In this document: positions 1 to 32,000 of the stretch, in pieces
Layout of the letters: each line of letters begins with the position of its first letter
How positions within the stretch are numbered: position 1 is the stretch's first letter
NCBI RefSeq assembly: GCF_001462395.1
Contig: NZ_LNTB01000001.1
Location: forward strand, 1,290,001 to 1,322,000
Source of the DNA: Pyrodictium occultum
Lineage (GTDB): Archaea > Thermoproteota > Thermoprotei_A > Sulfolobales > Pyrodictiaceae
Reading direction: 5' to 3'
Length of the DNA: 32,000 nt
Notes under the pieces: generated by a model
Databases searched by the model: none
The model's input: the letters and a program-made list of their open reading frames with translations, nothing else
What the model was told of the DNA's origin: nothing
Made by a program: the position numbers and the translations under genes

Positions 1-1941
1 TTCATGCCGGACTATGCCAATGCTAAGCTCGCCGTCTTCATGGGCCGCAACCCGGCCGGGGGCATAGTGGCCTCGGCGTGGACCAAGATGTTCACCGAGG
101 GCCGCGCCAACAAGATGAAGCTGGTGGTGTTCGATGTCCGTGAGAGCCGTCTGACCGAGCTAGCCGACGAGTACTACATAATACCCCCGGGCACCGACCT
201 CGCGGTGAGCCTCGCCCTGCTCAACATCATACTCAGCGAGAGGCTCTACAACAAGGACTACCTTGTCAAGTGGACTAACGCTCCAATGCTGGTCTACGCG
301 GACACCATGGAGCCCGTGAAGCTCGCCCCTAACCCGCTGATGAAGGGCAAGAAGACCTACCTAGTCTACGACGAGGCTGACGGGAAGTTCAGGCTGAAGA
401 CTGAGGCCCTGAGCCCAGCCCTGGAGTACGAGGGCACCTACCAGGGCCGCCCCGTTAAGACCGTGCTCCTAGCCATACGCGACGCCGTCAAGAACTATAC
501 GCCCGAGTGGGCCGAGAAGATAACTGGCGTCCCGGCCAACGCTATACGCAGGCTAGCCCACGAGCTCGCCGATGCAGCGCCCAAGGCCTTCATAGACCAC
601 GGCTACAAGGGTACCCGCTACTACAACGAGGGCATGCTGAACAGGGTGAATATGCTCATAAACATAATGCTCGGCAGCCTAGGGGCGAAGGGCGGCATAG
701 CCTACCCGGCTGGGAAGCCCCACTTCAAGTCCCCAATAGACATACTGGGCATAGCCAAGACGAAGCCAAGGGGCACCTCGATACCGGGGTACTGGGCCAG
801 CCAGGGCGTGGAGAACATCCGCCCTGGCTGCTGGAGCATGCTCGTGGCAAGGTCGATTATCGAGGGCAAGCCGTATCCGATAGGCGTGCTCTTCATACAC
901 CTAGAGAACTTCGTAAGCCACGTCCTAGGGGGCCGTAAGCTGGCTGAAGCGCTTAAGGACGAGAACCGCGTGGAGTTCATAGTAGTACTCGACACAGTGT
1001 TCAACGAGACAACGATGTATGCAGACCTGGTGCTGCCGGTACCATTCTTCTTCGAGTACGAGCCGATAACGCTAAACTATGCTAAGAAGAGCTATGTAAG
1101 CGTAGTGGTGGACCCGCAGAAGGCCCTGGACCCGCCGAGAGGCGTGGACGCTAGGCCCACCTGGTGGATACTTGTAGAGATTGCGAAGAGGCTCGGCAAG
1201 CTGCCCCCCGGTGCCTCGGTGGACCCCATAGCAGTCAAGAGGAAGCAGGCTGAGGAGGCTGGCATAAACTATGCCGAGCTGAGGAGGAAAGGCTACGCCC
1301 TGCTCTGGACCAAGCCCAAATACCACCCCTGGGGCGGCAAGCCGCTCCCCACAACCACGGGCGAGCTCGAGCTGGTGAACGTAGAGTGGCTTGCCAAGTA
1401 CAGGAGCTACATAGGTAAGGAGTCGCCGCTCAACCCGCTGCCCTGCTGGGTACCGCCCCTCTGGATGAGGAAGGGCGGCCTTGCCGATAACGAGTTCGTG
1501 GTGGTCGAGTTCCAGGATCCGTTGACAGCGATAAACAACTTCATGAGGTTCGCCAGACTGGTGAGTGACTCGCTCAAGTGGGGGAGGCTCTACGGCGTCC
1601 AGATGCACCCCTCAAGGGCCAGGAGGCTCGGGCTCAGGGATGGCGACCTGGTGAGGCTGGTGGGCCCCAACGGTGAGGTAACAGCTAGGGTCATAGTCAC
1701 CGAGAAGGTGCACCCCATGGTTCTAGCAGCACCCCATGCCACAGCTCTTGACGAAAGGGTTGTACCCAATAAGGTTGTGGTTGAGACTTCCAGCGGCACT
1801 CTCACGGTCAAGCTATTCGGAGACGGTGGAGGCTATGGCGTGAACAACAACTTCCTGGGAGACCCCATGGTGAGCGTTGTGCCTGAGGAGGGCTACAGGG
1901 CCGCCCAGCACGATTTTGTTGTGAGGGTTGAGAAGCTCTAG
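1..1941 (+). CDS. Molybdopterin (DMSO-reductase family) oxidoreductase catalytic subunit, Psr/Phs/Ttr/Sre-like; N-terminus lies upstream of the window
   Basis: The frame is open from base 1. The C-terminal segment GVQMHPSRARRLGLRDGDLVRLVGPNGEVTARVIVTEKVHP matches the molybdopterin-dinucleotide-binding barrel motif. FeS and NrfD-type subunit genes follow immediately. Confidence 0.85.
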   Translation, partial: FMPDYANAKLAVFMGRNPAGGIVASAWTKMFTEGRANKMKLVVFDVRESRLTELADEYYIIPPGTDLAVSLALLNIILSERLYNKDYLVKWTNAPMLVYADTMEPVKLAPNPLMKGKKTYLVYDEADGKFRLKTEALSPALEYEGTYQGRPVKTVLLAIRDAVKNYTPEWAEKITGVPANAIRRLAHELADAAPKAFIDHGYKGTRYYNEGMLNRVNMLINIMLGSLGAKGGIAYPAGKPHFKSPIDILGIAKTKPRGTSIPGYWASQGVENIRPGCWSMLVARSIIEGKPYPIGVLFIHLENFVSHVLGGRKLAEALKDENRVEFIVVLDTVFNETTMYADLVLPVPFFFEYEPITLNYAKKSYVSVVVDPQKALDPPRGVDARPTWWILVEIAKRLGKLPPGASVDPIAVKRKQAEEAGINYAELRRKGYALLWTKPKYHPWGGKPLPTTTGELELVNVEWLAKYRSYIGKESPLNPLPCWVPPLWMRKGGLADNEFVVVEFQDPLTAINNFMRFARLVSDSLKWGRLYGVQMHPSRARRLGLRDGDLVRLVGPNGEVTARVIVTEKVHPMVLAAPHATALDERVVPNKVVVETSSGTLTVKLFGDGGGYGVNNNFLGDPMVSVVPEEGYRAAQHDFVVRVEKL

Positions 1942-1963
1942 CCCGTGAGGGAGGTGGTATACG

Positions 1964-2626
1964 ATGGCCCGCATGGCTATGGTTATAGACCTTAACCGCT
2001 GTGTCCAGTGCCAGGCCTGCGTCATAGCATGTATACGCGAGAACGTTATGAGGCAGAGTGGCGAGGGCCTCGAACTGCCCGAGGGTAATAGCATCTTCTA
2101 TGCGCGCACCAAGCCCGTCGAGATGCCTGTCGAGGGCGAGCCACTATACAAGACCACCTACTTCATACAGTGTATGCACTGCGAGAACGCCCCCTGCGCC
2201 ATCGCATGCCCCACCGGAGCCACCTACATAACCAAGAACGGTGTGGTGATGCTGGACCACAGGAAGTGCATAGGCTGTAGAGCCTGCGTTATAGCCTGTC
2301 CCTACGGCGCTAGAACAGTGTATCGCGGCAGGGTGCTCACCGGCTGGGTTCCGGCGAGCAGGGAGGCGCTCGCAGTAGGCTATCCCGATAAGTGCACGTT
2401 CTGCATACACCGTGGGGGAGAGGGCTCTAGCAACTGGGTACCAGCCTGCGTCGAAGCCTGCGCCTTCAACGCCAGGGTCTTCGGCGACCTGGACGACCCT
2501 GATAGCGAGGTGGCGAGGCTAGTTAGGAGCGGTAAGGCTGTGACGCTGGCACCGGAGCTGGGCACCAGGCCCAAGCTCTTCTTCATACCTCCCCAGAGGG
2601 TCCCGGCCGTACCCCGTAGGAGGTGA
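1964..2626 (+). CDS. 4Fe-4S ferredoxin-type electron-transfer subunit (PsrB/NrfC/DmsB-like)
   Basis: 220 aa with four Cys clusters: CVQCQACVIAC, CMHCENAPCAIACP, CIGCRACVIACP, CTFC...CVEAC. A GGAGGTG Shine-Dalgarno site at 1949-1955 sits about 8 nt before the ATG. Confidence 0.9.
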   Translation: MARMAMVIDLNRCVQCQACVIACIRENVMRQSGEGLELPEGNSIFYARTKPVEMPVEGEPLYKTTYFIQCMHCENAPCAIACPTGATYITKNGVVMLDHRKCIGCRACVIACPYGARTVYRGRVLTGWVPASREALAVGYPDKCTFCIHRGGEGSSNWVPACVEACAFNARVFGDLDDPDSEVARLVRSGKAVTLAPELGTRPKLFFIPPQRVPAVPRRR

Positions 2627-2631
2627 GCACC

Positions 2632-3876
2632 ATGGTCGAGGAGAGGGCTGAGCCGGCAATCGCCAGGGGGAGGCTCGGCGCAGCCGGCTATACGCTCCTA
2701 GGCGTGGGCGCGGCGTTGACGCTACTAATGCTCTATGGGATATATGCTTACCAGACACTGAGCAAAGCGTCTCCGCTGCACGCACTAGTGCCCTGGGGGA
2801 TAATGGTTACAGGCTACGCGTTCTTCGCGATATCCAGCGGCGGGGTGTTCGACGCCCTCGCGATAAGGCTTGCGGTCTACTGTGAGAGGGAGGCGCTGCC
2901 GCTGGCGCGTAAGACCCTCTGGCTCTCACTAGCCCTACTAATACCCGGCATAGTGCTGGTATTCGCAGACCTTACCCACGTAATGCACGCCTCCTGGATA
3001 TACCTTGGATTCAACCCCTCGTCGAGGATAGCATGGAACGGTATACTCTACATAATCTATGCCGTGTTCCTGGTGGCAGCGCTGGTCTACGCCATAGCCC
3101 GTGGAGAGGGGGCGCTCACGGGGCTGGGGGGCCGCGCGCTGCTGGTAGGAGGGCTGCTGGCGAGCCTAATCCTTGAGTACAACCTGGCCATGGCCTTCGG
3201 CCAGAACCTGGCGGTGCCGGGCTGGTTCGCGGCCCCGCTGGGGGTGCTCAACATAGCGCTGGCCTTCCTGCTAGGCGCCGCCTGGACTGGGATAGGGATA
3301 GGGGAGATAGCGGTTAAGCTCACGGCGCTCCCGAGGGAGAAGTGGCGCGAGTGCTGTATCCACGGGGTCTCCAAGGAGCTCGCCGGCATGGCGGTGGCTG
3401 TAGGCTTCCTGGCGGCCTGGACGCTAGTACAGCAGTACGAGGGCTGGGGGCTATCCAGGCAGGCGGCCTCCATGCTCGCCGGGGGCAGCGTGGCATGGCT
3501 CTTCTGGCTCAGCGTGGCCTTCGCCGTCGCTGCTCCGATAGCGCTGGGGCTCTACGCTGGCGCTAGAAGGAGCAGAGCCGCCATGTTCACGGGCTCGGTG
3601 CTAGCAATAGTCGGCGGCTTCCTCATGCTCCACTCGCTGGTGGCGGCAGGCCAGGTGGCCCGGCTTGAGGCCCTGCCAGGCTACCATGGGCTAGCCGCAG
3701 CCGCTCTGGGCGGCGGCTTCGAGTCCGAGGCGCTCCACGAGCTGCTGTCAAACAGCGTGGAGGCGGCGGCCTTCGTCGGCGGCTTCGGCCTCTGGCTCCT
3801 CTTCTACGTGGCGGGGCTGCGGCTGTTAGCGGTGGAGCCCGGCGAGAAGCCGCGCCGGATACTCGTGTTCAGGTAG
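2632..3876 (+). CDS. NrfD/PsrC-type integral-membrane anchor subunit
   Basis: About 415 aa consisting almost entirely of hydrophobic helices. ATG 2632 is preceded by AGGAGGTGA (2617-2625). The alternative GTG at 2623 overlaps the TGA of the FeS gene. It is third in a Psr-like A-B-C gene order. Confidence 0.8.
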   Translation: MVEERAEPAIARGRLGAAGYTLLGVGAALTLLMLYGIYAYQTLSKASPLHALVPWGIMVTGYAFFAISSGGVFDALAIRLAVYCEREALPLARKTLWLSLALLIPGIVLVFADLTHVMHASWIYLGFNPSSRIAWNGILYIIYAVFLVAALVYAIARGEGALTGLGGRALLVGGLLASLILEYNLAMAFGQNLAVPGWFAAPLGVLNIALAFLLGAAWTGIGIGEIAVKLTALPREKWRECCIHGVSKELAGMAVAVGFLAAWTLVQQYEGWGLSRQAASMLAGGSVAWLFWLSVAFAVAAPIALGLYAGARRSRAAMFTGSVLAIVGGFLMLHSLVAAGQVARLEALPGYHGLAAAALGGGFESEALHELLSNSVEAAAFVGGFGLWLLFYVAGLRLLAVEPGEKPRRILVFR

Positions 3877-4116
3877 CGCAGCTATAGAGCCCCCGCCCCC
3901 GGCTTTTCCCCCGGCCTCCCCGGGGCCCGCAGTGCCTAGAAAGAGGGCTCCCTTCTCCCAGCCACTCCCAGGGCCCTTCCGGGGGATGAGCGGGGCCTTA
4001 ACAGCCGACCCTCCCGGGGGCATGGGGAGGGACGCCCTTAGCCGCGACCCCTCCTTCCTTGGCGTACGCGACTTCTTTCAACCCCTGGGCGTGCCGGCTT
4101 CCAGCCCGGCGCGGGG

Positions 4117-5352
4117 GTGTTCTCCGCCGTGTCCGCGGTTGAGAGGCTTATGAGGCCCGTTATCCAGGGCCTCCGGGGGGAGGCAGGCTTCGCCTATATA
4201 GCCAAGGCGCGTGAGCTCGCCAGCCGCGGCGTCAAGGTTATAAGCTTCGGGGTTGGGCAGCCCGACATCCCCACATTCGACCATATAATCGAGGAGGCTA
4301 AGAGGGCTCTGGATGAGAGGTTCACCGGGTACACGGAGACCGTGGGCATACCCGAGCTCCGGGAGGCCATAGCGGACTATCTCAACTCGAGGTACCAGGC
4401 CGAGGTTGGCCCGGACGAGGTGCTCGTCACCACGGGCGCTAAGACCGCGATATTCCTCGCCATAGCCGCGTACCTCGGCCCCGGGGACGAGGTGGTGGTG
4501 CCGGAGCCTAGCTACCCCGCCTACCCCGAGGCCGCCCGCGCCATGGGCGCGAGGCCGGTCTTTGTGCCGCTCCGCTGGAAGGGCCAGGAGAGGGGCTTCG
4601 AGCTGGACGTGGAGGCCATAGAGGAGGCTGTGACGAGCCGCACCAAGATGATAGTGCTCACGAACCCGCATAACCCGACGGGCGAGGTCTTCCCCCCAGA
4701 GCAGGTTGAGGCGGTGCTCGAGATAGCTAGGAGGCATAACCTGGTAGTCCTGGCTGACGAGATATACGACAACTTCGTCTACGAGGGAGGCTTCAGGAGC
4801 ATACTAACCTACAGCGGCTGGAAGGACAACGTGCTATACGTGAACGGGCACTCCAAGACCTTCTCCATGACGGGGTGGCGGCTCGGCTACCTGGCAGCGG
4901 CCAGGCCGGTGATAGAGAGGCTGAAGAGGCTGGCGGTGAACGTGTACAGCTGCGCTCCGAGCATAAGCCAGCGCGCCGGCGTCGCAGCGCTCCGCGGCCC
5001 CTGGGAGCCGGTCAGGAGGATGGTCGAGGAGTTCCGCCGCCGCCGCGACGCGGTGGTTGAGGAGCTGCGCCGCGTCCCCGGCTTCGAGGTCCCGGTGCCC
5101 CGTGGAGCGTTCTACATCTTCCCCAGGGTTGCCAAGGTGCTCGAGGAGATAGGCATGAGCACCGAGGAGTTCGTCGACCACCTCCTCTACAGCCGCGGGG
5201 TTGTGACGCTGCCGGGCACAGTGTTCCCCGAGAAGGCGGGCGAGGGCTTCATAAGGCTGAGCTACGCGGTCAGCGTGGAGAAGATCCGGGAGGGCGTGGG
5301 CAGGATAAGGGAGGAGGTCGAGAAGCTCCTGGCCGAGAGGGGCCGCCGCTAG
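4117..5352 (+). CDS. Class-I PLP-dependent aminotransferase (aspartate aminotransferase-like)
   Basis: Motifs: GVGQPDIPT near the N-terminus, NPHNPTG, and NGHSKTFSMTGWRLGY (PLP-lysine motif). The start is uncertain between GTG 4117 and ATG 4150. Confidence 0.9.
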   Translation: MFSAVSAVERLMRPVIQGLRGEAGFAYIAKARELASRGVKVISFGVGQPDIPTFDHIIEEAKRALDERFTGYTETVGIPELREAIADYLNSRYQAEVGPDEVLVTTGAKTAIFLAIAAYLGPGDEVVVPEPSYPAYPEAARAMGARPVFVPLRWKGQERGFELDVEAIEEAVTSRTKMIVLTNPHNPTGEVFPPEQVEAVLEIARRHNLVVLADEIYDNFVYEGGFRSILTYSGWKDNVLYVNGHSKTFSMTGWRLGYLAAARPVIERLKRLAVNVYSCAPSISQRAGVAALRGPWEPVRRMVEEFRRRRDAVVEELRRVPGFEVPVPRGAFYIFPRVAKVLEEIGMSTEEFVDHLLYSRGVVTLPGTVFPEKAGEGFIRLSYAVSVEKIREGVGRIREEVEKLLAERGRR

Positions 5353-5372
5353 CCCCCCTTCTCCCGGGAAGG

Positions 5373-6110
5373 GTGGCCCCAGGCGTGGACCGGGGCCTCC
5401 TCGAGAGGCTCCTCCGCCTAAACCCCGCCGCGCTCGAGGAGGAGTACAAGGCCAGGGAGATCTTCCAGGGGGAGCGGGTGGAGCCCCCCTTCGCCCTGCG
5501 GCTCGACGGGGTTGGCTGGGGGAGGAGGCTCCAGGGCTTCGGGTGGCCTAGGGACGAGAGGGTTCACCGGGCCCTGGCCAGGGCGGTGGCGGAGGCGCTC
5601 CGGCTCCTCGGCGGCTGCTGCGCCCTGGTGGTGAGCGATGAGGCGAGCCTAGTGTTCACCGGGGAGCCGCCCTACTCTGGCAGGGTGGAGAAGCTCGTGA
5701 GCATCTCCTCCGGAGTGGTCTCTGCAGGGGTTTCGCTCAGCCTGGGGAGGCCCCTCTTCCTCGACGCTAGGGTGGTGAAGCTCTATTCCGGCCGCGACGC
5801 GGCCCGCTACCTGCTCCACCGGGCCCGGGTGGGGCTCAACAACTACGTCTCCAGCATCTACCACGCGGCGTCGCCCAGAGGGGCCGGCCGCACGCCGGGG
5901 CTGCGGGAGATGATAGGCGAGCTACGCCGCAGGGGCCGCGACCCCCTGGAGGAGCCCGCCTGGAGGCTCGTCGGCAGCTGCCTGGTCTACGCCCCGTCCC
6001 GGAGGCTCGTCGAGCCGCCCGGCGTGGTGGCGGAGAGGAGGAGGCTGCTGATACTAGACGGCGGGCTGGAGGCCTGCCTGGAGGCCCTCGGGGCCGGCGA
6101 GGAGCTATAG
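5373..6110 (+). CDS. Thg1-like protein (tRNA-His guanylyltransferase family, archaeal TLP)
   Basis: The series ALRLDGVGW..., VVSDEASLVF, RVEKLVSISSGVVSAG, LDARVV, YLLHRARVGLNNYV parallels the Thg1 motifs RLDGRxF, SDExSxVF, SK, FDGRVV, WRQxDxHINN. The start codon is GTG. Confidence 0.75.
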   Translation: MAPGVDRGLLERLLRLNPAALEEEYKAREIFQGERVEPPFALRLDGVGWGRRLQGFGWPRDERVHRALARAVAEALRLLGGCCALVVSDEASLVFTGEPPYSGRVEKLVSISSGVVSAGVSLSLGRPLFLDARVVKLYSGRDAARYLLHRARVGLNNYVSSIYHAASPRGAGRTPGLREMIGELRRRGRDPLEEPAWRLVGSCLVYAPSRRLVEPPGVVAERRRLLILDGGLEACLEALGAGEEL

Positions 6111-6155
6111 CCCCGGGGGCTCCTCGGCTGGACCCCTCGGGGGAGGTGCCTGCTC

Positions 6156-7016
6156 TTGGCCCTGCGGGGCGTGGAGCCCGTCGTGAGAAAGCCCTGCCGC
6201 GTCGTGGCTATTGTGAGCGGTGGCCCGGACAGCTTCGGCTACATGGTCCAGTGGCTCGCCAGGGGCTGCAGCGTGCACGCGCTCAGCTTCAACTACGGGC
6301 AGAAGGGGAGCAAGGAGCTCGAGGTGGCTAAGCGCCTCATAGAGGAGGCGAACCGGCTAGCCGAGTCCAGGAAGGGCTGGGGCAGGGTGGTGGAGCACAG
6401 GATAGTGGATATGAGCTTCATGGCCGAGCTGTGGAGGGGGAGCCAGCTCACGGACGAGAGCATTGCGGTGGAGGAGAGGTACCAGCCCACGGTGGTGGTG
6501 CCCATAAGGAACGTGGTGATGCTCAGCATAGCGAGCGCCTACGCCTACAGCCTGGCCCAGCAGCACCCGGGCGAGAGCGTCTACGTGGTCTACGGCGCCC
6601 ACTACAACGACATAGCGCCGAGGAGCGACACCTGGGAGCCCCTCTACCCCGACTGCAGCCCCGAGTGCCTGGAGGCACTGCAGACAGCGCTCCGCATCTG
6701 CCACTTCCGGGGAGAGAGGAGGCTCGAGATCTGGAGCCCAAGCCGCGAGGGCCTAACCAAGGCCGAGGGCCTCAAGAGGACCTACAGCCTCGTAGGCGAC
6801 CTGATCTACGAGACCTGGAGCTGCTACCTCTCCGGCCGCTACCACTGCGGCCGCTGCGAGAGCTGCAGGAGCAGGCACAGCGCGTTCCTCGAGGCTGGGC
6901 TGCCGGACTGCACCCTCTACGAGACCCCGCCCGGCGACCCCAGCGAGTTCGTACGGGTCGGCGACGCCTACGTCCACAGGAGCTGCAGGAGGCTAGCCGA
7001 GCCCCGGAGCGCCTAG
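6156..7016 (+). CDS. queC: 7-cyano-7-deazaguanine synthase (PP-loop ATPase)
   Basis: PP-loop [10 protein letters not shown] followed by LSFNYGQK. C-terminal Cys cluster [18 protein letters not shown] (QueC zinc motif). TTG start with GGGAGGTG at 6141-6148. Confidence 0.85.
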
Positions 7017-7081
7017 ACCACCGGCGCCGGGACCCCTGGCCGGCGGGCTGGGGGTAGGACTTATTGGGATGTACCCGTGGT

Positions 7082-7090
7082 AATATTTAT
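7082..7090 (+). promoter_or_regulatory. TATA-box-like element upstream of the 7120 ORF
   Basis: AATATTTAT is an isolated AT-rich element in GC-rich DNA, about 30 nt upstream of TTG 7120. Confidence 0.4.
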
Positions 7091-7119
7091 GGATACATGC
7101 CCAGGGCCCTTGGGAACTC

Positions 7120-7956
7120 TTGGCTGGGCAGGGCCCTGGGGCGCCACGGCGGGGGTGCCTTGGGAGGGTGGAAGCTAAAAAGAGGTCAGACCTTGCTACG
7201 CCCACGCTGCTCCCTCCCCGGCCCGATCTCGGGGCGGTGGGCGTAGCCGCGGCGGCCGCCGCCCTTATACTGGTTGGAGGCTCCCCCCTAGGCCTGGCCA
7301 TAGTCACGGGGGCTGTGGTCGGCGTAATCGCTCTTCCCCTCTTCCTCCTCTTCCGCGAGATAGCCCTCTTCCACAGCCGCAGAGTGCTCCGGCCCGAGGA
7401 GGCCGGCCTCGTGGCCGAGTGGCTCCAGGCTGCGGGAGCAGCGGTGGGCGCGGGGAGCGTGACGGTCCTCTACACCTATCGGCGGGGGGCGGGCCTGCAG
7501 GTCATGCAGCTCGGCTCCACGGCTCAGGGCGAGCATATACAGGGGAGCCTGCTCGCCCACATCCACCGCGCGGCCTGGAACGCGCTCCCCGCCGCCTTCA
7601 GCTCCGGCGGCAGGGTCTACGTGGCGGTCCCGGCAAGGATAATGGAGTGGCTCTACAGTATAGCCGGCAAGAGCCGCTCCACGGCCTATCTGAGGCCCCA
7701 CAGCAAGGGGGAGGTGAAGACGGTCTACCGTATACTGAGGGAGCTCGCCCAAGCGGCCAGCCGGGGCGCCAGCCGCCTCTACACCGCCTACACAGCTACT
7801 AAGGCCTTCACGAGGCTCGTAGTATCTGGCGCTATAAGGCTCGACCCGCAGATCGCGGACAAGGTGGACAGCCTAGTTCCCGCAGAACCACCCTGGATAC
7901 GCCACAGGGTGGTTAAGCAGCTCCGGGAGGAGATGGCGAACACTATACCGCCCTAG
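7120..7956 (+). CDS. Hypothetical protein with N-terminal transmembrane segment(s)
   Basis: Long ORF. Hydrophobic stretch VGVAAAAAALILVGGSPLGLAIVTGAVVGVIALPLFLLF is followed by a soluble region of mixed composition. The start is uncertain (TTG 7120 or GTG 7168). I recognise no family. Confidence 0.45.
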   Translation: MAGQGPGAPRRGCLGRVEAKKRSDLATPTLLPPRPDLGAVGVAAAAAALILVGGSPLGLAIVTGAVVGVIALPLFLLFREIALFHSRRVLRPEEAGLVAEWLQAAGAAVGAGSVTVLYTYRRGAGLQVMQLGSTAQGEHIQGSLLAHIHRAAWNALPAAFSSGGRVYVAVPARIMEWLYSIAGKSRSTAYLRPHSKGEVKTVYRILRELAQAASRGASRLYTAYTATKAFTRLVVSGAIRLDPQIADKVDSLVPAEPPWIRHRVVKQLREEMANTIPP

Positions 7957-8363
7957 GCCCTAGGGGGTCAGCGGCGAGAGACATGCAGCCCGGGCAGCCC
8001 CTAGAGGGGCTCCGCCACGCCCCGGGAGACCCCCGGGATAGCGGCAAGGGTGGGCTCATCACCCCCTGCCGGCCATTGGGGGCTCGGAGCGGCAAGCGGT
8101 CCACACCCTCCAGCCCTCTTCGGGCGAAAAGCACCTCCTCACAGCCCCACGGGGCCTAGGGTGTAATAACGCCCCGGGGGAATCAATCTCGCCCCCGGGC
8201 CAAGGGCTTCTCCCAGCGTGCCTCCAGGGGGCCGCCGGTGAGGCACCGGGATCAACGTGCAGCCCCTGCCCGGGGCAGATTGCGAGGCCCTCCTCCGCGT
8301 CCCCCGGGGGCCGGTGCGCGGGCCCGCCGCCGCTGAGGCGGCCCCTCTCCCCGGCCCCAGCGC

Positions 8364-8421
8364 GTGATGAGGGGTAGCAATGCCGACCCCCGCTCCGGGT
8401 GGGGAGCCCTAGTGTGGCTGA
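8364..8421 (+). ncRNA. Candidate C/D-box sRNA (2'-O-methylation guide)
   Basis: The layout is: GTGATGA (8364-8370), 12 nt, CCGA (8383-8386, degenerate D'), 12 nt, GTGGGGA (8399-8405, weak C'), 12 nt, CTGA (8418-8421). The 12-nt guide spacing is canonical. There is no terminal stem and C'/D' are degenerate. Confidence 0.25.
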
Positions 8422-8667
8422 CCCCTGATCCCAGACCTCCATCACTGTGCCCGCGGCCGCCCCCATGTAGCGGCCCGGGCGCCTCCTGGCGATGTAGCTC
8501 GCCGCGCTGCCGCTGCAGTGGATCGGCGCGACCAGCCCGGCGAGGCTGGGGAGCTTCTCCACCTCCGCCGGCGGCGCCCCGTGCAGGCCCCTATGGCTAG
8601 CTCCGCCTGCCGGCTCCTAGCGCCTGGAGGGCGGCCTCGAGCCTAAGCCCTCGGGGCCCCGGTACCC

Positions 8668-9852
8668 GTGCCCGCTTTGCGGGCGGTAACTAGCATTACG
8701 GGGGCCGCCTTCCTCACGCCCGGGGGCAGCTGGTTGCCCGGGCTCAGGGGCTTCCTGGAGGACTACGCCGCCGCCGTCTACCGAGAGGCCGCCGGGTTCC
8801 TAGAGGCGAGGCGCAGGCTCCTGGCGACCGTAGAGGGTAGGGATCTCTCCGAGCTAGTCGACCTCGGCCCTGCAGCGGAGATGCTGCTCGGCGGGTTCCA
8901 GGCATCCATCCACAGGGAGCAGAGGTACCCCCCGCGGAGCCTCGCCCGCTTCTACCGCGACGTGGTAGGCGTGTACGTCGCGCAGCCCGAGAGGCTAGCC
9001 GCCCGGCTGCGCGACGGCCTCCCCCTCCGGCTGGCCGGCTGGGGGATCCGGGTAGCCTCCTCCAAGACCAAGCCCCTCGCGGCGATCGAGGCGGTCGCCG
9101 ACGCTGCCCGGGCGCTGCTCGAGAGCCTGGGAGCCACGCCCCCGGAGCCGGGCCAGCTCGACACCGGGGACCCCATGTGGGCCCCCGAGGCGCTGCACCG
9201 CCTCCTCACAGCCCTGATCCGCGGCATGCCGCCCTACAGCCGCGAGGCCCTGGTCCTCTACAGCGCCTCCGCCACGGTGACGGGGGCGCTGCTCGAGAGC
9301 CTCGGCGCCGGGGGGCTGGAGGACCTCGGCCTCGAGGAGCACGCGGAGCTCCCCGGGCCCCAGGGGGACCCTCGTAGGAGGCTGCTCCGCGCCCGGGAGA
9401 GCTCCCCCCTCCACCGCTACCGCTGCCTAGTCTACGCGGGCGCGAGGCTCCTCGGGCTCCGGGAGCTGGAGCCCTTCTACACCCTCCCCAGCCCCATAAG
9501 CGACCTAGTGGACGCTGCGCTCCAGAGCCTGGAGGCCTGCCCCGCGGAGCGCCGGGAGCTGCTCCAGGTCCTCGCCGGCCGCGCCGCCCGGAGGCTCAAC
9601 TGCCTCCCCAGGCTGGGCTGCCCCGTGGAGCCCCCCTGCCTCCCCGCCGGCCTACACTGGCTCGAGGCCACGGCCGCGCTGGACGGCGATGTCCTGCGCC
9701 TGGACGGCCTCGAGGCCGGTGTGGGCGAGACTATGGACGCTCTGGCGCCCCTCATGGCTCACGGTCTGGCCCTTGTCGAGGTGGAGGAGGCTGATGGCGA
9801 GAAGAGGCTCCGGCTGGGGCTGCTGCAGCCCCAGCGCCCCCTGCCCCGCTAG
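8668..9852 (+). CDS. Hypothetical protein (394 aa, Ala/Leu/Arg-rich, no recognised domain)
   Basis: It is the only long ORF in this span with protein-like composition. GTG start. The opposite-strand ORFs are Arg/Gly/Pro-rich shadows. Confidence 0.55.
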   Translation: MPALRAVTSITGAAFLTPGGSWLPGLRGFLEDYAAAVYREAAGFLEARRRLLATVEGRDLSELVDLGPAAEMLLGGFQASIHREQRYPPRSLARFYRDVVGVYVAQPERLAARLRDGLPLRLAGWGIRVASSKTKPLAAIEAVADAARALLESLGATPPEPGQLDTGDPMWAPEALHRLLTALIRGMPPYSREALVLYSASATVTGALLESLGAGGLEDLGLEEHAELPGPQGDPRRRLLRARESSPLHRYRCLVYAGARLLGLRELEPFYTLPSPISDLVDAALQSLEACPAERRELLQVLAGRAARRLNCLPRLGCPVEPPCLPAGLHWLEATAALDGDVLRLDGLEAGVGETMDALAPLMAHGLALVEVEEADGEKRLRLGLLQPQRPLPR

Positions 9853-10027
9853 GCTTTACGCGTTACGCGCCCACCCCAGGACCACTAGGAATATAGCAGA
9901 CGGGACACCGGATAGGAGAGGAGCGGGTGGGAGCCCGGAGGACTCTCCCCTCCAGACCCCCGGGTCCTCCGCGCGCCCTCGTCGACACCCCACTATTTTG
10001 ACGCAGGCCGCCGCTCCCAGGGCCCTC

Positions 10028-11671
10028 TTAAGGCTTTCCCCGCCTCTCCTGCCTCACCCCTATCCCAGGTATCCTGTTAACCATGTGGACAAGGTCGAGG
10101 CCCCTTACCTCCGAGTAGCCTGGCCCGGGCTCGCCGCCCAGGAGCCTCCCGAAGCCCTCCCGCAGCGCGTCGTCAACGCTCTCCGCCACCTCCTTCATCA
10201 GCTTGCCCCTGAACATGTCCAGCCTCCCGGCGAGCGCTACTAGGAGGTGGAGCTGCCCCTCCTCCACCAGCTGCTCGTTGGACTCGAGGTCCAGGGGCTC
10301 CTCGAGCCCCCGGGCTACGAGCCAGGAGCCCCGCAGCCTCGGCTTCTCCAGCCTCGGCGTCTCGGCCAGCAGCCTCCTGGCCGGGGGCCTGTAGGCGGCG
10401 TAGCTTCTCCTCCCTACGGCTAGCCTCCTGGCCTCGCTGGTCGCGTCGCGGGCCCGGTAGTCCTCCATGACTATTACCGTGTCGGCGGAGGCTATGAGGG
10501 GGAGGGAGCCGCTGGAGACTATCACCAGGGAGACCCCCTTCTCGGCCATGGAGGCGGCCTGCTCGGCTATCGTGGTGACCGTCTTCCTCCGTATCAGGGG
10601 CTCGGCGCGCTCGTCGTAGAAGAGCAGGTTCGTCGCCGAGGTGTCCTCGTCTACGAGTATGAGCCTGGCCCCCGCCTCCACAGCCTCCTGCACCGCGGCC
10701 GCCATGCTTGTAGCCCCGCTCGCGTCCCGAGTGGTGAAGCAGCCCGTGTCCCTGCCGCCGGGGAGGCTGTGGATGAAGCTCGATATGTCCACGCACTCCA
10801 CGCTCCTCCCGTCCTCCGCTCGGACCTTGACGGCCTCCCTTATCGTCACAACCCTCTCCCTGCCGTCGCCGGGCACGTGGTTGTAGATGCCGCTCTGTAT
10901 AGCCTCCAGCAGCGTCGTCTTCCCGTGGAAGGCCGTCCCCGCTATCACCGTGACACCCCTGCGGACGCCCATACCCGTCACCGGCCCCAGGCTGGTCTCG
11001 ATCTCCACCCGGAGGCTCGGCGGCGACTCGAAGGGCACAGCGCCGGGGAGTGGGTCCTCGCAGCCCCCGCAGCGCCTGGGCAGGATGCTCCCATCCCCCA
11101 CGAAGGAGACGAGCCCCATGCCGGGGAGCCTGGAGCGTATCTCCTCCTGCAGTCTCCACGCCTCCACGTGGCGTCTCAGCCCCTCCATGTCCACCCTCAG
11201 CGCCTCCTCTACGGCGCGGGGCAGCCTCTCCAGGAGAAGCTCCTCGGCCGCGTCGCCGAGGACCCGGCGCCTCCTGCTGGGCAGCCCCGCCCAGACGCGG
11301 AGGACCAGCCCATCCCTCCCCAGCTCAGCGCCGCTCCTCCGCAGCATCACCGGCCCGGGCCGAGGCACCGCGAGGAGCCCACTGTGGCCCTCGCCGAGCC
11401 TCGCTGAGTAGCGGCGGAGCGCCTGGTGGAGCCTCCGGTAGATGTAGTCAGCGGCCGCCACCGGGTGCTCGAGCGCCCACCGGGGCAGCCCCGGCCTGGC
11501 CTCTATCCTCACAACGCTCGGCGGCGCGAAGGGGTCCCCCTGCACCCTCACGACGCGGATGAGGAGGCCCCGGACCCTCTCCTCGGCGCCCCTGAGCTCC
11601 CTATACGCCTTGTAGCCCCGCCCGTCTATCACGCGGAGCACGCGGCTGATGCTAGCGCCCCTGGCAGCCAA
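10028..11671 (-). CDS. Predicted ABC-class ATPase (COG3044 / ABC_ATPase family, function unknown)
   Basis: N-terminal VIDGRGYKAYRELRG...VQGDPFAPPS and Walker-A-like GVTVIAGTAFHGKTTLLEAIQSGIYNHVPGDGRE match my memory of this family. LILVDEDTSATN looks like a Walker-B region. Confidence 0.85.
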   Translation of the reverse strand: MAARGASISRVLRVIDGRGYKAYRELRGAEERVRGLLIRVVRVQGDPFAPPSVVRIEARPGLPRWALEHPVAAADYIYRRLHQALRRYSARLGEGHSGLLAVPRPGPVMLRRSGAELGRDGLVLRVWAGLPSRRRRVLGDAAEELLLERLPRAVEEALRVDMEGLRRHVEAWRLQEEIRSRLPGMGLVSFVGDGSILPRRCGGCEDPLPGAVPFESPPSLRVEIETSLGPVTGMGVRRGVTVIAGTAFHGKTTLLEAIQSGIYNHVPGDGRERVVTIREAVKVRAEDGRSVECVDISSFIHSLPGGRDTGCFTTRDASGATSMAAAVQEAVEAGARLILVDEDTSATNLLFYDERAEPLIRRKTVTTIAEQAASMAEKGVSLVIVSSGSLPLIASADTVIVMEDYRARDATSEARRLAVGRRSYAAYRPPARRLLAETPRLEKPRLRGSWLVARGLEEPLDLESNEQLVEEGQLHLLVALAGRLDMFRGKLMKEVAESVDDALREGFGRLLGGEPGPGYSEVRGLDLVHMVNRIPGIGVRQERRGKP

Positions 11672-11806
11672 TGCTCACCCACGCCGGGGCCCCGAGGCCC
11701 CCCGGGCGGCTAAGGCTCCATCTCCCCCAGGGCCCCGGGGGCCCGCCGGCTGCGCGGCAAAGCCTCATAGCGGGTCTACGCGCCCGCAGCACCCCGGAGG
11801 CGCCGC

Positions 11807-11839
11807 GGGGGTGCCAGGCAGGGGGAGAGGGGGGAGGGG
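11807..11839 (+). other. G-quadruplex-type G-run tract in a divergent intergenic region
   Basis: The tract reads GGGGG-tgccaggca-GGGGG-aga-GGGGGG-a-GGGG, lying between the ATPase start (11671, minus) and the 11904 ORF. Confidence 0.4.
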
Positions 11840-11903
11840 AGGCCGCCGGGGCCCCGGCGCGAGCAGCGAGTTTCTCAGCCAGGCTAGCGAGCAGGTCCAG
11901 CCG

Positions 11904-12413
11904 GTGCACGGCCAGGGCTTCTTCTACGTGGGCTACCGCTACATAGCCTACTACCTCGTCTTCGACTACATAGACCCCCTCGGCTACTACGACGCCGTGC
12001 TGAGGGACGAGAGGCTCTACGAGGAGGAGACCACCAAGCTCTACTACAACATGCAGGAGCTGGTGGACCAGGAGGAGGTCGTGGTCAACGGGGAGAGGGT
12101 GAGGCCGAGGGTGGAGATGGTTGATATAGGGTTCCGGGGGAGCAGGAGCAGGGTCTTCATAGTCTTCGCCCTCCGGTTCCGGGCCCCGCTCCGGAGGGGC
12201 CGGAACGTCTACGAGAACAGGTACGAGCCCGAGGAGATAGAGTACAGCTACGAGGCCTACTGGGTCTTCCCGCCGGGCTCCAGGGTGCTCTCGGTCGACA
12301 TGGGCCCGGGGAGCGAGGACTGGGACATTGTCGGGGAGAGCACGCTGGCGATCTACGGCCGGCGCGGCGGCCGCACCGGGGGCTATGAGAGGATAGAGTT
12401 CCAGCTCCCCTAG
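11904..12413 (+). CDS. Hypothetical protein (about 170 aa, Tyr/Glu-rich)
   Basis: From GTG 11904 the translation is protein-like (GFFYVGYRYIAYYLVFDYIDPLGYYD...YERIEFQLP). The upstream part of the track ORF (11649-11903) is a Pro/Gly/Arg shadow that overlaps the ATPase start. Confidence 0.55.
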   Translation: MHGQGFFYVGYRYIAYYLVFDYIDPLGYYDAVLRDERLYEEETTKLYYNMQELVDQEEVVVNGERVRPRVEMVDIGFRGSRSRVFIVFALRFRAPLRRGRNVYENRYEPEEIEYSYEAYWVFPPGSRVLSVDMGPGSEDWDIVGESTLAIYGRRGGRTGGYERIEFQLP

Positions 12414-13258
12414 CCCCCGGCCTCCACGTAGACCCTAACCTCCCTCGGCACCAGCCTGCCCGCTCTCCGGAGCGCCTCGGCCCCGAGGAGGGCCCCACCG
12501 CCGTCATCCATGTAGTATGCCTCGAGCCTCCCGGCGCCCGGGTCGGCGTAGACGTAGAGGGTGCCCCCACCGCCCCTGCACACCACGGCGACCCTCGTGT
12601 GGAGGGCCAGCGCGTCGTCAACGATATCCATGCAGGGCTTATCCCCCGCCCTTACCTCCACCGCCCTCCCCCTGGAGGAGAGCGCTGCAAGAGCGAGGAC
12701 ATTGAACGTGTCCGAGAGCCTCAGCCCCCTTACACGCAGCATCTCCATGAGCTCCTCTAGGTCCTCCTCCCCCGCAGCCTCCACGGCCTCCCCGGGGCCT
12801 GCCGCGGGCCCCGCCTCCTGCTCCGCCGGCCGCGCGGCGGCCTCCCCGGGGGCGGGCTGGGGGCCGCCGGCCCCCTCTCCACGCCCGACCCCCGCGAGAA
12901 CGGCCCGGAGCCTCTCCAGGCCCCCGGGCACGACGGCCTCCGGCCTCTCCTCGGCATCCACTGCCACCTGGTGCTCGGTCAGCTCTATAATCTCCACCAC
13001 GCCCCGCCTATCATCCGCGCGCCTGGCCAGGAGCTCTAGGCACTCCTCTCCAGCGGCCACGGCGCCGCCCGGGGCGGCGGCTATGCACGCCAGCAGGCTA
13101 GGCGAGGCCTCCAGGTAGACCTGGAGCCCCTCTGGCGTGTAGTAGACGAGCCTCAGCCCCTCTTTCCCGAGCCCGCCGAGGGCCTCCGCGATGGCTTCCC
13201 TCAGCGTGCTGGGCCCGAGCTGTATGAATCCCCTGGTCCTCCCTCTCGAGACGAACAT
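12410..13258 (-). CDS. Hypothetical two-domain protein with Ala/Pro/Glu/Gly-rich linker; C-terminal PATAN/DUF4388-like module (by eye)
   Basis: 282 aa with an ATG start. The linker is GEGAGGPQPAPGEAAARPAEQEAGPAAGPGEAVEAAGEE. The C-terminus, VVCRGGGGTLYVYADPGAGRLEAYYMDDGGGALLGAEALRRAGRL, resembles the DUF4388 core. Confidence 0.65.
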   Translation of the reverse strand: MFVSRGRTRGFIQLGPSTLREAIAEALGGLGKEGLRLVYYTPEGLQVYLEASPSLLACIAAAPGGAVAAGEECLELLARRADDRRGVVEIIELTEHQVAVDAEERPEAVVPGGLERLRAVLAGVGRGEGAGGPQPAPGEAAARPAEQEAGPAAGPGEAVEAAGEEDLEELMEMLRVRGLRLSDTFNVLALAALSSRGRAVEVRAGDKPCMDIVDDALALHTRVAVVCRGGGGTLYVYADPGAGRLEAYYMDDGGGALLGAEALRRAGRLVPREVRVYVEAGG

Positions 13259-13426
13259 AGCCGAGGAGCCTCGGTGAGGTCCCGCCTACTCCTAAGCGTG
13301 ACTATACGAGGGGCTACGCCTAGCCCCGAGGAGGGCGGCCACGTGGCGCGCTAATATAGGCTCGCCGTGGGGGCTCGAGGAGCATCCCCAAGACGGCCCT
13401 CCTCGGGGCAGCCGGGGCGGCTACGG

Positions 13427-13864
13427 CTAGTGCACCACCTCGACGCCCAGGATCTCGCTCACCCTGCCAGAGCGCTCTATGATGGCCGTGTCGAAGGTAG
13501 CTATGGAGAGGCAGCCGAGCGACAGCGCGGCCAGGAGGTGGAGCAGGCTGCCAAGCCTAAGCCGGATGAGCCCCCCGTAGAGCTGGGCCTCCCGCACAAT
13601 TCTGTTGTAGTCCGGGTCCCTTACCTCGGCCCCCGCGCGGCGTATAGCGTAGTCTGCTAGCGCGTAAACCCCCTCAAGGCCCAGGCCGGGCCTCCTGGAG
13701 GCGATTAGCGCGACAAGCTCCGCCCGGGCCAGGTGGGAGGATACGAGGGCCCTGCCACCCCTCCGGAACTCCTCAAGCAGCTCCAGGGCGCGCTCGCGGA
13801 AAGCACCGTGCTCCTGGGCTAAGGCGAGCAGGAAGGTTGTGTCAAGGTAGATGCAGTCCCTCAA
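13427..13864 (-). CDS. vapC: PIN-domain ribonuclease (VapC-like toxin)
   Basis: IYLDTTFLLAL (first Asp), SSHLARAELV (Glu), ATFDTAIIE (distal Asp). 145 aa. A small upstream ORF sits 9 nt away. Confidence 0.8.
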   Translation of the reverse strand: MRDCIYLDTTFLLALAQEHGAFRERALELLEEFRRGGRALVSSHLARAELVALIASRRPGLGLEGVYALADYAIRRAGAEVRDPDYNRIVREAQLYGGLIRLRLGSLLHLLAALSLGCLSIATFDTAIIERSGRVSEILGVEVVH

Positions 13865-13873
13865 GTGGGGTAG

Positions 13874-14122
13874 TCACCCTCTCTCCCGCTCAGCGGCAGC
13901 CTCCAGGGGCTTGGGGGGCTCGACCGGGGGCCCGCCCTCCCTCATGTAGCGCTCCACGAGCCTCCTCGACTCCTCGAGCGCCCTGACAACGTCTACCAGG
14001 TGGACGGCGCCTGAGACCGCTATAATCCTCTCCGCGTGCTCCCGGCTACCCGCTACCCCGTGCTCGACGAGCCTGAGCGCAAGCCTCCGTATAAGCCGTT
14101 GAAGCCCATCGCCGCCGGCCAT
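13874..14122 (-). CDS. Putative cognate antitoxin (VapB position), fold not recognised
   Basis: An 82-aa ORF immediately upstream of the PIN gene on the same strand. I see no clear RHH or AbrB motif. Confidence 0.5.
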   Translation of the reverse strand: MAGGDGLQRLIRRLALRLVEHGVAGSREHAERIIAVSGAVHLVDVVRALEESRRLVERYMREGGPPVEPPKPLEAAAERERG

Positions 14123-14148
14123 GCAGCCAGGCCCCCCGGGCTGCTCCG

Positions 14149-15003
14149 CTAGCTGAGCAGCAGCGCGAACACCGTGGCCAGGGGGACTATCCCGGCCAGG
14201 GCGGCTGCCGTCATGTCGGCGCCCAGCAGGTAGGCTGACGCGAAGTAGATGACTGCTACCGAGGAGCCTATAATCACCTTGAGCATGGTCTTAAGCCTTC
14301 TCAGAGAGTTGGGGCCAGCGGTGATGGGGGCTGCCGCGGCCCTCTCAGCCTCTGCGGGGGCTGCAGCCTCTTCGGCCACCTTCTCCCCTACAGAGGGCTC
14401 CGCAGCGGCTTTCACAGCCTCCACCCGTGACACCGAGAGGCTGAGCATGGTGCCGCAGTTGGGGCAGGGCTTCCTGTTGAGCACGTGGCCGCAGAAGGGG
14501 CAGACGGGCTGTGTAAAGGGTGTAGTGTGCCCGCAGCTAGGGCACGTGGCTGTGTAGACGTCGAGCACTACCCCGCAGGAGGGGCACCGGAGGGGTTTGC
14601 CCTCCACAAGCCTGCGGACCGGGTCGAGGAGGGAGGACACCCCCGGGTACTCGCCGAGCGCTATGAACGTGAAGCCCCCTCCCACGTCCGCCACGAGGAC
14701 AGCTCTGCCCTTGTACTCGCCGAGCGCTACCCTCGCTGCTATCTCGCCCCCGGGGATACGCTGGCGGAACGCCTGGAGGTAGGCCGAGGCAATAGCCGCC
14801 AGCTCGTCCGCAGCCGCCTCGTAGTCCGGGTTCCTAGCGTTGACGGCGTAGGTGAAGCCCTCGTACGCGGCCACAGTGACATCTATGCCGTCGACGGAGG
14901 AGGCCAACGCTATAAGCCTTGTGAGAACCTCCTCCGGCGACTCCGCTTTGGCCCTCTCCTGCGCTGGCACGGACAAGGAGCCCGGCTCCCTAGCTTGGTG
15001 CAC
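14149..15003 (-). CDS. Roadblock/LC7-like domain + double zinc ribbon + C-terminal membrane anchor
   Basis: Roadblock-like segment: EEVLTRLIALASSVDGIDVTVAAYEGFTYAV...GRAVLVADVGGGFTFIALGE. Zinc ribbons: CPSCG...CPSCG and CPFCG...CPNCG. The C-terminus is hydrophobic (LKVIIGSSVAVIYFASAYLL...IVPLATVFALLL). The start is uncertain (GTG 15003 or downstream GTG 14970). Confidence 0.75.
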   Translation of the reverse strand: MHQAREPGSLSVPAQERAKAESPEEVLTRLIALASSVDGIDVTVAAYEGFTYAVNARNPDYEAAADELAAIASAYLQAFRQRIPGGEIAARVALGEYKGRAVLVADVGGGFTFIALGEYPGVSSLLDPVRRLVEGKPLRCPSCGVVLDVYTATCPSCGHTTPFTQPVCPFCGHVLNRKPCPNCGTMLSLSVSRVEAVKAAAEPSVGEKVAEEAAAPAEAERAAAAPITAGPNSLRRLKTMLKVIIGSSVAVIYFASAYLLGADMTAAALAGIVPLATVFALLLS

Positions 15004-15013
15004 ATGCCTTGGC

Positions 15014-15023
15014 TTTTTAAATT
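15014..15023. promoter_or_regulatory. AT-rich TATA-like element in a divergent intergenic region
   Basis: TTTTTAAATT lies between the minus-strand Roadblock gene and the plus-strand secreted-protein gene. A second element, TAAAATA, lies at 15107-15113. Confidence 0.4.
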
Positions 15024-15218
15024 GCTTAGCCCCGGCAATGGGCTAGTCCCACGCCTCCACAGCCAGAACCATGGTAGCCCCGTCAATTCAGCCACACAGT
15101 TAATCGTAAAATACATGTTGCCGTGGGCCGCCGCTTAGAAACGCGGCTGCAGCGCCGCCAGAGGGGTGGCCCCGAGATGCCCCAGAGACCGCTTACAGCC
15201 GGGAACGGCGGCTCAGGA

Positions 15219-15731
15219 ATGCGGCTCCGGCCCTTCGCCGTCCTGGCCGCGCTGGCTGCCCTGGCCTCTCTGGCGGCGCTTGCAAGCATGCTCTCCCCCG
15301 ACAAGCCCGGGCCCAGCGTGCTGCTGACAACAGTCGTCCAGCCCTCGGGAGGGGTGCTAGTAGACGTCCGGCCCAGCGTCCGCCTCCCGGGCGCAGCCCA
15401 GAGCGCCAGGGTGGATAGGTGGCTCACGCTCCTCTGCCGGAACAGCAGCACGGGCACAGTGGGCCTACGGGTGCAGCTCGCCGACAGGGACGTCGTGGAG
15501 GCCAGGCTTGACGGGCTTAGCATCGTCCTTAAGGGGCCCCGGGGAGAGAGGCTTGGCGTGCTAGACGCCCTTCACCCGGCCCTGGATGTAAACATCTCCT
15601 GCGGCCCGGGCGGCCTAGCCTGGGTGGACGCCCTCGTGGAGTACAGGCTCCGGGGTAGCCCGGGCGACGGGGGCGAGGTGCCGGTGGTACTGGCTGTTAG
15701 CGTGTACAAGGCCCGGGAGCCCGGGGAGTAG
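15219..15731 (+). CDS. Secreted/anchored hypothetical protein, distant paralog of the CanA/TasA-like proteins at 22947 and 26060
   Basis: Signal-like N-terminus MRLRPFAVLAALAALASLAALASMLSP. The block order (GLRVQLADRDVVEARLDGLSIVL...LDALHPALDV...VEYRLRG...VPVVLAVSV) parallels KIRATLANAEQLKKYFDYLEITI...LEKPSAVIVLD...YYEVKEG...MPVIFNFQV. Alternative starts are 15123 and 15177. Confidence 0.65.
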   Translation: MRLRPFAVLAALAALASLAALASMLSPDKPGPSVLLTTVVQPSGGVLVDVRPSVRLPGAAQSARVDRWLTLLCRNSSTGTVGLRVQLADRDVVEARLDGLSIVLKGPRGERLGVLDALHPALDVNISCGPGGLAWVDALVEYRLRGSPGDGGEVPVVLAVSVYKAREPGE

Positions 15732-15794
15732 GCGGCCCAGGCGCGCCGGCGCTCCCGCAGGCCTCGCTAGCCCCATACCGGATGATTAACAAGG

Positions 15795-15803
15795 TTAATA
15801 AGG
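15795..15803 (+). promoter_or_regulatory. TATA-box-like element upstream of the 15886 gene
   Basis: TTAATAAGG sits within the AT-rich patch gatgattaacaaggttaataagg. Confidence 0.4.
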
Positions 15804-15885
15804 AGAATGCGCGGGGACGCGTGGGGGAAGGTCCCAGCAGGCCCGCTGCAGGGGCCGCTAAAGCCCTGGGGAGCGTTGACGGGCC

Positions 15886-17391
15886 TTGCCGACAGGCTCC
15901 GTGACGCCTGGCCCGCTGCTAGGCGGCGGCCCGGGCGAGCCTCTAGTGGTCCCCCTCGACGCGGAGAGCATACACTCGCTCATAAGCGACTTCAAGCGTG
16001 TGCTCTCCAGGATAGAACTTGTGGAGGAGGTCGGCGACGGGTACGTCGTTCTCCGTGTCCCCCGGCGCTTCGGCATCCTGAGGCTCGGCTCCAGGCCTAT
16101 GCGGCTGGACATGCACGTCTATAGGCTCGAGAACGCGCTGGTGGTCCTCCTGGGCCGCGGCGCCGACTCCCTGGTCCTGGTGGTAAGTATAGCTGATGTG
16201 GGCGAGGGCGTGCACATAGTTGTCAGCGGCGGTGGCAGCGGCAGGCTATCCCCGGCGGCGGGTAGCCTGGTTAGGGGCGTGAGGGAGGCTATAGCGGGTG
16301 TAGTCGAGGAGGCCTGGCCCACGGTGAGCCTCTCCGGCGCCGACGACGAGCTGGCCGCTGCGGGCGTGCAGGACGCGGCGCTGGTGTTCTATGACAGCTT
16401 CACCCCCGTGAAGAACGTGCTCGTCGAGGCGGCGTACCGTGTCATAGCCGCCCTGGGCCCCGGCGAGTACCTGGCGGAGATACAGGGTATGCTCCACGAG
16501 TACTACTACCTCGCCCGCCTGGTCATCCGCGGCCGCAGCGTGACCGGCGTCTACGCCGAGATGGACGGGCACAGCGTCCGGGGCGAGGACGCGCTGAAGA
16601 CCGCGTGGAAGCCCCCAAGCCACCGCGTCCGCCTACTCGCCTGGGCCCTCGGAGGCCAGCGCCATAGGGTGAGGGTCAACGCCCCCCAGCCGGTCTACGA
16701 GGAGGGGCGGCACGCGGTCTACAGGCTGTGGCCCGGCGGGCGCCCCGAGTACGGCGGGCTGACAGTCTCCACGTACATCGTAGGCGACGGCTACGAGTAC
16801 GCCGTGGTGGACCCGGCGGGGCCCGCGGAGTGGAGCCAGGCTGTACGCGGCCTCGTCGGCGACATGGAGCAGCTGCGCCTCATAGTGGCCGGGGATGCGA
16901 GCGCATCCACCTACCCCCTGCTTAGGGAGCTCTACGCCGCCTCCCCCGCCCAGGTGCTGGCCCCGCCCTACGCCTGGGCCCAGCTAGCAGGCCTCCTAGA
17001 CCAGCCGGACCGCGTGTCGGCCGTACCCCTAACCGGGGGCCGCGTCAGGCTGGGGCGGAGCGAGCTACACGTAATACCGGCCAGCTGCTGCGGCGGCATG
17101 CTGTCCCTCTACGACCAGGCCTCGAGGACGCTCTTCACAGGCCCCGTGCTGGGCTTCCTGCTTCCACCCGGCCTGCCCTACGCCGGGGACCCCGTGCTCC
17201 GGCGTGCCCTCCGCGCCTACCTGCGGAGCACGCTCACGCCCCAGGCCCTGGGCCGCTGGCTGAAGACGGTCCAGGGCCTGGAGGTTGAGAGGCTGGCCCC
17301 GCGCTACGGCCCCCTCGTTGAAGGAGTGGAGCGTGTAAAGTCGCTGCTCGGCGAGGCGGCGGAGCTCGTGGCGGAGGGTGAGGCGGAGTGA
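15886..17391 (+). CDS. Multidomain hypothetical: N-terminal domain paralogous to that of the 20104 gene, central PATAN/DUF4388-like module, C-terminal degenerate metallo-beta-lactamase-fold (flavodiiron/ODP-like) domain
   Basis: The central segment LARLVIRGRSVTGVYAEMDGHSVRGEDALKTAW resembles the DUF4388 core. The C-terminal blocks YAVVDPAGP...LRLIVAGDASASTYPLL...LHVIPASCCGGMLSLYDQASRTLFTGPVLG...LAPRYGPL follow MBL block order, but HxHxDH is replaced. The start is uncertain (TTG 15886, GTG 15901 or GTG 15943). Confidence 0.7.
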   Translation: MPTGSVTPGPLLGGGPGEPLVVPLDAESIHSLISDFKRVLSRIELVEEVGDGYVVLRVPRRFGILRLGSRPMRLDMHVYRLENALVVLLGRGADSLVLVVSIADVGEGVHIVVSGGGSGRLSPAAGSLVRGVREAIAGVVEEAWPTVSLSGADDELAAAGVQDAALVFYDSFTPVKNVLVEAAYRVIAALGPGEYLAEIQGMLHEYYYLARLVIRGRSVTGVYAEMDGHSVRGEDALKTAWKPPSHRVRLLAWALGGQRHRVRVNAPQPVYEEGRHAVYRLWPGGRPEYGGLTVSTYIVGDGYEYAVVDPAGPAEWSQAVRGLVGDMEQLRLIVAGDASASTYPLLRELYAASPAQVLAPPYAWAQLAGLLDQPDRVSAVPLTGGRVRLGRSELHVIPASCCGGMLSLYDQASRTLFTGPVLGFLLPPGLPYAGDPVLRRALRAYLRSTLTPQALGRWLKTVQGLEVERLAPRYGPLVEGVERVKSLLGEAAELVAEGEAE

Positions 17392-17966
17392 AGGGCCCGT
17401 ACCTTGACCTCCGGGGATACCGTGGCTTCATCCCCTACAGGGAGCTGGAGAGGAGCATGGAGGGTGTGAGGGAGCTGCGGCTCGCGGTAGACCCCGAGGC
17501 GGTGCCCCTCGTGGAGGCGTGGGCCCGGCTCCAGGGGCTCCAGGCGAGCCTGGCGGAGGACGGTACCCTGCGGCTGGCCAGGAGAGGTGACAAGCAGGGC
17601 GGCGCCAAGGAGAAGGTGGAGCGGGAGGCTGCTGCCCCGCCGCTCTGGGTCGACCATGGCTCCTGGGACAGCGAGCTCTCGAAGCGCCTATCTGATGCGG
17701 GCTACATAGTCAACACCGTCATCCAGGCCCCCGTCCTCTACCGGGGCCACCCCTCCGGCTTCAACTACGATAGGCTCCGGGGCCGCTCGGCCCTGCTCCG
17801 TGTAACCATGCCAGACAGCGACTACTTTCTGGCCGTTCGCGGCGGCAGGGTGGTGGCGGCCGCCCAGCTGGGGAAGCCCCTGAGCCCCCGCCAGGCGGAG
17901 ACGCTGCTGGCCACGCTCCAGTCCAGCTCGGAGGCCCTCCTAACGGTCTACAATACATCCGTCTAG
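17388..17966 (+). CDS. Hypothetical: Cys-less TusA/SirA-like N-terminal domain + PATAN/DUF4388-like C-terminal module (by eye)
   Basis: The GTG start overlaps the upstream stop (GTGA). The N-terminus, LDLRGYRGFIPYRELERSMEGVRELRLAVDPEAVPLVEAWARLQG, parallels TusA LDxRGxxCPxP...D. The C-terminus has DYFLAVRGGRVVAAAQLGKPLSPRQAETLLATL. Confidence 0.65.
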   Translation: MKGPYLDLRGYRGFIPYRELERSMEGVRELRLAVDPEAVPLVEAWARLQGLQASLAEDGTLRLARRGDKQGGAKEKVEREAAAPPLWVDHGSWDSELSKRLSDAGYIVNTVIQAPVLYRGHPSGFNYDRLRGRSALLRVTMPDSDYFLAVRGGRVVAAAQLGKPLSPRQAETLLATLQSSSEALLTVYNTSV

Positions 17967-18069
17967 CGTGACGGCACGGAGCCCCTAGGCGCCTCCAGCT
18001 GCCTCCGCAGCCCCCCGGGCTGCCCGTAGGGGCCTCTCCCCGGCTCCAGGGCTTCTAGTGGACATAGGC

Positions 18070-18075
18070 TTTTAT
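18070..18075 (+). promoter_or_regulatory. TATA box giving a leaderless-type transcript for the beta-propeller gene
   Basis: TTTTAT is centred about 26-27 nt upstream of ATG 18099. Confidence 0.6.
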
Positions 18076-18098
18076 CCTACGGAACTTCCGCCTGCTGC

Positions 18099-19955
18099 AT
18101 GGTGACGCTGGTGGCCCTCGCCAGGACGCTCCTGCTGCTCGCCATCCTGGCCGCGGCGCTCTATCTCCTCAAGCCCGTCCACGCCGCGGAGGCCGGGTCT
18201 AGCACCCCCCAGCCCTCGTGGAGCGTCATCCTGGGATACAGCGTCACCAGGCTAGCCTGGAACACCTCTAGCGACCACTTGTTAGTGGGCACTAGCGGCG
18301 GCGCCGTCCTGCTCGACCGGTCCGGCCACAAGGTGTGGGGGCTGCTGCCCAAGGAGCCGGTCTACGACGTGGCGTTCTCCCCCGACGGGAGGCTTGTGGC
18401 AGTGGCCGCTGGGAGGATATGGCACTACGTATACGTGCTCGACGCTGCCACCGGGAGGGAGGCCGCGAGGATATTCAGCATATGGGGCGACCTGGCGAGC
18501 GTCTGCTGGGTCTCCACCGGCTTCCTCGTCGCGGGGGAGTCGGGGAGGCCGAGGCTCCACCTCTACAAGCTGGTCCAGGGGCCGACGGGGTCCCTGGAGC
18601 CGCGCAGCCTGGCGGTGATAAGCCTAGGGGATGGGGACTATGGCGGCGTGGCCTCCATAGCCTGCATACCCGGGAAGGAGCAGGTGGTTGTAGGCATGCG
18701 CAACGGCTACATAGCCCTCGTCTCCCTCATTTCCGGCAAGCCCGTCTGGGTGTCGCCCAGCCTCGGGGGGCAGCTGGCCGGCATGGCTCTCGGCGGCGAT
18801 GTTGTGGCGGCAGCCGTCATCGACAAGAGCCACGGTGTCTCAAGGCTCTACCTGCTATCGCTCGCTAGAGGGGAGGTTATGGCCTCCTATAGCGTCGAGA
18901 CGCTTATCACCTCGATAGCGGTCACGGGCAACTACCTCATAGCGGGTGATCTAGGCGGCGACCTCTACCTCTTCCAGTACGGCCGAGGAGGCCTCGAGCT
19001 GGTAGACATAGACAGGGTCTCGCTTGCCCCGATAACAGCTATCGCGGTCAGCCCCGACGGCTCCCAGCTGGCCATAGGCGTGGAGAAGGGTGTCGTAGCC
19101 TCGTTCAACGCCGCCGACTTCATCTACGAGAGGCTTGCCAAGATAGTGTCTGGGGTGAGCACCGTCTACACCCTGATCAGCGTAGCCATTGATGATAGGC
19201 CCGTGGTGTTGTTCAGGACTGTCATAGACCTGCCGTCCGTGCTTTCGCTGAACGTGGGCAGCTATAATGTATCCTTCGACGCGGTCCTGGAGCAGGTTAG
19301 GCTGCCCTGCAACGTCGTGCTTGAGGTGAACGTGGTGGAGCTGAAGGAAATGGACACCAATATGACTGTAGCAACTATGCTGCTCGACAAGCCTCTAGAG
19401 ATATCCTGCCACGGCATAAAATACGGCTACCAGGAGTCTAATGTGAGCGTCCATGGCCGGGCGGTGCTAGCCCTCTCCGAGACCAGTAGCCTGCGGCTCC
19501 TCGGCGACAGGGAGCATGTACTGGTTAGGCTGCAGGCAGCGCCCTACATCGCGGTGTACTACGGGGGCCGGCCCGGCAGGCTGGCCTCCGAGATAAGGGT
19601 GGATAACCTGGTCCCGGCCACAGTCATACTAGCCAAGTACTTCAGCCGCATCCAGGGCCTAGTGGCGCCGGCCCCCGGAGCAGCTACAAGGACGGTAACA
19701 ACCACTGTCACCACTACCGTGACGAGGACGGTGACCACGACCCCGGCTGGAGCCTGCGGGGGTGCAGCCACGCCTCCGGCCAGCTCGGCCTCCAGGGGGC
19801 CCGCGGCCAGCGCGGCCACCAGCGCCGCCGGGGGAGCCTGGTCCGGCAGCAGGCTGGCCGCGGCAGGGATCGTGGCGGCCCTGACGGCTATAGGCCTTCT
19901 CATGCTCGTAGCGGGTCATAGGAGGAGGGGCGGCAGGAGAGGCGGCGCCGCTTAG
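18099..19955 (+). CDS. Surface beta-propeller (WD40/YVTN-like) protein with signal peptide, Thr-rich stalk and C-terminal transmembrane anchor
   Basis: N-terminal signal LLLLAILAAALYLLKPVHA. Repeats such as VYDVAFSPDGRLVAVAAG and ITAIAVSPDGSQLAIG. Sequons NTS, NVS, NMT, NVS. Stalk TRTVTTTVTTTVTRTVTTT. TM helix LAAAGIVAALTAIGLLMLVAG followed by the basic tail HRRRGGRRGG. Confidence 0.85.
   Translation: MVTLVALARTLLLLAILAAALYLLKPVHAAEAGSSTPQPSWSVILGYSVTRLAWNTSSDHLLVGTSGGAVLLDRSGHKVWGLLPKEPVYDVAFSPDGRLVAVAAGRIWHYVYVLDAATGREAARIFSIWGDLASVCWVSTGFLVAGESGRPRLHLYKLVQGPTGSLEPRSLAVISLGDGDYGGVASIACIPGKEQVVVGMRNGYIALVSLISGKPVWVSPSLGGQLAGMALGGDVVAAAVIDKSHGVSRLYLLSLARGEVMASYSVETLITSIAVTGNYLIAGDLGGDLYLFQYGRGGLELVDIDRVSLAPITAIAVSPDGSQLAIGVEKGVVASFNAADFIYERLAKIVSGVSTVYTLISVAIDDRPVVLFRTVIDLPSVLSLNVGSYNVSFDAVLEQVRLPCNVVLEVNVVELKEMDTNMTVATMLLDKPLEISCHGIKYGYQESNVSVHGRAVLALSETSSLRLLGDREHVLVRLQAAPYIAVYYGGRPGRLASEIRVDNLVPATVILAKYFSRIQGLVAPAPGAATRTVTTTVTTTVTRTVTTTPAGACGGAATPPASSASRGPAASAATSAAGGAWSGSRLAAAGIVAALTAIGLLMLVAGHRRRGGRRGGAA
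19686..19742 (+). repeat. Thr/Val codon low-complexity tract (stalk/linker) inside the beta-propeller gene
   Basis: aca agg acg gta aca acc act gtc acc act acc gtg acg agg acg gtg acc acg acc encodes TRTVTTTVTTTVTRTVTTT. Confidence 0.8.
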
Positions 19956-20103
19956 GCTTTTCGGAGGCCGGTCCGTGTCCGCCCCTACATTCCTCTACGC
20001 GCCTGGCAGCGCCATGGCTCGCTGCGGCGGCCCCGCGCCATGGGCGACGCGTATTTAGTGTCGGCACGGCCCTGGAGGGATTGAGAGGGCGGGGTTATAG
20101 ACC

Positions 20104-20889
20104 TTGGCCCCTGTTAAGAGGAGCGCGGTGCTCGACGTAGCCGCCCCCTGCGACCGGGTTATACGGCTGCTATCCTCCCGCGACCCCTCCTCCTTCCTGG
20201 CGGGCGCGGCCAGGCTCAGCGGCCAGGGAGAGAAGCGCGGCGTGAAGGTGCTTACCTTCGCCTCCGCCAGGTACGGCAGCCTGCGGGTGGAGGCCGAGGA
20301 GAGGGTCGAGGCTGACCGCCTGGAGCTGCTCCTCCGGGGCGACCTCCACGGCTCCGTGCGGGTTGTCGGGGTCAGCAAGGGCAGCGGGTGCCGCCTCTAC
20401 CTCGAGGCTGAGGGGGAGGGTAAGCTCGTCGAGGAGTACGGCGGTGACGCCCTCTCGCGCGTAATAAACCGTATAATGGTCACGCTGGTCAGCGTGTTCC
20501 CCGCCACTCTGCAGCCCCGGGTCTCCGGGGGCAGGCTCGGGGACTACTTCATCGAGCTCCTGGAGCTCATAAACCTCGCCCAGGGGGGTAGCGCGAGGAT
20601 CCAGGGCAGGCTACGCAGTATAGCAGTGGACCTCAGCCGCGGGGTCGTGATAAACTCGGAGGGGCTGGGCGAGGAGGAGGCTAGCACGATAGCGAGGGCC
20701 CTCTCCGACGCCTACTCTAGGCTTGTTGAGGCCCTGGGTATTCTCGGTGATGGCGAGGTTTCACGCCTCGTAGTATCGGGTGACAAAAGCCTTATAGTGG
20801 CCAATGTAGCGGGTAAAATATCTGTGGCCACCGTGCTGCAGCAGGGTGGCGGAGAGGAGGCCGGCGCCTCCGGCTCCGGGGCGTCGTAG
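20104..20889 (+). CDS. Hypothetical: N-terminal domain paralogous to the 15886 N-terminus (possibly SRPBCC-like) + C-terminal Roadblock/LC7-like domain
   Basis: The C-terminus, IAVDLSRGVVINSEGLGEEEASTIARALSDAYSRLVEALGILGDGEVSRLVVSGDKSLIVANVAGKISVATVL, fits the Roadblock pattern. The N-terminus, VLDVAAPCDRVIRLL...LRVEAEERVEADRLELLLRGDLHGSVRVVGVS, parallels the 15886 product. TTG start. Confidence 0.7.
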   Translation: MAPVKRSAVLDVAAPCDRVIRLLSSRDPSSFLAGAARLSGQGEKRGVKVLTFASARYGSLRVEAEERVEADRLELLLRGDLHGSVRVVGVSKGSGCRLYLEAEGEGKLVEEYGGDALSRVINRIMVTLVSVFPATLQPRVSGGRLGDYFIELLELINLAQGGSARIQGRLRSIAVDLSRGVVINSEGLGEEEASTIARALSDAYSRLVEALGILGDGEVSRLVVSGDKSLIVANVAGKISVATVLQQGGGEEAGASGSGAS

Positions 20890-20895
20890 AGGCTG

Positions 20896-21723
20896 ATGCC
20901 CCAGTCTCCCAGCCGCCCTTGGAGGCTGATGAGCTTGTCAAAGCCGTTTGTTATGAGGCTGCTGCGTAGGCGCCCGCTCAGCTACACTGTCCTAGTCCTC
21001 TTCATACTAGACCGCTCCCTGAGCATGATGGAGCCCAAGACCTATGACTACCGCGGCAAGTGGTTCCACCTAGTGGACCTGGTTGAGGCTCTCCTACGCA
21101 GGCTGGGCCGCAGCAGGATGGCCCCCGCCTTCCGGGTCGGCTTCGTCTGGTTCAGCGACGACGTCGAGGTGGTTGAGTGGAACGGCGAGGTCTACTTCCC
21201 CGTCGCCCCGAGGAACGTGGCGCTCGACGTGTTCCGTAAGAGTGCGGAGAGGAACCGGCCCTACGGCATGACCGCCATGGCTGACGCGCTGGAGGCGGCG
21301 GCGTCCGTGGTCGAGCGGTATGTGGACCAGTTGACGCTGCCGCCGGAGAAGTATGGGACTCTCTTCCTCTTCACCGACGGCAGGGAGACCAGGAGAACGG
21401 TGGACGACGTGGTGGTGGCAGCGGAGAAGATAACCATGGAGCTGGCGGAGAGGATGAAGAAGCTCAACGAGAGGAACCGTATAGGCCTCGCAACCATAGC
21501 CCTCGGCCAGGACGCCGACAGGGAGACGCTGAGGGATATAGCGAGCTTCCTGCGTGAGGCGCAGCGCCGTGTCCTCGAGGACCGGGGGCTCCTGGACCTG
21601 GTGGACCCGCCCTACCACGAGAAGATGTTCATAGACGCGCCCGCCGATGACCGTATAACGCGCGAGTGGGAGGAGGCTGTGAGGAGGTTCGTGGAGAGGC
21701 TGAGCGAGACGGCTACGGTCTAG
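20896..21723 (+). CDS. von Willebrand factor type A (vWA) domain protein with intact MIDAS
   Basis: MIDAS elements are LDRSLSM (DxSxS), GMTAMADAL (Thr) and LFLFTDGRE (Asp). There is no signal peptide. It starts 6 nt after the upstream gene. Confidence 0.85.
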   Translation: MPQSPSRPWRLMSLSKPFVMRLLRRRPLSYTVLVLFILDRSLSMMEPKTYDYRGKWFHLVDLVEALLRRLGRSRMAPAFRVGFVWFSDDVEVVEWNGEVYFPVAPRNVALDVFRKSAERNRPYGMTAMADALEAAASVVERYVDQLTLPPEKYGTLFLFTDGRETRRTVDDVVVAAEKITMELAERMKKLNERNRIGLATIALGQDADRETLRDIASFLREAQRRVLEDRGLLDLVDPPYHEKMFIDAPADDRITREWEEAVRRFVERLSETATV

Positions 21724-21733
21724 GCCTTCTAGG

Positions 21734-22789
21734 GTGTCAGCCCCCATGGCTAGGCTCAGCCTGGTTTTCCACAGCGGCTTCGTGGTGTCCACTGATAGCG
21801 ATGAGTGGGAGCTGCTCGATAGCGGCGGCGAGGCCGACATATACCGGGCTAGGCTCCGGGGCGGGCAGAGCTACATAGTCAAGCTGTATACGCCCAAGTA
21901 CACGGGGCTCGCCCGGCCGGTGGAGCGCATCGCTGAGATGCTTAGGAGGCTCACTAGGCTCCGCAGGAGGTGTGGGGGGTCGATACCCGAGAGCCTCTGG
22001 GCCCGCGGCCTCCCCGTAGCCGTGGGAGCCCTCGAGGACAGGGCCGTGCTAGTGTTCCGGGAGGTGGAGGACTTCACTACGGTATCCGAGCTGGTGAACA
22101 ACCCGGAGCTGCTGGGGGAGTACCTCGAGAGGCACAGCCTGGAGGAGAGGAGGCGGTTCGCCCGCGAGGTGCTGCGGGGCCTCGCCTGCCTAGACGCGGC
22201 CGACATAGTCCATGTCGACGCTACGACGCCCAACGCGGCCTACGGCAGGGTCGGGGAGACTAGAGGGGTATTCCTCTACGACTACGAGACGGCGGGCATT
22301 ATAGGCTCCGAGGACTACCCCCTCACCGTTCTCCCCGCCCGCGACGCCAACCTCCTCCCCGTGGAGGTGCTGGCCGAGGCCGGGGTTGAGATACAGCCCC
22401 CGGACCCGGGCGAGCTGCCCATACCCCTCCAGCCCTCCCGGCTCCCCAGGCCCATCCTCTCCTGGATAGCCTGGACCCCGACCTGGTACGGCCTGCAGCT
22501 GGTGGCGCTGGTCTACAGCGGCCTCAGTCCCTTCCACGGCCTCCCCGTGCTGAGCAGCAGCTACTGGCTAGAGATAGTGGAGGCCGAGGCCGCGCAGGGC
22601 TACCCGGGCGGCTGGCCCCCGCTGAGCATGGTGGACCAGGGCTACCTGGACCAGACCGAGTACCTGGAGCTGAGCAAGCTGTGGAGAAGCCTTGGCGAGG
22701 ACGTGGTGGAGGCGATGTACCACGTCTTCATCGTCGACCCGGGCGAGCGGCGGGGCATGCCGAGCTACCCACTCTCGTCAATATTCTAG
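21734..22789 (+). CDS. Eukaryotic-like Ser/Thr protein kinase-like protein
   Basis: Gly-rich loop LLDSGGEADIY. IVKLY carries the catalytic Lys. Catalytic loop IVHVDATTPNAAY (HxDxxxxN). LYDYETAG sits in the DFG position. YGLQLVALVYSGLSPF resembles subdomain IX. It starts 10 nt after the vWA gene; alternative start ATG 21746. Confidence 0.8.
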   Translation: MSAPMARLSLVFHSGFVVSTDSDEWELLDSGGEADIYRARLRGGQSYIVKLYTPKYTGLARPVERIAEMLRRLTRLRRRCGGSIPESLWARGLPVAVGALEDRAVLVFREVEDFTTVSELVNNPELLGEYLERHSLEERRRFAREVLRGLACLDAADIVHVDATTPNAAYGRVGETRGVFLYDYETAGIIGSEDYPLTVLPARDANLLPVEVLAEAGVEIQPPDPGELPIPLQPSRLPRPILSWIAWTPTWYGLQLVALVYSGLSPFHGLPVLSSSYWLEIVEAEAAQGYPGGWPPLSMVDQGYLDQTEYLELSKLWRSLGEDVVEAMYHVFIVDPGERRGMPSYPLSSIF

Positions 22790-22946
22790 CCCCCGGGCGG
22801 CCCCGCAGCCTCTCATGGAGCTGCCGCCCCGCCCGCCAGGGGTAGAGATTAGTAGGACGGACCACAGTCAAGCCCATACTGTGGAGGGAGTCCCGCCCCG
22901 GCTGCCAATGAGGGAGGGCTGGCCGGTATAGGGGTGCCCTAGAGCC

Positions 22947-24107
22947 TTGAACCACCGCTCAGCAGCCCTCGCCCTGGCCGCCCTCGCCGCCTCGGCTGCC
23001 GCCCTCGCCCTGCTAGCAGGCTTCGCCACCACCCAGAGCCCGCTGAGCAGCTTCTACGCGGTGGGCTGCGCGCAGGCGCCCAACGAGCCCATAAGCCTCC
23101 AGCAGCTCGGCAGCATAACCATAGCCCCAGCCTCCGGGGCCGAGGGCTCTCTCGAGGAGCCCGAGTGGCTCAAGATAACAAGGCACAGTGATGTCGACTA
23201 TGTGAAGCTGGAGCTGAGCCTGGAGAACGCGGATCAGCTGCGCCGGCTCCTAGACTACCTAAGCATAGAGGTTAGGGAGGCATACCAGGTCTTCGAGGGC
23301 AACGTGACGACGGATCAGCCGTACTGTAAGAGGGCTCCTCAGGATGAGTGGCCGCACCTCTCCTGGGCCATAGACGGCCACGGGAAGGATATAGCCGAGA
23401 AGCTTAAGCACGTCCTGCGGGGCCACGTGCAGAAGGGAATAGACGTCGATGCCGCGGTGCAGGACATACTCAGCAGAGTCTCCTACGCCACCATAACCCT
23501 AGCCTACCGCAACTACACCTACAACGGCACCCTATACCTGGCCCCGGGCAACGGCACAGCAATCAACGAGACCCTCCACGAGATAGCCCGCCACCTGGTC
23601 CGGGGAAGCGGGATAGTGGTCCACACGCCCTACGCTGACGGTAGAGGCTTCCACCACGTAGTGATTGAGGCCGACACGCAGCCCCCAACACTGTTCTTCG
23701 ACTCCGCGGATTACGGCATAATAGTGGGCAACGGTACGAGCGGCCACAGGCCCGCGTCCGCTCTCAACTTCACCCTGCGGCTAGACTTCTACGATAGCTC
23801 CGGCAACTGGCTGTTCGCCATATGGTGGGACACGATCTACTACAGCTATGCCGGCGGCCGCTTTAACAACTGGGCCTCGTACGAGTATCTCAGCGTCGCC
23901 CGGCCGGTCCTCAAGCTGGGCAACGTTAGGGCCGTGCTCAGCCTGGGTAAGCCCAGCGCAGTGGTCGCTGTGGACGGGGACTCCTGGCTCTACGATGGAG
24001 GCCGGGCGGCGGTCCTGGGCGCCCGGGTGTACTACGAGGCTAGGGAGGGCGTGCTCTTCGACAGCGTGCCCCTGGTGATCAACGCCAGGGTGGTTGAGAC
24101 GGGCTAG
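22947..24107 (+). CDS. Large secreted paralog of the CanA/TasA-like filament-subunit candidate, with a sequon-rich insertion
   Basis: It shares the N-terminus AASAAALALLAGFATTQSPLSSFYAVG.AQAPNEP and the C-terminal blocks (LENADQL..LDYL, GKPSAV, YYEAREGVLFDSVPLVIN) with the 26060 product. Seven N-x-S/T sequons. TTG start. Confidence 0.75.
   Translation: MNHRSAALALAALAASAAALALLAGFATTQSPLSSFYAVGCAQAPNEPISLQQLGSITIAPASGAEGSLEEPEWLKITRHSDVDYVKLELSLENADQLRRLLDYLSIEVREAYQVFEGNVTTDQPYCKRAPQDEWPHLSWAIDGHGKDIAEKLKHVLRGHVQKGIDVDAAVQDILSRVSYATITLAYRNYTYNGTLYLAPGNGTAINETLHEIARHLVRGSGIVVHTPYADGRGFHHVVIEADTQPPTLFFDSADYGIIVGNGTSGHRPASALNFTLRLDFYDSSGNWLFAIWWDTIYYSYAGGRFNNWASYEYLSVARPVLKLGNVRAVLSLGKPSAVVAVDGDSWLYDGGRAAVLGARVYYEAREGVLFDSVPLVINARVVETG
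22982..23089 (+). repeat. Copy A of a 108-nt near-identical dispersed repeat (5' coding segment of the paralogs)
   Basis: By my alignment it matches 26090-26197 with 3 mismatches (ctcgCcgcc vs ctcgTcgcc; gggCTgc vs gggTGgc). Confidence 0.9.
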
Positions 24108-24119
24108 CCTCCTGGGCGC

Positions 24120-24614
24120 CTAGCCTCTCTCCACCCCCGCGTCCAGGGTCTCCGTCCTCGCCGGCCTGAGAATGCATCCACGCAGAAGCTCCGGGAGCTT
24201 CTCGAGGACCACCCGCGCCCCGGGGGTTAGGGGCAGCTGGAGGGCCTCCCGGTAGGGGAAGAACCTGGCATCCGCGGCGTCGCTCCCGCCCCGGGGCTCG
24301 CCGCCCCGGTACCTCATCAGCACGTCCATTATGACGTAGTGCTCGGGGCCCACGGGGCCCATGGCCAGCAGCTCGTGGATATGCACCACCCCCAGGGGCT
24401 CTGCGTCCACCCCGGTCTCCTCCATGAGCTCCCTCCGGGCCGCCTCCAGCACGGTCTCCCCGGGCTCCAGGTGGCCCCCGGGGAAGCTCCAGAGCCCAGG
24501 GAAGGGCGGGTAGCGGCGCTTCACGAGGAGCACCCTGAGCCCCGCCCCCTGCCCGAGGGCCACTATCGCGCCCACGCCCACCACTGGGCCGTGGAGCCCA
24601 CCCCTCCTGGACAA
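24120..24614 (-). CDS. Nudix hydrolase
   Basis: Nudix box [24 protein letters not shown] (GX5EX7REUXEEXGU). 164 aa. Confidence 0.9.
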
Positions 24615-24696
24615 GCCCGGCCGGCACCCCAGGGGTGTGTAAACCGGGGGCCCAGGGGCTCTTAGACCGTGGCCCCTCGACGCCCCTGGGGCGCCA

Positions 24697-24936
24697 CTAC
24701 TCCTCGAGGGGCTCGGCCCCCAGCACCTCCCTGGCCACCTCGTCCACCTCCCCGCCGCGGGCCTCCCTGAACCTCCTCGAGAGCAGCTCCTGGGCCTGCC
24801 TGTAGGCCCTCTCCAGCCTCTCGAAGGGTATGTATATCAGCTCCCCGCCGCCCGTCTCCAGGAAGACCACGAAGCGCCTACGGGGATAGTCGACCGCCAC
24901 GTGGAGGCACGGCGGCTCCTCGCACTCGTAGCTCAT
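24697..24936 (-). CDS. Small hypothetical protein (79 aa)
   Basis: ATG start about 37-42 nt from a shared TATAAA. Protein-like composition. I recognise no family. Confidence 0.5.
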
Positions 24937-24972
24937 CCGGCCTCCCGGGGGGCTCCCCCGGGGCCCCGGCGC

Positions 24973-24978
24973 TATAAA
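24973..24978. promoter_or_regulatory. Bidirectional TATA box (TATAAA / TTTATA) between divergent genes
   Basis: It is the only AT-rich hexamer in the 62-nt gap between 24936 (minus start) and 24999 (plus start). Confidence 0.5.
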
Positions 24979-24998
24979 CCGGGGGCCCGGGGGCGCCG

Positions 24999-25922
24999 GT
25001 GTGGGGGTGCCATTTGCCCGTCCTGCGGGTCAGGGCTGCGGGCCTAGAGCTGGAGCACCCGGTTATGAATGCAAGCGGCATCCTGGGCTCCAGGCCTGAG
25101 GCGCTGGAGAGGCTCGCGCGCGCCGGCTCCGCGGCGCTGGTCACGAAGTCCTTCACCCGCGAGCCGCGGAGCGGCTACCCGACGCCGATAGCCGTGCCCA
25201 TCCCCCAGGGCCTGCTCAACGCCGTGGGGCTCTCGAACCCGGGGCTCGAGGCGCTCCCAGGGCTCCTGGAGAGGATCCGGGGGCTGGGCAAGCCGGTGAT
25301 CGTCAGCATAGCTGGCTCCACCCCGGAGGAGTTCGCCGAGATAGCGGCCGCTGCCGAGGAGGCGGGCGCGGCGGCGGTGGAGCTGAACCTCAGCTGCCCC
25401 CACGCGAGGGGAAGGGGCCTCGAGATAGGCATGGACCCCGTCGCGGTCAGGGAGGTGGCCGGCGCCGCCGCCTCCACGGTGACCATACCGGTGCTCGCCA
25501 AGCTCGGCGTGGTGGATAGGCTCGTGGAGGTTGCCGGCAAGGCGCTCGAGGCAGGGGCGAGGGGCCTGGTGCTCATAAACACCATACGGGCCATGGCTAT
25601 CGACGTCTACGCCATGAAGCCCGTCCTGGGTCACGGCGTGGGCGGGCTCTCGGGCCCCGCCATCCACCCCGTGGCGGTGCGCGCGGTCTACGAGGTCTAC
25701 CGGGAGTACAGGACCGACATAATAGGGGTGGGCGGGGTCGAGGACTGGCGCACAGCGGCGGAGATGATCCTAGCCGGCGCCCGGGCGGTACAGGTTGGCA
25801 CCGCGGTAATAACCAGAGGCGAGACAGTCATAAGCGAGATAGTACAAGGGCTCCAGAAGTACCTCCAGGAAGTAGGCGCCACGAGCATCCAAGACGTTGT
25901 GGGAGCAGCCCACAAAAACTAG
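24999..25922 (+). CDS. pyrD: Dihydroorotate dehydrogenase catalytic subunit (class 1)
   Basis: Motifs LELEHPVMNASGILG, VTKSFT, NAVGLSNPG, IVSIAG, ELNLSCPH, GGLSGPAIHP and GVGGV. The start is uncertain (GTG 24999 or TTG 25014). Confidence 0.9.
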   Translation: MWGCHLPVLRVRAAGLELEHPVMNASGILGSRPEALERLARAGSAALVTKSFTREPRSGYPTPIAVPIPQGLLNAVGLSNPGLEALPGLLERIRGLGKPVIVSIAGSTPEEFAEIAAAAEEAGAAAVELNLSCPHARGRGLEIGMDPVAVREVAGAAASTVTIPVLAKLGVVDRLVEVAGKALEAGARGLVLINTIRAMAIDVYAMKPVLGHGVGGLSGPAIHPVAVRAVYEVYREYRTDIIGVGGVEDWRTAAEMILAGARAVQVGTAVITRGETVISEIVQGLQKYLQEVGATSIQDVVGAAHKN

Positions 25923-26000
25923 CACAGCAAAAAGAAGAGCAAGCATAACAGGCATATTAACACGCGTAGCATATTACCAGAATGGGTCATGATTAGATAG

Positions 26001-26009
26001 TTTTTATTT
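26001..26009 (+). promoter_or_regulatory. Strong TATA box in a ~130-nt AT-rich promoter region for the small CanA/TasA-like gene
   Basis: TTTTTATTT lies within the conspicuously AT-rich stretch 25923-26035. GGTGAGG Shine-Dalgarno at 26050-26056 precedes ATG 26060. Confidence 0.65.
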
Positions 26010-26059
26010 CCCCGAAGTCGCCCTCATTTACATGACCCGTGAAGGGTCTGGTGAGGCGT

Positions 26060-26569
26060 ATGAGGTACACGAGCCTGGCTCTAGCCGGCCTCGTCGCCTC
26101 GGCTGCCGCCCTCGCCCTGCTAGCAGGCTTCGCCACCACCCAGAGCCCGCTGAGCAGCTTCTACGCGGTGGGTGGCGCGCAGGCGCCCAACGAGCCCGTC
26201 ACCATAACCAGCAACCTCAGCGGCATATCGCCCGCCGCCGGCGCGCAGGGCGATGCCGACATAGGCACTGTGACGGTGAAGGCCGGCAGCAACGTGAACG
26301 TTGTGAAGATAAGGGCCACCCTCGCCAACGCCGAGCAGCTGAAGAAGTACTTCGACTACCTGGAGATAACCATAGCCAACGACAACGGCGAGGCTAAGGC
26401 CATGGTGAGCCTGGAGAAGCCCAGCGCCGTCATAGTGCTCGACCAGAACGACATAGGCGGTGACAACCAGGCGACGCTGAGCTTCCACGCCTACTACGAG
26501 GTCAAGGAGGGCATGCTGTTCGACAGCATGCCGGTGATCTTCAACTTCCAGGTGCTCAGCACCAGCTAA
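26060..26569 (+). CDS. Small secreted CanA/TasA-like filament-subunit candidate (169 aa precursor)
   Basis: The signal/anchor MRYTSLALAGLVASAAALALLAGFATTQSPLSSFYAVG is followed by a beta-rich body ending YYEVKEGMLFDSMPVIFNFQVLSTS. One sequon (NLS). Strong promoter and SD. The track start GTG 26039 is also possible. Confidence 0.85.
   Translation: MRYTSLALAGLVASAAALALLAGFATTQSPLSSFYAVGGAQAPNEPVTITSNLSGISPAAGAQGDADIGTVTVKAGSNVNVVKIRATLANAEQLKKYFDYLEITIANDNGEAKAMVSLEKPSAVIVLDQNDIGGDNQATLSFHAYYEVKEGMLFDSMPVIFNFQVLSTS
26090..26197 (+). repeat. Copy B of the 108-nt near-identical dispersed repeat
   Basis: Matches 22982-23089 (see copy A). Confidence 0.9.
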
Positions 26570-26730
26570 GGCGCGGGGGCGGCAGCCTCCAGAAGCCAAA
26601 CCCCATCCTTTTACCCCCTACACTTGGCTCCTAACATTCCTCGCCACTCTCACCTCCCTTGTGGAGACTCCTGGCCTCTAATCCACATCTCCGTCTTGCC
26701 GGACTTCTCCCGAGCTTCCTCGTTTAATGC

Positions 26731-26738
26731 ATATAAAT
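26731..26738. promoter_or_regulatory. Orphan strong TATA element (ATATAAAT) with no ORF downstream on either strand
   Basis: It lies in the 300-nt noncoding stretch between the CanA-like gene and tRNA-Ile, about 133 nt upstream of the tRNA 5' end. Confidence 0.4.
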
Positions 26739-26870
26739 GTGTTAGAGGTCTTTCAAGCCGTTTCTTATCTACCGGGTTGTCGTGGCGGATGCCGGGCTGG
26801 TCGGGGGCCTGGCCGTAGTGCTGAAATATCCCCGGTCCGCTCCATCGCGTTAGTACTGGGGCCTGCAGAC

Positions 26871-26947
26871 GGGCCCGTAGCTCAGCCCGGCGGAGCGCCC
26901 GGCTGATAACCGGGAGGTCGGGGGTTCGAATCCCCCCGGGCCCACCA
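26871..26947 (+). tRNA. tRNA-Ile (anticodon GAT), CCA encoded
   Basis: Cloverleaf read by hand. Acceptor GGGCCCG/CGGGCCC. D stem GCTC/GAGC. Anticodon stem CCCGG/CCGGG with loop CTGATAA. Variable loop AGGTC. T arm GGGGG-TTCGAAT-CCCCC. Discriminator A, then CCA. Confidence 0.95.
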
Positions 26948-27010
26948 CCTCCTCCGGCCCCGGAGGGACGGGGCCTGCTGCTCTTCCATCTGGTTCTCCT
27001 GCCGGCTCCC

Positions 27011-27040
27011 TCTTTAGGGGCTGGTTCTTTAGGGGCTGGT
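27011..27040 (+). repeat. Perfect tandem duplication of a 15-mer (TCTTTAGGGGCTGGT x2)
   Basis: Read directly from the sequence. It lies between tRNA-Ile and the PGI/PMI gene. Each unit carries a short T-run. Confidence 0.9.
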
Positions 27041-27075
27041 GTCTTCCTTCCCCGCGGCGCTGTTCTAAGGGGTGC

Positions 27076-28080
27076 GTGGGCGGGATGGCCGGGTTCTACG
27101 AGTATTATCTTGGCTGGGCTGGGCCTGCCCGGCGCGCCTATTCCTCTGGGGTGGCGCTGCAGCTGCCCCAGGGCTATGCCAGGGCCGGGGAGGTGGTGGT
27201 CTGTGGCATGGGTGGTAGCGGTGCTGCTGGCGACTATCTCGCCGCCCTGTCGGCCCGGTATGGCGGGCTCCCGGTCTACGTTGTGAAGTCGGCTGAGCCG
27301 CCGGCGTGGGTGCGGGGGAGCCTTGTCTATGCGGTGAGCTTCTCGGGTAACACTAGGGAGACGCTGAGCTGTGCCTCGCGCGCCTATAGGCTCGGCGGCC
27401 TGGTAGTCGCGGTCACCACTGGTGGGAGGCTGGCCTCCTGGGCACGGAGCGTGGGGGCGCCGGTGGCGCTGGTGGAGGAGGCTCCTGCCCCGCGGGCGGG
27501 GTGGCCGCAGCTCTTCTACACGCTGCTGGGCAGCCTGAAGGCGGCTGGGTTGATCCAGGTGCCCGAGAGCCATGTGGAGGAGTCTCTGCAGCTTCTCGGG
27601 GAGCGTGAGAGGGCTGAGGCCGAGGCCGGGGAGCTTGTGGCGTGGCTCCGGGAGAGCCGGGGGAGGCTGGCGGTTCTGGCGCCAGAGCCCTACTACCCGG
27701 TGGCGGTGAGGGCTGTGAGCGAGCTCGCCGAGAATGCTAAGACCTCCGCTGTGGCTATGCAGGTGCCGGAGGCGGGGCATAACCTTCTCGAGGCGCTGGC
27801 GAGGGATGGTGACTCCAGGCTACTCCTCATAGACCCTGGGGAGGAGCCGTGGAGCACTCTCCTCCATGAATTCGCGGGCCTCGCGAGGCCCGCCAGCATA
27901 CATGTGGCTAGGCTGCAGGGCGGGAGCCCGCTCTCCAGGATGGTGTGGGGCACCTGGCTGGCGGGCCTGGCCTCTGTCCGCCTAGCGCTGGAGGAGGGCC
28001 TGGAGCCGGAGCCAGTGAAGACTATCAAGGCTTTCCGCCGCGTGGTGGAGGAGACTAGCGGCTGGGATGCCCACAGCTAG
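27076..28080 (+). CDS. Bifunctional phosphoglucose/phosphomannose isomerase (archaeal PGI/PMI, SIS domain)
   Basis: Motifs VVVCGMGGSGAAGDYL, YAVSFSGNTRETL and VAVTTGGRLA; about 330 aa. This matches the crenarchaeal PGI/PMI family as I remember it. Start is GTG 27076 or ATG 27085. Confidence 0.85.
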   Translation: MGGMAGFYEYYLGWAGPARRAYSSGVALQLPQGYARAGEVVVCGMGGSGAAGDYLAALSARYGGLPVYVVKSAEPPAWVRGSLVYAVSFSGNTRETLSCASRAYRLGGLVVAVTTGGRLASWARSVGAPVALVEEAPAPRAGWPQLFYTLLGSLKAAGLIQVPESHVEESLQLLGERERAEAEAGELVAWLRESRGRLAVLAPEPYYPVAVRAVSELAENAKTSAVAMQVPEAGHNLLEALARDGDSRLLLIDPGEEPWSTLLHEFAGLARPASIHVARLQGGSPLSRMVWGTWLAGLASVRLALEEGLEPEPVKTIKAFRRVVEETSGWDAHS

Positions 28081-28124
28081 CCCCAGGCCGCCGCGCCCTC
28101 CAGGCCCCCGGGATTGCAAGGGGT

Positions 28125-28135
28125 AATTTTTAATA
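28125..28135 (+). promoter_or_regulatory. TATA box for the small Lys-rich protein gene
   Basis: AATTTTTAATA is centred about 27-30 nt upstream of ATG 28160. GGAGGTG at 28162-28168 precedes the alternative ATG 28175. Confidence 0.6.
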
Positions 28136-28159
28136 GAGCTTGGCCGGCCCGTCCCCGGC

Positions 28160-28426
28160 ATGGAGGTGGGTGCTATGGCTAGCGAGTACCTCTCCAAGCT
28201 GAAGGACCTGATAAAGCCCAAGGCCCAGGAGAAGGGGATAAAGGTGATGGTTGTTGGCTCGACCATGAAGCTCGTCAAGGACGGCAACACCGTGATGAAC
28301 ATCGCCGACAAGGGCGAGATAGTTGAGCTGAGCTTCAAGGGCAAGAAGTACACCTACGACAAGTGGTACACCAAGCCCGAGCACCTCGCGGCGACGATAA
28401 CCAGGACCCTCGACGTCCAGCTCTAG
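28160..28426 (+). CDS. Small Lys-rich hypothetical protein (83-88 aa), probably highly expressed
   Basis: The translation is clean and non-GC-biased (MASEYLSKLKDLIKPKAQEKGIKVMVVGSTMKLVKDGNTVMNIADKGEIVELSFKGKKYTYDKWYTKPEHL...). It has a strong TATA and SD. I recognise no family. Confidence 0.65.
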   Translation: MEVGAMASEYLSKLKDLIKPKAQEKGIKVMVVGSTMKLVKDGNTVMNIADKGEIVELSFKGKKYTYDKWYTKPEHLAATITRTLDVQL

Positions 28427-28512
28427 GATGGGGCCTTGGGCCGCCCTCTGGGCGGAGCAGCACCGGCCGGTTTTTAGCCCCCGGGGGCAGGGGAGGGCAG
28501 AGGACCCTAGGG

Positions 28513-30198
28513 CTACGAGCCCCCGCCGCCCTGGTCCTCGTAGCAGTAGTGCTTCCGGGCCTCCTCCAGGCTTATCCTCCCCTCGGCTAGGTCGCGCTCG
28601 ACCAGCTCCCTGGGCCTGGCGCAGGGGTCGCCATAGCCCCCGCCGCCTGGGGTCTCGATGTAGATAGTGTCGCCCCTACTCAGCACCAGGGTTGTCTTAG
28701 AGGCCAGCTCCAGCCTCTCGCCGCTCCCCCTCACGAGGAGGGCGCGGAAGGGGGCGCCGGGGCCGCCGCCCTCCAGGCCCCAGGGCCTGGTCCTCGAGCG
28801 CTCCGCATACACTGTCGCCACCACCCCATCCTCGAGGACGGTTATCGCGCGTACAACCCCCAGGCCGCCCCTCCAGCGGCCCGGGCCCCCGCTCCCTGGC
28901 CTCAGCTCGTACCTCCTGAAGCGCAGTGGATACTCCGCCTCCGCCACCTCCACCGGGGTGTTGAGGGTGTTGGTCATGTTGGTCTGGACCCCGTCGACCC
29001 CGTCGCAGCAGGGCCTAGCGCCAGCGCCGCAGCCTATGGTTTCGTAGAACACCCAGCCTCTCCCGGCGAGTATCAGGTTGCTCATCGTCCCGCAGCTTGC
29101 CGCCGGCACCCTGCCCGGGAACGCCTCGGCGAGGGCCCGGAGCACGACGTCCGCTATCCTCTGGGAGGTCTCCACGTTGCCCCCGCCGACCGGGGCCGGC
29201 GGCCTGGGGTTCACCAGGGTGCCCTCGGGCGCGTGGATCTCGGCGACGCGGTAGAAGCCGCTGTTCATGGGCATATCGGGGTCGAGCACGGTCTTCAGGG
29301 CGTAGGTTGTAGCTGCCACTGTGACCCCGTAGACGGCGTTGAGGGGCTCCTCGACCTGGGGGCTGGTGCCGGAGAAGTCTACCCTCACCCTTGACCTGGT
29401 GACCTCGAGCCGGGCCCGTATCCGGAGCAGCCTGCCGGAGGCGGTCTCGAGGCCGTCCTCCGCCTCGTAGACTCCCCCGCCGTGCTCCTCCACGAGGCGG
29501 GCCAGCACGCTGCGGGTGTAGCGCTCAGTATAGCCGAGTATCTCCCTCCAGGCCTCCAGCAGCGTGCCGGTGCCGTAGCGGCCCGCGAGCTCCCTTATCC
29601 TCTCGGCGCCCCTCCTCAGCGCGGCCAGTTGTGCCATCGCGTCGCCCCTCACCCTCCCCGGCTCCCTGACGTTGGCCTCCAGGAGCCGGAGCACGTCCCA
29701 GCGGACACGGCCCGCCTCCACCAGCTTGACCGGCGGGACCACGAGGCCCTCGTCCCTGAGGCTCCTGGCCCCGGGGCCTATGCCCCCGGGCACGCAGCCC
29801 CCCACGTCCACGTAGTGGGCCTTGCACGCGACGTAGGCCGCCAGCCTCCCGCCGGCGTGGACGGGCGCCAGCATCATGACGTCGTTGATGTGAGTGCCGG
29901 TGAGGTACGGGTCGTTGGACACCACCACGTCCCCGGGGCCGGGCTCGACGCCGAGCCTCTCCAGCTCCCCGAGCACCGCCCTGGCGCCGACGGGCATGCT
30001 GCCCAGGTGGACGGGTATGTGCTCCGCCTGCGCCACCAGCTCGCCCTCGGGGCTGAGGACCGCGCAGGAGAAGTCCAGCCGGTCCCGTATATTCGGGCTC
30101 ATTGACGCGTTGCGGAGCACAACCCCCATCTCCTCGGCGGCCGCTATAGCGGCGTGCCTCACCACCTCCACGGTAACCCGGTCGACCATCCCCGCCAC
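28513..30198 (-). CDS. hyuB: Hydantoinase B / 5-oxoprolinase family subunit
   Basis: Motifs SPNIRDRLDFSCAV, DPYLTGTHINDV, GGGNVETSQRI and TPGGGGYGDP are typical of HyuB/oxoprolinase B. It starts 5 nt after the hyuA stop. Confidence 0.9.
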   Translation of the reverse strand: MAGMVDRVTVEVVRHAAIAAAEEMGVVLRNASMSPNIRDRLDFSCAVLSPEGELVAQAEHIPVHLGSMPVGARAVLGELERLGVEPGPGDVVVSNDPYLTGTHINDVMMLAPVHAGGRLAAYVACKAHYVDVGGCVPGGIGPGARSLRDEGLVVPPVKLVEAGRVRWDVLRLLEANVREPGRVRGDAMAQLAALRRGAERIRELAGRYGTGTLLEAWREILGYTERYTRSVLARLVEEHGGGVYEAEDGLETASGRLLRIRARLEVTRSRVRVDFSGTSPQVEEPLNAVYGVTVAATTYALKTVLDPDMPMNSGFYRVAEIHAPEGTLVNPRPPAPVGGGNVETSQRIADVVLRALAEAFPGRVPAASCGTMSNLILAGRGWVFYETIGCGAGARPCCDGVDGVQTNMTNTLNTPVEVAEAEYPLRFRRYELRPGSGGPGRWRGGLGVVRAITVLEDGVVATVYAERSRTRPWGLEGGGPGAPFRALLVRGSGERLELASKTTLVLSRGDTIYIETPGGGGYGDPCARPRELVERDLAEGRISLEEARKHYCYEDQGGGGS

Positions 30199-30203
30199 CC
30201 CTC

Positions 30204-32000
30204 CTAGACCCTCTCGATGTGGAGCGCGTAGAGCCCATCCACCCGGGCAGCGTGGCCCGGCGGCACCAGGACGGTGGAGTCCTCCTCCTCGACCACCGCG
30301 GGGCCCGTGATCTCGGCCCCAGGCCTCAGGAGGGGCCTCCAGTACACCGGGGCCTCAACCCAGCCCGCCTCCTCGAAGTAGACGCGCCTCCGCCCCCGCG
30401 GCTCTGGCCGGTGGGGCCTCGGCTCCCCCTGCGGCAGCCTGGGCTTCCCCGTCCTCCCGTAGGCGGTGAGCCGGGCCGCGACTATGAAGACCGGCGCCTC
30501 CCGGAGCCTGTAGCCGTACCGGGCCTCGTGGAGCCGGTGGAACTCCTCCACCGCCTCGCCCAGGCTGCCGCGGTAGGGGACCGTGATGCTGTAGGCCTGG
30601 CCCATGTACCTCATCTCCAGGCTCCTTGTCATCACTATCTTGTTGCCCGGCACGCCCTCCGCCCTGAGCATTGCCAGGGCCTTCTCCGCGAGGCTCTCGA
30701 ACACCCTGTCGAGCTCCTCCTCGGAGACCTCGCCGGCGGCCCTCGCCACAGCCGCGTGGAGGTCGTGCCGGTAGTCGGTGAGCAGGAGCCCGAGGGCGGA
30801 GAAGACGCCGGGCATCGGCGGGACCACGACCCTCTCCATCCCCAGCTCCCCCGCCAGCTCAGCCGCGTGGAGGGGCCCGGCGCCCCCATAGGCGTAGAGG
30901 GTGAAGCGCCGGGGGTCGTAGCCCCTCTCCACGGTCACTATCCGGAGCGCCCTCGCCATAATAGTGTTGGCTATCCTAACCACCGCCGCCGCTGCCTCGA
31001 CCAGGTCCATGCCCAGCTTCTCCCCGAGCCCCGTGAGAGCCTCCAGCGCCAGGTCCCTGCGGAGCCGGAGGACGCCGCCGGCGAGGGCCTCGGGGAGCCT
31101 CCCGAGGACGAGCTGCGCGTCCGTAACCGTCGGCTCCCTCCCGCCCCGGCCGTAGCAGGCCGGCCCCGGGTCGGAGCCCGCGCTCACCGGGCCCACGCGG
31201 AGCGCGCCCCCCGCGTCGACCCAGGCGATGCTGCCCCCGCCCGCGCTGACCTCCACGAGGTCTATGAAGGGGTAGCGTACCGGGTACCCGGAGCCCCTCA
31301 GCTTCCTCCCCATGTGGGCCCTGCCGCCGACCTCGTACTCGCCCACCACGAGCGGCTCCCCGCCCACCACGGCGACAGCCTTCGCCGTGGTGCCGCCCAT
31401 ATCGAAGCCCACGGCGTGCTCGACCCCCATCAGCCTGGAGAAGTAGGCCGCCGCGACCGCGCCGGCGGCGGGCCCGCTCTCGATGAACGCCGCGGGCCTC
31501 TCGACAGCCTGCTCGACCCCGGCCACCCCGCCGCTGCTCTGCATGACCAGGAGCGTCCCCCGGAACCCGCGGCGCCGCAGCTCCTCCAGGAGCCTGGCCA
31601 GGTAGCCGGAGAGCAGCGGCCGGAGCAGCGCGTTCACCACAGCGGTGCTGGCCCTCTCGTACTCGCGGGCGCAGGGTCTACCTCATGGCTCGCCACCACC
31701 TCGGCGCCGGGGCACTCCTTTAGGATAATCCTCTTCGCCTCCTCCTCGTGCCCCGGGTTGGCGTAGCTATGGAGGAACGAGACGACGAACACCCTGGCTC
31801 GGCCGCACCACTCCCTCGCGATCCTCCTGACGGCCTCCCCGTCGAGGGGCTCTATCTCTTCCCCGCGGGGCCCTACCCGGCCCCTGACGGTCAGCCTCCG
31901 CTCCCTGGGCACGAGGGGCCTGGGCCGCTGGAAGAAGGGGTCGTAGAGGGTGGGGCGGGCCTGCCTGCCCAGCTCCAGCACGTCCCGGAAGCCTTCATTG
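30204..32000 (-). pseudogene. hyuA: Hydantoinase A / 5-oxoprolinase family subunit, interrupted by a 1-nt frameshift near 31665-31672; N-terminus lies beyond the window
   Basis: Two adjacent minus-strand ORFs both read as HyuA. The upstream one carries RDVLELGRQARPTLYD...VVSFLHSYANPGHEEEA...SHEVDPA. The downstream frame carries REYERASTAVVNALLRPLL...FDMGGTTAK. The join requires a shift within gaccctgcgCCCgcgagtac. Confidence 0.8.

Follow-up and report, generated by a model that had tools for sequence, protein, structure and literature searches.

The DNA analysed, a 32,000-nucleotide stretch of Pyrodictium occultum (hereafter the window), carries at positions 14149-24107 a region that the first-pass annotation had described as ten consecutive genes. 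All ten open reading frames were found in place (Table 1), with coding-type codon composition throughout (GC3 0.81-0.88). The GC content of the region is close to that of the rest of the window, and its composition is not atypical.

Table 1. Coordinates (window numbering) and predicted products of the genes discussed
Feature	Position	Strand	Description
u1	12410..13258	-	Conserved two-domain protein with a variable Ala/Pro-rich linker
PIN toxin and small upstream partner gene	13427..14122	-	Pfam PIN; between g01 and u1
g01	14149..15003	-	Roadblock-like N-domain (weak), two C4 zinc ribbons, low-complexity linker, two-segment C-terminal membrane anchor
g02	15219..15731	+	Secreted, divergent Can/TasA-like protein; at left inversion junction
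g03	15886..17391	+	Three domains: conserved N-domain with GEGxH..GGGxG motif, middle domain, metal-site-degenerate ODP/MBL
g04	17388..17966	+	192 aa; TusA-like N-domain without Cys (weak), DUF4388/PATAN-like C-domain (weak)
g05	18099..19955	+	Signal peptide, WD40-type beta-propeller, further domain, Thr-rich stalk, C-terminal TM anchor
g06	20104..20889	+	Cytoplasmic; putative SRPBCC/START-like (~res 1-135) and Roadblock/LC7-like (~res 141-250, weak) domains
g07	20896..21723	+	Cytoplasmic vWA protein, intact MIDAS, conserved C-terminal helical tail
g08	21734..22789	+	Protein-kinase-like; full catalytic motif set, family-specific Trp-rich C-terminal domain
g09	22947..24107	+	Cannula-family protein, jelly-roll split by ~215 aa insertion; at right inversion junction
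g10	26039..26569	+	CanX-type cannula subunit

Domain content of the signalling genes

Three genes separated by short gaps (6-10 nt), g06, g07 and g08, lie at the center of the arrangement. The vWA protein g07 exceeds the Pfam VWA cut-off (31.8 bits), and its MIDAS residues D26/S28/S30/T113/D148 are invariant (numbering of P. occultum P0001, to which it is 100% identical). Its AF2 model (pLDDT 81.5) returns 444 Foldseek matches in the PDB at E<=1e-3, nearly all of the best 50 being vWA-domain proteins. All 26 homologues are Pyrodictiaceae or metagenome sequences, and the annotated start of the gene is probably 20935. In g08, the residues K50, E64/E68, H160-x-D162-x4-N167 and D183 are invariant across 11 orthologues; the protein matches Bud32/TP53RK weakly, and distant relatives pass the Pfam cut-offs for Pkinase (P0032) and PK_Tyr_Ser-Thr (P0035). 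A search of 1.84 billion representatives found only 9 relatives at E<=1e-3. These sequence comparisons support the earlier description of g08 as kinase-like, and that of an intact MIDAS motif in g07 is confirmed.

The two domains of g06 are less clearly delineated. A single-sequence AF2 model of low confidence (pLDDT 53; topology b-a-a-b6-a followed by a-b-b-a-b-b-b) gives 25 Foldseek matches at E<=1e-3, all SRPBCC/CoxG/PYL and including PYL-PP2C complexes; together with sub-threshold matches, this points to a putative SRPBCC domain. The Pfam Robl_LC7 family appears in 2 of 12 orthologues at E 0.0023-0.0046, under its cut-off, and the Roadblock structure PDB 3kye matches at E 0.48 (0.087 with a joint profile of g06 and g01). 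A Roadblock domain was also predicted in g01, where no Roadblock Pfam match was found and where the N-domain is colinear in alignment with the C-domain of g06. The first-pass assignment of Roadblock domains to both proteins thus survives as a weak candidate in each. The remainder of g01 is as that annotation described it: Pfam DZR matches at 31.2 bits (cut-off 27.3), zinc-ribbon models match 10/10 orthologues, eight Cys form four invariant CxxC pairs, and hydropathy places two hydrophobic C-terminal segments at residues 239-284.

The pair g03 and g04, described as translationally coupled, indeed overlaps by 4 nt. The degenerate MBL-fold reported for g03 is borne out (Pfam ODP 33.4 bits against 27.2, matching 10/10 orthologues, best E 2.8e-22), its HxHxDH metal motif being replaced by GDASAS or SAEADV. 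The claim that both genes carry PATAN cores fared less well: no g03 orthologue (0/10) matches DUF4388/PATAN, and in g04 matches to DUF4388 (3/10 orthologues, best E 0.015) and to the proposed TusA-like domain (2/10, best E 0.036) leave both domains as weak candidates. The u1 protein matched no Pfam or NCBIfam family; this conserved gene was omitted from the first-pass annotation and is counted here as a ninth partner.

Conservation and rearrangement in Pyrodictiaceae

Gene order was compared across 15 Pyrodictiaceae loci, or only some ten lineages once several near-duplicate pairs of metagenome-assembled genomes (MAGs) are allowed for. The wider census comprised at least 80 candidate stretches from a pattern scan and does not speak to Pyrolobus or P. 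delaneyi. The g06, vWA and kinase genes are contiguous in all 15 loci, across at least four genera, with the g06 orthologue always immediately 5' of the vWA gene as the first gene of an invariant core. The compared genomes are well diverged (the neighboring PGI gene is only 58-67% identical), and different genes flank the core in Hyperthermus butylicus and Pyrofollis. The conservation of the neighborhood, which the first-pass annotation had proposed checking, is therefore established for these three genes.

Further partners surround this core. A PP2C phosphatase gene (PF13672, 32.4 bits) adjoins it in 11/15 loci, with metal-binding motifs legible as ADGVS, TDGV and DDAT; with these motifs and the catalytic residues of g08 kept, both enzymes look active. 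Upstream of the core, g03-g04 is present in 11 loci, the window counted, with g04 always after g03; g01 lies 3' of the kinase gene in nine loci, its place in the ancestral gene order, and is followed by u1 in eight. The earlier statement that no GTPase, FHA or phosphatase is present is correct for the window, but misleading with respect to the module because PP2C belongs to it in relatives; the argument that the combination matches no known system falls for the same reason.

The ancestral order reads PGI(-), g03..g08, then g01, u1, u0(-), while that of the window reads u0, u1(-), g01(-), then g03..g08, ... PGI(+). Both orders are consistent with one inversion of the g03..g08 block in the Pyrodictium lineage. 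The cannula-family genes g02, g09 and g10 lie at the two inversion junctions, and in the inverted arrangement of both Pyrodictium species u1 is still next to g01, separated from it by the PIN pair. Across genera, the module is found as a single copy in the same place on the chromosome, and its degree of identity follows the relatedness of the hosts; such behavior argues for vertical inheritance and not for an island.

Propeller, cannula-family and PIN genes

Among the loci compared, cannula-like genes and the propeller are restricted to the Pyrodictium clade, made up of the window, P. abyssi and a single MAG lineage (loci L001 and L076). The architecture of g05 given in the first-pass annotation, a propeller anchored in the membrane by a Thr-rich stalk, agrees with Pfam propeller families and hydropathy; its orthologues are confined to L009, L001 and L076, and in 11 other loci its slot holds PP2C.

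Of the genes assigned earlier to a CanA/TasA-like family, g09 is a true relative, matching CanX (PDB 9h8b) at E 1.2e-37 over residues 5-108 and 326-383; its P. abyssi orthologue has 389 aa and is 36% identical. The expected third copy, g10, is 60% identical to CanX over its full length (E 5e-58) and is likely the major cannula subunit; five AT-rich boxes lie 5' of it (25929-26033), unusual in a genome of ~68% GC. For g02, there is no direct PDB sequence match and no TTQSPL motif, and its status as a divergent Can-like protein is supported by profile-profile comparison only (hhalign probability 95%, E 4e-8, against the Can family; 85%, E 6e-6, with the signal peptide removed). Homologues of g02 occupy the equivalent slot in L009 and L001, and HMMs for the Can and g02 families match only the window and these two loci. 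An extra 176-aa Can gene lies within the P. abyssi module, while the L001/L076 lineage has only the propeller and a divergent g02-type gene. The PIN pair, with homologues only in L009, is a Pyrodictium-only insertion outside the module.

Interpretation and comparison with known systems

The conserved genes form a previously undescribed set predicted to signal by protein phosphorylation, a variant of the vWA/kinase/PP2C kind that seems to be restricted to the Pyrodictiaceae. We favor reading the region as a composite of an old signalling module, vertically inherited and predicted to act in the cytoplasm and at the membrane through Ser/Thr phosphorylation, and of Pyrodictium-lineage additions. 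PP2C, transcribed divergently from g06, would be an ancestral member; g05 would be a Pyrodictium-clade insertion filling its slot, and the g03..g08 block would have been inverted once in this lineage. A single probability of roughly 0.6 covers this reading jointly, including the mechanism outlined next.

Kinase and PP2C may set the phosphorylation state of the module partners, while the vWA MIDAS site could serve as a state-dependent clamp on one of them, much as ArnB acts on ArnA in Sulfolobus. The Roadblock-like domains of g06 and g01 would pair with each other and bring the complex to the membrane via g01, and the SRPBCC pocket and ODP-like domain are candidate sensory inputs. No recognizable output domain was found in the module; in Pyrodictium, its output may perhaps be tied to surface-matrix or cannula production.

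That the first-pass annotation saw a signalling module here is supported, the core being co-localized far beyond chance; its treatment of all ten genes as one unit is not. A single dedicated system controlling or templating cannula-like filaments and a surface propeller is unlikely. Secreted Can-like genes do lie in and beside the module in both Pyrodictium species, g02 has a shared slot in the window, L009 and L001 with g09 orthologues downstream, the propeller took the place of PP2C within the module, and cannula gene neighborhoods hold neither chaperones nor dedicated peptidases, leaving regulation open (PMC12518558). The loci fetched from H. butylicus, Pyrofollis japonicus and seven MAG lineages nevertheless have a complete module and no Can or propeller gene in it, and other complete Pyrodictiaceae genomes lack cannula genes (PMC12518558); the module is thus older than cannulae and operates without them. 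In L001/L076, the propeller is present, but the 9-10 kb that follow the kinase gene downstream contain no g09/g10-type gene. The common Pyrodictium arrangement is itself weak evidence because the two species are closely related (their vWA proteins are 88% identical), and Can genes at inversion junctions are the pattern expected of insertions. Templating finds no support, since CanX and CanA polymerize in vitro with calcium alone (PMC12518558). As cannula and propeller genes joined the module only in the Pyrodictium lineage, a regulatory link, with the module controlling cannulae there, is possible by adjacency. Plain chance adjacency of unrelated hypothetical genes is the least credible reading overall. 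In its favor are the weakness of several domain assignments and the recent arrival of the Can and propeller genes. Chance is tenable for the Can genes only; for the core it is refuted by an order kept in 15/15 loci despite differing flanks and by the tight spacing of g03/g04 and g06/g07/g08.

A GTPase-type polarity or positioning switch resembling MglA/MglB with PATAN, its GTPase encoded elsewhere and kinase and vWA accessory, is improbable. The possible Roadblock and DUF4388-like domains in adjoining genes (two and one, respectively) recall such modules, in which small GTPases have MglB homologues and PATAN proteins as known genomic neighbors (PMC4316618). However, no module protein has a Walker A motif, the five annotated loci with full flanks have no called gene of a GTPase family, every Roadblock and PATAN match falls under its family cut-off, and it is vWA, kinase and PP2C, not an NTPase, that are the invariant partners. 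A role in antiviral defense or biological conflict, in the manner of the vWA/kinase/phosphatase systems reported from multicellular prokaryotes, is very improbable. Modules of vWA with kinase and PP2C do occur in conflict systems (PMC7159879), a PIN toxin pair sits within the Pyrodictium arrangement, and the kinase weakly matches MkoA and mad6. Yet the module holds no effector domain (nuclease, protease, pore-former or NTPase); PADLOC gave no specific matches for the region, only generic kinase similarity (13-17 bits); and single copy, constant position and ordinary GC composition fit poorly with such a role.

The composite reading invites comparison with the Arn network of Sulfolobus acidocaldarius, in which ArnA, ArnB, ArnC, ArnD and PP2A regulate the archaellum (PMC6509490, PMC5007285, PMC12852372). 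Shared features are a cytoplasmic vWA protein, a zinc-finger-bearing partner, eukaryote-type Ser/Thr kinase(s), a phosphatase and a Thermoproteota host; the Arn proteins form a phosphorylation-dependent complex governing a surface structure, as those of the Pyrodictiaceae module may do. Here, however, there is no FHA domain, the zinc-ribbon partner instead has a Roadblock-like domain and a membrane anchor, and the phosphatase is PP2C and not PP2A. Nor is g07 specifically ArnB-like (ArnB is absent from its PDB sequence matches at E<=0.1 and from the best 50 Foldseek matches). The module keeps its kinase, vWA and phosphatase genes together, whereas the Arn kinases are encoded outside the arnA-arnB operon, and archaellum genes are not near the module.

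Bacterial vWA-STPK-FHA-PP2C operons, such as DRA0331-DRA0334 of Deinococcus radiodurans (bioRxiv 10.64898/2026.01.23.701218), likewise unite vWA, Ser/Thr kinase and PP2C. The Pyrodictiaceae module differs in its archaeal host, its lack of FHA, its highly divergent, family-restricted kinase lineage, and the addition of SRPBCC-Roadblock, zinc-ribbon-Roadblock, ODP-like and two further proteins. A helix-grip (SRPBCC) protein, PP2C and a Ser/Thr kinase also come together in the plant abscisic-acid switch of PYR/PYL (START), PP2C and SnRK2. This is an analogy only: the resemblance seen is one of fold class, and g06, itself modeled at low confidence, has an extra Roadblock domain.

Both g10 and g09 are members of the TasA superfamily that includes CanA and CanX of Pyrodictium abyssi (PMC12518558; PDB 7uii, 9h8b), sharing with them a signal peptide and the N-terminal TTQSPLxSFYA donor-strand region; the insertion sets g09 apart, and g02 is distant. 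Signalling genes around the cannula genes are not discussed in PMC12518558, and the counterpart locus in P. abyssi, with its several Can paralogues, may be one of the Can gene clusters published there.

Conservation of the vWA-kinase core

A composite reading, to which we give a probability of about 0.6, accounts for the region as an old Pyrodictiaceae signalling module to which genes were added in the Pyrodictium lineage. All ten ORFs that the first-pass annotation had grouped into one island are present at their positions with coding-type codon statistics, and u1 is a further module gene which that annotation had omitted (see table). G+C content stays at about 62-74% throughout the window, and the span from about 11.6 to 26.6 kb is flanked by ordinary housekeeping genes (molybdopterin oxidoreductase/NrfD, aminotransferase, Thg1, QueC, ABC-class ATPase, PGI/SIS and hydantoinase).

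Coordinates of features in the window and in related loci
Feature	Sequence	Position (strand)	Description
Two ORFs	window	7120-7956 and 8668-9852 (+)	coding-looking, upstream of region; no Pfam or NCBIfam match
u0	window	11823-12413 (+)	about 195 aa; no family or PDB match
u1	window	12410-13258 (-)	module gene
PIN pair	window	13427-14122 (-)	PIN-domain toxin gene and small upstream partner, inserted between g01 and u1
g01	window	14149-15003 (-)	zinc-ribbon protein
g02	window	15219-15731		Can-type candidate
g03	window	15886-17391		ODP-like protein
g04	window	17388-17966		192-aa partner of g03
g05	window	18099-19955		beta-propeller
g06	window	20104-20889		SRPBCC-Roadblock-like candidate
g07	window	20896-21723		vWA protein
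g08	window	21734-22789		kinase-like protein
g09	window	22947-24107		Can-type
Nudix and dihydroorotate dehydrogenase genes	window	24120-25922	within the 11.6-26.6 kb span
g10	window	26039-26569		Can-type
AT-rich boxes, g10	window	25929-26033	five boxes in 105 nt
AT-rich boxes, other genes	window	15013-15024, 15782-15802, 20052-20059
CxxCH membrane protein	L007 (MAG)	7487-8455 (-)	between PP2C and SRPBCC-Roadblock gene
Upstream cluster	L077 (divergent lineage)	1-6341	T2SSF-like membrane platform protein and large MG4-like protein
Can-family genes	L009 (P. abyssi)	3093-3704, 6189-6719, 14841-16010, 18752-19444	at least four; one inside module

Fifteen loci from about ten lineages were compared by tblastn and profile comparisons: the window, eight MAG loci from GTDB, P. 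abyssi, Hyperthermus butylicus, Pyrofollis and three more contigs. The GTDB genome scan confirmed at least 8 loci from 80 candidate stretches and missed P. abyssi and H. butylicus, so that it is no census. The SRPBCC-Roadblock, vWA and kinase genes (g06, g07 and g08 in the window) are adjacent on one strand in 15/15 loci. Directly upstream of this core, a divergently transcribed PP2C gene (PF13672 above cut-off, metal-binding motifs intact) is found in 11 of the 15; a zinc-ribbon gene of the g01 type follows the kinase in 9, a u1 homologue follows that gene in 8, and an ODP-like gene with its 192-aa partner lies upstream in 11, window included. In one lineage (L078) only the three core genes, PP2C and a single unrelated gene are left. 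The genes on either side vary between genera and the neighbouring PGI gene is 58-67% identical across genomes; gene order has been kept despite these differing flanks and this divergence, and selection is therefore indicated. The first-pass annotation had allowed for fortuitous neighbours, and for the core genes, together in every Pyrodictiaceae locus compared, adjacency is not chance.

Individual loci carry further genes. In two MAGs, L007 and, as a matching 3.6-kb insert, L008, an inserted membrane protein has two CxxCH haem-binding motifs and matches cytochrome c families. The cluster directly upstream of the module in L077 may represent a type IV pilus-like or secretion context.

The vWA assignment of g07 is well founded: the protein scores 31.8 bits against the Pfam VWA cut-off of 23.8, the DxSxS...T...D residues of the MIDAS are invariant, and an AF2 model (pLDDT 81.5) has 444 PDB Foldseek matches at E of 1e-3 or below and matches the vWA fold. 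Its 26 homologues all come from Pyrodictiaceae or metagenome contigs, with identities of 100% in P. occultum, 88% in P. abyssi, 75% in H. butylicus and 69% in Pyrofollis japonicus. The kinase-like protein g08 itself reaches only 11.3 bits against Pfam Pkinase (gathering score 31.7) and matches Bud32/TP53RK weakly. The earlier call of a Ser/Thr-kinase-like protein is nonetheless supported by residues invariant in 11 orthologues (the Gly-rich loop DSGGEADIY, K50, E64/E68, H160-x-D162-x4-N167 and D183) and by distant relatives that clear Pfam kinase cut-offs, namely P0032 (E 2.5e-7 to g08; Pkinase 36.8 bits) and P0035 (PK_Tyr_Ser-Thr). A full HMMER scan found only nine relatives among 1.84 billion representatives, and from its sequence g08 looks like a very divergent kinase confined to one family.

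Domain assignments in the partner proteins

The first-pass annotation had placed Roadblock domains in both g06 and g01, which was over-confident. In g06, Robl_LC7 scores 17.1 bits against a cut-off of 23 (E 0.0046) with matches in 2 of 12 orthologues, and the PDB Roadblock 3kye is found at E 0.48; in g01, Pfam gave no Robl_LC7 match in 10 orthologues. Fold hints are weak. The g01 N-domain and the g06 C-domain align colinearly, one element at a time, and a joint g01/g06 profile has 3kye as its best, and only, natural full-domain match (E 0.087). All-against-all profile-profile comparison of nine module domains yielded weak links only (g01N-g06C 21.7%, g03M-u1C 9.8%). An AF2 model of g06 built from a single sequence, and poor at pLDDT 53, displays the a-b-b-a-b-b-b Roadblock topology and, in the N-half, a b-a-a-b6-a topology. 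No SRPBCC match was found in g06 at sequence level; the model has 25 Foldseek matches at E of 1e-3 or below, all SRPBCC (CoxG APE2225, PYL receptors), with target TM-scores of at most 0.63. On this model the N-terminal half is a probable SRPBCC/START-like helix-grip domain, which is a new domain call. The two zinc ribbons and membrane anchor proposed for g01 held up: Pfam DZR is above cut-off, zinc-ribbon models match 10/10 orthologues, and the protein has four invariant CxxC pairs and two terminal hydrophobic segments.

The genes g03 and g04 share a 4-nt overlap. A degenerate MBL-fold domain in g03 was likewise upheld, with Pfam ODP at 33.4 bits (cut-off 27.2), matches in 10/10 orthologues (best E 2.8e-22), and loss of the metal-ligand motif HxHxDH (HxExDH in di-iron relatives), replaced by GDASAS in Pyrodictium and SAEADV in others. 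The PATAN/DUF4388 core also claimed for g03 was not recovered, DUF4388 matching 0/10 orthologues. For g04, the PATAN and TusA claims draw some orthologue matches (DUF4388 in 3/10, best E 0.015; TusA in 2/10; E 0.015-0.055 together) and were stated too confidently, since these are weak and DUF4388 stays at 14 bits, below its gathering score of 25. The g04 'WARRRGY' motif resembles Lsr2 at chance level only (E about 1), and a PATAN-like reading by eye of u1 and the g03 middle domain found no support in profile comparison, with DUF4388 at 0/10 in each. Within the g03 N-domain, the motif D..GEGxH..V..GGxG (residues 94-119) is invariant, and no known family matches it.

In u1 (alignment A8), four cysteines are invariant, two per domain, and in L007/L008 a coiled-coil stretch of about 250 aa is inserted in the linker. 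The gene u0 adjoins u1 in L006, H. butylicus, P. abyssi and the window, and in L007 the two lie no more than a few kb apart; at 77-87% identity across genera u0 exceeds every module gene, and it could be another partner or else no more than a conserved adjacent gene. PDB and NCBIfam searches gave no usable match for g02, u0, u1 or g04. The propeller protein g05 has the features claimed for it in domain and hydropathy terms, with a signal peptide, a WD40-type propeller, a Thr-rich stalk and a C-terminal TM segment; a metagenome scan with the propeller alignment returned generic WD40 proteins only (22-30% identity) and no further module instances.

Known systems and a possible mechanism

To our knowledge, the Sulfolobus Arn network is nearly the sole source of detailed understanding of Ser/Thr phospho-signalling in hyperthermophilic archaea, and the module adds a second, compact and genetically clustered case. 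Its cast is unusual, a vWA protein and a divergent kinase being accompanied by SRPBCC, Roadblock-like, zinc-ribbon and ODP-like partners that replace FHA.

The Arn network, in which ArnB and ArnA form loose or tight complexes switched under ArnC and PP2A (PMC6509490, PMC12852372, PMC5007285), is the closest in function, whereas the module lacks an FHA domain, has PP2C instead of PP2A and has no archaellum genes nearby. Likeness to ArnB was not found in the vWA protein: a 14-orthologue profile gave only TRAP and Vps24 at E of 0.1 or below in PDB, and ArnB is absent from the best 50 of the 444 g07 Foldseek matches. The Deinococcus-type arrangement (D. radiodurans DRA0331-0334, a vWA-STPK-FHA-PP2C operon) shares three of four parts with the module, which lacks FHA; vWA, kinase and PP2C genes are adjacent as in such bacterial operons in the 11 PP2C-bearing loci, and PP2C is absent from the window. 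MglB/PATAN systems need a GTPase, and the module is without one: the module proteins showed neither a Walker A motif nor an FHA or DNA-binding domain, and GTPase families had no match in L009-L011, L077 and L078. The first-pass remark that GTPase, FHA and phosphatase are all missing thus describes the window itself, where no phosphatase of any class and, as in every scanned module orthologue, no FHA family was matched, but in evolutionary terms it is wrong on the phosphatase, PP2C being present in related loci. An anti-phage defence reading was rejected, PADLOC showing generic kinase/propeller similarity only (13-17 bits) and the module being vertically inherited. Because the Arn, vWA-STPK-FHA-PP2C, MglB/PATAN and defence comparisons each fall short, the module is classed as a newly found form of vWA/kinase/phosphatase signalling. 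Plant PYL-PP2C-SnRK2 signalling likewise combines a PP2C and a kinase with a helix-grip protein, and may serve as an analogy only. The abstract of Mai et al. 1998 reportedly puts the P. abyssi PPP phosphatase in an operon and suggests that this may shed light on what the enzyme does in vivo; papers citing that work make no mention of the operon.

Encoded in the conserved gene set are an apparently active kinase, PP2C, the vWA protein with its MIDAS, and a zinc-ribbon protein anchored in the membrane. In such a module, kinase and PP2C would toggle phosphorylation of module partners, and the vWA MIDAS site could bind its partner depending on phosphorylation, as in ArnB/ArnA. The two Roadblock-like domains may pair, docking the complex on the membrane via g01, with the SRPBCC pocket and the ODP-like domain as putative sensory inputs.

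Rearrangement and cannula-family genes in Pyrodictium

Compared with the ancestral order, PGI(-) / g03 g04 PP2C(-) g06 g07 g08 / g01 u1 u0(-), the window reads u0 u1(-) g01(-) / g02 g03 g04 g05 g06 g07 g08 / g09 ... g10 PGI(+). From these gene orders the Pyrodictium arrangement is evidently derived, the difference being attributable to a single inversion of the g03-g08 block. Both inversion junctions hold Can-family genes, the former PP2C slot is taken by the beta-propeller g05, and in P. abyssi, PP2C is found about 7 kb off, sandwiched between two Can genes. Can-family and g02-family HMMs found no matches in loci other than the window, P. abyssi and the related MAG lineage L001/L076; that lineage has a g02-like gene and the propeller, and no g09/g10-type gene within 9-10 kb downstream. 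Among module-region genes, secreted products are Pyrodictium additions only. The PIN toxin pair is common only to the window and P. abyssi (65% identity).

Cannulae are a unique extracellular structure whose subunit structure was solved recently. The secreted genes had been called CanA/TasA-like, and two of them are significantly similar to CanX, the subunit whose structure was solved from P. abyssi cannulae ex vivo (PDB 9h8b): g10 is 60% identical across its full length (E 4.9e-58), and g09 matches at E 1.2e-37 with its N- and C-terminal halves either side of an insertion of about 215 residues. Both have a Sec signal peptide followed by the donor-strand region TTQSPLxSFYA and, by these sequence features, are additional members of the already known Can family. 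For g02, which has a signal peptide and lacks this motif, no direct match to PDB CanX/CanA was found, and the likeness is by profile-profile comparison only, its three-member family matching the Can profile at 95% probability (85% without signal peptides). The g09 insertion (residues about 109-325) sits mid jelly-roll, holds several N-x-S/T sequons and is conserved in the P. abyssi orthologue (389 aa).

We know of no work on the regulation of cannula production, and the kinase module, with which cannula genes are interleaved in the two Pyrodictium species that form cannulae and have been sequenced, is a testable candidate regulator. The first-pass annotation had interpreted the ten genes as one signalling system controlling or templating an extracellular filament or matrix. 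That interpretation is partly supported: a real, previously undescribed signalling module stands, but it is older and wider than cannulae, and the ten genes do not form one unit. CanX homologues are confined to Pyrodictiaceae, with no cannula-like genes in P. delaneyi or the family's other complete genomes, and Can gene neighbourhoods hold neither chaperones nor dedicated peptidases (PMC12518558). The module-cannula link is a recent adjacency within one genus, and the synteny data indicate an association that is young and may be incidental. Regulatory coupling of the module to cannula or matrix production is rated unlikely, and so, with rather long odds, is its most specific version, a phospho-switch rewired in Pyrodictium (the propeller having displaced PP2C and cannula paralogues having been recruited) that times cannula and matrix production with cell division. 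The composite of an old module and later Pyrodictium additions remains our preferred reading.

Of 15 P. abyssi Can genes, 11 fall in two clusters (PMC12518558), and because several Can paralogues lie in the counterpart locus, it may be one of these. AT-rich boxes were mapped in place of a bacterial promoter/terminator scan, which is uninformative for an archaeon. Against a genomic GC content of about 68%, those upstream of g10 are consistent with a strong archaeal promoter; elsewhere in the region no gene has more than two.

Follow-up and report, generated by a model that had tools for sequence, protein, structure and literature searches.

What could be the function of two proteins, one of which carries an ODP-type fold without its metal ligands and the other a weakly TusA-like domain without its cysteine? 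This question is raised by a 32,000-nt stretch of Pyrodictium occultum DNA (the window; coordinates are counted from its first nucleotide). Here, gene A (15886..17391, + strand; 501 aa), with SRPBCC-like, conserved alpha/beta and metal-site-degenerate ODP domains, is followed by gene B (17388..17966, + strand; 192 aa; CF15_06920), which encodes a two-domain, cysteine-free partner. Gene A starts with TTG, and an alternative in-frame GTG lies at 15901. The junction (17373..17391, + strand) consists of the Shine-Dalgarno-like GGAGGGTGAGG (17373-17383), ahead of the B start, and then GTGA, in which the TGA stop of A (17389-17391) overlaps the GTG start of B (17388-17390). Direct reading of the sequence bears out this overlap, which a first-pass annotation had described. 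Both genes are conserved. The A family is very narrow, at roughly a dozen sequence clusters in collections of billions of proteins; 11 homologues turned up in a search of 5.8 billion proteins and 9 representatives in one of 1.84 billion. The closest homologues are 69% identical to A and equal it in N-terminal length. All named related loci are Pyrodictiaceae/Desulfurococcales MAGs. The pair was counted in loci L001-L016 and L018, among which L004 duplicates L003 and L009 duplicates L008. The pairing noted earlier extends across these genomes: wherever a locus reaches far enough beyond A, a B orthologue follows directly and on the same strand, at a spacing that ranges from a 4-nt (L008) or 11-nt (L003) overlap to a gap of 3-84 nt. 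Searches with PADLOC and NCBIfam gave no match to A or B.

Judged by profile comparison, the C-terminal half of A is an ODP/flavodiiron-type metallo-beta-lactamase (MBL) domain from which the metal ligands are gone (domain 3; 16672..17355, + strand; aa 263-490). A scores 33.4 bits against Pfam ODP (PF19583), above the cut-off of 27.2, and ODP matches were obtained for 14 of 16 family members scanned, comprising all 11 first-round members (best E=3.7e-22) and three of five more distant ones. The A family profile retrieves from the PDB the ODPs 6qrq (E=2.3e-32) and 6qnm (E=1.4e-24) and flavodiiron proteins down to E=1e-14. The block order and the lost metal motif reported by the first-pass annotation are thus confirmed. 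The motif GDASAS (aa 336-341; 16891..16908, + strand), followed by T342 in the context AGDASAST, had been read as a replacement of HxHxDH. The loss holds, but the reference has to be corrected: ODPs carry HxDxD and flavodiiron proteins HxExDH, therefore the generic HxHxDH is not the reference motif of this subfamily. HxHxDH and the downstream His/Asp ligands of metallo-beta-lactamase superfamily hydrolases are absent from A. Ligand positions were inspected in an alignment with three ODPs and E. coli NorV (sequence 100% identical to PDB 6etb/4d02), whose ligands we take to be H79/E81/D83/H147/D166/H227; the ODP ligands, H/D/D/H/D/H at these positions, were deduced through NorV. P. occultum A has D337, S339, S341, C401, P420 and Y474 instead, so that none of the six ODP ligands is kept and none of the positions is a His. 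At least three ligands are substituted in every relative (at most three of six are retained in each of 16).

ODP (Treponema denticola TDE2498; PDB 6qnm/6r9n, 6qrq/6qwo; PF19583) is homologous to the C-terminal 230 residues of A and collinear with them over the whole chain. That it is a di-iron sensor of oxygen and iron has been understood only recently. Like domain 3 of A, and unlike flavodiiron proteins, ODP has no flavodoxin domain; none was found in A, which ends about 10 residues past the MBL domain. A differs from ODP in that its domain is fused behind two others and has VWA, kinase-like and PP2C neighbours rather than chemotaxis genes, of which none were seen in the window or the related loci. 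Flavodiiron proteins, including the core of the cyanobacterial 'diflavin flavoprotein A 3' (6h0c/6h0d), share the MBL fold and block order (E=1e-14 to 4e-6). 6h0d has GHVNANR where canonical flavodiiron proteins have HxExDH and is a precedent for ligand loss in this fold; however, its first His is kept, whereas P. occultum A keeps none and lacks the flavodoxin domain. A canonical stand-alone ODP with all ligands is present separately in one related genome (L002). The A family is still under selection, with 35-50% mean identity per domain. Lacking the di-iron ligands, domain 3 should therefore not sense O2/Fe(II) in the ODP manner. ODP is a signalling protein, an oxygen sensor for chemotaxis, and not an enzyme (PMC7666581), and what was lost in A is therefore a sensing cofactor site. 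This qualifies the earlier statement that both proteins had lost catalytic or metal residues: the metal ligands are gone and B is free of Cys, but no catalytic site disappeared from the ODP fold.

The earlier domain list for A was incomplete, as AlphaFold and Foldseek reveal an N-terminal SRPBCC/CoxG-like domain that had been missed. In the model (pLDDT 84.7, pTM 0.78), domain 1 (15937..16329, + strand; aa 18-148) adopts a SRPBCC/START-type helix-grip fold, with strands at 46-118 followed by a helix at 119-143 (pLDDT about 90). The top Foldseek match in the PDB is 2ns9 (APE2225 of Aeropyrum pernix, Pfam COXG; E=1.8e-4, 22% identity); TTHA0849, TcmN ARO/CYC and PYR/PYL are also matched, with probabilities about 1.0, and SRPBCC matches dominate the search with the N-terminal model (domains 1 and 2). 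On this structural prediction, the N-terminal part of A is a SRPBCC/CoxG-like ligand-pocket domain, whose helix-grip fold is common to it and crenarchaeal APE2225. It differs from SRPBCC/CoxG proteins in being fused to two more domains and in showing no significant Pfam sequence match, since SRPBCC-clan models gave nothing at E<=10 for the A family members and consensus.

Between these two parts lies a small alpha/beta domain (domain 2; 16330..16671, + strand; aa 149-262), modelled as beta-alpha-beta-beta-beta-alpha-beta. No other part of A is as well conserved: its mean pairwise identity is 50%, compared to 39% and 35% for the other two domains, and 12 of the 16 invariant residues of the family lie in it. 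It matches no Pfam family. The C-domain of B (17643..17963, + strand; aa 86-192) has the same strand/helix order; Foldseek found no significant PDB fold match for it. Both proteins had been credited with PATAN-like cores. The segments exist (aa 211-241 of A, aa 145-177 of B), and the AlphaFold models place them in the same beta-hairpin and helix slot of the beta-alpha-beta-beta-beta-alpha-beta domain; their G-x-x-A-[LI] beta-hairpin plus helix resembles what we take to be the PATAN core. The HMM evidence, in contrast, is marginal for B and nil for A. DUF4388 is the top-ranked Pfam family for B (E=0.055, 14 bits against a cut-off of 25, over aa 132-175) and matches two of 17 B family members (best E=0.014, in a close relative). 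It matches none of the 16 A members scanned at E<=10, and neither DUF4388 nor TusA matched the consensus sequences of the two families. PATAN entries were not seen among the PDB matches of B by profile search or Foldseek, and profile comparison of the N-terminal half of A with B gave nothing (probability 0.2%). With hhalign, domain 2 of A aligned to the B C-domain at P=0.007 and to the domains encoded by the neighbouring gene G at P=0.003-0.016, none above the controls; probabilities were low throughout this all-against-all domain comparison. In column-shuffle and reversal controls, presumably unrelated pairs score as high (SRPBCC vs Roadblock z=7.5, SRPBCC vs B C-domain z=4.1; pairs of interest z=4.5-6.5), therefore this similarity is not counted as evidence of homology. 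The suggested PATAN (DUF4388, PF14332) relationship is sub-threshold, as no score reaches the Pfam cut-off; one member of the neighbouring G family (L005) matches archaeal DUF2226 (E=6.7e-4) and DUF4388 (E=0.11). Signalling proteins use PATAN domains as modules for interaction (bioRxiv 10.1101/2021.06.11.447907).

The N-domain of B (17388..17588, + strand; aa 1-67) is modelled (pLDDT 81.6) as a TusA/SirA-like beta-alpha-beta-alpha-beta-beta sandwich, presumably the strand/helix order of TusA as well. It carries the motif LDLRGYRGFIPY, which follows the pattern LDxRGxxGxxP with Gly13 in place of Cys; as in TusA/SirA (E. coli TusA, PDB 1dcj, PF01206), this LDxxGxxCPxP-like motif lies at the end of strand 1 and the start of helix 1. 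Compared with a 4-sequence TusA profile by hhalign (P=0.001, probability 22%; a full-length alignment with 65-68 collinear columns), TusA Cys19 aligns with Gly13, and TusA was the best of 10 domains in this comparison; across the B family the essential Cys position is Gly or Pro. Pfam TusA (PF01206) matches three of 17 members at E=0.038. TusA was not retrieved by profiles of B and its N-domain against the PDB (E<=10, nothing significant), nor was it in the top 50 of a Foldseek search with the B model, where the best matches (E=0.1) were SMR, SepF, YhbY and MurA lobes. Thus, the described TusA pattern without Cys is real, but motif, matching topology and hhalign alignment argue only weakly for homology, the likeness being below every significance threshold. 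The absence of cysteine, in contrast to TusA, is complete (none in 17/17 family members), and B therefore cannot be a TusA-type persulfide carrier. In the most divergent branch, the orthologues are 138 aa long and lack the N-domain.

The first-pass annotation was limited to the pair and did not see that A and B belong to a larger conserved cluster. Downstream, gene C (20104..20889, + strand; 261 aa) encodes a protein with a C-terminal Roadblock/LC7-like domain (Pfam Robl_LC7 E=0.0046; PDB 3kye Roadblock E=0.057; 36-63% identity in L001, L002, L006 and L008), the N-terminal half of which may tentatively be SRPBCC-like (hhalign P=0.038). Gene D (20896..21723, + strand; 275 aa) encodes a von Willebrand factor A (VWA) protein (Pfam VWA E=2e-7). 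Against the PDB at E<=0.1, D matched only the apicomplexan TRAP protein and therefore has no link to a characterised archaeal VWA protein. The product of gene E (21734..22789, + strand; 351 aa) has a Bud32/RIO-like kinase fold with Gly-rich loop, VxK and an HVDxTTxN catalytic loop. It matches NCBIfam Bud32 at E=4e-6, below the cut-off, and PDB TP53RK at E=0.045, with HGDLTTSN aligned to vHvDvttaN; the family consensus matches Pfam Pkinase at E=0.0017. Upstream, gene F (14149..15003, - strand; 284 aa) combines an N-terminal Roadblock-like region (hhalign against the C Roadblock domain P=0.004) with double zinc ribbons (Pfam DZR E=2.4e-7) and a C-terminal transmembrane segment; loci L001, L002 and L006 carry its orthologue downstream of E. 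Gene G (12410..13258, - strand; 282 aa) encodes two small alpha/beta domains of the A-domain-2 kind (hhalign first against second domain P=0.0014, domain 2 of A against the second P=0.0029), with orthologues in L001, L002 and L005. The very conserved gene H (11868..12413, + strand) is listed as an ORF from 11649, of which only the last ~190 aa are conserved; it has 78-81% identity to 193-209-aa proteins adjoining G in L001 and L005 and no family in Pfam or NCBIfam. Where most related loci have, on the opposite strand, a gene for a PP2C phosphatase (L002 protein: PP2C_2 E=7.6e-6), P. occultum has one for a WD40 beta-propeller surface/membrane protein (18099..19955, + strand; Pfam WD40/beta-propeller families). 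Ten related loci have PP2C, but the window does not. The order A-B-(PP2C or WD40)-C-D-E recurs in nine loci, some of them also with F, G or H. In L003, L005 and L007 the pair stands without nearby VWA/kinase genes, and the link to phosphorylation genes is therefore not obligatory. Within the P. occultum cluster a VapBC-like PIN pair is inserted. The window further holds a Psr-type operon, and the organism respires sulfur compounds.

The pair always occurs together and usually beside the kinase/phosphatase/VWA cluster, therefore a sensor or adaptor without enzymatic activity is its most likely function. The earlier idea that these domains were recruited as sensors or adaptors fits the conserved neighbourhood (VWA, kinase-like, PP2C, Roadblock-like and zinc-ribbon membrane protein), while the role is one that we infer. 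Starting from the observed SRPBCC and ODP domain identities, the loss of metal ligands and cysteine and the conserved gene order, we propose, with evenly balanced confidence, that A and B are a non-catalytic sensor/adaptor pair of Pyrodictiaceae-type archaea that feeds a TerY-P-like phosphorylation switch. Three steps of this scheme are inferred, namely that a complex forms, that a ligand is sensed and that phosphorylation is linked to it. A and B would form a bicistronic, tightly coupled, non-enzymatic module, in which A would contribute a hydrophobic SRPBCC/CoxG-type pocket, a small alpha/beta interaction domain and an ODP-type domain without di-iron centre, and B a TusA-shaped cysteine-free domain and a second small alpha/beta domain. 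The two proteins would assemble via their small alpha/beta domains, probably also with G, which has two such domains, and with the Roadblock-like C and F. Ligand binding in the SRPBCC pocket or the former metal cleft would be the signal, and the neighbouring VWA protein, Bud32-like kinase and PP2C phosphatase, a trio that resembles a TerY-P phosphorylation switch, would receive it. A more far-reaching idea, in our view unlikely, is that A, B and G (with four copies of one PATAN-like alpha/beta domain), two Roadblock-like proteins, the VWA protein, the Bud32-like kinase and PP2C might form a machine for signalling or positioning that is specific to Pyrodictiaceae and not described before. It would be similar in logic to the bacterial PATAN/Roadblock modules steering type IV pilus motors, its inputs would be the pseudo-ODP domain and the SRPBCC pocket, and it might control a cell-surface structure or membrane process.

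TerY-P combines VWA, PP2C and a kinase with zinc ribbon in a hypothesised metal-sensing phosphorylation switch, and modules resembling TerY-P work as antiphage systems on their own (PMC11090510). The cluster studied here likewise has the VWA gene D followed by the kinase-like E, and most related loci add PP2C and the zinc-ribbon protein. It differs in that the divergent, Bud32-like kinase has no fused zinc ribbon, the ribbon being carried by a separate membrane protein, in that the conserved A, B, C, G and H are extra genes compared to the published description (PMC11090510), and in that PP2C is missing in the P. occultum window. The components shared with TerY-P lend themselves to an alternative, in which A, B and the surrounding genes make up a TerY-P-like anti-virus conflict system, with A and B as infection sensors or effectors. 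The kinase-like E has weak PADLOC matches to MkoA (E=3.4e-4) and mad6, the PIN pair sits inside the P. occultum cluster, and the cluster has different flanking genes in different loci, as would suit this reading. However, PADLOC gave no match for A, B, C, D, G, H or the PP2C protein and no convincing match of the VWA, kinase-like and PP2C proteins to TerY-P or other models. We recognised neither a nuclease nor any other effector domain, and relatives of A were sought on viral contigs and plasmids and none found. Gene order and identity (67-81% for D, and the similarly high values for H) are kept across many Pyrodictiaceae genomes, as with vertical inheritance. Taken together, we regard a conflict system as improbable.

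Could A still be a metalloprotein, whose former di-iron cleft holds another metal or cluster via replacement residues and senses redox state or metal? Candidate residues are Asp337 and Cys401/Cys402 in the P. occultum clade and Glu/Asp/His in others. P. occultum and its two closest relatives carry Cys-containing loops (SCCGG, GSCGG, GGCGG) at the ODP His ligand position. Some relatives keep E-x-D and the last His, and one (P0020) keeps H-x-E-x-D, therefore part of the family may have a reduced metal site. The ODP domain is also still conserved, with L416, P427, P428, G475 and G480 invariant (in the set without P0022). Against this stands that no candidate ligand is family-wide, as all six positions vary across the A family, that the bridging Asp position is Pro in nine of 16 members and Asp in only one, and that the P. 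occultum protein itself retains not a single ODP ligand. A metal-binding A is, on this balance, quite unlikely.

A role in sulfur trafficking or persulfide metabolism, with B as TusA-like carrier and A as MBL-fold enzyme as in persulfide dioxygenase/TusA systems, would agree with the TusA-like motif and strand/helix order at the N-terminus of B, with the MBL fold of A and with the Psr-type operon of a sulfur-respiring organism, but it is extremely improbable, because a family without Cys cannot carry persulfide (which by itself effectively refutes this role of the pair), the MBL domain of A belongs to the ODP/flavodiiron branch and not to glyoxalase II/ETHE1 and has lost all metal ligands, and the TusA-like domain is dispensable in one branch.

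Coming back to the proposed sensor/adaptor pair, A and B are a new combination within known folds. Since the family is very narrow, we see the pair as a lead and not as a surprise. The pseudo-ODP domain of A has lost its cofactor site, yet its fold is still conserved, and it is joined to a ligand-pocket domain and tied to a partner gene. If the proposal is true, archaea would here offer a clear case in which a sensor fold has become a scaffold without cofactor. To our knowledge, almost no signal transduction has been characterised in Pyrodictiaceae, and the conserved neighbourhood of A and B is a defined candidate for Ser/Thr-phosphorylation signalling in this family.

Genes A (15886..17391, plus strand, TTG start, 501 aa) and B (17388..17966, plus strand, GTG start, 192 aa) directly follow each other, and the window DNA reads GGAGGGTGAGGCGGA-GTGA across their junction. 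The TGA stop of A overlaps the GTG start of B, as the first-pass annotation had stated, and 5-15 nt 5' of the B start there is a run of purines that resembles a Shine-Dalgarno sequence. An AT-rich TTAATAA is found about 85 nt 5' of A and a second AT-rich stretch lies between B and the following gene; together with the overlapping junction, these stretches make A and B look like a bicistronic unit, while a role of the stretches as promoters is only inferred. The B product is identical (100%) to the NCBI protein CF15_06920 of Pyrodictium occultum. We recovered 11 full-length relatives of A (39-69% identity) from a 5.8-billion-protein collection, an exhaustive HMM search with its N-terminal half (aa 1-265) found nine representatives among 1.84 billion proteins, and the B family is comparably small. 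Both ORFs are genuine genes.

Co-occurrence of the pair was followed in seven A homologues on eight contigs (L001-L008; L004 duplicates L003) and in 12 further loci (L009-L020, one genome scanned per species; L009 duplicates L008). A B orthologue lies 3' of A on the same strand in every locus with enough downstream sequence, which covers L001-L016 (L007 by direct alignment) and L018. A and B overlap by 4 nt in L008 and by 11 nt in L003, and are 3-84 nt apart elsewhere. Wherever the host has a name, it is a Pyrodictiaceae or Desulfurococcales MAG, and searches of viral contigs and plasmids gave no A relatives. The order A, B, a PP2C gene on the opposite strand (Pfam PP2C_2, E=7.6e-6) or a WD40 propeller gene instead, C, D and E recurs in nine loci, with F, G or H additionally present in some of them. 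The C-terminal domain of C resembles Roadblock (Pfam E=0.0046; PDB 3kye E=0.057), D is a VWA protein (67-81% identity between loci) and E has a kinase fold like that of Bud32, its catalytic loop reading HVDxTTxN (NCBIfam Bud32 E=4e-6; PDB TP53RK E=0.045; Pfam Pkinase with the consensus E=0.0017). F combines double zinc ribbons with a membrane anchor, G consists of two small alpha/beta domains, and H is an uncharacterised protein with 78-81% identity between loci. A phosphorylation module usually adjoins the pair; three loci (L003, L005, L007) have the pair without nearby VWA or kinase genes.

VWA, PP2C, kinase and zinc ribbon components also make up the TerY-P triad, for which a role as a metal-sensing phosphorylation switch has been proposed (PMC11090510). 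The cluster arranges such parts differently, and PADLOC defence models gave no convincing match to the cluster proteins. That the pair and its neighbours are a TerY-P-like defence system is unlikely.

The P. occultum genes F, G and H are located on the other strand, upstream of the pair, and the PP2C slot is occupied by the WD40 protein (618 aa, 18099..19955, plus strand; L008 counterpart 3358..5298). In this beta-propeller protein a hydrophobic segment lies at the N-terminus and a membrane anchor at the C-terminus, and there is a Thr/Val-rich stalk (TTTVTTTVTRTVTTT). Both P. occultum and one Hyperthermus MAG have its gene at the place where other Pyrodictiaceae carry an opposite-strand PP2C gene. 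E (21734..22789, plus strand, 351 aa) shows the kinase hallmarks DSGGEADIY, VK and HVDATTPN with weak Bud32/TP53RK matches and no family above threshold; it seems to be an atypical kinase that has diverged and is extended at the C-terminus by about 150 conserved aa rich in Trp and Pro. The H ORF (11649..12413, plus strand) is conserved only in its last ~190 aa (78-81% identity to proteins of 193-209 aa in L001 and L005), hence its true start is probably near 11868; H is the best-conserved cluster protein and has no Pfam or NCBIfam family match. F and G are adjacent in L001 and L002. In P. occultum two genes are inserted between them (13427..14122, minus strand), the upstream one for an 82-aa protein and the other for a 145-aa protein with a PIN domain (Pfam E=8.9e-7); the two look like a VapBC-type toxin-antitoxin pair. 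In L006 (1155..7957) the pair lies directly 3' of large genes, including a weak match to T2SSF, the type IV pilus/archaellum platform protein, possibly pointing to a connection with a surface filament system. Elsewhere in the window, a molybdopterin oxidoreductase, a 4Fe-4S dicluster protein and an NrfD-type membrane subunit in series (4..3876, plus strand) are a Psr/Sre-type polysulfide or sulfur reductase operon, cut off at the window start. Genes for hydantoinase/oxoprolinase A and B subunits (28513..31640, minus strand) and an ABC_ATPase-family P-loop protein (10028..11671, minus strand) appear to be common metabolic or housekeeping genes with no relation to the pair.

The N-terminal half of A (aa 1-265) was modelled with AlphaFold from an 11-sequence alignment, with a confident result (pLDDT 84.7, pTM 0.78). 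Domain 1 (aa ~18-148), absent from the first-pass annotation, adopts the helix-grip fold of SRPBCC/START proteins. In the PDB, Foldseek ranks Aeropyrum pernix APE2225, a member of the CoxG family, first for this domain (2ns9, E=1.8e-4, 22% identity), and dozens more SRPBCC structures match with a probability of ~1.0. Domain 2 (aa ~149-262; helix, beta, alpha, three strands, alpha, beta) is the best-conserved region of A: its mean identity is 50%, and 12 of the 16 invariant residues fall within it, including D153, P174, E181, R211, R215, T220, G221 and G233.

The C-terminal half of A is established by profile searches as an ODP-type domain, the fold of oxygen-binding di-iron proteins. Pfam ODP (PF19583) matches aa 294-475 with 33.4 bits (curated 27.2) and all 11 first-round relatives (best E=3.7e-22), and the A-family profile finds 6qrq (E=2.3e-32) and 6qnm (E=1.4e-24) along entire ODP chains, flavodiiron proteins ranking after these, down to E=1e-14. 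The family domains were aligned with two ODP structure sequences, a canonical stand-alone ODP from L002 and E. coli NorV (residues 1-250, 100% identical to PDB 6etb/4d02), the ligands of which we take to be H79, E81, D83, H84, H147, D166 and H227. At these positions three ODPs have H/D/D/V/H/D/H and P. occultum A has D337/S339/S341/T342/C401/P420/Y474. GDASAS therefore stands in place of a metal motif, as had been noted; the ancestral form, HxD/ExD(H), is that of ODP/flavodiiron proteins rather than the generic HxHxDH originally assumed. Each A relative keeps at most three of the six ligands seen in ODPs, and Pro replaces the bridging Asp in 9 of 16 members. One branch retains E-x-D and the last His, and the member P0020 H-x-E-x-D. 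A residual or alternative metal site in A is unlikely. The domain is not decaying: pairwise identity averages 35%, and L416, P427 and P428 are invariant in 15 members (the most divergent one, P0022, left out). The cyanobacterial flavodiiron core 6h0d, with GHVNANR at the motif, is a partial precedent among the PDB matches. P. occultum A and its two closest relatives carry Cys-containing loops (SCCGG, GSCGG, GGCGG; 16891..17100, aa 336-402) exactly at the ODP His-ligand loop, where other branches have Arg-rich loops. The stand-alone ODP (253 aa, 13564..14325, minus strand) of L002, a Pyrodictiaceae-type contig, has all six ligand residues, adjoins a peroxiredoxin (AhpC/Redoxin) and lies about 5 kb from the ligand-less fusion, hence canonical and degenerate ODPs coexist within one genome.

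The model of B (12 sequences, pLDDT 81.6) has an N-domain (aa 5-65, beta-alpha-beta-alpha-beta-beta), a disordered linker (aa 68-84) and a C-domain (aa 95-189), the core of which is ordered as in A domain 2 (beta-alpha-beta-beta-beta-alpha-beta). Across the family the N-terminal motif LDLRGYRGFIPY is near-invariant, and the N-domain is missing entirely in the most divergent branch (138-aa proteins). The first-pass annotation had described a TusA pattern with its Cys lost. Against a small hhalign profile of E. coli TusA (checked against 1dcj), 1pav, 1je3 and 1jdq, the N-domain aligned collinearly over its full length (P=0.001, probability 22%) and scored best among ten domains tested, with TusA Cys19 facing Gly13. 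Pfam TusA matches 3 of 17 members (E=0.038), and a profile search of the PDB with the N-domain did not retrieve TusA at E<=10. Foldseek gave best PDB matches of E>=0.1 to small two-layer sandwiches other than TusA, namely SMR, YhbY, MurA lobes and SepF, most of which share the IF3-C-like fold class with SirA/TusA. The Cys loss stands, while the TusA kinship is tentative. Since none of the 17 family members has any cysteine, a sulfur-carrier function of B is excluded, and action of the pair in sulfur trafficking is essentially excluded too.

A PATAN-like (DUF4388) core had also been claimed for both proteins, in A on a segment (aa 211-241) that corresponds to the central hairpin-plus-helix of domain 2. 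DUF4388 is the first-ranked Pfam family for B, marginally (14 bits, E=0.055; a relative with 62% identity reaches 0.014) and in 2 of 17 members; neither the 16 A-family members scanned nor the A-family consensus match it. One G-family member matches archaeal DUF2226 (E=6.7e-4) and DUF4388 (E=0.11). A domain 2, the B C-domain and the two G domains gave collinear hhalign alignments (P=0.0014-0.02), but in shuffle and reversal controls presumably unrelated pairs reached equal or higher z-scores, hence these links add nothing reliable. By topology and motif, a PATAN-like core common to A and B is plausible; HMM searches back it marginally in B and not at all in A.

The best-supported reading, to which we give an even chance, is that A and B are a cofactor-free sensor/adaptor pair. 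A would contribute its SRPBCC pocket, the relic of a metal cleft and an interaction domain that is conserved, and B a TusA-shaped domain incapable of carrying sulfur together with a second interaction domain. Complex formation between A and B, the identity of the signal and a connection to the kinase are what we infer beyond the observed SRPBCC and ODP domains, the losses of ligands and cysteine, and the linkage. The component folds are known already and pseudo-enzymes are common in signalling. For an SRPBCC, small alpha/beta and ligand-less ODP architecture coupled to a Cys-less TusA-shaped partner, the libraries searched gave no family match beyond ODP and the literature searched yielded nothing; this architecture is confined to one archaeal family.

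Follow-up and report, generated by a model that had tools for sequence, protein, structure and literature searches.

Sets of a vWA protein, a kinase and a PP2C phosphatase have already been described as predicted phospho-switches (PMC11090510; PMC4978471; PMC7159879, section 29). The TerY-P triad, as summarised in PMC11090510 and PMC4978471 from Anantharaman, Iyer & Aravind (2012), consists of a TerY-like vWA protein, a Ser/Thr kinase fused to a zinc ribbon or an OB fold, and a PP2C. Actinobacterial neighbourhoods comprising a kinase (with a zinc ribbon or TM helices), a PP2C and a stand-alone vWA have been linked to GAP1-N2 GTPase systems (Kaur et al., 2020; PMC7159879, section 29). In Sulfolobus acidocaldarius the ArnA-ArnB module represses motility together with the kinases ArnC and ArnD and the phosphatase PP2A (PMC6509490; PMC7472852; PMC5300886); ArnB-type proteins combine a vWA domain with a beta-sandwich and a phosphorylated four-helix bundle, and ArnA combines a zinc finger with an FHA domain (PMC6509490).

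Here we describe a three-gene locus (CF15_06930 to CF15_06940) from Pyrodictium occultum, analysed within a 32-kb stretch of DNA hereafter called the window. In architecture, its nearest counterpart among described systems is the TerY-P triad. Our preferred reading, held with moderate confidence and resting on what the domains are, on the conservation of catalytic and MIDAS residues, on gene linkage and on triad orthology across phyla, is that ORF1 to ORF3 form the co-transcribed core of a Pyrodictiaceae signalling operon built on an ancient, sparsely distributed vWA-kinase-PP2C phospho-switch.

The ORF1-ORF2-ORF3 locus and its products

The features of the core locus are:

20052 to 20059, + strand: TATTTAGT, putative archaeal TATA box, 45–52 nt 5′ of the ORF1 start, read from the sequence
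20104 to 20889, + strand: ORF1 (CF15_06930, 261 aa; 100% database match, 12-member alignment)
20104 to 20493, + strand: N-terminal SRPBCC/START/CoxG-like domain of ORF1, aa 1–130 (AF2 model and Foldseek)
20539 to 20841, + strand: C-terminal Roadblock/LC7 domain of ORF1, aa 146–246 (AF2, Foldseek, weak Pfam)
20929 to 21723, + strand: ORF2, cytoplasmic vWA protein with complete MIDAS (Pfam PF00092, alignments); longest ORF 20896 to 21723
21746 to 22789, + strand: ORF3 (CF15_06940, 347 aa), atypical eukaryotic-like protein kinase (AF2, Foldseek, alignments); longest ORF 21734 to 22789

The products are identical to P. occultum CF15_06930, a ‘VWA domain-containing protein’ and CF15_06940, respectively. 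All three currently carry hypothetical or generic annotations. Homologue alignments and the deposited annotation favour later starts for ORF2 and ORF3, with ATG 20929 preferred for ORF2 from the homologue alignment and the sequence (the annotated start is TTG 20935) and ATG 21746 preferred for ORF3; residue numbers of ORF3 nevertheless follow the 351-aa ORF that starts at 21734. The intergenic distances of 6 and 10 nt given in an earlier note on this DNA hold for the longest ORFs, whereas the homologue-supported starts give gaps of 39 nt (ORF1-ORF2) and 22 nt (ORF2-ORF3), which are still tight. The tight same-strand trio of Roadblock, vWA and kinase genes that the note had reported was confirmed, its order being kept in 13/13 informative related Pyrodictiaceae loci covering the region, and since these three genes recur in one and the same order in all 13, a chance grouping is excluded. 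Inspection of the sequence revealed no AT-rich box in either intergenic gap, and an AT-rich box comparable to TATTTAGT lies 40–50 nt 5′ of the ORF1 start in nine related loci. TATTTAGT is the probable operon promoter, and the short gaps free of AT-rich boxes, together with the conserved TATA-like box, suggest that the three genes are co-transcribed.

The earlier proposal that ORF1 ends in a Roadblock/LC7-like domain was borne out at the level of fold. In the AF2 model aa 146–246 have an alpha-beta-beta-alpha-beta-beta-beta topology and match Roadblock/LC7 structures in Foldseek (3kye, E 8e-5, rmsd 2.4–3.1 Å; dynein LC7 chains), whilst the Pfam Robl_LC7 match (PF03259, E=0.0046) stays below the gathering score at 17.1 bits against a cut-off of 23, and just 2 of the 12 ORF1 family members match this family at E<=0.1. 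The model was built from four sequences and has a pLDDT of 73 overall (N-terminal domain 80–96, Roadblock part 60–82); we count the four-sequence input and the Roadblock pLDDT against our preferred reading. Residues 1–130, where the earlier note overlooked a domain, adopt in the model the beta-alpha-alpha-beta6-alpha helix-grip fold of the SRPBCC/START/Bet v 1 superfamily, with Foldseek matches to 2ns9 (CoxG family, Aeropyrum, E 1.7e-7), 2d4r, 3p9v and PYR/PYL receptors. A non-systematic look at the literature found no description of an SRPBCC/START-Roadblock fusion. Roadblock/LC7 domains (MglB, CvnB, LAMTOR, dynein LC7) dimerise and serve as regulatory platforms, usually with a small GTPase as partner. 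ORF1 resembles these platforms in the Roadblock fold of its C-terminal domain and differs from them in its fusion to SRPBCC/START and in that no partner small GTPase gene was found among the window ORFs scanned against Pfam, a result that also counts against our preferred reading.

ORF2 is, as had been noted, a cytoplasmic vWA protein with all MIDAS residues. Its match to Pfam VWA (PF00092, E 2.1e-7) exceeds the gathering score, and the MIDAS residues D39-x-S41-x-S43, T126 and D161 are invariant in an alignment of 20 family members and also among vWA relatives from other phyla at 30–45% identity. At 262–264 aa the protein comprises the vWA domain plus about 50 residues, with a conserved C-terminal helix ending in the motif L-S-x-T-A, which is invariant in the alignments and whose terminal Thr is retained from Pyrodictium to Lokiarchaeota and bacteria.

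The AF2 model of ORF3 (pLDDT 92.6) has a full bilobal protein-kinase fold, and it has 1598 Foldseek matches in the PDB at E<=1e-3, of which the 50 best listed comprise only protein kinases and other kinase-fold proteins, with alignments that cover practically the whole chain; full-length matches include ROP18, PRPF4B, CaMKII and DYRK1A. The Pfam Pkinase match (E=0.22) is under its cut-off. The signature consists of an SGGEA glycine loop, Lys50, HxD162xxxxN167 and a D183-x-E that replaces DFG, and the protein ends at the kinase C-lobe, with no Cys cluster. The catalytic Lys, HxDxxxxN loop and DFG-position Asp pointed out earlier all proved invariant (K50, H160-x-D162-x4-N167 and D183 in 18 ORF3 family members; K, D, N and D over 19 sequences with identity down to 19%), which points to selection for catalysis and is consistent with an apparently active kinase. 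The profile aligns with TP53RK/Bud32, and the catalytic loop resembles that of Bud32/RIO enzymes, which act largely as ATPases, in having no Lys at D+2, where canonical Ser/Thr kinases carry one; this too is counted against our preferred reading. The view of the locus as a vWA-centred phosphorylation system with an apparently active kinase is supported.

Neighbouring genes and wider distribution

Five further genes of the window lie upstream of the trio:

12410 to 13258, − strand: protein A, two conserved terminal domains (synteny, alignment)
14149 to 15003, − strand: protein D, double zinc ribbon and membrane anchor (Pfam DZR E 2.4e-7, alignment, synteny)
15886 to 17391, + strand: protein F, C-terminal ODP-family di-iron metallo-beta-lactamase-fold domain (Pfam PF19583 E 5.1e-8, synteny)
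17388 to 17966, + strand: protein G (alignment; weak TusA-like and DUF4388-like Pfam signals)
18099 to 19955, + strand: protein H, WD40-type beta-propeller (Pfam WD40-type matches)

Protein D consists of a conserved N-terminal domain of ~125 aa, four CPxC pairs and a C-terminal membrane anchor, and Pfam DZR is present in 8/8 members. In nine related loci its gene lies directly 3′ of the kinase gene on the same strand, followed by that of protein A, whilst in the window it has been relocated and inverted. Of the zinc-ribbon Roadblock protein that the earlier note placed 5 kb upstream, the zinc ribbon stands and is linked to the kinase in these nine relatives, whereas the Roadblock domain found no support: Pfam detected none in the eight members, hhalign of protein D against ORF1 gave 5.7% probability, and the PDB profile search gave no match. 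The predicted helix/strand order is the sole Roadblock-like trait of its N-terminal domain. A Roadblock domain in protein D is thus unconfirmed, although the idea of an ORF1-D heterodimer would require one, and this also counts against our preferred reading. Linkage supports protein D as a genuine partner of the module. The two domains of protein A, for which no Pfam family was matched, are joined by a Pro/Ala-rich linker that is a coiled coil instead in some relatives.

Protein F, in which ~290 aa with no assigned fold precede the ODP domain, is encoded 5′ of the module in the window and in related loci L001, L003, L005, L006, L008, L009, L012, L013 and L033; protein G, whose gene overlaps the F stop by 4 nt, invariably accompanies F. 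Protein H, which has a hydrophobic segment at the N-terminal end and a Thr-rich stretch plus membrane anchor at the C-terminal end, is known only from the window, P. abyssi (L033) and L009, and sits where relatives carry a divergent PP2C gene. In Pyrodictium, genes for cannula subunits, which form a surface structure, are interspersed with those of the cluster.

A PP2C gene is part of the cluster in loci L001–L006, L008 and L010–L013, and in P. abyssi lies 6 kb from the triad. Neither tblastn nor HMM searches of six-frame ORFs found a PP2C in the window, so reversibility in P. occultum is only putative, a further point against our preferred reading. A rearrangement in P. occultum may have moved D and A upstream and taken the PP2C gene out of the locus, and the latter is probably encoded elsewhere in the genome, as in P. 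abyssi. Within the family the operon would, as part of our preferred reading and with the same moderate confidence, have been inherited vertically.

A search with the kinase profile recovered only 29 representatives among 1.84 billion (1.84e9) proteins; outside Pyrodictiaceae the kinase occurs in Lokiarchaeota, bacteria and metagenomes. Every informative distant locus (17/17) has a vWA orthologue directly upstream of the kinase gene, and in 13/15 informative distant loci a PP2C homologous to that of Pyrodictiaceae lies downstream of it. On sequence and gene order, vWA, kinase and PP2C form an orthologous three-gene module across phyla. ORF1 was seen in Pyrodictiaceae loci only, and neither an ORF1-like nor a D-like gene was found in the distant loci examined. 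Since the orthologous triad occurs elsewhere with no Roadblock or zinc-ribbon gene, the Roadblock protein is a lineage-specific addition and not an FHA substitute, contrary to the suggestion that it occupies the position of the ArnA partner.

Known systems and alternative explanations

The module shares with TerY-P a small stand-alone vWA protein with intact MIDAS adjoining the kinase (immediately upstream in all loci), a predicted ePK-like kinase with its catalytic residues (fold plus invariant K, D, N and D), a PP2C in the gene cluster of relatives, a patchy, apparently mobile distribution and a predicted phosphorylation-dependent switch; the separate zinc-ribbon protein right after the kinase in nine relatives recalls the TerY-P kinase-zinc ribbon fusion. 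It differs in that PP2C is not in this window's cluster, that ORF3 has neither the zinc ribbon of the classical kinase nor the OB fold of the defence variant, that no DNA-processing or restriction genes are associated here, and that Pyrodictiaceae add the SRPBCC-Roadblock protein, the membrane-anchored zinc-ribbon protein and protein A. PADLOC gave no TerY or STK_OB match for window proteins at E<=0.01, and the link to TerY-P appears architectural, with weak sequence hints only. By their description, the actinobacterial GAP1-N2-linked sets likewise place the same three domains side by side, have a zinc ribbon or TM helices accompanying the kinase and are predicted to act in regulated complex assembly via vWA-peptide interactions, but the present module has no GTPase, tubulin or HSP70 component and its host is archaeal.

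The TerY-P resemblance raises the question of a conflict role, in which the triad would sense infection or a metal or nucleotide signal and trigger defence, the Pyrodictiaceae copy being a fixed defence island. One TerY-P variant is, according to PMC11090510 citing Gao (2020), a stand-alone antiphage system, and the extreme patchiness of the kinase family over archaea and bacteria with GC contents of 26–67% suggests horizontal transfer. The neighbours of one bacterial member include a PIN gene, a relaxase and a T4SS coupling protein; some loci carry tandem copies of vWA and kinase genes, and distant members have weak PADLOC matches (TerY 0.0028, STK_OB 7.9e-4). Unlike a defence island, however, the module has a constant place on the chromosome and constant neighbours (the ODP pair, D and A) over several Pyrodictiaceae genera, and it is linked to neither a nuclease nor any other effector; among window proteins, none matched TerY-P in PADLOC, where ORF3 had only weak kinase-domain matches (MkoA, mad6), and ORF2 and ORF3 had no tblastn match in 72,556 plasmids. 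We regard a defence role as unlikely. We give similarly little credence to ORF3 being an ATP-driven conformational switch or ATPase like Bud32/RIO that remodels a vWA/Roadblock complex, leaving PP2C to act on a different substrate or on an intermediate formed by autophosphorylation. The loop HxD-(A/L)-T-T-x-N, which aligns with TP53RK/Bud32 and has no Lys at D+2, the metal-binding motif D-x-E-G in place of DFG, and an alphaC Glu that is unconserved in distant members would all fit such an activity. The ORF3 model, unlike the minimal Bud32/RIO enzymes, has a full C-lobe, an activation-segment-like stretch and helices alphaF-alphaI, ORF3 aligns with canonical kinases over its whole length, and the conserved pairing with PP2C favours a protein-phosphorylation cycle.

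Less probable still is the relation to Arn, in which the vWA protein would be the counterpart of ArnB, phosphorylated by the kinase, with a Roadblock or a zinc-ribbon protein replacing ArnA in a complex that keeps a surface structure, for instance the archaellum, repressed. Both systems are crenarchaeal, share a vocabulary of MIDAS vWA protein, zinc-binding partner, eukaryotic-like kinases and phosphatase, and are supposed to form phosphorylation-dependent complexes; protein D is truly linked to the kinase, and a surface structure is at hand in the cannula-subunit genes interleaved with the cluster. Against this, the FHA domain of ArnA (PMC6509490) is missing, with no match in the 39 window ORFs scanned against Pfam and none in protein D, as had been noted, and the scanned window ORFs include no recognisable archaellum gene. 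The beta-sandwich and four-helix bundle that bear the ArnB phosphosites have no counterpart in ORF2, and the Sulfolobus ArnB homologue vWA2 is absent from the PDB matches listed for the ORF2 and wider-family profiles, its presence in that PDB copy being uncertain. The kinase lies inside the operon whereas Arn kinases are unlinked to arnAB, the phosphatase in relatives' loci is PP2C rather than PP2A, protein D carries a double zinc ribbon and membrane anchor instead of the RanBP2-type finger of ArnA, and the orthologous triad of Lokiarchaeota and bacteria has no zinc-ribbon partner. What survives of the proposed Arn-like phospho-switch is a vWA-centred module with a kinase, and not a specific relation to Arn: the analogy is valid at the domain level only, and the operon is not a rewired Arn copy.

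Proposed working of the module and its meaning

Under our preferred reading of a vWA-kinase-PP2C phospho-switch with Pyrodictiaceae additions, we infer substrate, signalling direction and output as follows. The kinase and PP2C would control the phosphorylation of one of the module's components, most likely the vWA protein itself via the invariant Thr of its C-terminal L-S-x-T-A tail, upon which the metal-bound MIDAS face would capture or release an acidic or phosphorylated ligand and so switch complex assembly. ORF1 may provide input or act as a scaffold, with a small hydrophobic ligand bound in the START/SRPBCC pocket and dimerisation through the Roadblock domain; protein D would tether the complex to the membrane, protein A would be a further Pyrodictiaceae addition, and the module adjoins the gene pair of a putative ODP di-iron (O2/NO/Fe-type) sensor. 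A bolder version, which we consider improbable, is that the triad is an undescribed, ancient, mobile phospho-switch family distinct from classical TerY-P, domesticated by Pyrodictiaceae as a membrane-tethered sensory complex in which START-Roadblock reads a hydrophobic ligand with no GTPase, and controlling the calcium-assembled cannula matrix in Pyrodictium.

On balance we lean towards seeing the ORF1-vWA-kinase operon as a Pyrodictiaceae elaboration of a rare, ancient vWA/atypical kinase/PP2C switch, to which ORF1 and the zinc-ribbon protein were added. To our knowledge, what has been learnt about protein phosphorylation networks in hyperthermophilic Crenarchaeota comes almost entirely from Sulfolobales. 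The operon would provide a second, compact and self-contained system, with kinase, phosphatase, adaptor and candidate sensor side by side, conserved across the whole of a family that grows at 95–110 °C, and its relatives in Lokiarchaeota and bacteria open it to comparative tests. In ORF1, moreover, a Roadblock domain is joined to a START-type ligand pocket and appears to be employed away from its customary GTPase setting. Should the association with the neighbouring cannula genes of Pyrodictium prove functional, the operon would offer a first handle on the regulation of cannula formation.

Three packed genes and their products

The three packed genes lie on the plus strand as follows.

20104–20889, +: ORF1, Roadblock-type protein; product 100% identical to CF15_06930
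20896–21723 (longest ORF), +: ORF2, vWA protein; product 100% identical to a P. occultum 'VWA domain-containing protein'
21734–22789 (longest ORF), +: ORF3, kinase; product 100% identical to CF15_06940

The gaps of 6 and 10 nt described in the earlier note hold for the longest ORFs and become 39 nt (ORF1/ORF2) and 22 nt (ORF2/ORF3) with the favoured starts, for homologue alignments placed the start of ORF2 at ATG 20929 (TTG 20935 in the deposited annotation) and that of ORF3 at ATG 21746, the latter also the deposited start. The 10-nt string GAGGCTGATG occurs twice (window 20889–20898 and 20922–20931), at both candidate ORF2 ATGs, and since each copy gives a GAGG Shine–Dalgarno-like element right before the ATG, the true ORF2 start is ambiguous. 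A TATA-like box, TATTTAGT, is located 45–52 nt 5' of the ORF1 start, with TATA-like boxes at equal distance in nine relatives, and inspection of the 39- and 22-nt gaps revealed no AT-rich box in either, an arrangement that at the sequence level would be compatible with a single transcript beginning before ORF1.

PDB searches with the single sequences of ORF1, ORF2 and ORF3 each returned nothing useful, and the Pfam Roadblock match of ORF1 was sub-threshold (E 0.0046, aa 179–244). An AF2 model of ORF1 built from a shallow four-sequence alignment (mean pLDDT 73) resolved two domains. Residues 1–130 were predicted to adopt a beta-alpha-alpha-beta6-alpha helix-grip topology (pLDDT 80–96) that in Foldseek matched SRPBCC/START/CoxG structures (best-cited 2ns9 from Aeropyrum, E 1.7e-7), with PYR/PYL receptors and Bet v 1 also among the matches, whilst residues 146–246 were predicted to have Roadblock topology (pLDDT 60–82) and matched 3kye (E 8e-5, rmsd 2.4–3.1 Å) and dynein LC7 chains. 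The Roadblock end first recognised in ORF1 was therefore correctly called and, since its two domains match START/SRPBCC and Roadblock structures respectively, ORF1 is by its predicted structure a START–Roadblock fusion.

ORF2 exceeded the Pfam cut-off as a vWA protein, and its complete MIDAS (D39-x-S41-x-S43, T126 and D161), as claimed from sequence for a cytoplasmic protein, proved invariant across 20 family members. Neither a signal peptide nor a TM segment was found in ORF2, the hydrophobic stretch behind the N-terminal RRR being the first vWA strand, which runs into the MIDAS. C-terminal to the vWA domain are ~50 residues bearing the invariant motifs VDPPYHEKMFID and EWEEAVRRFVERLSETA.

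The Pfam Pkinase match of ORF3 was insignificant (E 0.22). Its AF2 model from the family alignment (pLDDT 92.6, pTM 0.91) gave 1598 Foldseek matches in the PDB at E<=1e-3, the best 50 of which were all protein kinases or kinase-fold proteins (including ROP18, PRPF4B, CaMKII, DYRK1A and CLK) with alignments covering essentially the full length. The S30-G-G-E-A loop, K50, E64, H160-x-D162-x4-N167 and D183-x-E185 were invariant in 18 ORF3-family sequences, bearing out the earlier observation that the kinase Lys, the HxDxxxxN loop and the metal-binding Asp are kept, and ORF3 looks catalytically competent.

Conservation in the Pyrodictiaceae and neighbouring genes

Loci from the Pyrodictiaceae, including Hyperthermus butylicus, Pyrofollis japonicus and Pyrodictium abyssi, were collected by genome scan and exact look-ups. 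The order ORF1–vWA–kinase was found in 13/13 loci covering the region; this synteny rules out chance adjacency and places the three-gene observation far beyond chance. The usual order is the ODP-domain protein F, G, a divergent PP2C (PF13672), ORF1, vWA, kinase, the double zinc-ribbon membrane protein D (directly after the kinase) and A. The corresponding window genes upstream of ORF1 are listed here.

12410–13258, −: A
13427–13864, −: PIN-domain gene (PF01850, E 8.9e-7)
13874–14122, −: small ORF upstream of the PIN gene, probable VapBC-type partner
14149–15003, −: D
15886–17391, +: F, ODP-domain protein, first ~290 aa without recognisable family
17388–17966, +: G, overlapping the stop of F by 4 nt
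18099–19955, +: WD40-type beta-propeller protein of 618 aa, hydrophobic segment at the N-terminus, membrane anchor at the C-terminus

In most Pyrodictiaceae the PP2C orthologue adjoins ORF1. Its position is taken by the secreted WD40 gene, which carries the Thr/Val-rich repeat TVTTTVTTTVTRTVTTT, only in the window, P. abyssi and one Hyperthermus MAG. In P. abyssi the orthologous PP2C is found next to a Can-like gene, 6 kb downstream from the kinase (L033 17761–18579, −); none was detected in the 32-kb P. occultum window by tblastn with four orthologues or by HMM on six-frame ORFs. D and A, neighbours in relatives, stand upstream on the opposite strand in the window and P. abyssi, split in both by insertion of the PIN gene and its small ORF, probably a VapBC-type toxin–antitoxin pair; in the Hyperthermus MAG only the start of D is visible upstream, at the contig edge. 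The most divergent locus (kinase 46% identical) comprises PP2C, a polytopic membrane protein, an ORF1 homologue (25% identity), vWA and kinase, and contains neither D nor A.

The zinc-ribbon Roadblock protein noted upstream in the window, D, is a linked partner, following the kinase in relatives, and its Roadblock nature found no confirmation: aligned with ORF1 by hhalign, D reached a probability of 5.7%, the D profile matched zinc ribbons only and no Roadblock in the PDB, and Pfam found no Robl_LC7 in 8 D members.

The N-terminus of G is TusA-like (LD-x-RG ... W-A-x-x-x-G), yet lacks the catalytic Cys. Pfam gave weak matches alone for G and A (TusA 0.039; DUF4388/PATAN 0.055, the latter at the G C-terminus), and hhalign of the two as paralogous PATAN/DUF4388-like domains returned 0.3%. 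At window 4–3876 (+), a molybdopterin oxidoreductase, a 4Fe-4S subunit and an NrfD-type membrane subunit form a polysulfide/thiosulfate-reductase-like operon that fits a sulfur-respiring lifestyle and is unrelated to ORF1–ORF3.

Downstream of the kinase are two genes of the cannula (Can) family, the longer product being 49% identical to the shorter at its N-terminus and 43% at its C-terminus.

22947–24107, +: Can-family paralogue, 386 aa, 157 nt downstream of the kinase, with a ~200-aa insertion
26039–26569, +: Can homologue, 176 aa (CanX, 9h8b, E 4.9e-58; CanA, 7uii, E 8e-41)

In P. abyssi three Can-like genes are interleaved with the homologous cluster; two can-gene clusters have been reported from this genome (bioRxiv 10.1101/2024.12.30.630787), of which this is likely one. 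The other Pyrodictiaceae loci examined lack can genes, so the signalling module is older than its association with them; a regulatory link to cannulae is conceivable.

The vWA–kinase–PP2C module outside the Pyrodictiaceae

When 1.84 billion representative proteins were searched exhaustively with the kinase profile, only 29 relatives reached E<=1e-3, nine of them E<=1e-10. The distant kinases (310–350 aa) came from metagenomes of GC 26–63%, one Lokiarchaeota MAG and one bacterial contig, the last with a relaxase and a T4SS coupling protein alongside. In the distant loci, which included metagenome loci found with a subset of the kinase alignment, a small vWA gene stood immediately 5' of the kinase in 17/17 with upstream sequence, and the next gene encoded a PP2C domain homologous to that of the Pyrodictiaceae in 13 of the 15 that offer 300 nt or more of downstream sequence. 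The distant PP2C proteins are often fused to long coiled coils (300–500 aa in tandem-amplified triads), and the vWA proteins are ORF2 orthologues (30–45% identity) in which the MIDAS, C-terminal helix and invariant Thr of the terminal S-x-T-A are all retained. Across 19 kinase sequences, with identity down to 19%, the invariant residues comprised the glycine-loop Gly, beta3 Lys, catalytic Asp and Asn, and metal-binding Asp with the following Glu, together with the alphaF Trp, the Trp and second Pro of the W-P-P motif, and R87 and G94 between the alphaC helix and strand beta4.

No ORF1-like or D-like gene was present in any distant locus. The ancestral unit is therefore vWA–kinase–PP2C, to which ORF1, D and A were added in the Pyrodictiaceae. 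Variants occur: one locus (L019; 434–3630, 7189–7929) has four vWA genes in a row and one on the opposite strand, the Lokiarchaeota locus a second vWA after PP2C (L018; 10945–11763), and two others the order kinase–vWA–kinase–PP2C; upstream of one triad there is, in addition, a divergent gene for an FG-GAP beta-propeller.

Relation to known systems and proposed mechanism

A kinase(+ZnR/TM)–PP2C–vWA theme has been described in actinobacteria (PMC7159879), and for the TerY-P triad of vWA, kinase and PP2C a role as metal-sensing phosphorylation switch has been hypothesised, its kinase-OB variant being an antiphage system (PMC11090510; PMC4978471). That the Pyrodictiaceae module is a domesticated defence system of the TerY-P kind is improbable. 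Window proteins gave weak PADLOC kinase-domain matches (MkoA, 3.4e-4; mad6) and none to the TerY or STK_OB models, the distant relatives matched these two weakly (0.0028 and 7.9e-4), and defence-system membership was rejected on these grounds. tblastn of ORF2 and ORF3 against 72,556 plasmids (PLSDB) found no match and, unlike the TerY-P kinase, ORF3 has no zinc ribbon, a separate zinc-ribbon protein following the kinase in relatives; the likeness to TerY-P is hence architectural. We consider it similarly unlikely that ORF3 works in a Bud32/RIO-like ATPase mode and not as a kinase: partial Bud32 matches (NCBIfam, 4e-6), a catalytic loop aligning to that of TP53RK/Bud32 (HGDLTTSN) and lack of the D+2 Lys typical of canonical Ser/Thr kinases point that way, and the full-length protein kinase matches of its model point the other.

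Least probable is a true Arn-like regulator of a surface structure. The Arn-like phospho-switch proposed earlier holds up in part: a vWA-centred switch is supported, as is the linkage of a zinc-ribbon partner, and a relationship to Arn is not. ArnB/vWA2 combines a vWA domain with a beta-sandwich and a phosphorylated four-helix bundle, and ArnA a zinc finger with FHA (PMC6509490); ORF2 has neither the beta-sandwich nor the bundle, none of 39 window ORFs scanned has an FHA domain, and the PDB matches listed for the ORF2 profile and for that of the wider family included no vWA2 chain. The Arn comparison is analogy, not membership.

In the vWA-centred phospho-switch, one component of the module would be phosphorylated by the kinase and dephosphorylated by PP2C, and the most attractive candidate phosphosite is the invariant Thr at the end of the vWA protein. 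The MIDAS face would bind or release a ligand that is acidic or phosphorylated and so switch the assembly of a complex. In the Pyrodictiaceae, ORF1 would contribute a START pocket for ligand sensing and, through its Roadblock domain, a platform for dimerisation; D would serve as a membrane tether, and the adjoining ODP pair would supply a redox/O2-type input. The module, so far uncharacterised and annotated as hypothetical, is accessible to experiment.

Follow-up and report, generated by a model that had tools for sequence, protein, structure and literature searches.

Two cannula subunit genes of Pyrodictium occultum, one of them carrying a family-confined insertion domain

Cannula proteins and the two genes of P. 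occultum

The cannulae of Pyrodictium are hollow extracellular tubes built by proteins of the CanA/CanX family, and they have been observed in the hyperthermophilic archaeon P. occultum. Using cryo-EM, Sleutel et al. (2024 preprint, published 2025) demonstrated donor-strand complementation and Ca2+ as the basis of assembly in the cannula family. In CanX and CanA, strand A is the donor strand; rules for this strand are also available, and exchange of the central glycine of Hyper2 (G13A) severely impaired assembly (PMC12518558). Loops of CanA stick out on the tube's outer surface (PMC12518558; PMC12326000), and "substantial domain insertions" were noted in cannula-like paralogs, with no role given (PMC12518558). 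In the window, i.e., the whole stretch of 32,000 nucleotides analyzed here, two genes were matched to CF15_06945 and CF15_06965 of P. occultum PL-19 (Table 1). Their identity as cannula genes is already known, since both were named among the likely cannula genes in the genome paper of Utturkar et al. (2016; PMC4767911) and both UniProt entries are given as cannula-like, with GFA-TT cleavage, in Supplementary Table 1 of Sleutel et al. (bioRxiv 10.1101/2024.12.30.630787). This work adds that the large form carries a confidently modelled, family-confined insertion with two conserved N-glycosylation sequons and without credible structural match, that both genes share a homogenised 103-nt tract over the region of signal peptide and donor strand, and that P. 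abyssi has a positional ortholog of the large form which evolves fast.

Table 1. Features of the cannula locus, in window coordinates
Feature	Position	Strand	Remarks
Large cannula-like gene	22947..24107	+	CF15_06945 / WP_058371139.1 / UniProt A0A0V8RWL5; 100% identity
Signal peptide, large subunit (aa 1-27)	22947..23027	+	cleaved GFA|TT
Homogenised tract, copy 1	22988..23090	+	101/103 nt identical to 26095-26197
Donor strand, large subunit, TTQSPLSSFYAVGCAQAPNEPI	23028..23093	+	alignment to small subunit and cannula structures
Insertion, ~215 aa (aa 110-324)	23274..23918	+	paralog and structure-sequence alignments
Putative AT-rich promoter and leader of small gene	25923..26059	+	44.5% GC; function suggested by sequence
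Small cannula subunit gene	26060..26569	+	CF15_06965 / KSW12458.1 / UniProt A0A0V8RWX1; exact identity
Signal peptide, small subunit (aa 1-25, MRYTSLALAGLVASAAALALLAGFA)	26060..26134	+	cleaved GFA|TT; only hydrophobic segment
Homogenised tract, copy 2	26095..26197	+	counterpart of 22988-23090
Donor strand (strand A), small subunit, TTQSPLSSFYAVGGAQAPNEPV	26135..26200	+	conserved Gly at mature position 13

Both open reading frames, of 386 and 169 codons for amino acids, were found at the coordinates of Table 1. An earlier reading made from the letters of this DNA (the sequence-only reading) had noticed that the two products share several blocks, and BLASTP established them as paralogs: residues 28-109 of the large protein align with residues 26-105 of the small one at 49% identity (E 6e-21), and residues 325-385 with residues 110-168 at 43% identity (E 1e-13). 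These blocks are collinear, with similarity far above chance, so that the 386-aa protein corresponds to the 169-aa protein plus an insertion of ~215 aa (aa ~110-324). The motifs quoted in that reading (LLAGFATTQSPLSSFYAVG.AQAPNEP, L(E/A)NA(D/E)QL..DYL, (G/E)KPSAV and YYE..EG.LFDS.P...N) were found in each of the two proteins, and the six-frame translation of the window contains no further occurrence. The hydrophobic N-terminus described in that reading is the sole hydrophobic stretch of each protein (Kyte-Doolittle, 19-residue window: values >1.6 confined to residues 3-11). The small precursor yields a mature protein of 144 aa (~15.2 kDa, pI 4.4) with a single NxS/T sequon, N52, and the large precursor one of 359 aa (~39.6 kDa) with seven NxS/T sequons.

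When both proteins were searched against the sequences of solved structures, only CanX, CanA and Hyper2 were significant. The small protein matched CanX 9H8B (E 4e-58, residues 1-169 vs 1-174; 60% identity), CanA 7UII/9DLO/9HDI (E 7e-41) and Hyper2 9BAB (E 4e-15); the large protein matched the same three (E 1e-37, 9e-22 and 5e-16, respectively) in two to three stretches around the insertion. A profile of 15 small forms retrieved only these three from the PDB. For the large protein, the AF2 model (pLDDT 78.4, pTM 0.74) retrieved cannula structures as all of its top five Foldseek matches (7UII, 9H8B, 9HDI, 9DLO and 9BAB; probability 1.0, target-normalised TM 0.58-0.71). Both genes thus encode subunits of the CanA/CanX family by sequence and fold, and the earlier proposal of CanA-like secreted subunits is borne out by these matches and by the GFA|TT signal peptides.

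Donor strands, homogenised tract and insertion domain

Cleavage at 25/26 in the small protein was predicted by SignalP 5.0, and cleavage is placed at 27/28 in the large protein (bioRxiv 10.1101/2024.12.30.630787, Supplementary Table 1); mature CanA begins at the homologous TTQSPL. In alignments, the segment that follows, TTQSPLSSFYAVG(G/C)AQAPNEP, is matched by strand A in CanX and in CanA, and that of the small subunit also by the donor strand of Hyper2. It combines aromatic F/Y and small residues and retains the central Gly in both proteins, which upholds the proposal that this conserved N-terminal segment is the donor strand. Eleven of its positions are invariant in 15 family members (T26, T27, S29, P30, L31, S33, F34, A36, G38, E45 and P46). 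The large and small donor strands differ in 2 of 22 residues, Cys for Gly (mature 14) and Ile for Val (22). In the monomer model, residues 1-46 of the large protein are disordered (pLDDT <50), as expected of a free donor strand. For candidate Ca2+ ligands, conservation can be stated only of the invariant acidic columns.

The near-identical donor strands are maintained by a homogenised 103-nt tract, which spans the signal-peptide core, the cleavage site and the donor strand. Identity falls to 38/103 in the adjoining 103 nt, and identical residues use the same codon at 32 of 33 positions within the tract vs 35 of 49 elsewhere (Fisher p = 0.003).

The insertion splits the loop that joins the core strand ...DYLSIEV to the strand ...RAVLSL, which is also the site of CanA's first outward-facing loop. 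It is confidently modelled (pLDDT mostly 85-95 over aa 150-324), gave no match to Pfam or PDB sequences and no credible structural match by Foldseek, and among 1.84 billion representative proteins occurs only within the Can family. Conserved NxT sequons are present at aa 189-191 and 274-276, and the domain is probably glycosylated. Full-length homologs of the large form were found in metagenomes and, at 48% and 36% identity, in P. occultum and P. abyssi, respectively; full-length homologs at 25-58% identity keep the insertion, both sequons and the core motifs. In P. abyssi the gene occupies the corresponding place downstream of a Roadblock-like/VWA/kinase-like trio, as in P. occultum, and is a positional ortholog; at 36% identity, vs 73-88% for the neighbouring genes, the large form diverges far faster. 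Selection on the large form is supported by these full-length homologs, the positional ortholog, the conserved sequons and the homogenised donor-strand tract.

The regions upstream of both genes are dissimilar in composition. Before the small gene, at positions 25911-26040, GC content is lower than in any other 130-nt stretch of the window (40.8%, against 67.5% for the window as a whole). A TATA-like TTTTTATTT occupies 26001-26009 and occurs only there in the window; a Shine-Dalgarno-like GGTGA (26050-26054) is found 5-9 nt upstream of the ATG at 26060. We infer from this a putative promoter; no promoter-like region of the window is more AT-rich. The elements described in the sequence-only reading were therefore found, while the rank of strongest promoter that it assigned may at most be surmised from them. 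The large gene starts at TTG, the sole start codon after the upstream stop that retains the signal peptide; the sequence upstream of the gene has 70% GC, and reading through it revealed no AT-rich element.

Assembly model and alternative readings

We are confident, short of certainty, that both are Pyrodictiaceae cannula proteins (CanA/CanB/CanC/CanX), the small one most likely a major or abundant and the large one most likely a low-abundance subunit. The mechanism is carried over from homologs for which it was demonstrated in the literature. Each precursor would be exported by Sec and cut after GFA, giving a jelly-roll subunit whose N-terminal strand A (TTQSPLSSFYAVG.AQAPNEP) is left free. 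This strand would enter the axial neighbour's groove, which lies between its strands B and K, and Ca2+ ions would bridge axial and radial interfaces, producing, chaperone-free, a hollow tube ~25 nm wide. No chaperone, usher or signal peptidase, including signal peptidase I, is adjacent to the genes, which fits chaperone-free assembly. With its CanX-like size, its 60% identity to CanX and the AT-rich region before its gene, the product of CF15_06965 is most probably one of the major, or at least abundant, subunits of the tube; a second CanX-sized P. occultum paralog, CF15_01655, is 66% identical to it, and the major role could fall to either. The 386-aa protein would join the same lattice at low abundance, showing its extra domain on the outer surface; it is most likely such a subunit, its expression level and minor role being deduced.

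It is possible, though we think it distinctly less probable, that the 386-aa protein is not a lattice subunit and instead serves as a specialised terminal or nucleating subunit, either a cap or a cell-proximal anchor located in the pseudo-periplasm, or builds a filament separate from the tube; as cap or anchor, it would need the shared donor strand merely for docking at one tube end. A TTG start and no visible promoter suggest a low copy number, an insertion of ~215 aa could clash in a tightly packed lattice, and the large form makes up a distinct, conserved subfamily that has a positional ortholog of its own. In the same direction, 2D classification of P. abyssi ex vivo cannulae gave no extra outward domains (PMC12518558), so that insertion-bearing paralogs are at most sub-stoichiometric there. 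Nevertheless, besides the signal peptide and core strands, the large protein retains the two parts that propagation requires, a donor strand and, at the C-terminus, the groove strand YYEAREGVLFDSVPLVINARV. This argues against a pure cap, expected to lose one of the two, and the insertion occupies a loop that faces outward in CanA. It is very improbable that the 386-aa gene, as a paralog, is decaying or silent: its TTG start and GC-rich upstream region would agree with silence, but TTG starts are in use in Thermoproteota, the frame is intact across 386 codons, the insertion is confidently modelled, homologs conserve it together with the sequons and core motifs, and the gene may be transcribed by read-through from the upstream Roadblock-like/VWA/kinase-like operon.

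Finally, the sequence-only reading had spoken of CanA/TasA-like proteins, of which the CanA part stands by sequence and fold. Donor-strand complementation is common to all these systems, and published HHsearch results link CanX-like proteins at 80-95% probability to AbpA, the Sulfolobus thread subunit and Peptidase_M73 (PMC12518558), so that both proteins might be conceived as TasA-type or archaeal bundling-pilus (AbpA/AbpX) subunits of thin biofilm fibres rather than cannulae. This we regard as extremely improbable. The direct similarity proposed as a check was not found: Peptidase_M73 gave no match at E<=10, and TasA, AbpA and thread gave none in the family profile search against PDB sequences or in the top 50 Foldseek matches of the large model. 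In addition, the small protein is 60% identical to CanX, an ex vivo cannula subunit, a putative ABP gene is present separately in P. occultum (WP_058370724.1), and signal peptidase I is not a neighbour of the two genes. A TasA or bundling-pilus identity is effectively refuted by the sequence tests.

Comparison with known systems

CanX of P. abyssi AV2 (WP_338251948.1, PDB 9H8B), the subunit of an ex vivo cannula, belongs to the same length class as the small protein (174 vs 169 aa) and shares with it the signal peptide, GFA|TT site, donor strand, AAGAQG motif, KPSAV strand and C-terminus YYE.KEGMLFDS.PVI.NFQVLS. At Asn51, CanX has a glycosylated sequon (NYT) that is not kept in the small protein, whose sequon is precursor N52 (NLS). 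CanX comes from another species, and the P. occultum proteins are predicted to assemble as it does. CanA of P. abyssi TAG11 (PDB 7UII, 9DLO, 9HDI), of the same family as both proteins, contains two short insertions in its loops, of about 10 and 30 aa, in contrast to the single folded domain of ~215 aa in the large protein; the small protein has neither. The architecture of the large protein, with insertion at the same site and about full coverage, recurs in its P. occultum homolog CF15_07065 / A0A0V8RWP2 (422 aa), which unlike the 386-aa protein has additional segments inside the insertion, and in the 389-aa protein of P. abyssi (P0004, AP028907.1). Hyper2, from a Hyperthermus sp. MAG (PDB 9BAB/9BAC), has the same fold and the same donor-strand and Ca2+ mechanism, shown by cryo-EM for it as for CanX and CanA, and its conserved Gly13 aligns with mature G13 at this locus, but its identity is much lower (E ~1e-15) and its tubes differ in helical symmetry. 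More distantly, TasA (Peptidase_M73, PF12389), AbpA/AbpX and chaperone-usher pilins are likewise secreted beta-sandwich or jelly-roll subunits with an N-terminal donor strand, and "TasA-like" is valid for the two proteins only as a remote superfamily relation drawn from the literature. Cannulae are wide, hollow, Ca2+-stabilised tubes and not thin fibres.

Assignment of the two genes to the cannula family

The observation of two paralogous secreted subunits in this stretch is real and its interpretation is correct, although nothing in it is new for the two genes concerned. Both ORFs lie at the coordinates proposed in the sequence-only reading. BLASTP aligned the large protein (CF15_06945) with the small one (CF15_06965) in two blocks, aa 28-109 against 26-105 (49% identity, E 6e-21) and aa 325-385 against 110-168 (43% identity, E 1e-13), which confirmed the paralogy. 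These blocks are collinear and, therefore, the large protein corresponds to the small protein with some 215 further residues placed between the blocks (aa ~110-324). The shared motifs quoted in that reading all occur in each of the two proteins, and translation of the window in six frames shows them at no other place; the hydrophobic N-terminus that it described is the sole hydrophobic stretch in each product. Membrane-integral proteins were ruled out, since the only hydrophobic segment in each is N-terminal and cleavable. Coordinates of the features are collected in the table.

Features of the two cannula-family genes and of the upstream gene trio (window positions)
Feature	Position	Strand	Size or extent	Description
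Trio upstream of large gene	20104-22789	+		three tightly packed genes, gaps 6 and 10 nt
Trio gene 1			261 aa	weak Roadblock/LC7 match
Trio gene 2			275 aa	VWA domain
Trio gene 3			351 aa	no Pfam match; kinase-like alignments below threshold to DAPK1 (E 0.2-0.5), HVDATTPN motif
Large gene	22947-24107	+	386 aa	ORF, TTG start
Homogenised tract, copy in large gene	22988-23090			signal-peptide core, cleavage site and donor strand
Insertion	23274-23918	+	aa 110-324 of 386-aa protein	
Small gene	26060-26569	+	169 aa	ORF, ATG start
Homogenised tract, copy in small gene	26095-26197			signal-peptide core, cleavage site and donor strand

A search of the sequences of solved structures placed both products among the cannula subunits. 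The small protein matched CanX of the ex vivo P. abyssi cannula (9H8B) over its full length with E 4e-58, CanA (7UII/9DLO/9HDI) with E 7e-41 and Hyper2 (9BAB) with E 4e-15; the corresponding values for the large protein were 1e-37, 9e-22 and 5e-16, its matches being split into two to three stretches per target on both sides of the insertion. With a family profile, the values against PDB sequences reached 3e-92 with CanX, 3e-66 with CanA and 3e-20 with Hyper2. The proposal of CanA-like subunits was thus borne out, and we regard this sequence comparison as decisive for membership in the cannula family. Pfam and NCBIfam scans of both proteins gave no family match, and those libraries hold no curated cannula-family model. 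The family itself has very few members: the small protein has 17 relatives in a 5.8-billion-cluster collection, and 34 proteins matched a large-form profile at E<=1e-3 among 1.84 billion representatives, all named matches belonging to Pyrodictium (P. occultum, P. abyssi) and the remainder being unnamed and from metagenome-type sources. P. occultum has five paralogs of the family, CF15_07030 among them, and P. abyssi roughly 15-19. Other architectures were observed in the family, namely a Can core with a Thr-rich linker and then a Cys-rich domain at the C-terminus (P0034, P0035, P0049), a different C-terminal extension (P0045) and an acidic, Cys-containing N-terminal extension (P0036). P0034 has 414 aa, the same length as the listed P. 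occultum protein A0A0V8RWQ8, a match in length that does not establish a shared source.

The large protein is 100% identical to P. occultum PL-19 CF15_06945 (WP_058371139.1, UniProt A0A0V8RWL5) and the small protein, likewise at 100%, to CF15_06965 of the same strain (KSW12458.1, UniProt A0A0V8RWX1). For the small gene, RefSeq WP_168371328.1 (176 aa) starts at a GTG at 26039, and GenBank and UniProt start at the ATG at 26060 (169 aa). We prefer the 169-aa form: its ATG start agrees with the MRYT N-terminus found in CanX and most homologs, and GGTGA lies 5-9 nt before it. Both proteins had been listed as cannula-like among those recovered with CanA by Foldseek, A0A0V8RWX1 with 169 aa, GFA-TT cleavage at 25/26 and one sequon, and A0A0V8RWL5 with 386 aa, GFA-TT at 27/28 and seven sequons, the cleavage positions being those of SignalP 5.0 (Sleutel et al., bioRxiv 10.1101/2024.12.30.630787, Supplementary Table 1; published version, Nat Commun 2025, PMC12518558). 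In our analysis, the GFA-TT motif was found in both proteins together with one N-terminal hydrophobic segment each, and the motif and sequon counts agree with that table. Cannulae have also been observed in P. occultum (PMC12518558).

Donor strand and homogenised tract

Cryo-EM structures have shown that the N-terminal donor strand of CanX, CanA and Hyper2 inserts into the axial neighbour's B/K groove, and that three Ca2+ sites strengthen the interfaces (PMC12518558). The same work formulated a rule for the donor strand (P1 is F/Y, P2-P5 are small residues, and the central Gly is conserved) and reported that assembly of the Hyper2 G13A variant is severely compromised. The features of this rule are present in both P. 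occultum proteins, whose donor strands (TTQSPLSSFYAVGGAQAPNEPV, small; TTQSPLSSFYAVGCAQAPNEPI, large) have the strand SFYAVG(G/C)AQAP in common. The central Gly, mature G13, is residue G38 of the small protein and G40 of the large one, and it aligns with G13 of Hyper2. The identification of the conserved N-terminal segment as the donor strand is upheld. Among small-form relatives, T26, T27, S29, P30, L31, S33, F34, A36, G38, E45 and P46 are invariant in 15/15 sequences. Acidic columns invariant across the family, at most candidate Ca2+ ligands, are E45, D128, E147 and D155 in the small protein, equivalent to E47, D343, E364 and D372 in the large one. The only cysteines of the large protein are C41, beside the critical donor-strand Gly, and C127, and neither is kept in the paralog CF15_07065.

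The tract that encodes the signal-peptide core, the cleavage site and the donor strand is nearly identical between the two genes at the nucleotide level, with 101/103 nt identical in the tract against only 38/103 in the next 103 nt. The same codon is used for 32/33 identical residues inside the tract vs 35/49 elsewhere (Fisher p = 0.003), and the N-terminal ~55 residues of CF15_07065 are the same as here except for two changes. The simplest reading suggests that gene conversion keeps the signal-peptide/donor-strand cassette uniform among the paralogs. In chaperone-usher pili, the order of subunits is set by differences between donor strands (PMC12518558); a uniform cassette, unlike that system, argues for a promiscuous fit of all paralogs to one groove.

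Taken together, we consider it highly probable that both genes encode cannula-family subunits that would be exported by the Sec system, cut at GFA|TT and then polymerised by donor-strand complementation reinforced by Ca2+.

The insertion of the large form and its genomic context

Several cannula paralogs have been described as carrying 'substantial domain insertions', for which prediction is poor and no role is known (PMC12518558). With six sequences, the AlphaFold2 model of the large form was poor (pLDDT 55.5); once three more large-form homologs, taken from the representative search, were included, the pLDDT rose to 78.4 (nine large-form sequences, pTM 0.74). In this model the first 46 residues, comprising the signal peptide and the donor strand, are disordered, as expected if strand A does not complement its own subunit. 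Foldseek comparison with the PDB returned 7UII, 9H8B, 9HDI, 9DLO and 9BAB as the top five matches (E 5e-10 to 9e-7, probability 1.0) and, beyond these five cannula structures, no match above probability 0.2; the jelly-roll core of the large form is thus borne out by the model. For the small protein, the same core fold is inferred from its 60% full-length identity to 9H8B.

The insertion lies between the core strand with DYLSIEV and the strand with RAVLSL, in the same loop as the first loop insertion of CanA, and is modelled with pLDDT mostly of 85-95. It is flanked by unusually long strands (aa 102-121 and 306-332), and the model suggests that these two strands, if paired as presumed, may form a beta-stalk holding the inserted domain off the core. 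Alone, the insertion matched nothing in Pfam/NCBIfam, nor any PDB sequence at E<=10, and among the 1.84 billion representatives it occurs only within the cannula family, the sole "insertion-only" match (P0047) being a fragment of a protein similar to the family member P0007. Foldseek searches of the PDB and BFVD yielded no credible structural partner for it. Recurring START/Bet v 1-like matches had probability <0.2 and TM about 0.2, viral matches had TM about 0.1, and both were discarded. All 7/7 NxS/T sequons of the large protein are located in the insertion, and the NxT sequons at aa 189-191 (N189) and 274-276 (N274) are kept in nearly all large forms, a pattern that fits a glycosylated and exposed domain.

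A 389-aa homolog of P. abyssi is the positional ortholog of the large form, located downstream of the same Roadblock-like/VWA/kinase-like trio, whose genes keep the same order (locus L001, 4297-7022) and are 73%, 88% and 80% identical between the two species. The large Can proteins share only 36% identity and, therefore, the large form evolves much faster than its neighbour genes. The link between the trio and the cannula genes may be either functional or mere synteny. This P. abyssi AV2 locus, L001 (AP028907.1, 644500-665669), contains three cannula-like genes within 21 kb (176, 389 and 230 aa) and is probably one of two published clusters of cannula genes; it also encodes a PP2C-like phosphatase and a 1260-aa PKD-domain protein.

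In P. occultum, the Pfam scan of neighbour genes identified weak Roadblock/LC7-like, VWA, kinase-like, NUDIX, dihydroorotate dehydrogenase (PyrD), PGI/SIS and hydantoinase B products. These are housekeeping or signalling genes, and none of them encodes a chaperone, an usher or a peptidase; the published work likewise reports neither chaperones nor dedicated peptidases encoded near cannula genes (PMC12518558). Two small ORFs without Pfam match are found amid the flanking housekeeping genes near the small gene, at 24697-24936 (-, 79 aa) and 28160-28426 (+, 88 aa).

Upstream of the small gene there is a 137-nt spacer with 44.5% GC; it contains the 130-nt stretch that is poorest in GC in the whole window (40.8% vs 67.5% overall). 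The window has a single copy of TTTTTATTT, at 26001-26009, and from the usual archaeal TATA-to-start spacing transcription would be expected, as a rough estimate, to begin near 26030. Of the proposal that this gene has the strongest promoter, the AT-rich region, the TATA-like TTTTTATTT and the GGTGA were confirmed, and promoter strength itself is an estimate from sequence. The region upstream of the large gene has 70% GC and no AT-rich element was seen on reading it; the TTG of this gene is the only start codon past the upstream stop that retains the signal peptide. A scan for sigma-70 promoters and intrinsic terminators gave no matches, these being bacterial models inapplicable to an archaeon.

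Possible roles and relation to other donor-strand filaments

The small protein is likely, but unproven, to be an abundant tube subunit, and the second CanX-sized paralog of P. occultum, CF15_01655, 66% identical to it, is an equal candidate for that role. With regard to the large protein, the reading that we prefer, at slightly below even chances, is that of a lattice subunit of low abundance whose extra domain faces outward. Its chief competitor is a role at the end of the tube, as an anchor or in a separate filament. Extra domains were not seen on ex vivo P. abyssi cannulae (PMC12518558). A pseudogene was ruled out, since full-length homologs of the large copy are conserved.

It is conceivable, though rather unlikely, that the 386-aa protein and its relatives form a class of their own, minor cannula subunits that are compatible with the lattice and bear an adaptor domain. 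In such a class, the near-identical donor-strand cassette, held by gene conversion, would let the minor subunits plug into the groove of the major one, and the beta-stalk, if formed, would hold off the outer tube surface a glycosylated domain of ~215 aa that is confined to the family and without recognisable structural relative. This domain could serve in tube-cell anchoring, in branching or bundling, or in binding the AbpX fibrils seen winding around cannulae, and selection acting on an exposed surface would account for the fast divergence (36% vs 73-88% for the flanking genes).

Cannulae are protein nanotubes of unusual heat stability whose self-assembly needs no chaperone, and they are of interest to archaeal cell biologists and biomaterials researchers. 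As gene assignment and mechanism are already published, the value of the present check is confirmation, and it is worth recording that cannula subunits and their donor strand were recognisable from raw sequence without tools. Our additions are a usable model of the large form, the conserved glycosylation sequons, the homogenisation of the donor strand between paralogs and the positional ortholog in P. abyssi; the question worth noting is the function of the paralogs with an insertion and their possible entry into the tube lattice.

The other label given to these proteins, TasA-like, fared less well. Peptidase_M73 (PF12389) had no match at E<=10 in either protein, TasA none among PDB sequences at E<=10 with single sequences or the family profile, and AbpA and the thread subunit none with the family profile at the same threshold. 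TasA, AbpA and the thread subunit were absent from the top 50 Foldseek matches of the large-form model, AbpX was absent from both the PDB-sequence matches and that top 50, as was the AbpA structure 7UEG, and the scan of neighbours revealed no adjacent signal peptidase I or other TasA-like genes. On these results, membership in the TasA family or in the bundling pili was ruled out; a putative ABP gene distinct from these two is reported for P. occultum (PMC12518558). What stands of the label is a published HHsearch link to a remote superfamily, with 80-95% probability and <20% identity (PMC12518558). The TasA label is accordingly weaker than the CanA label, and the two proteins belong to the cannula family and not to the TasA family proper. 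The resemblance to these systems would be one of mechanism, since TasA, AbpA and the chaperone-usher pilins likewise work by donor-strand polymerisation.
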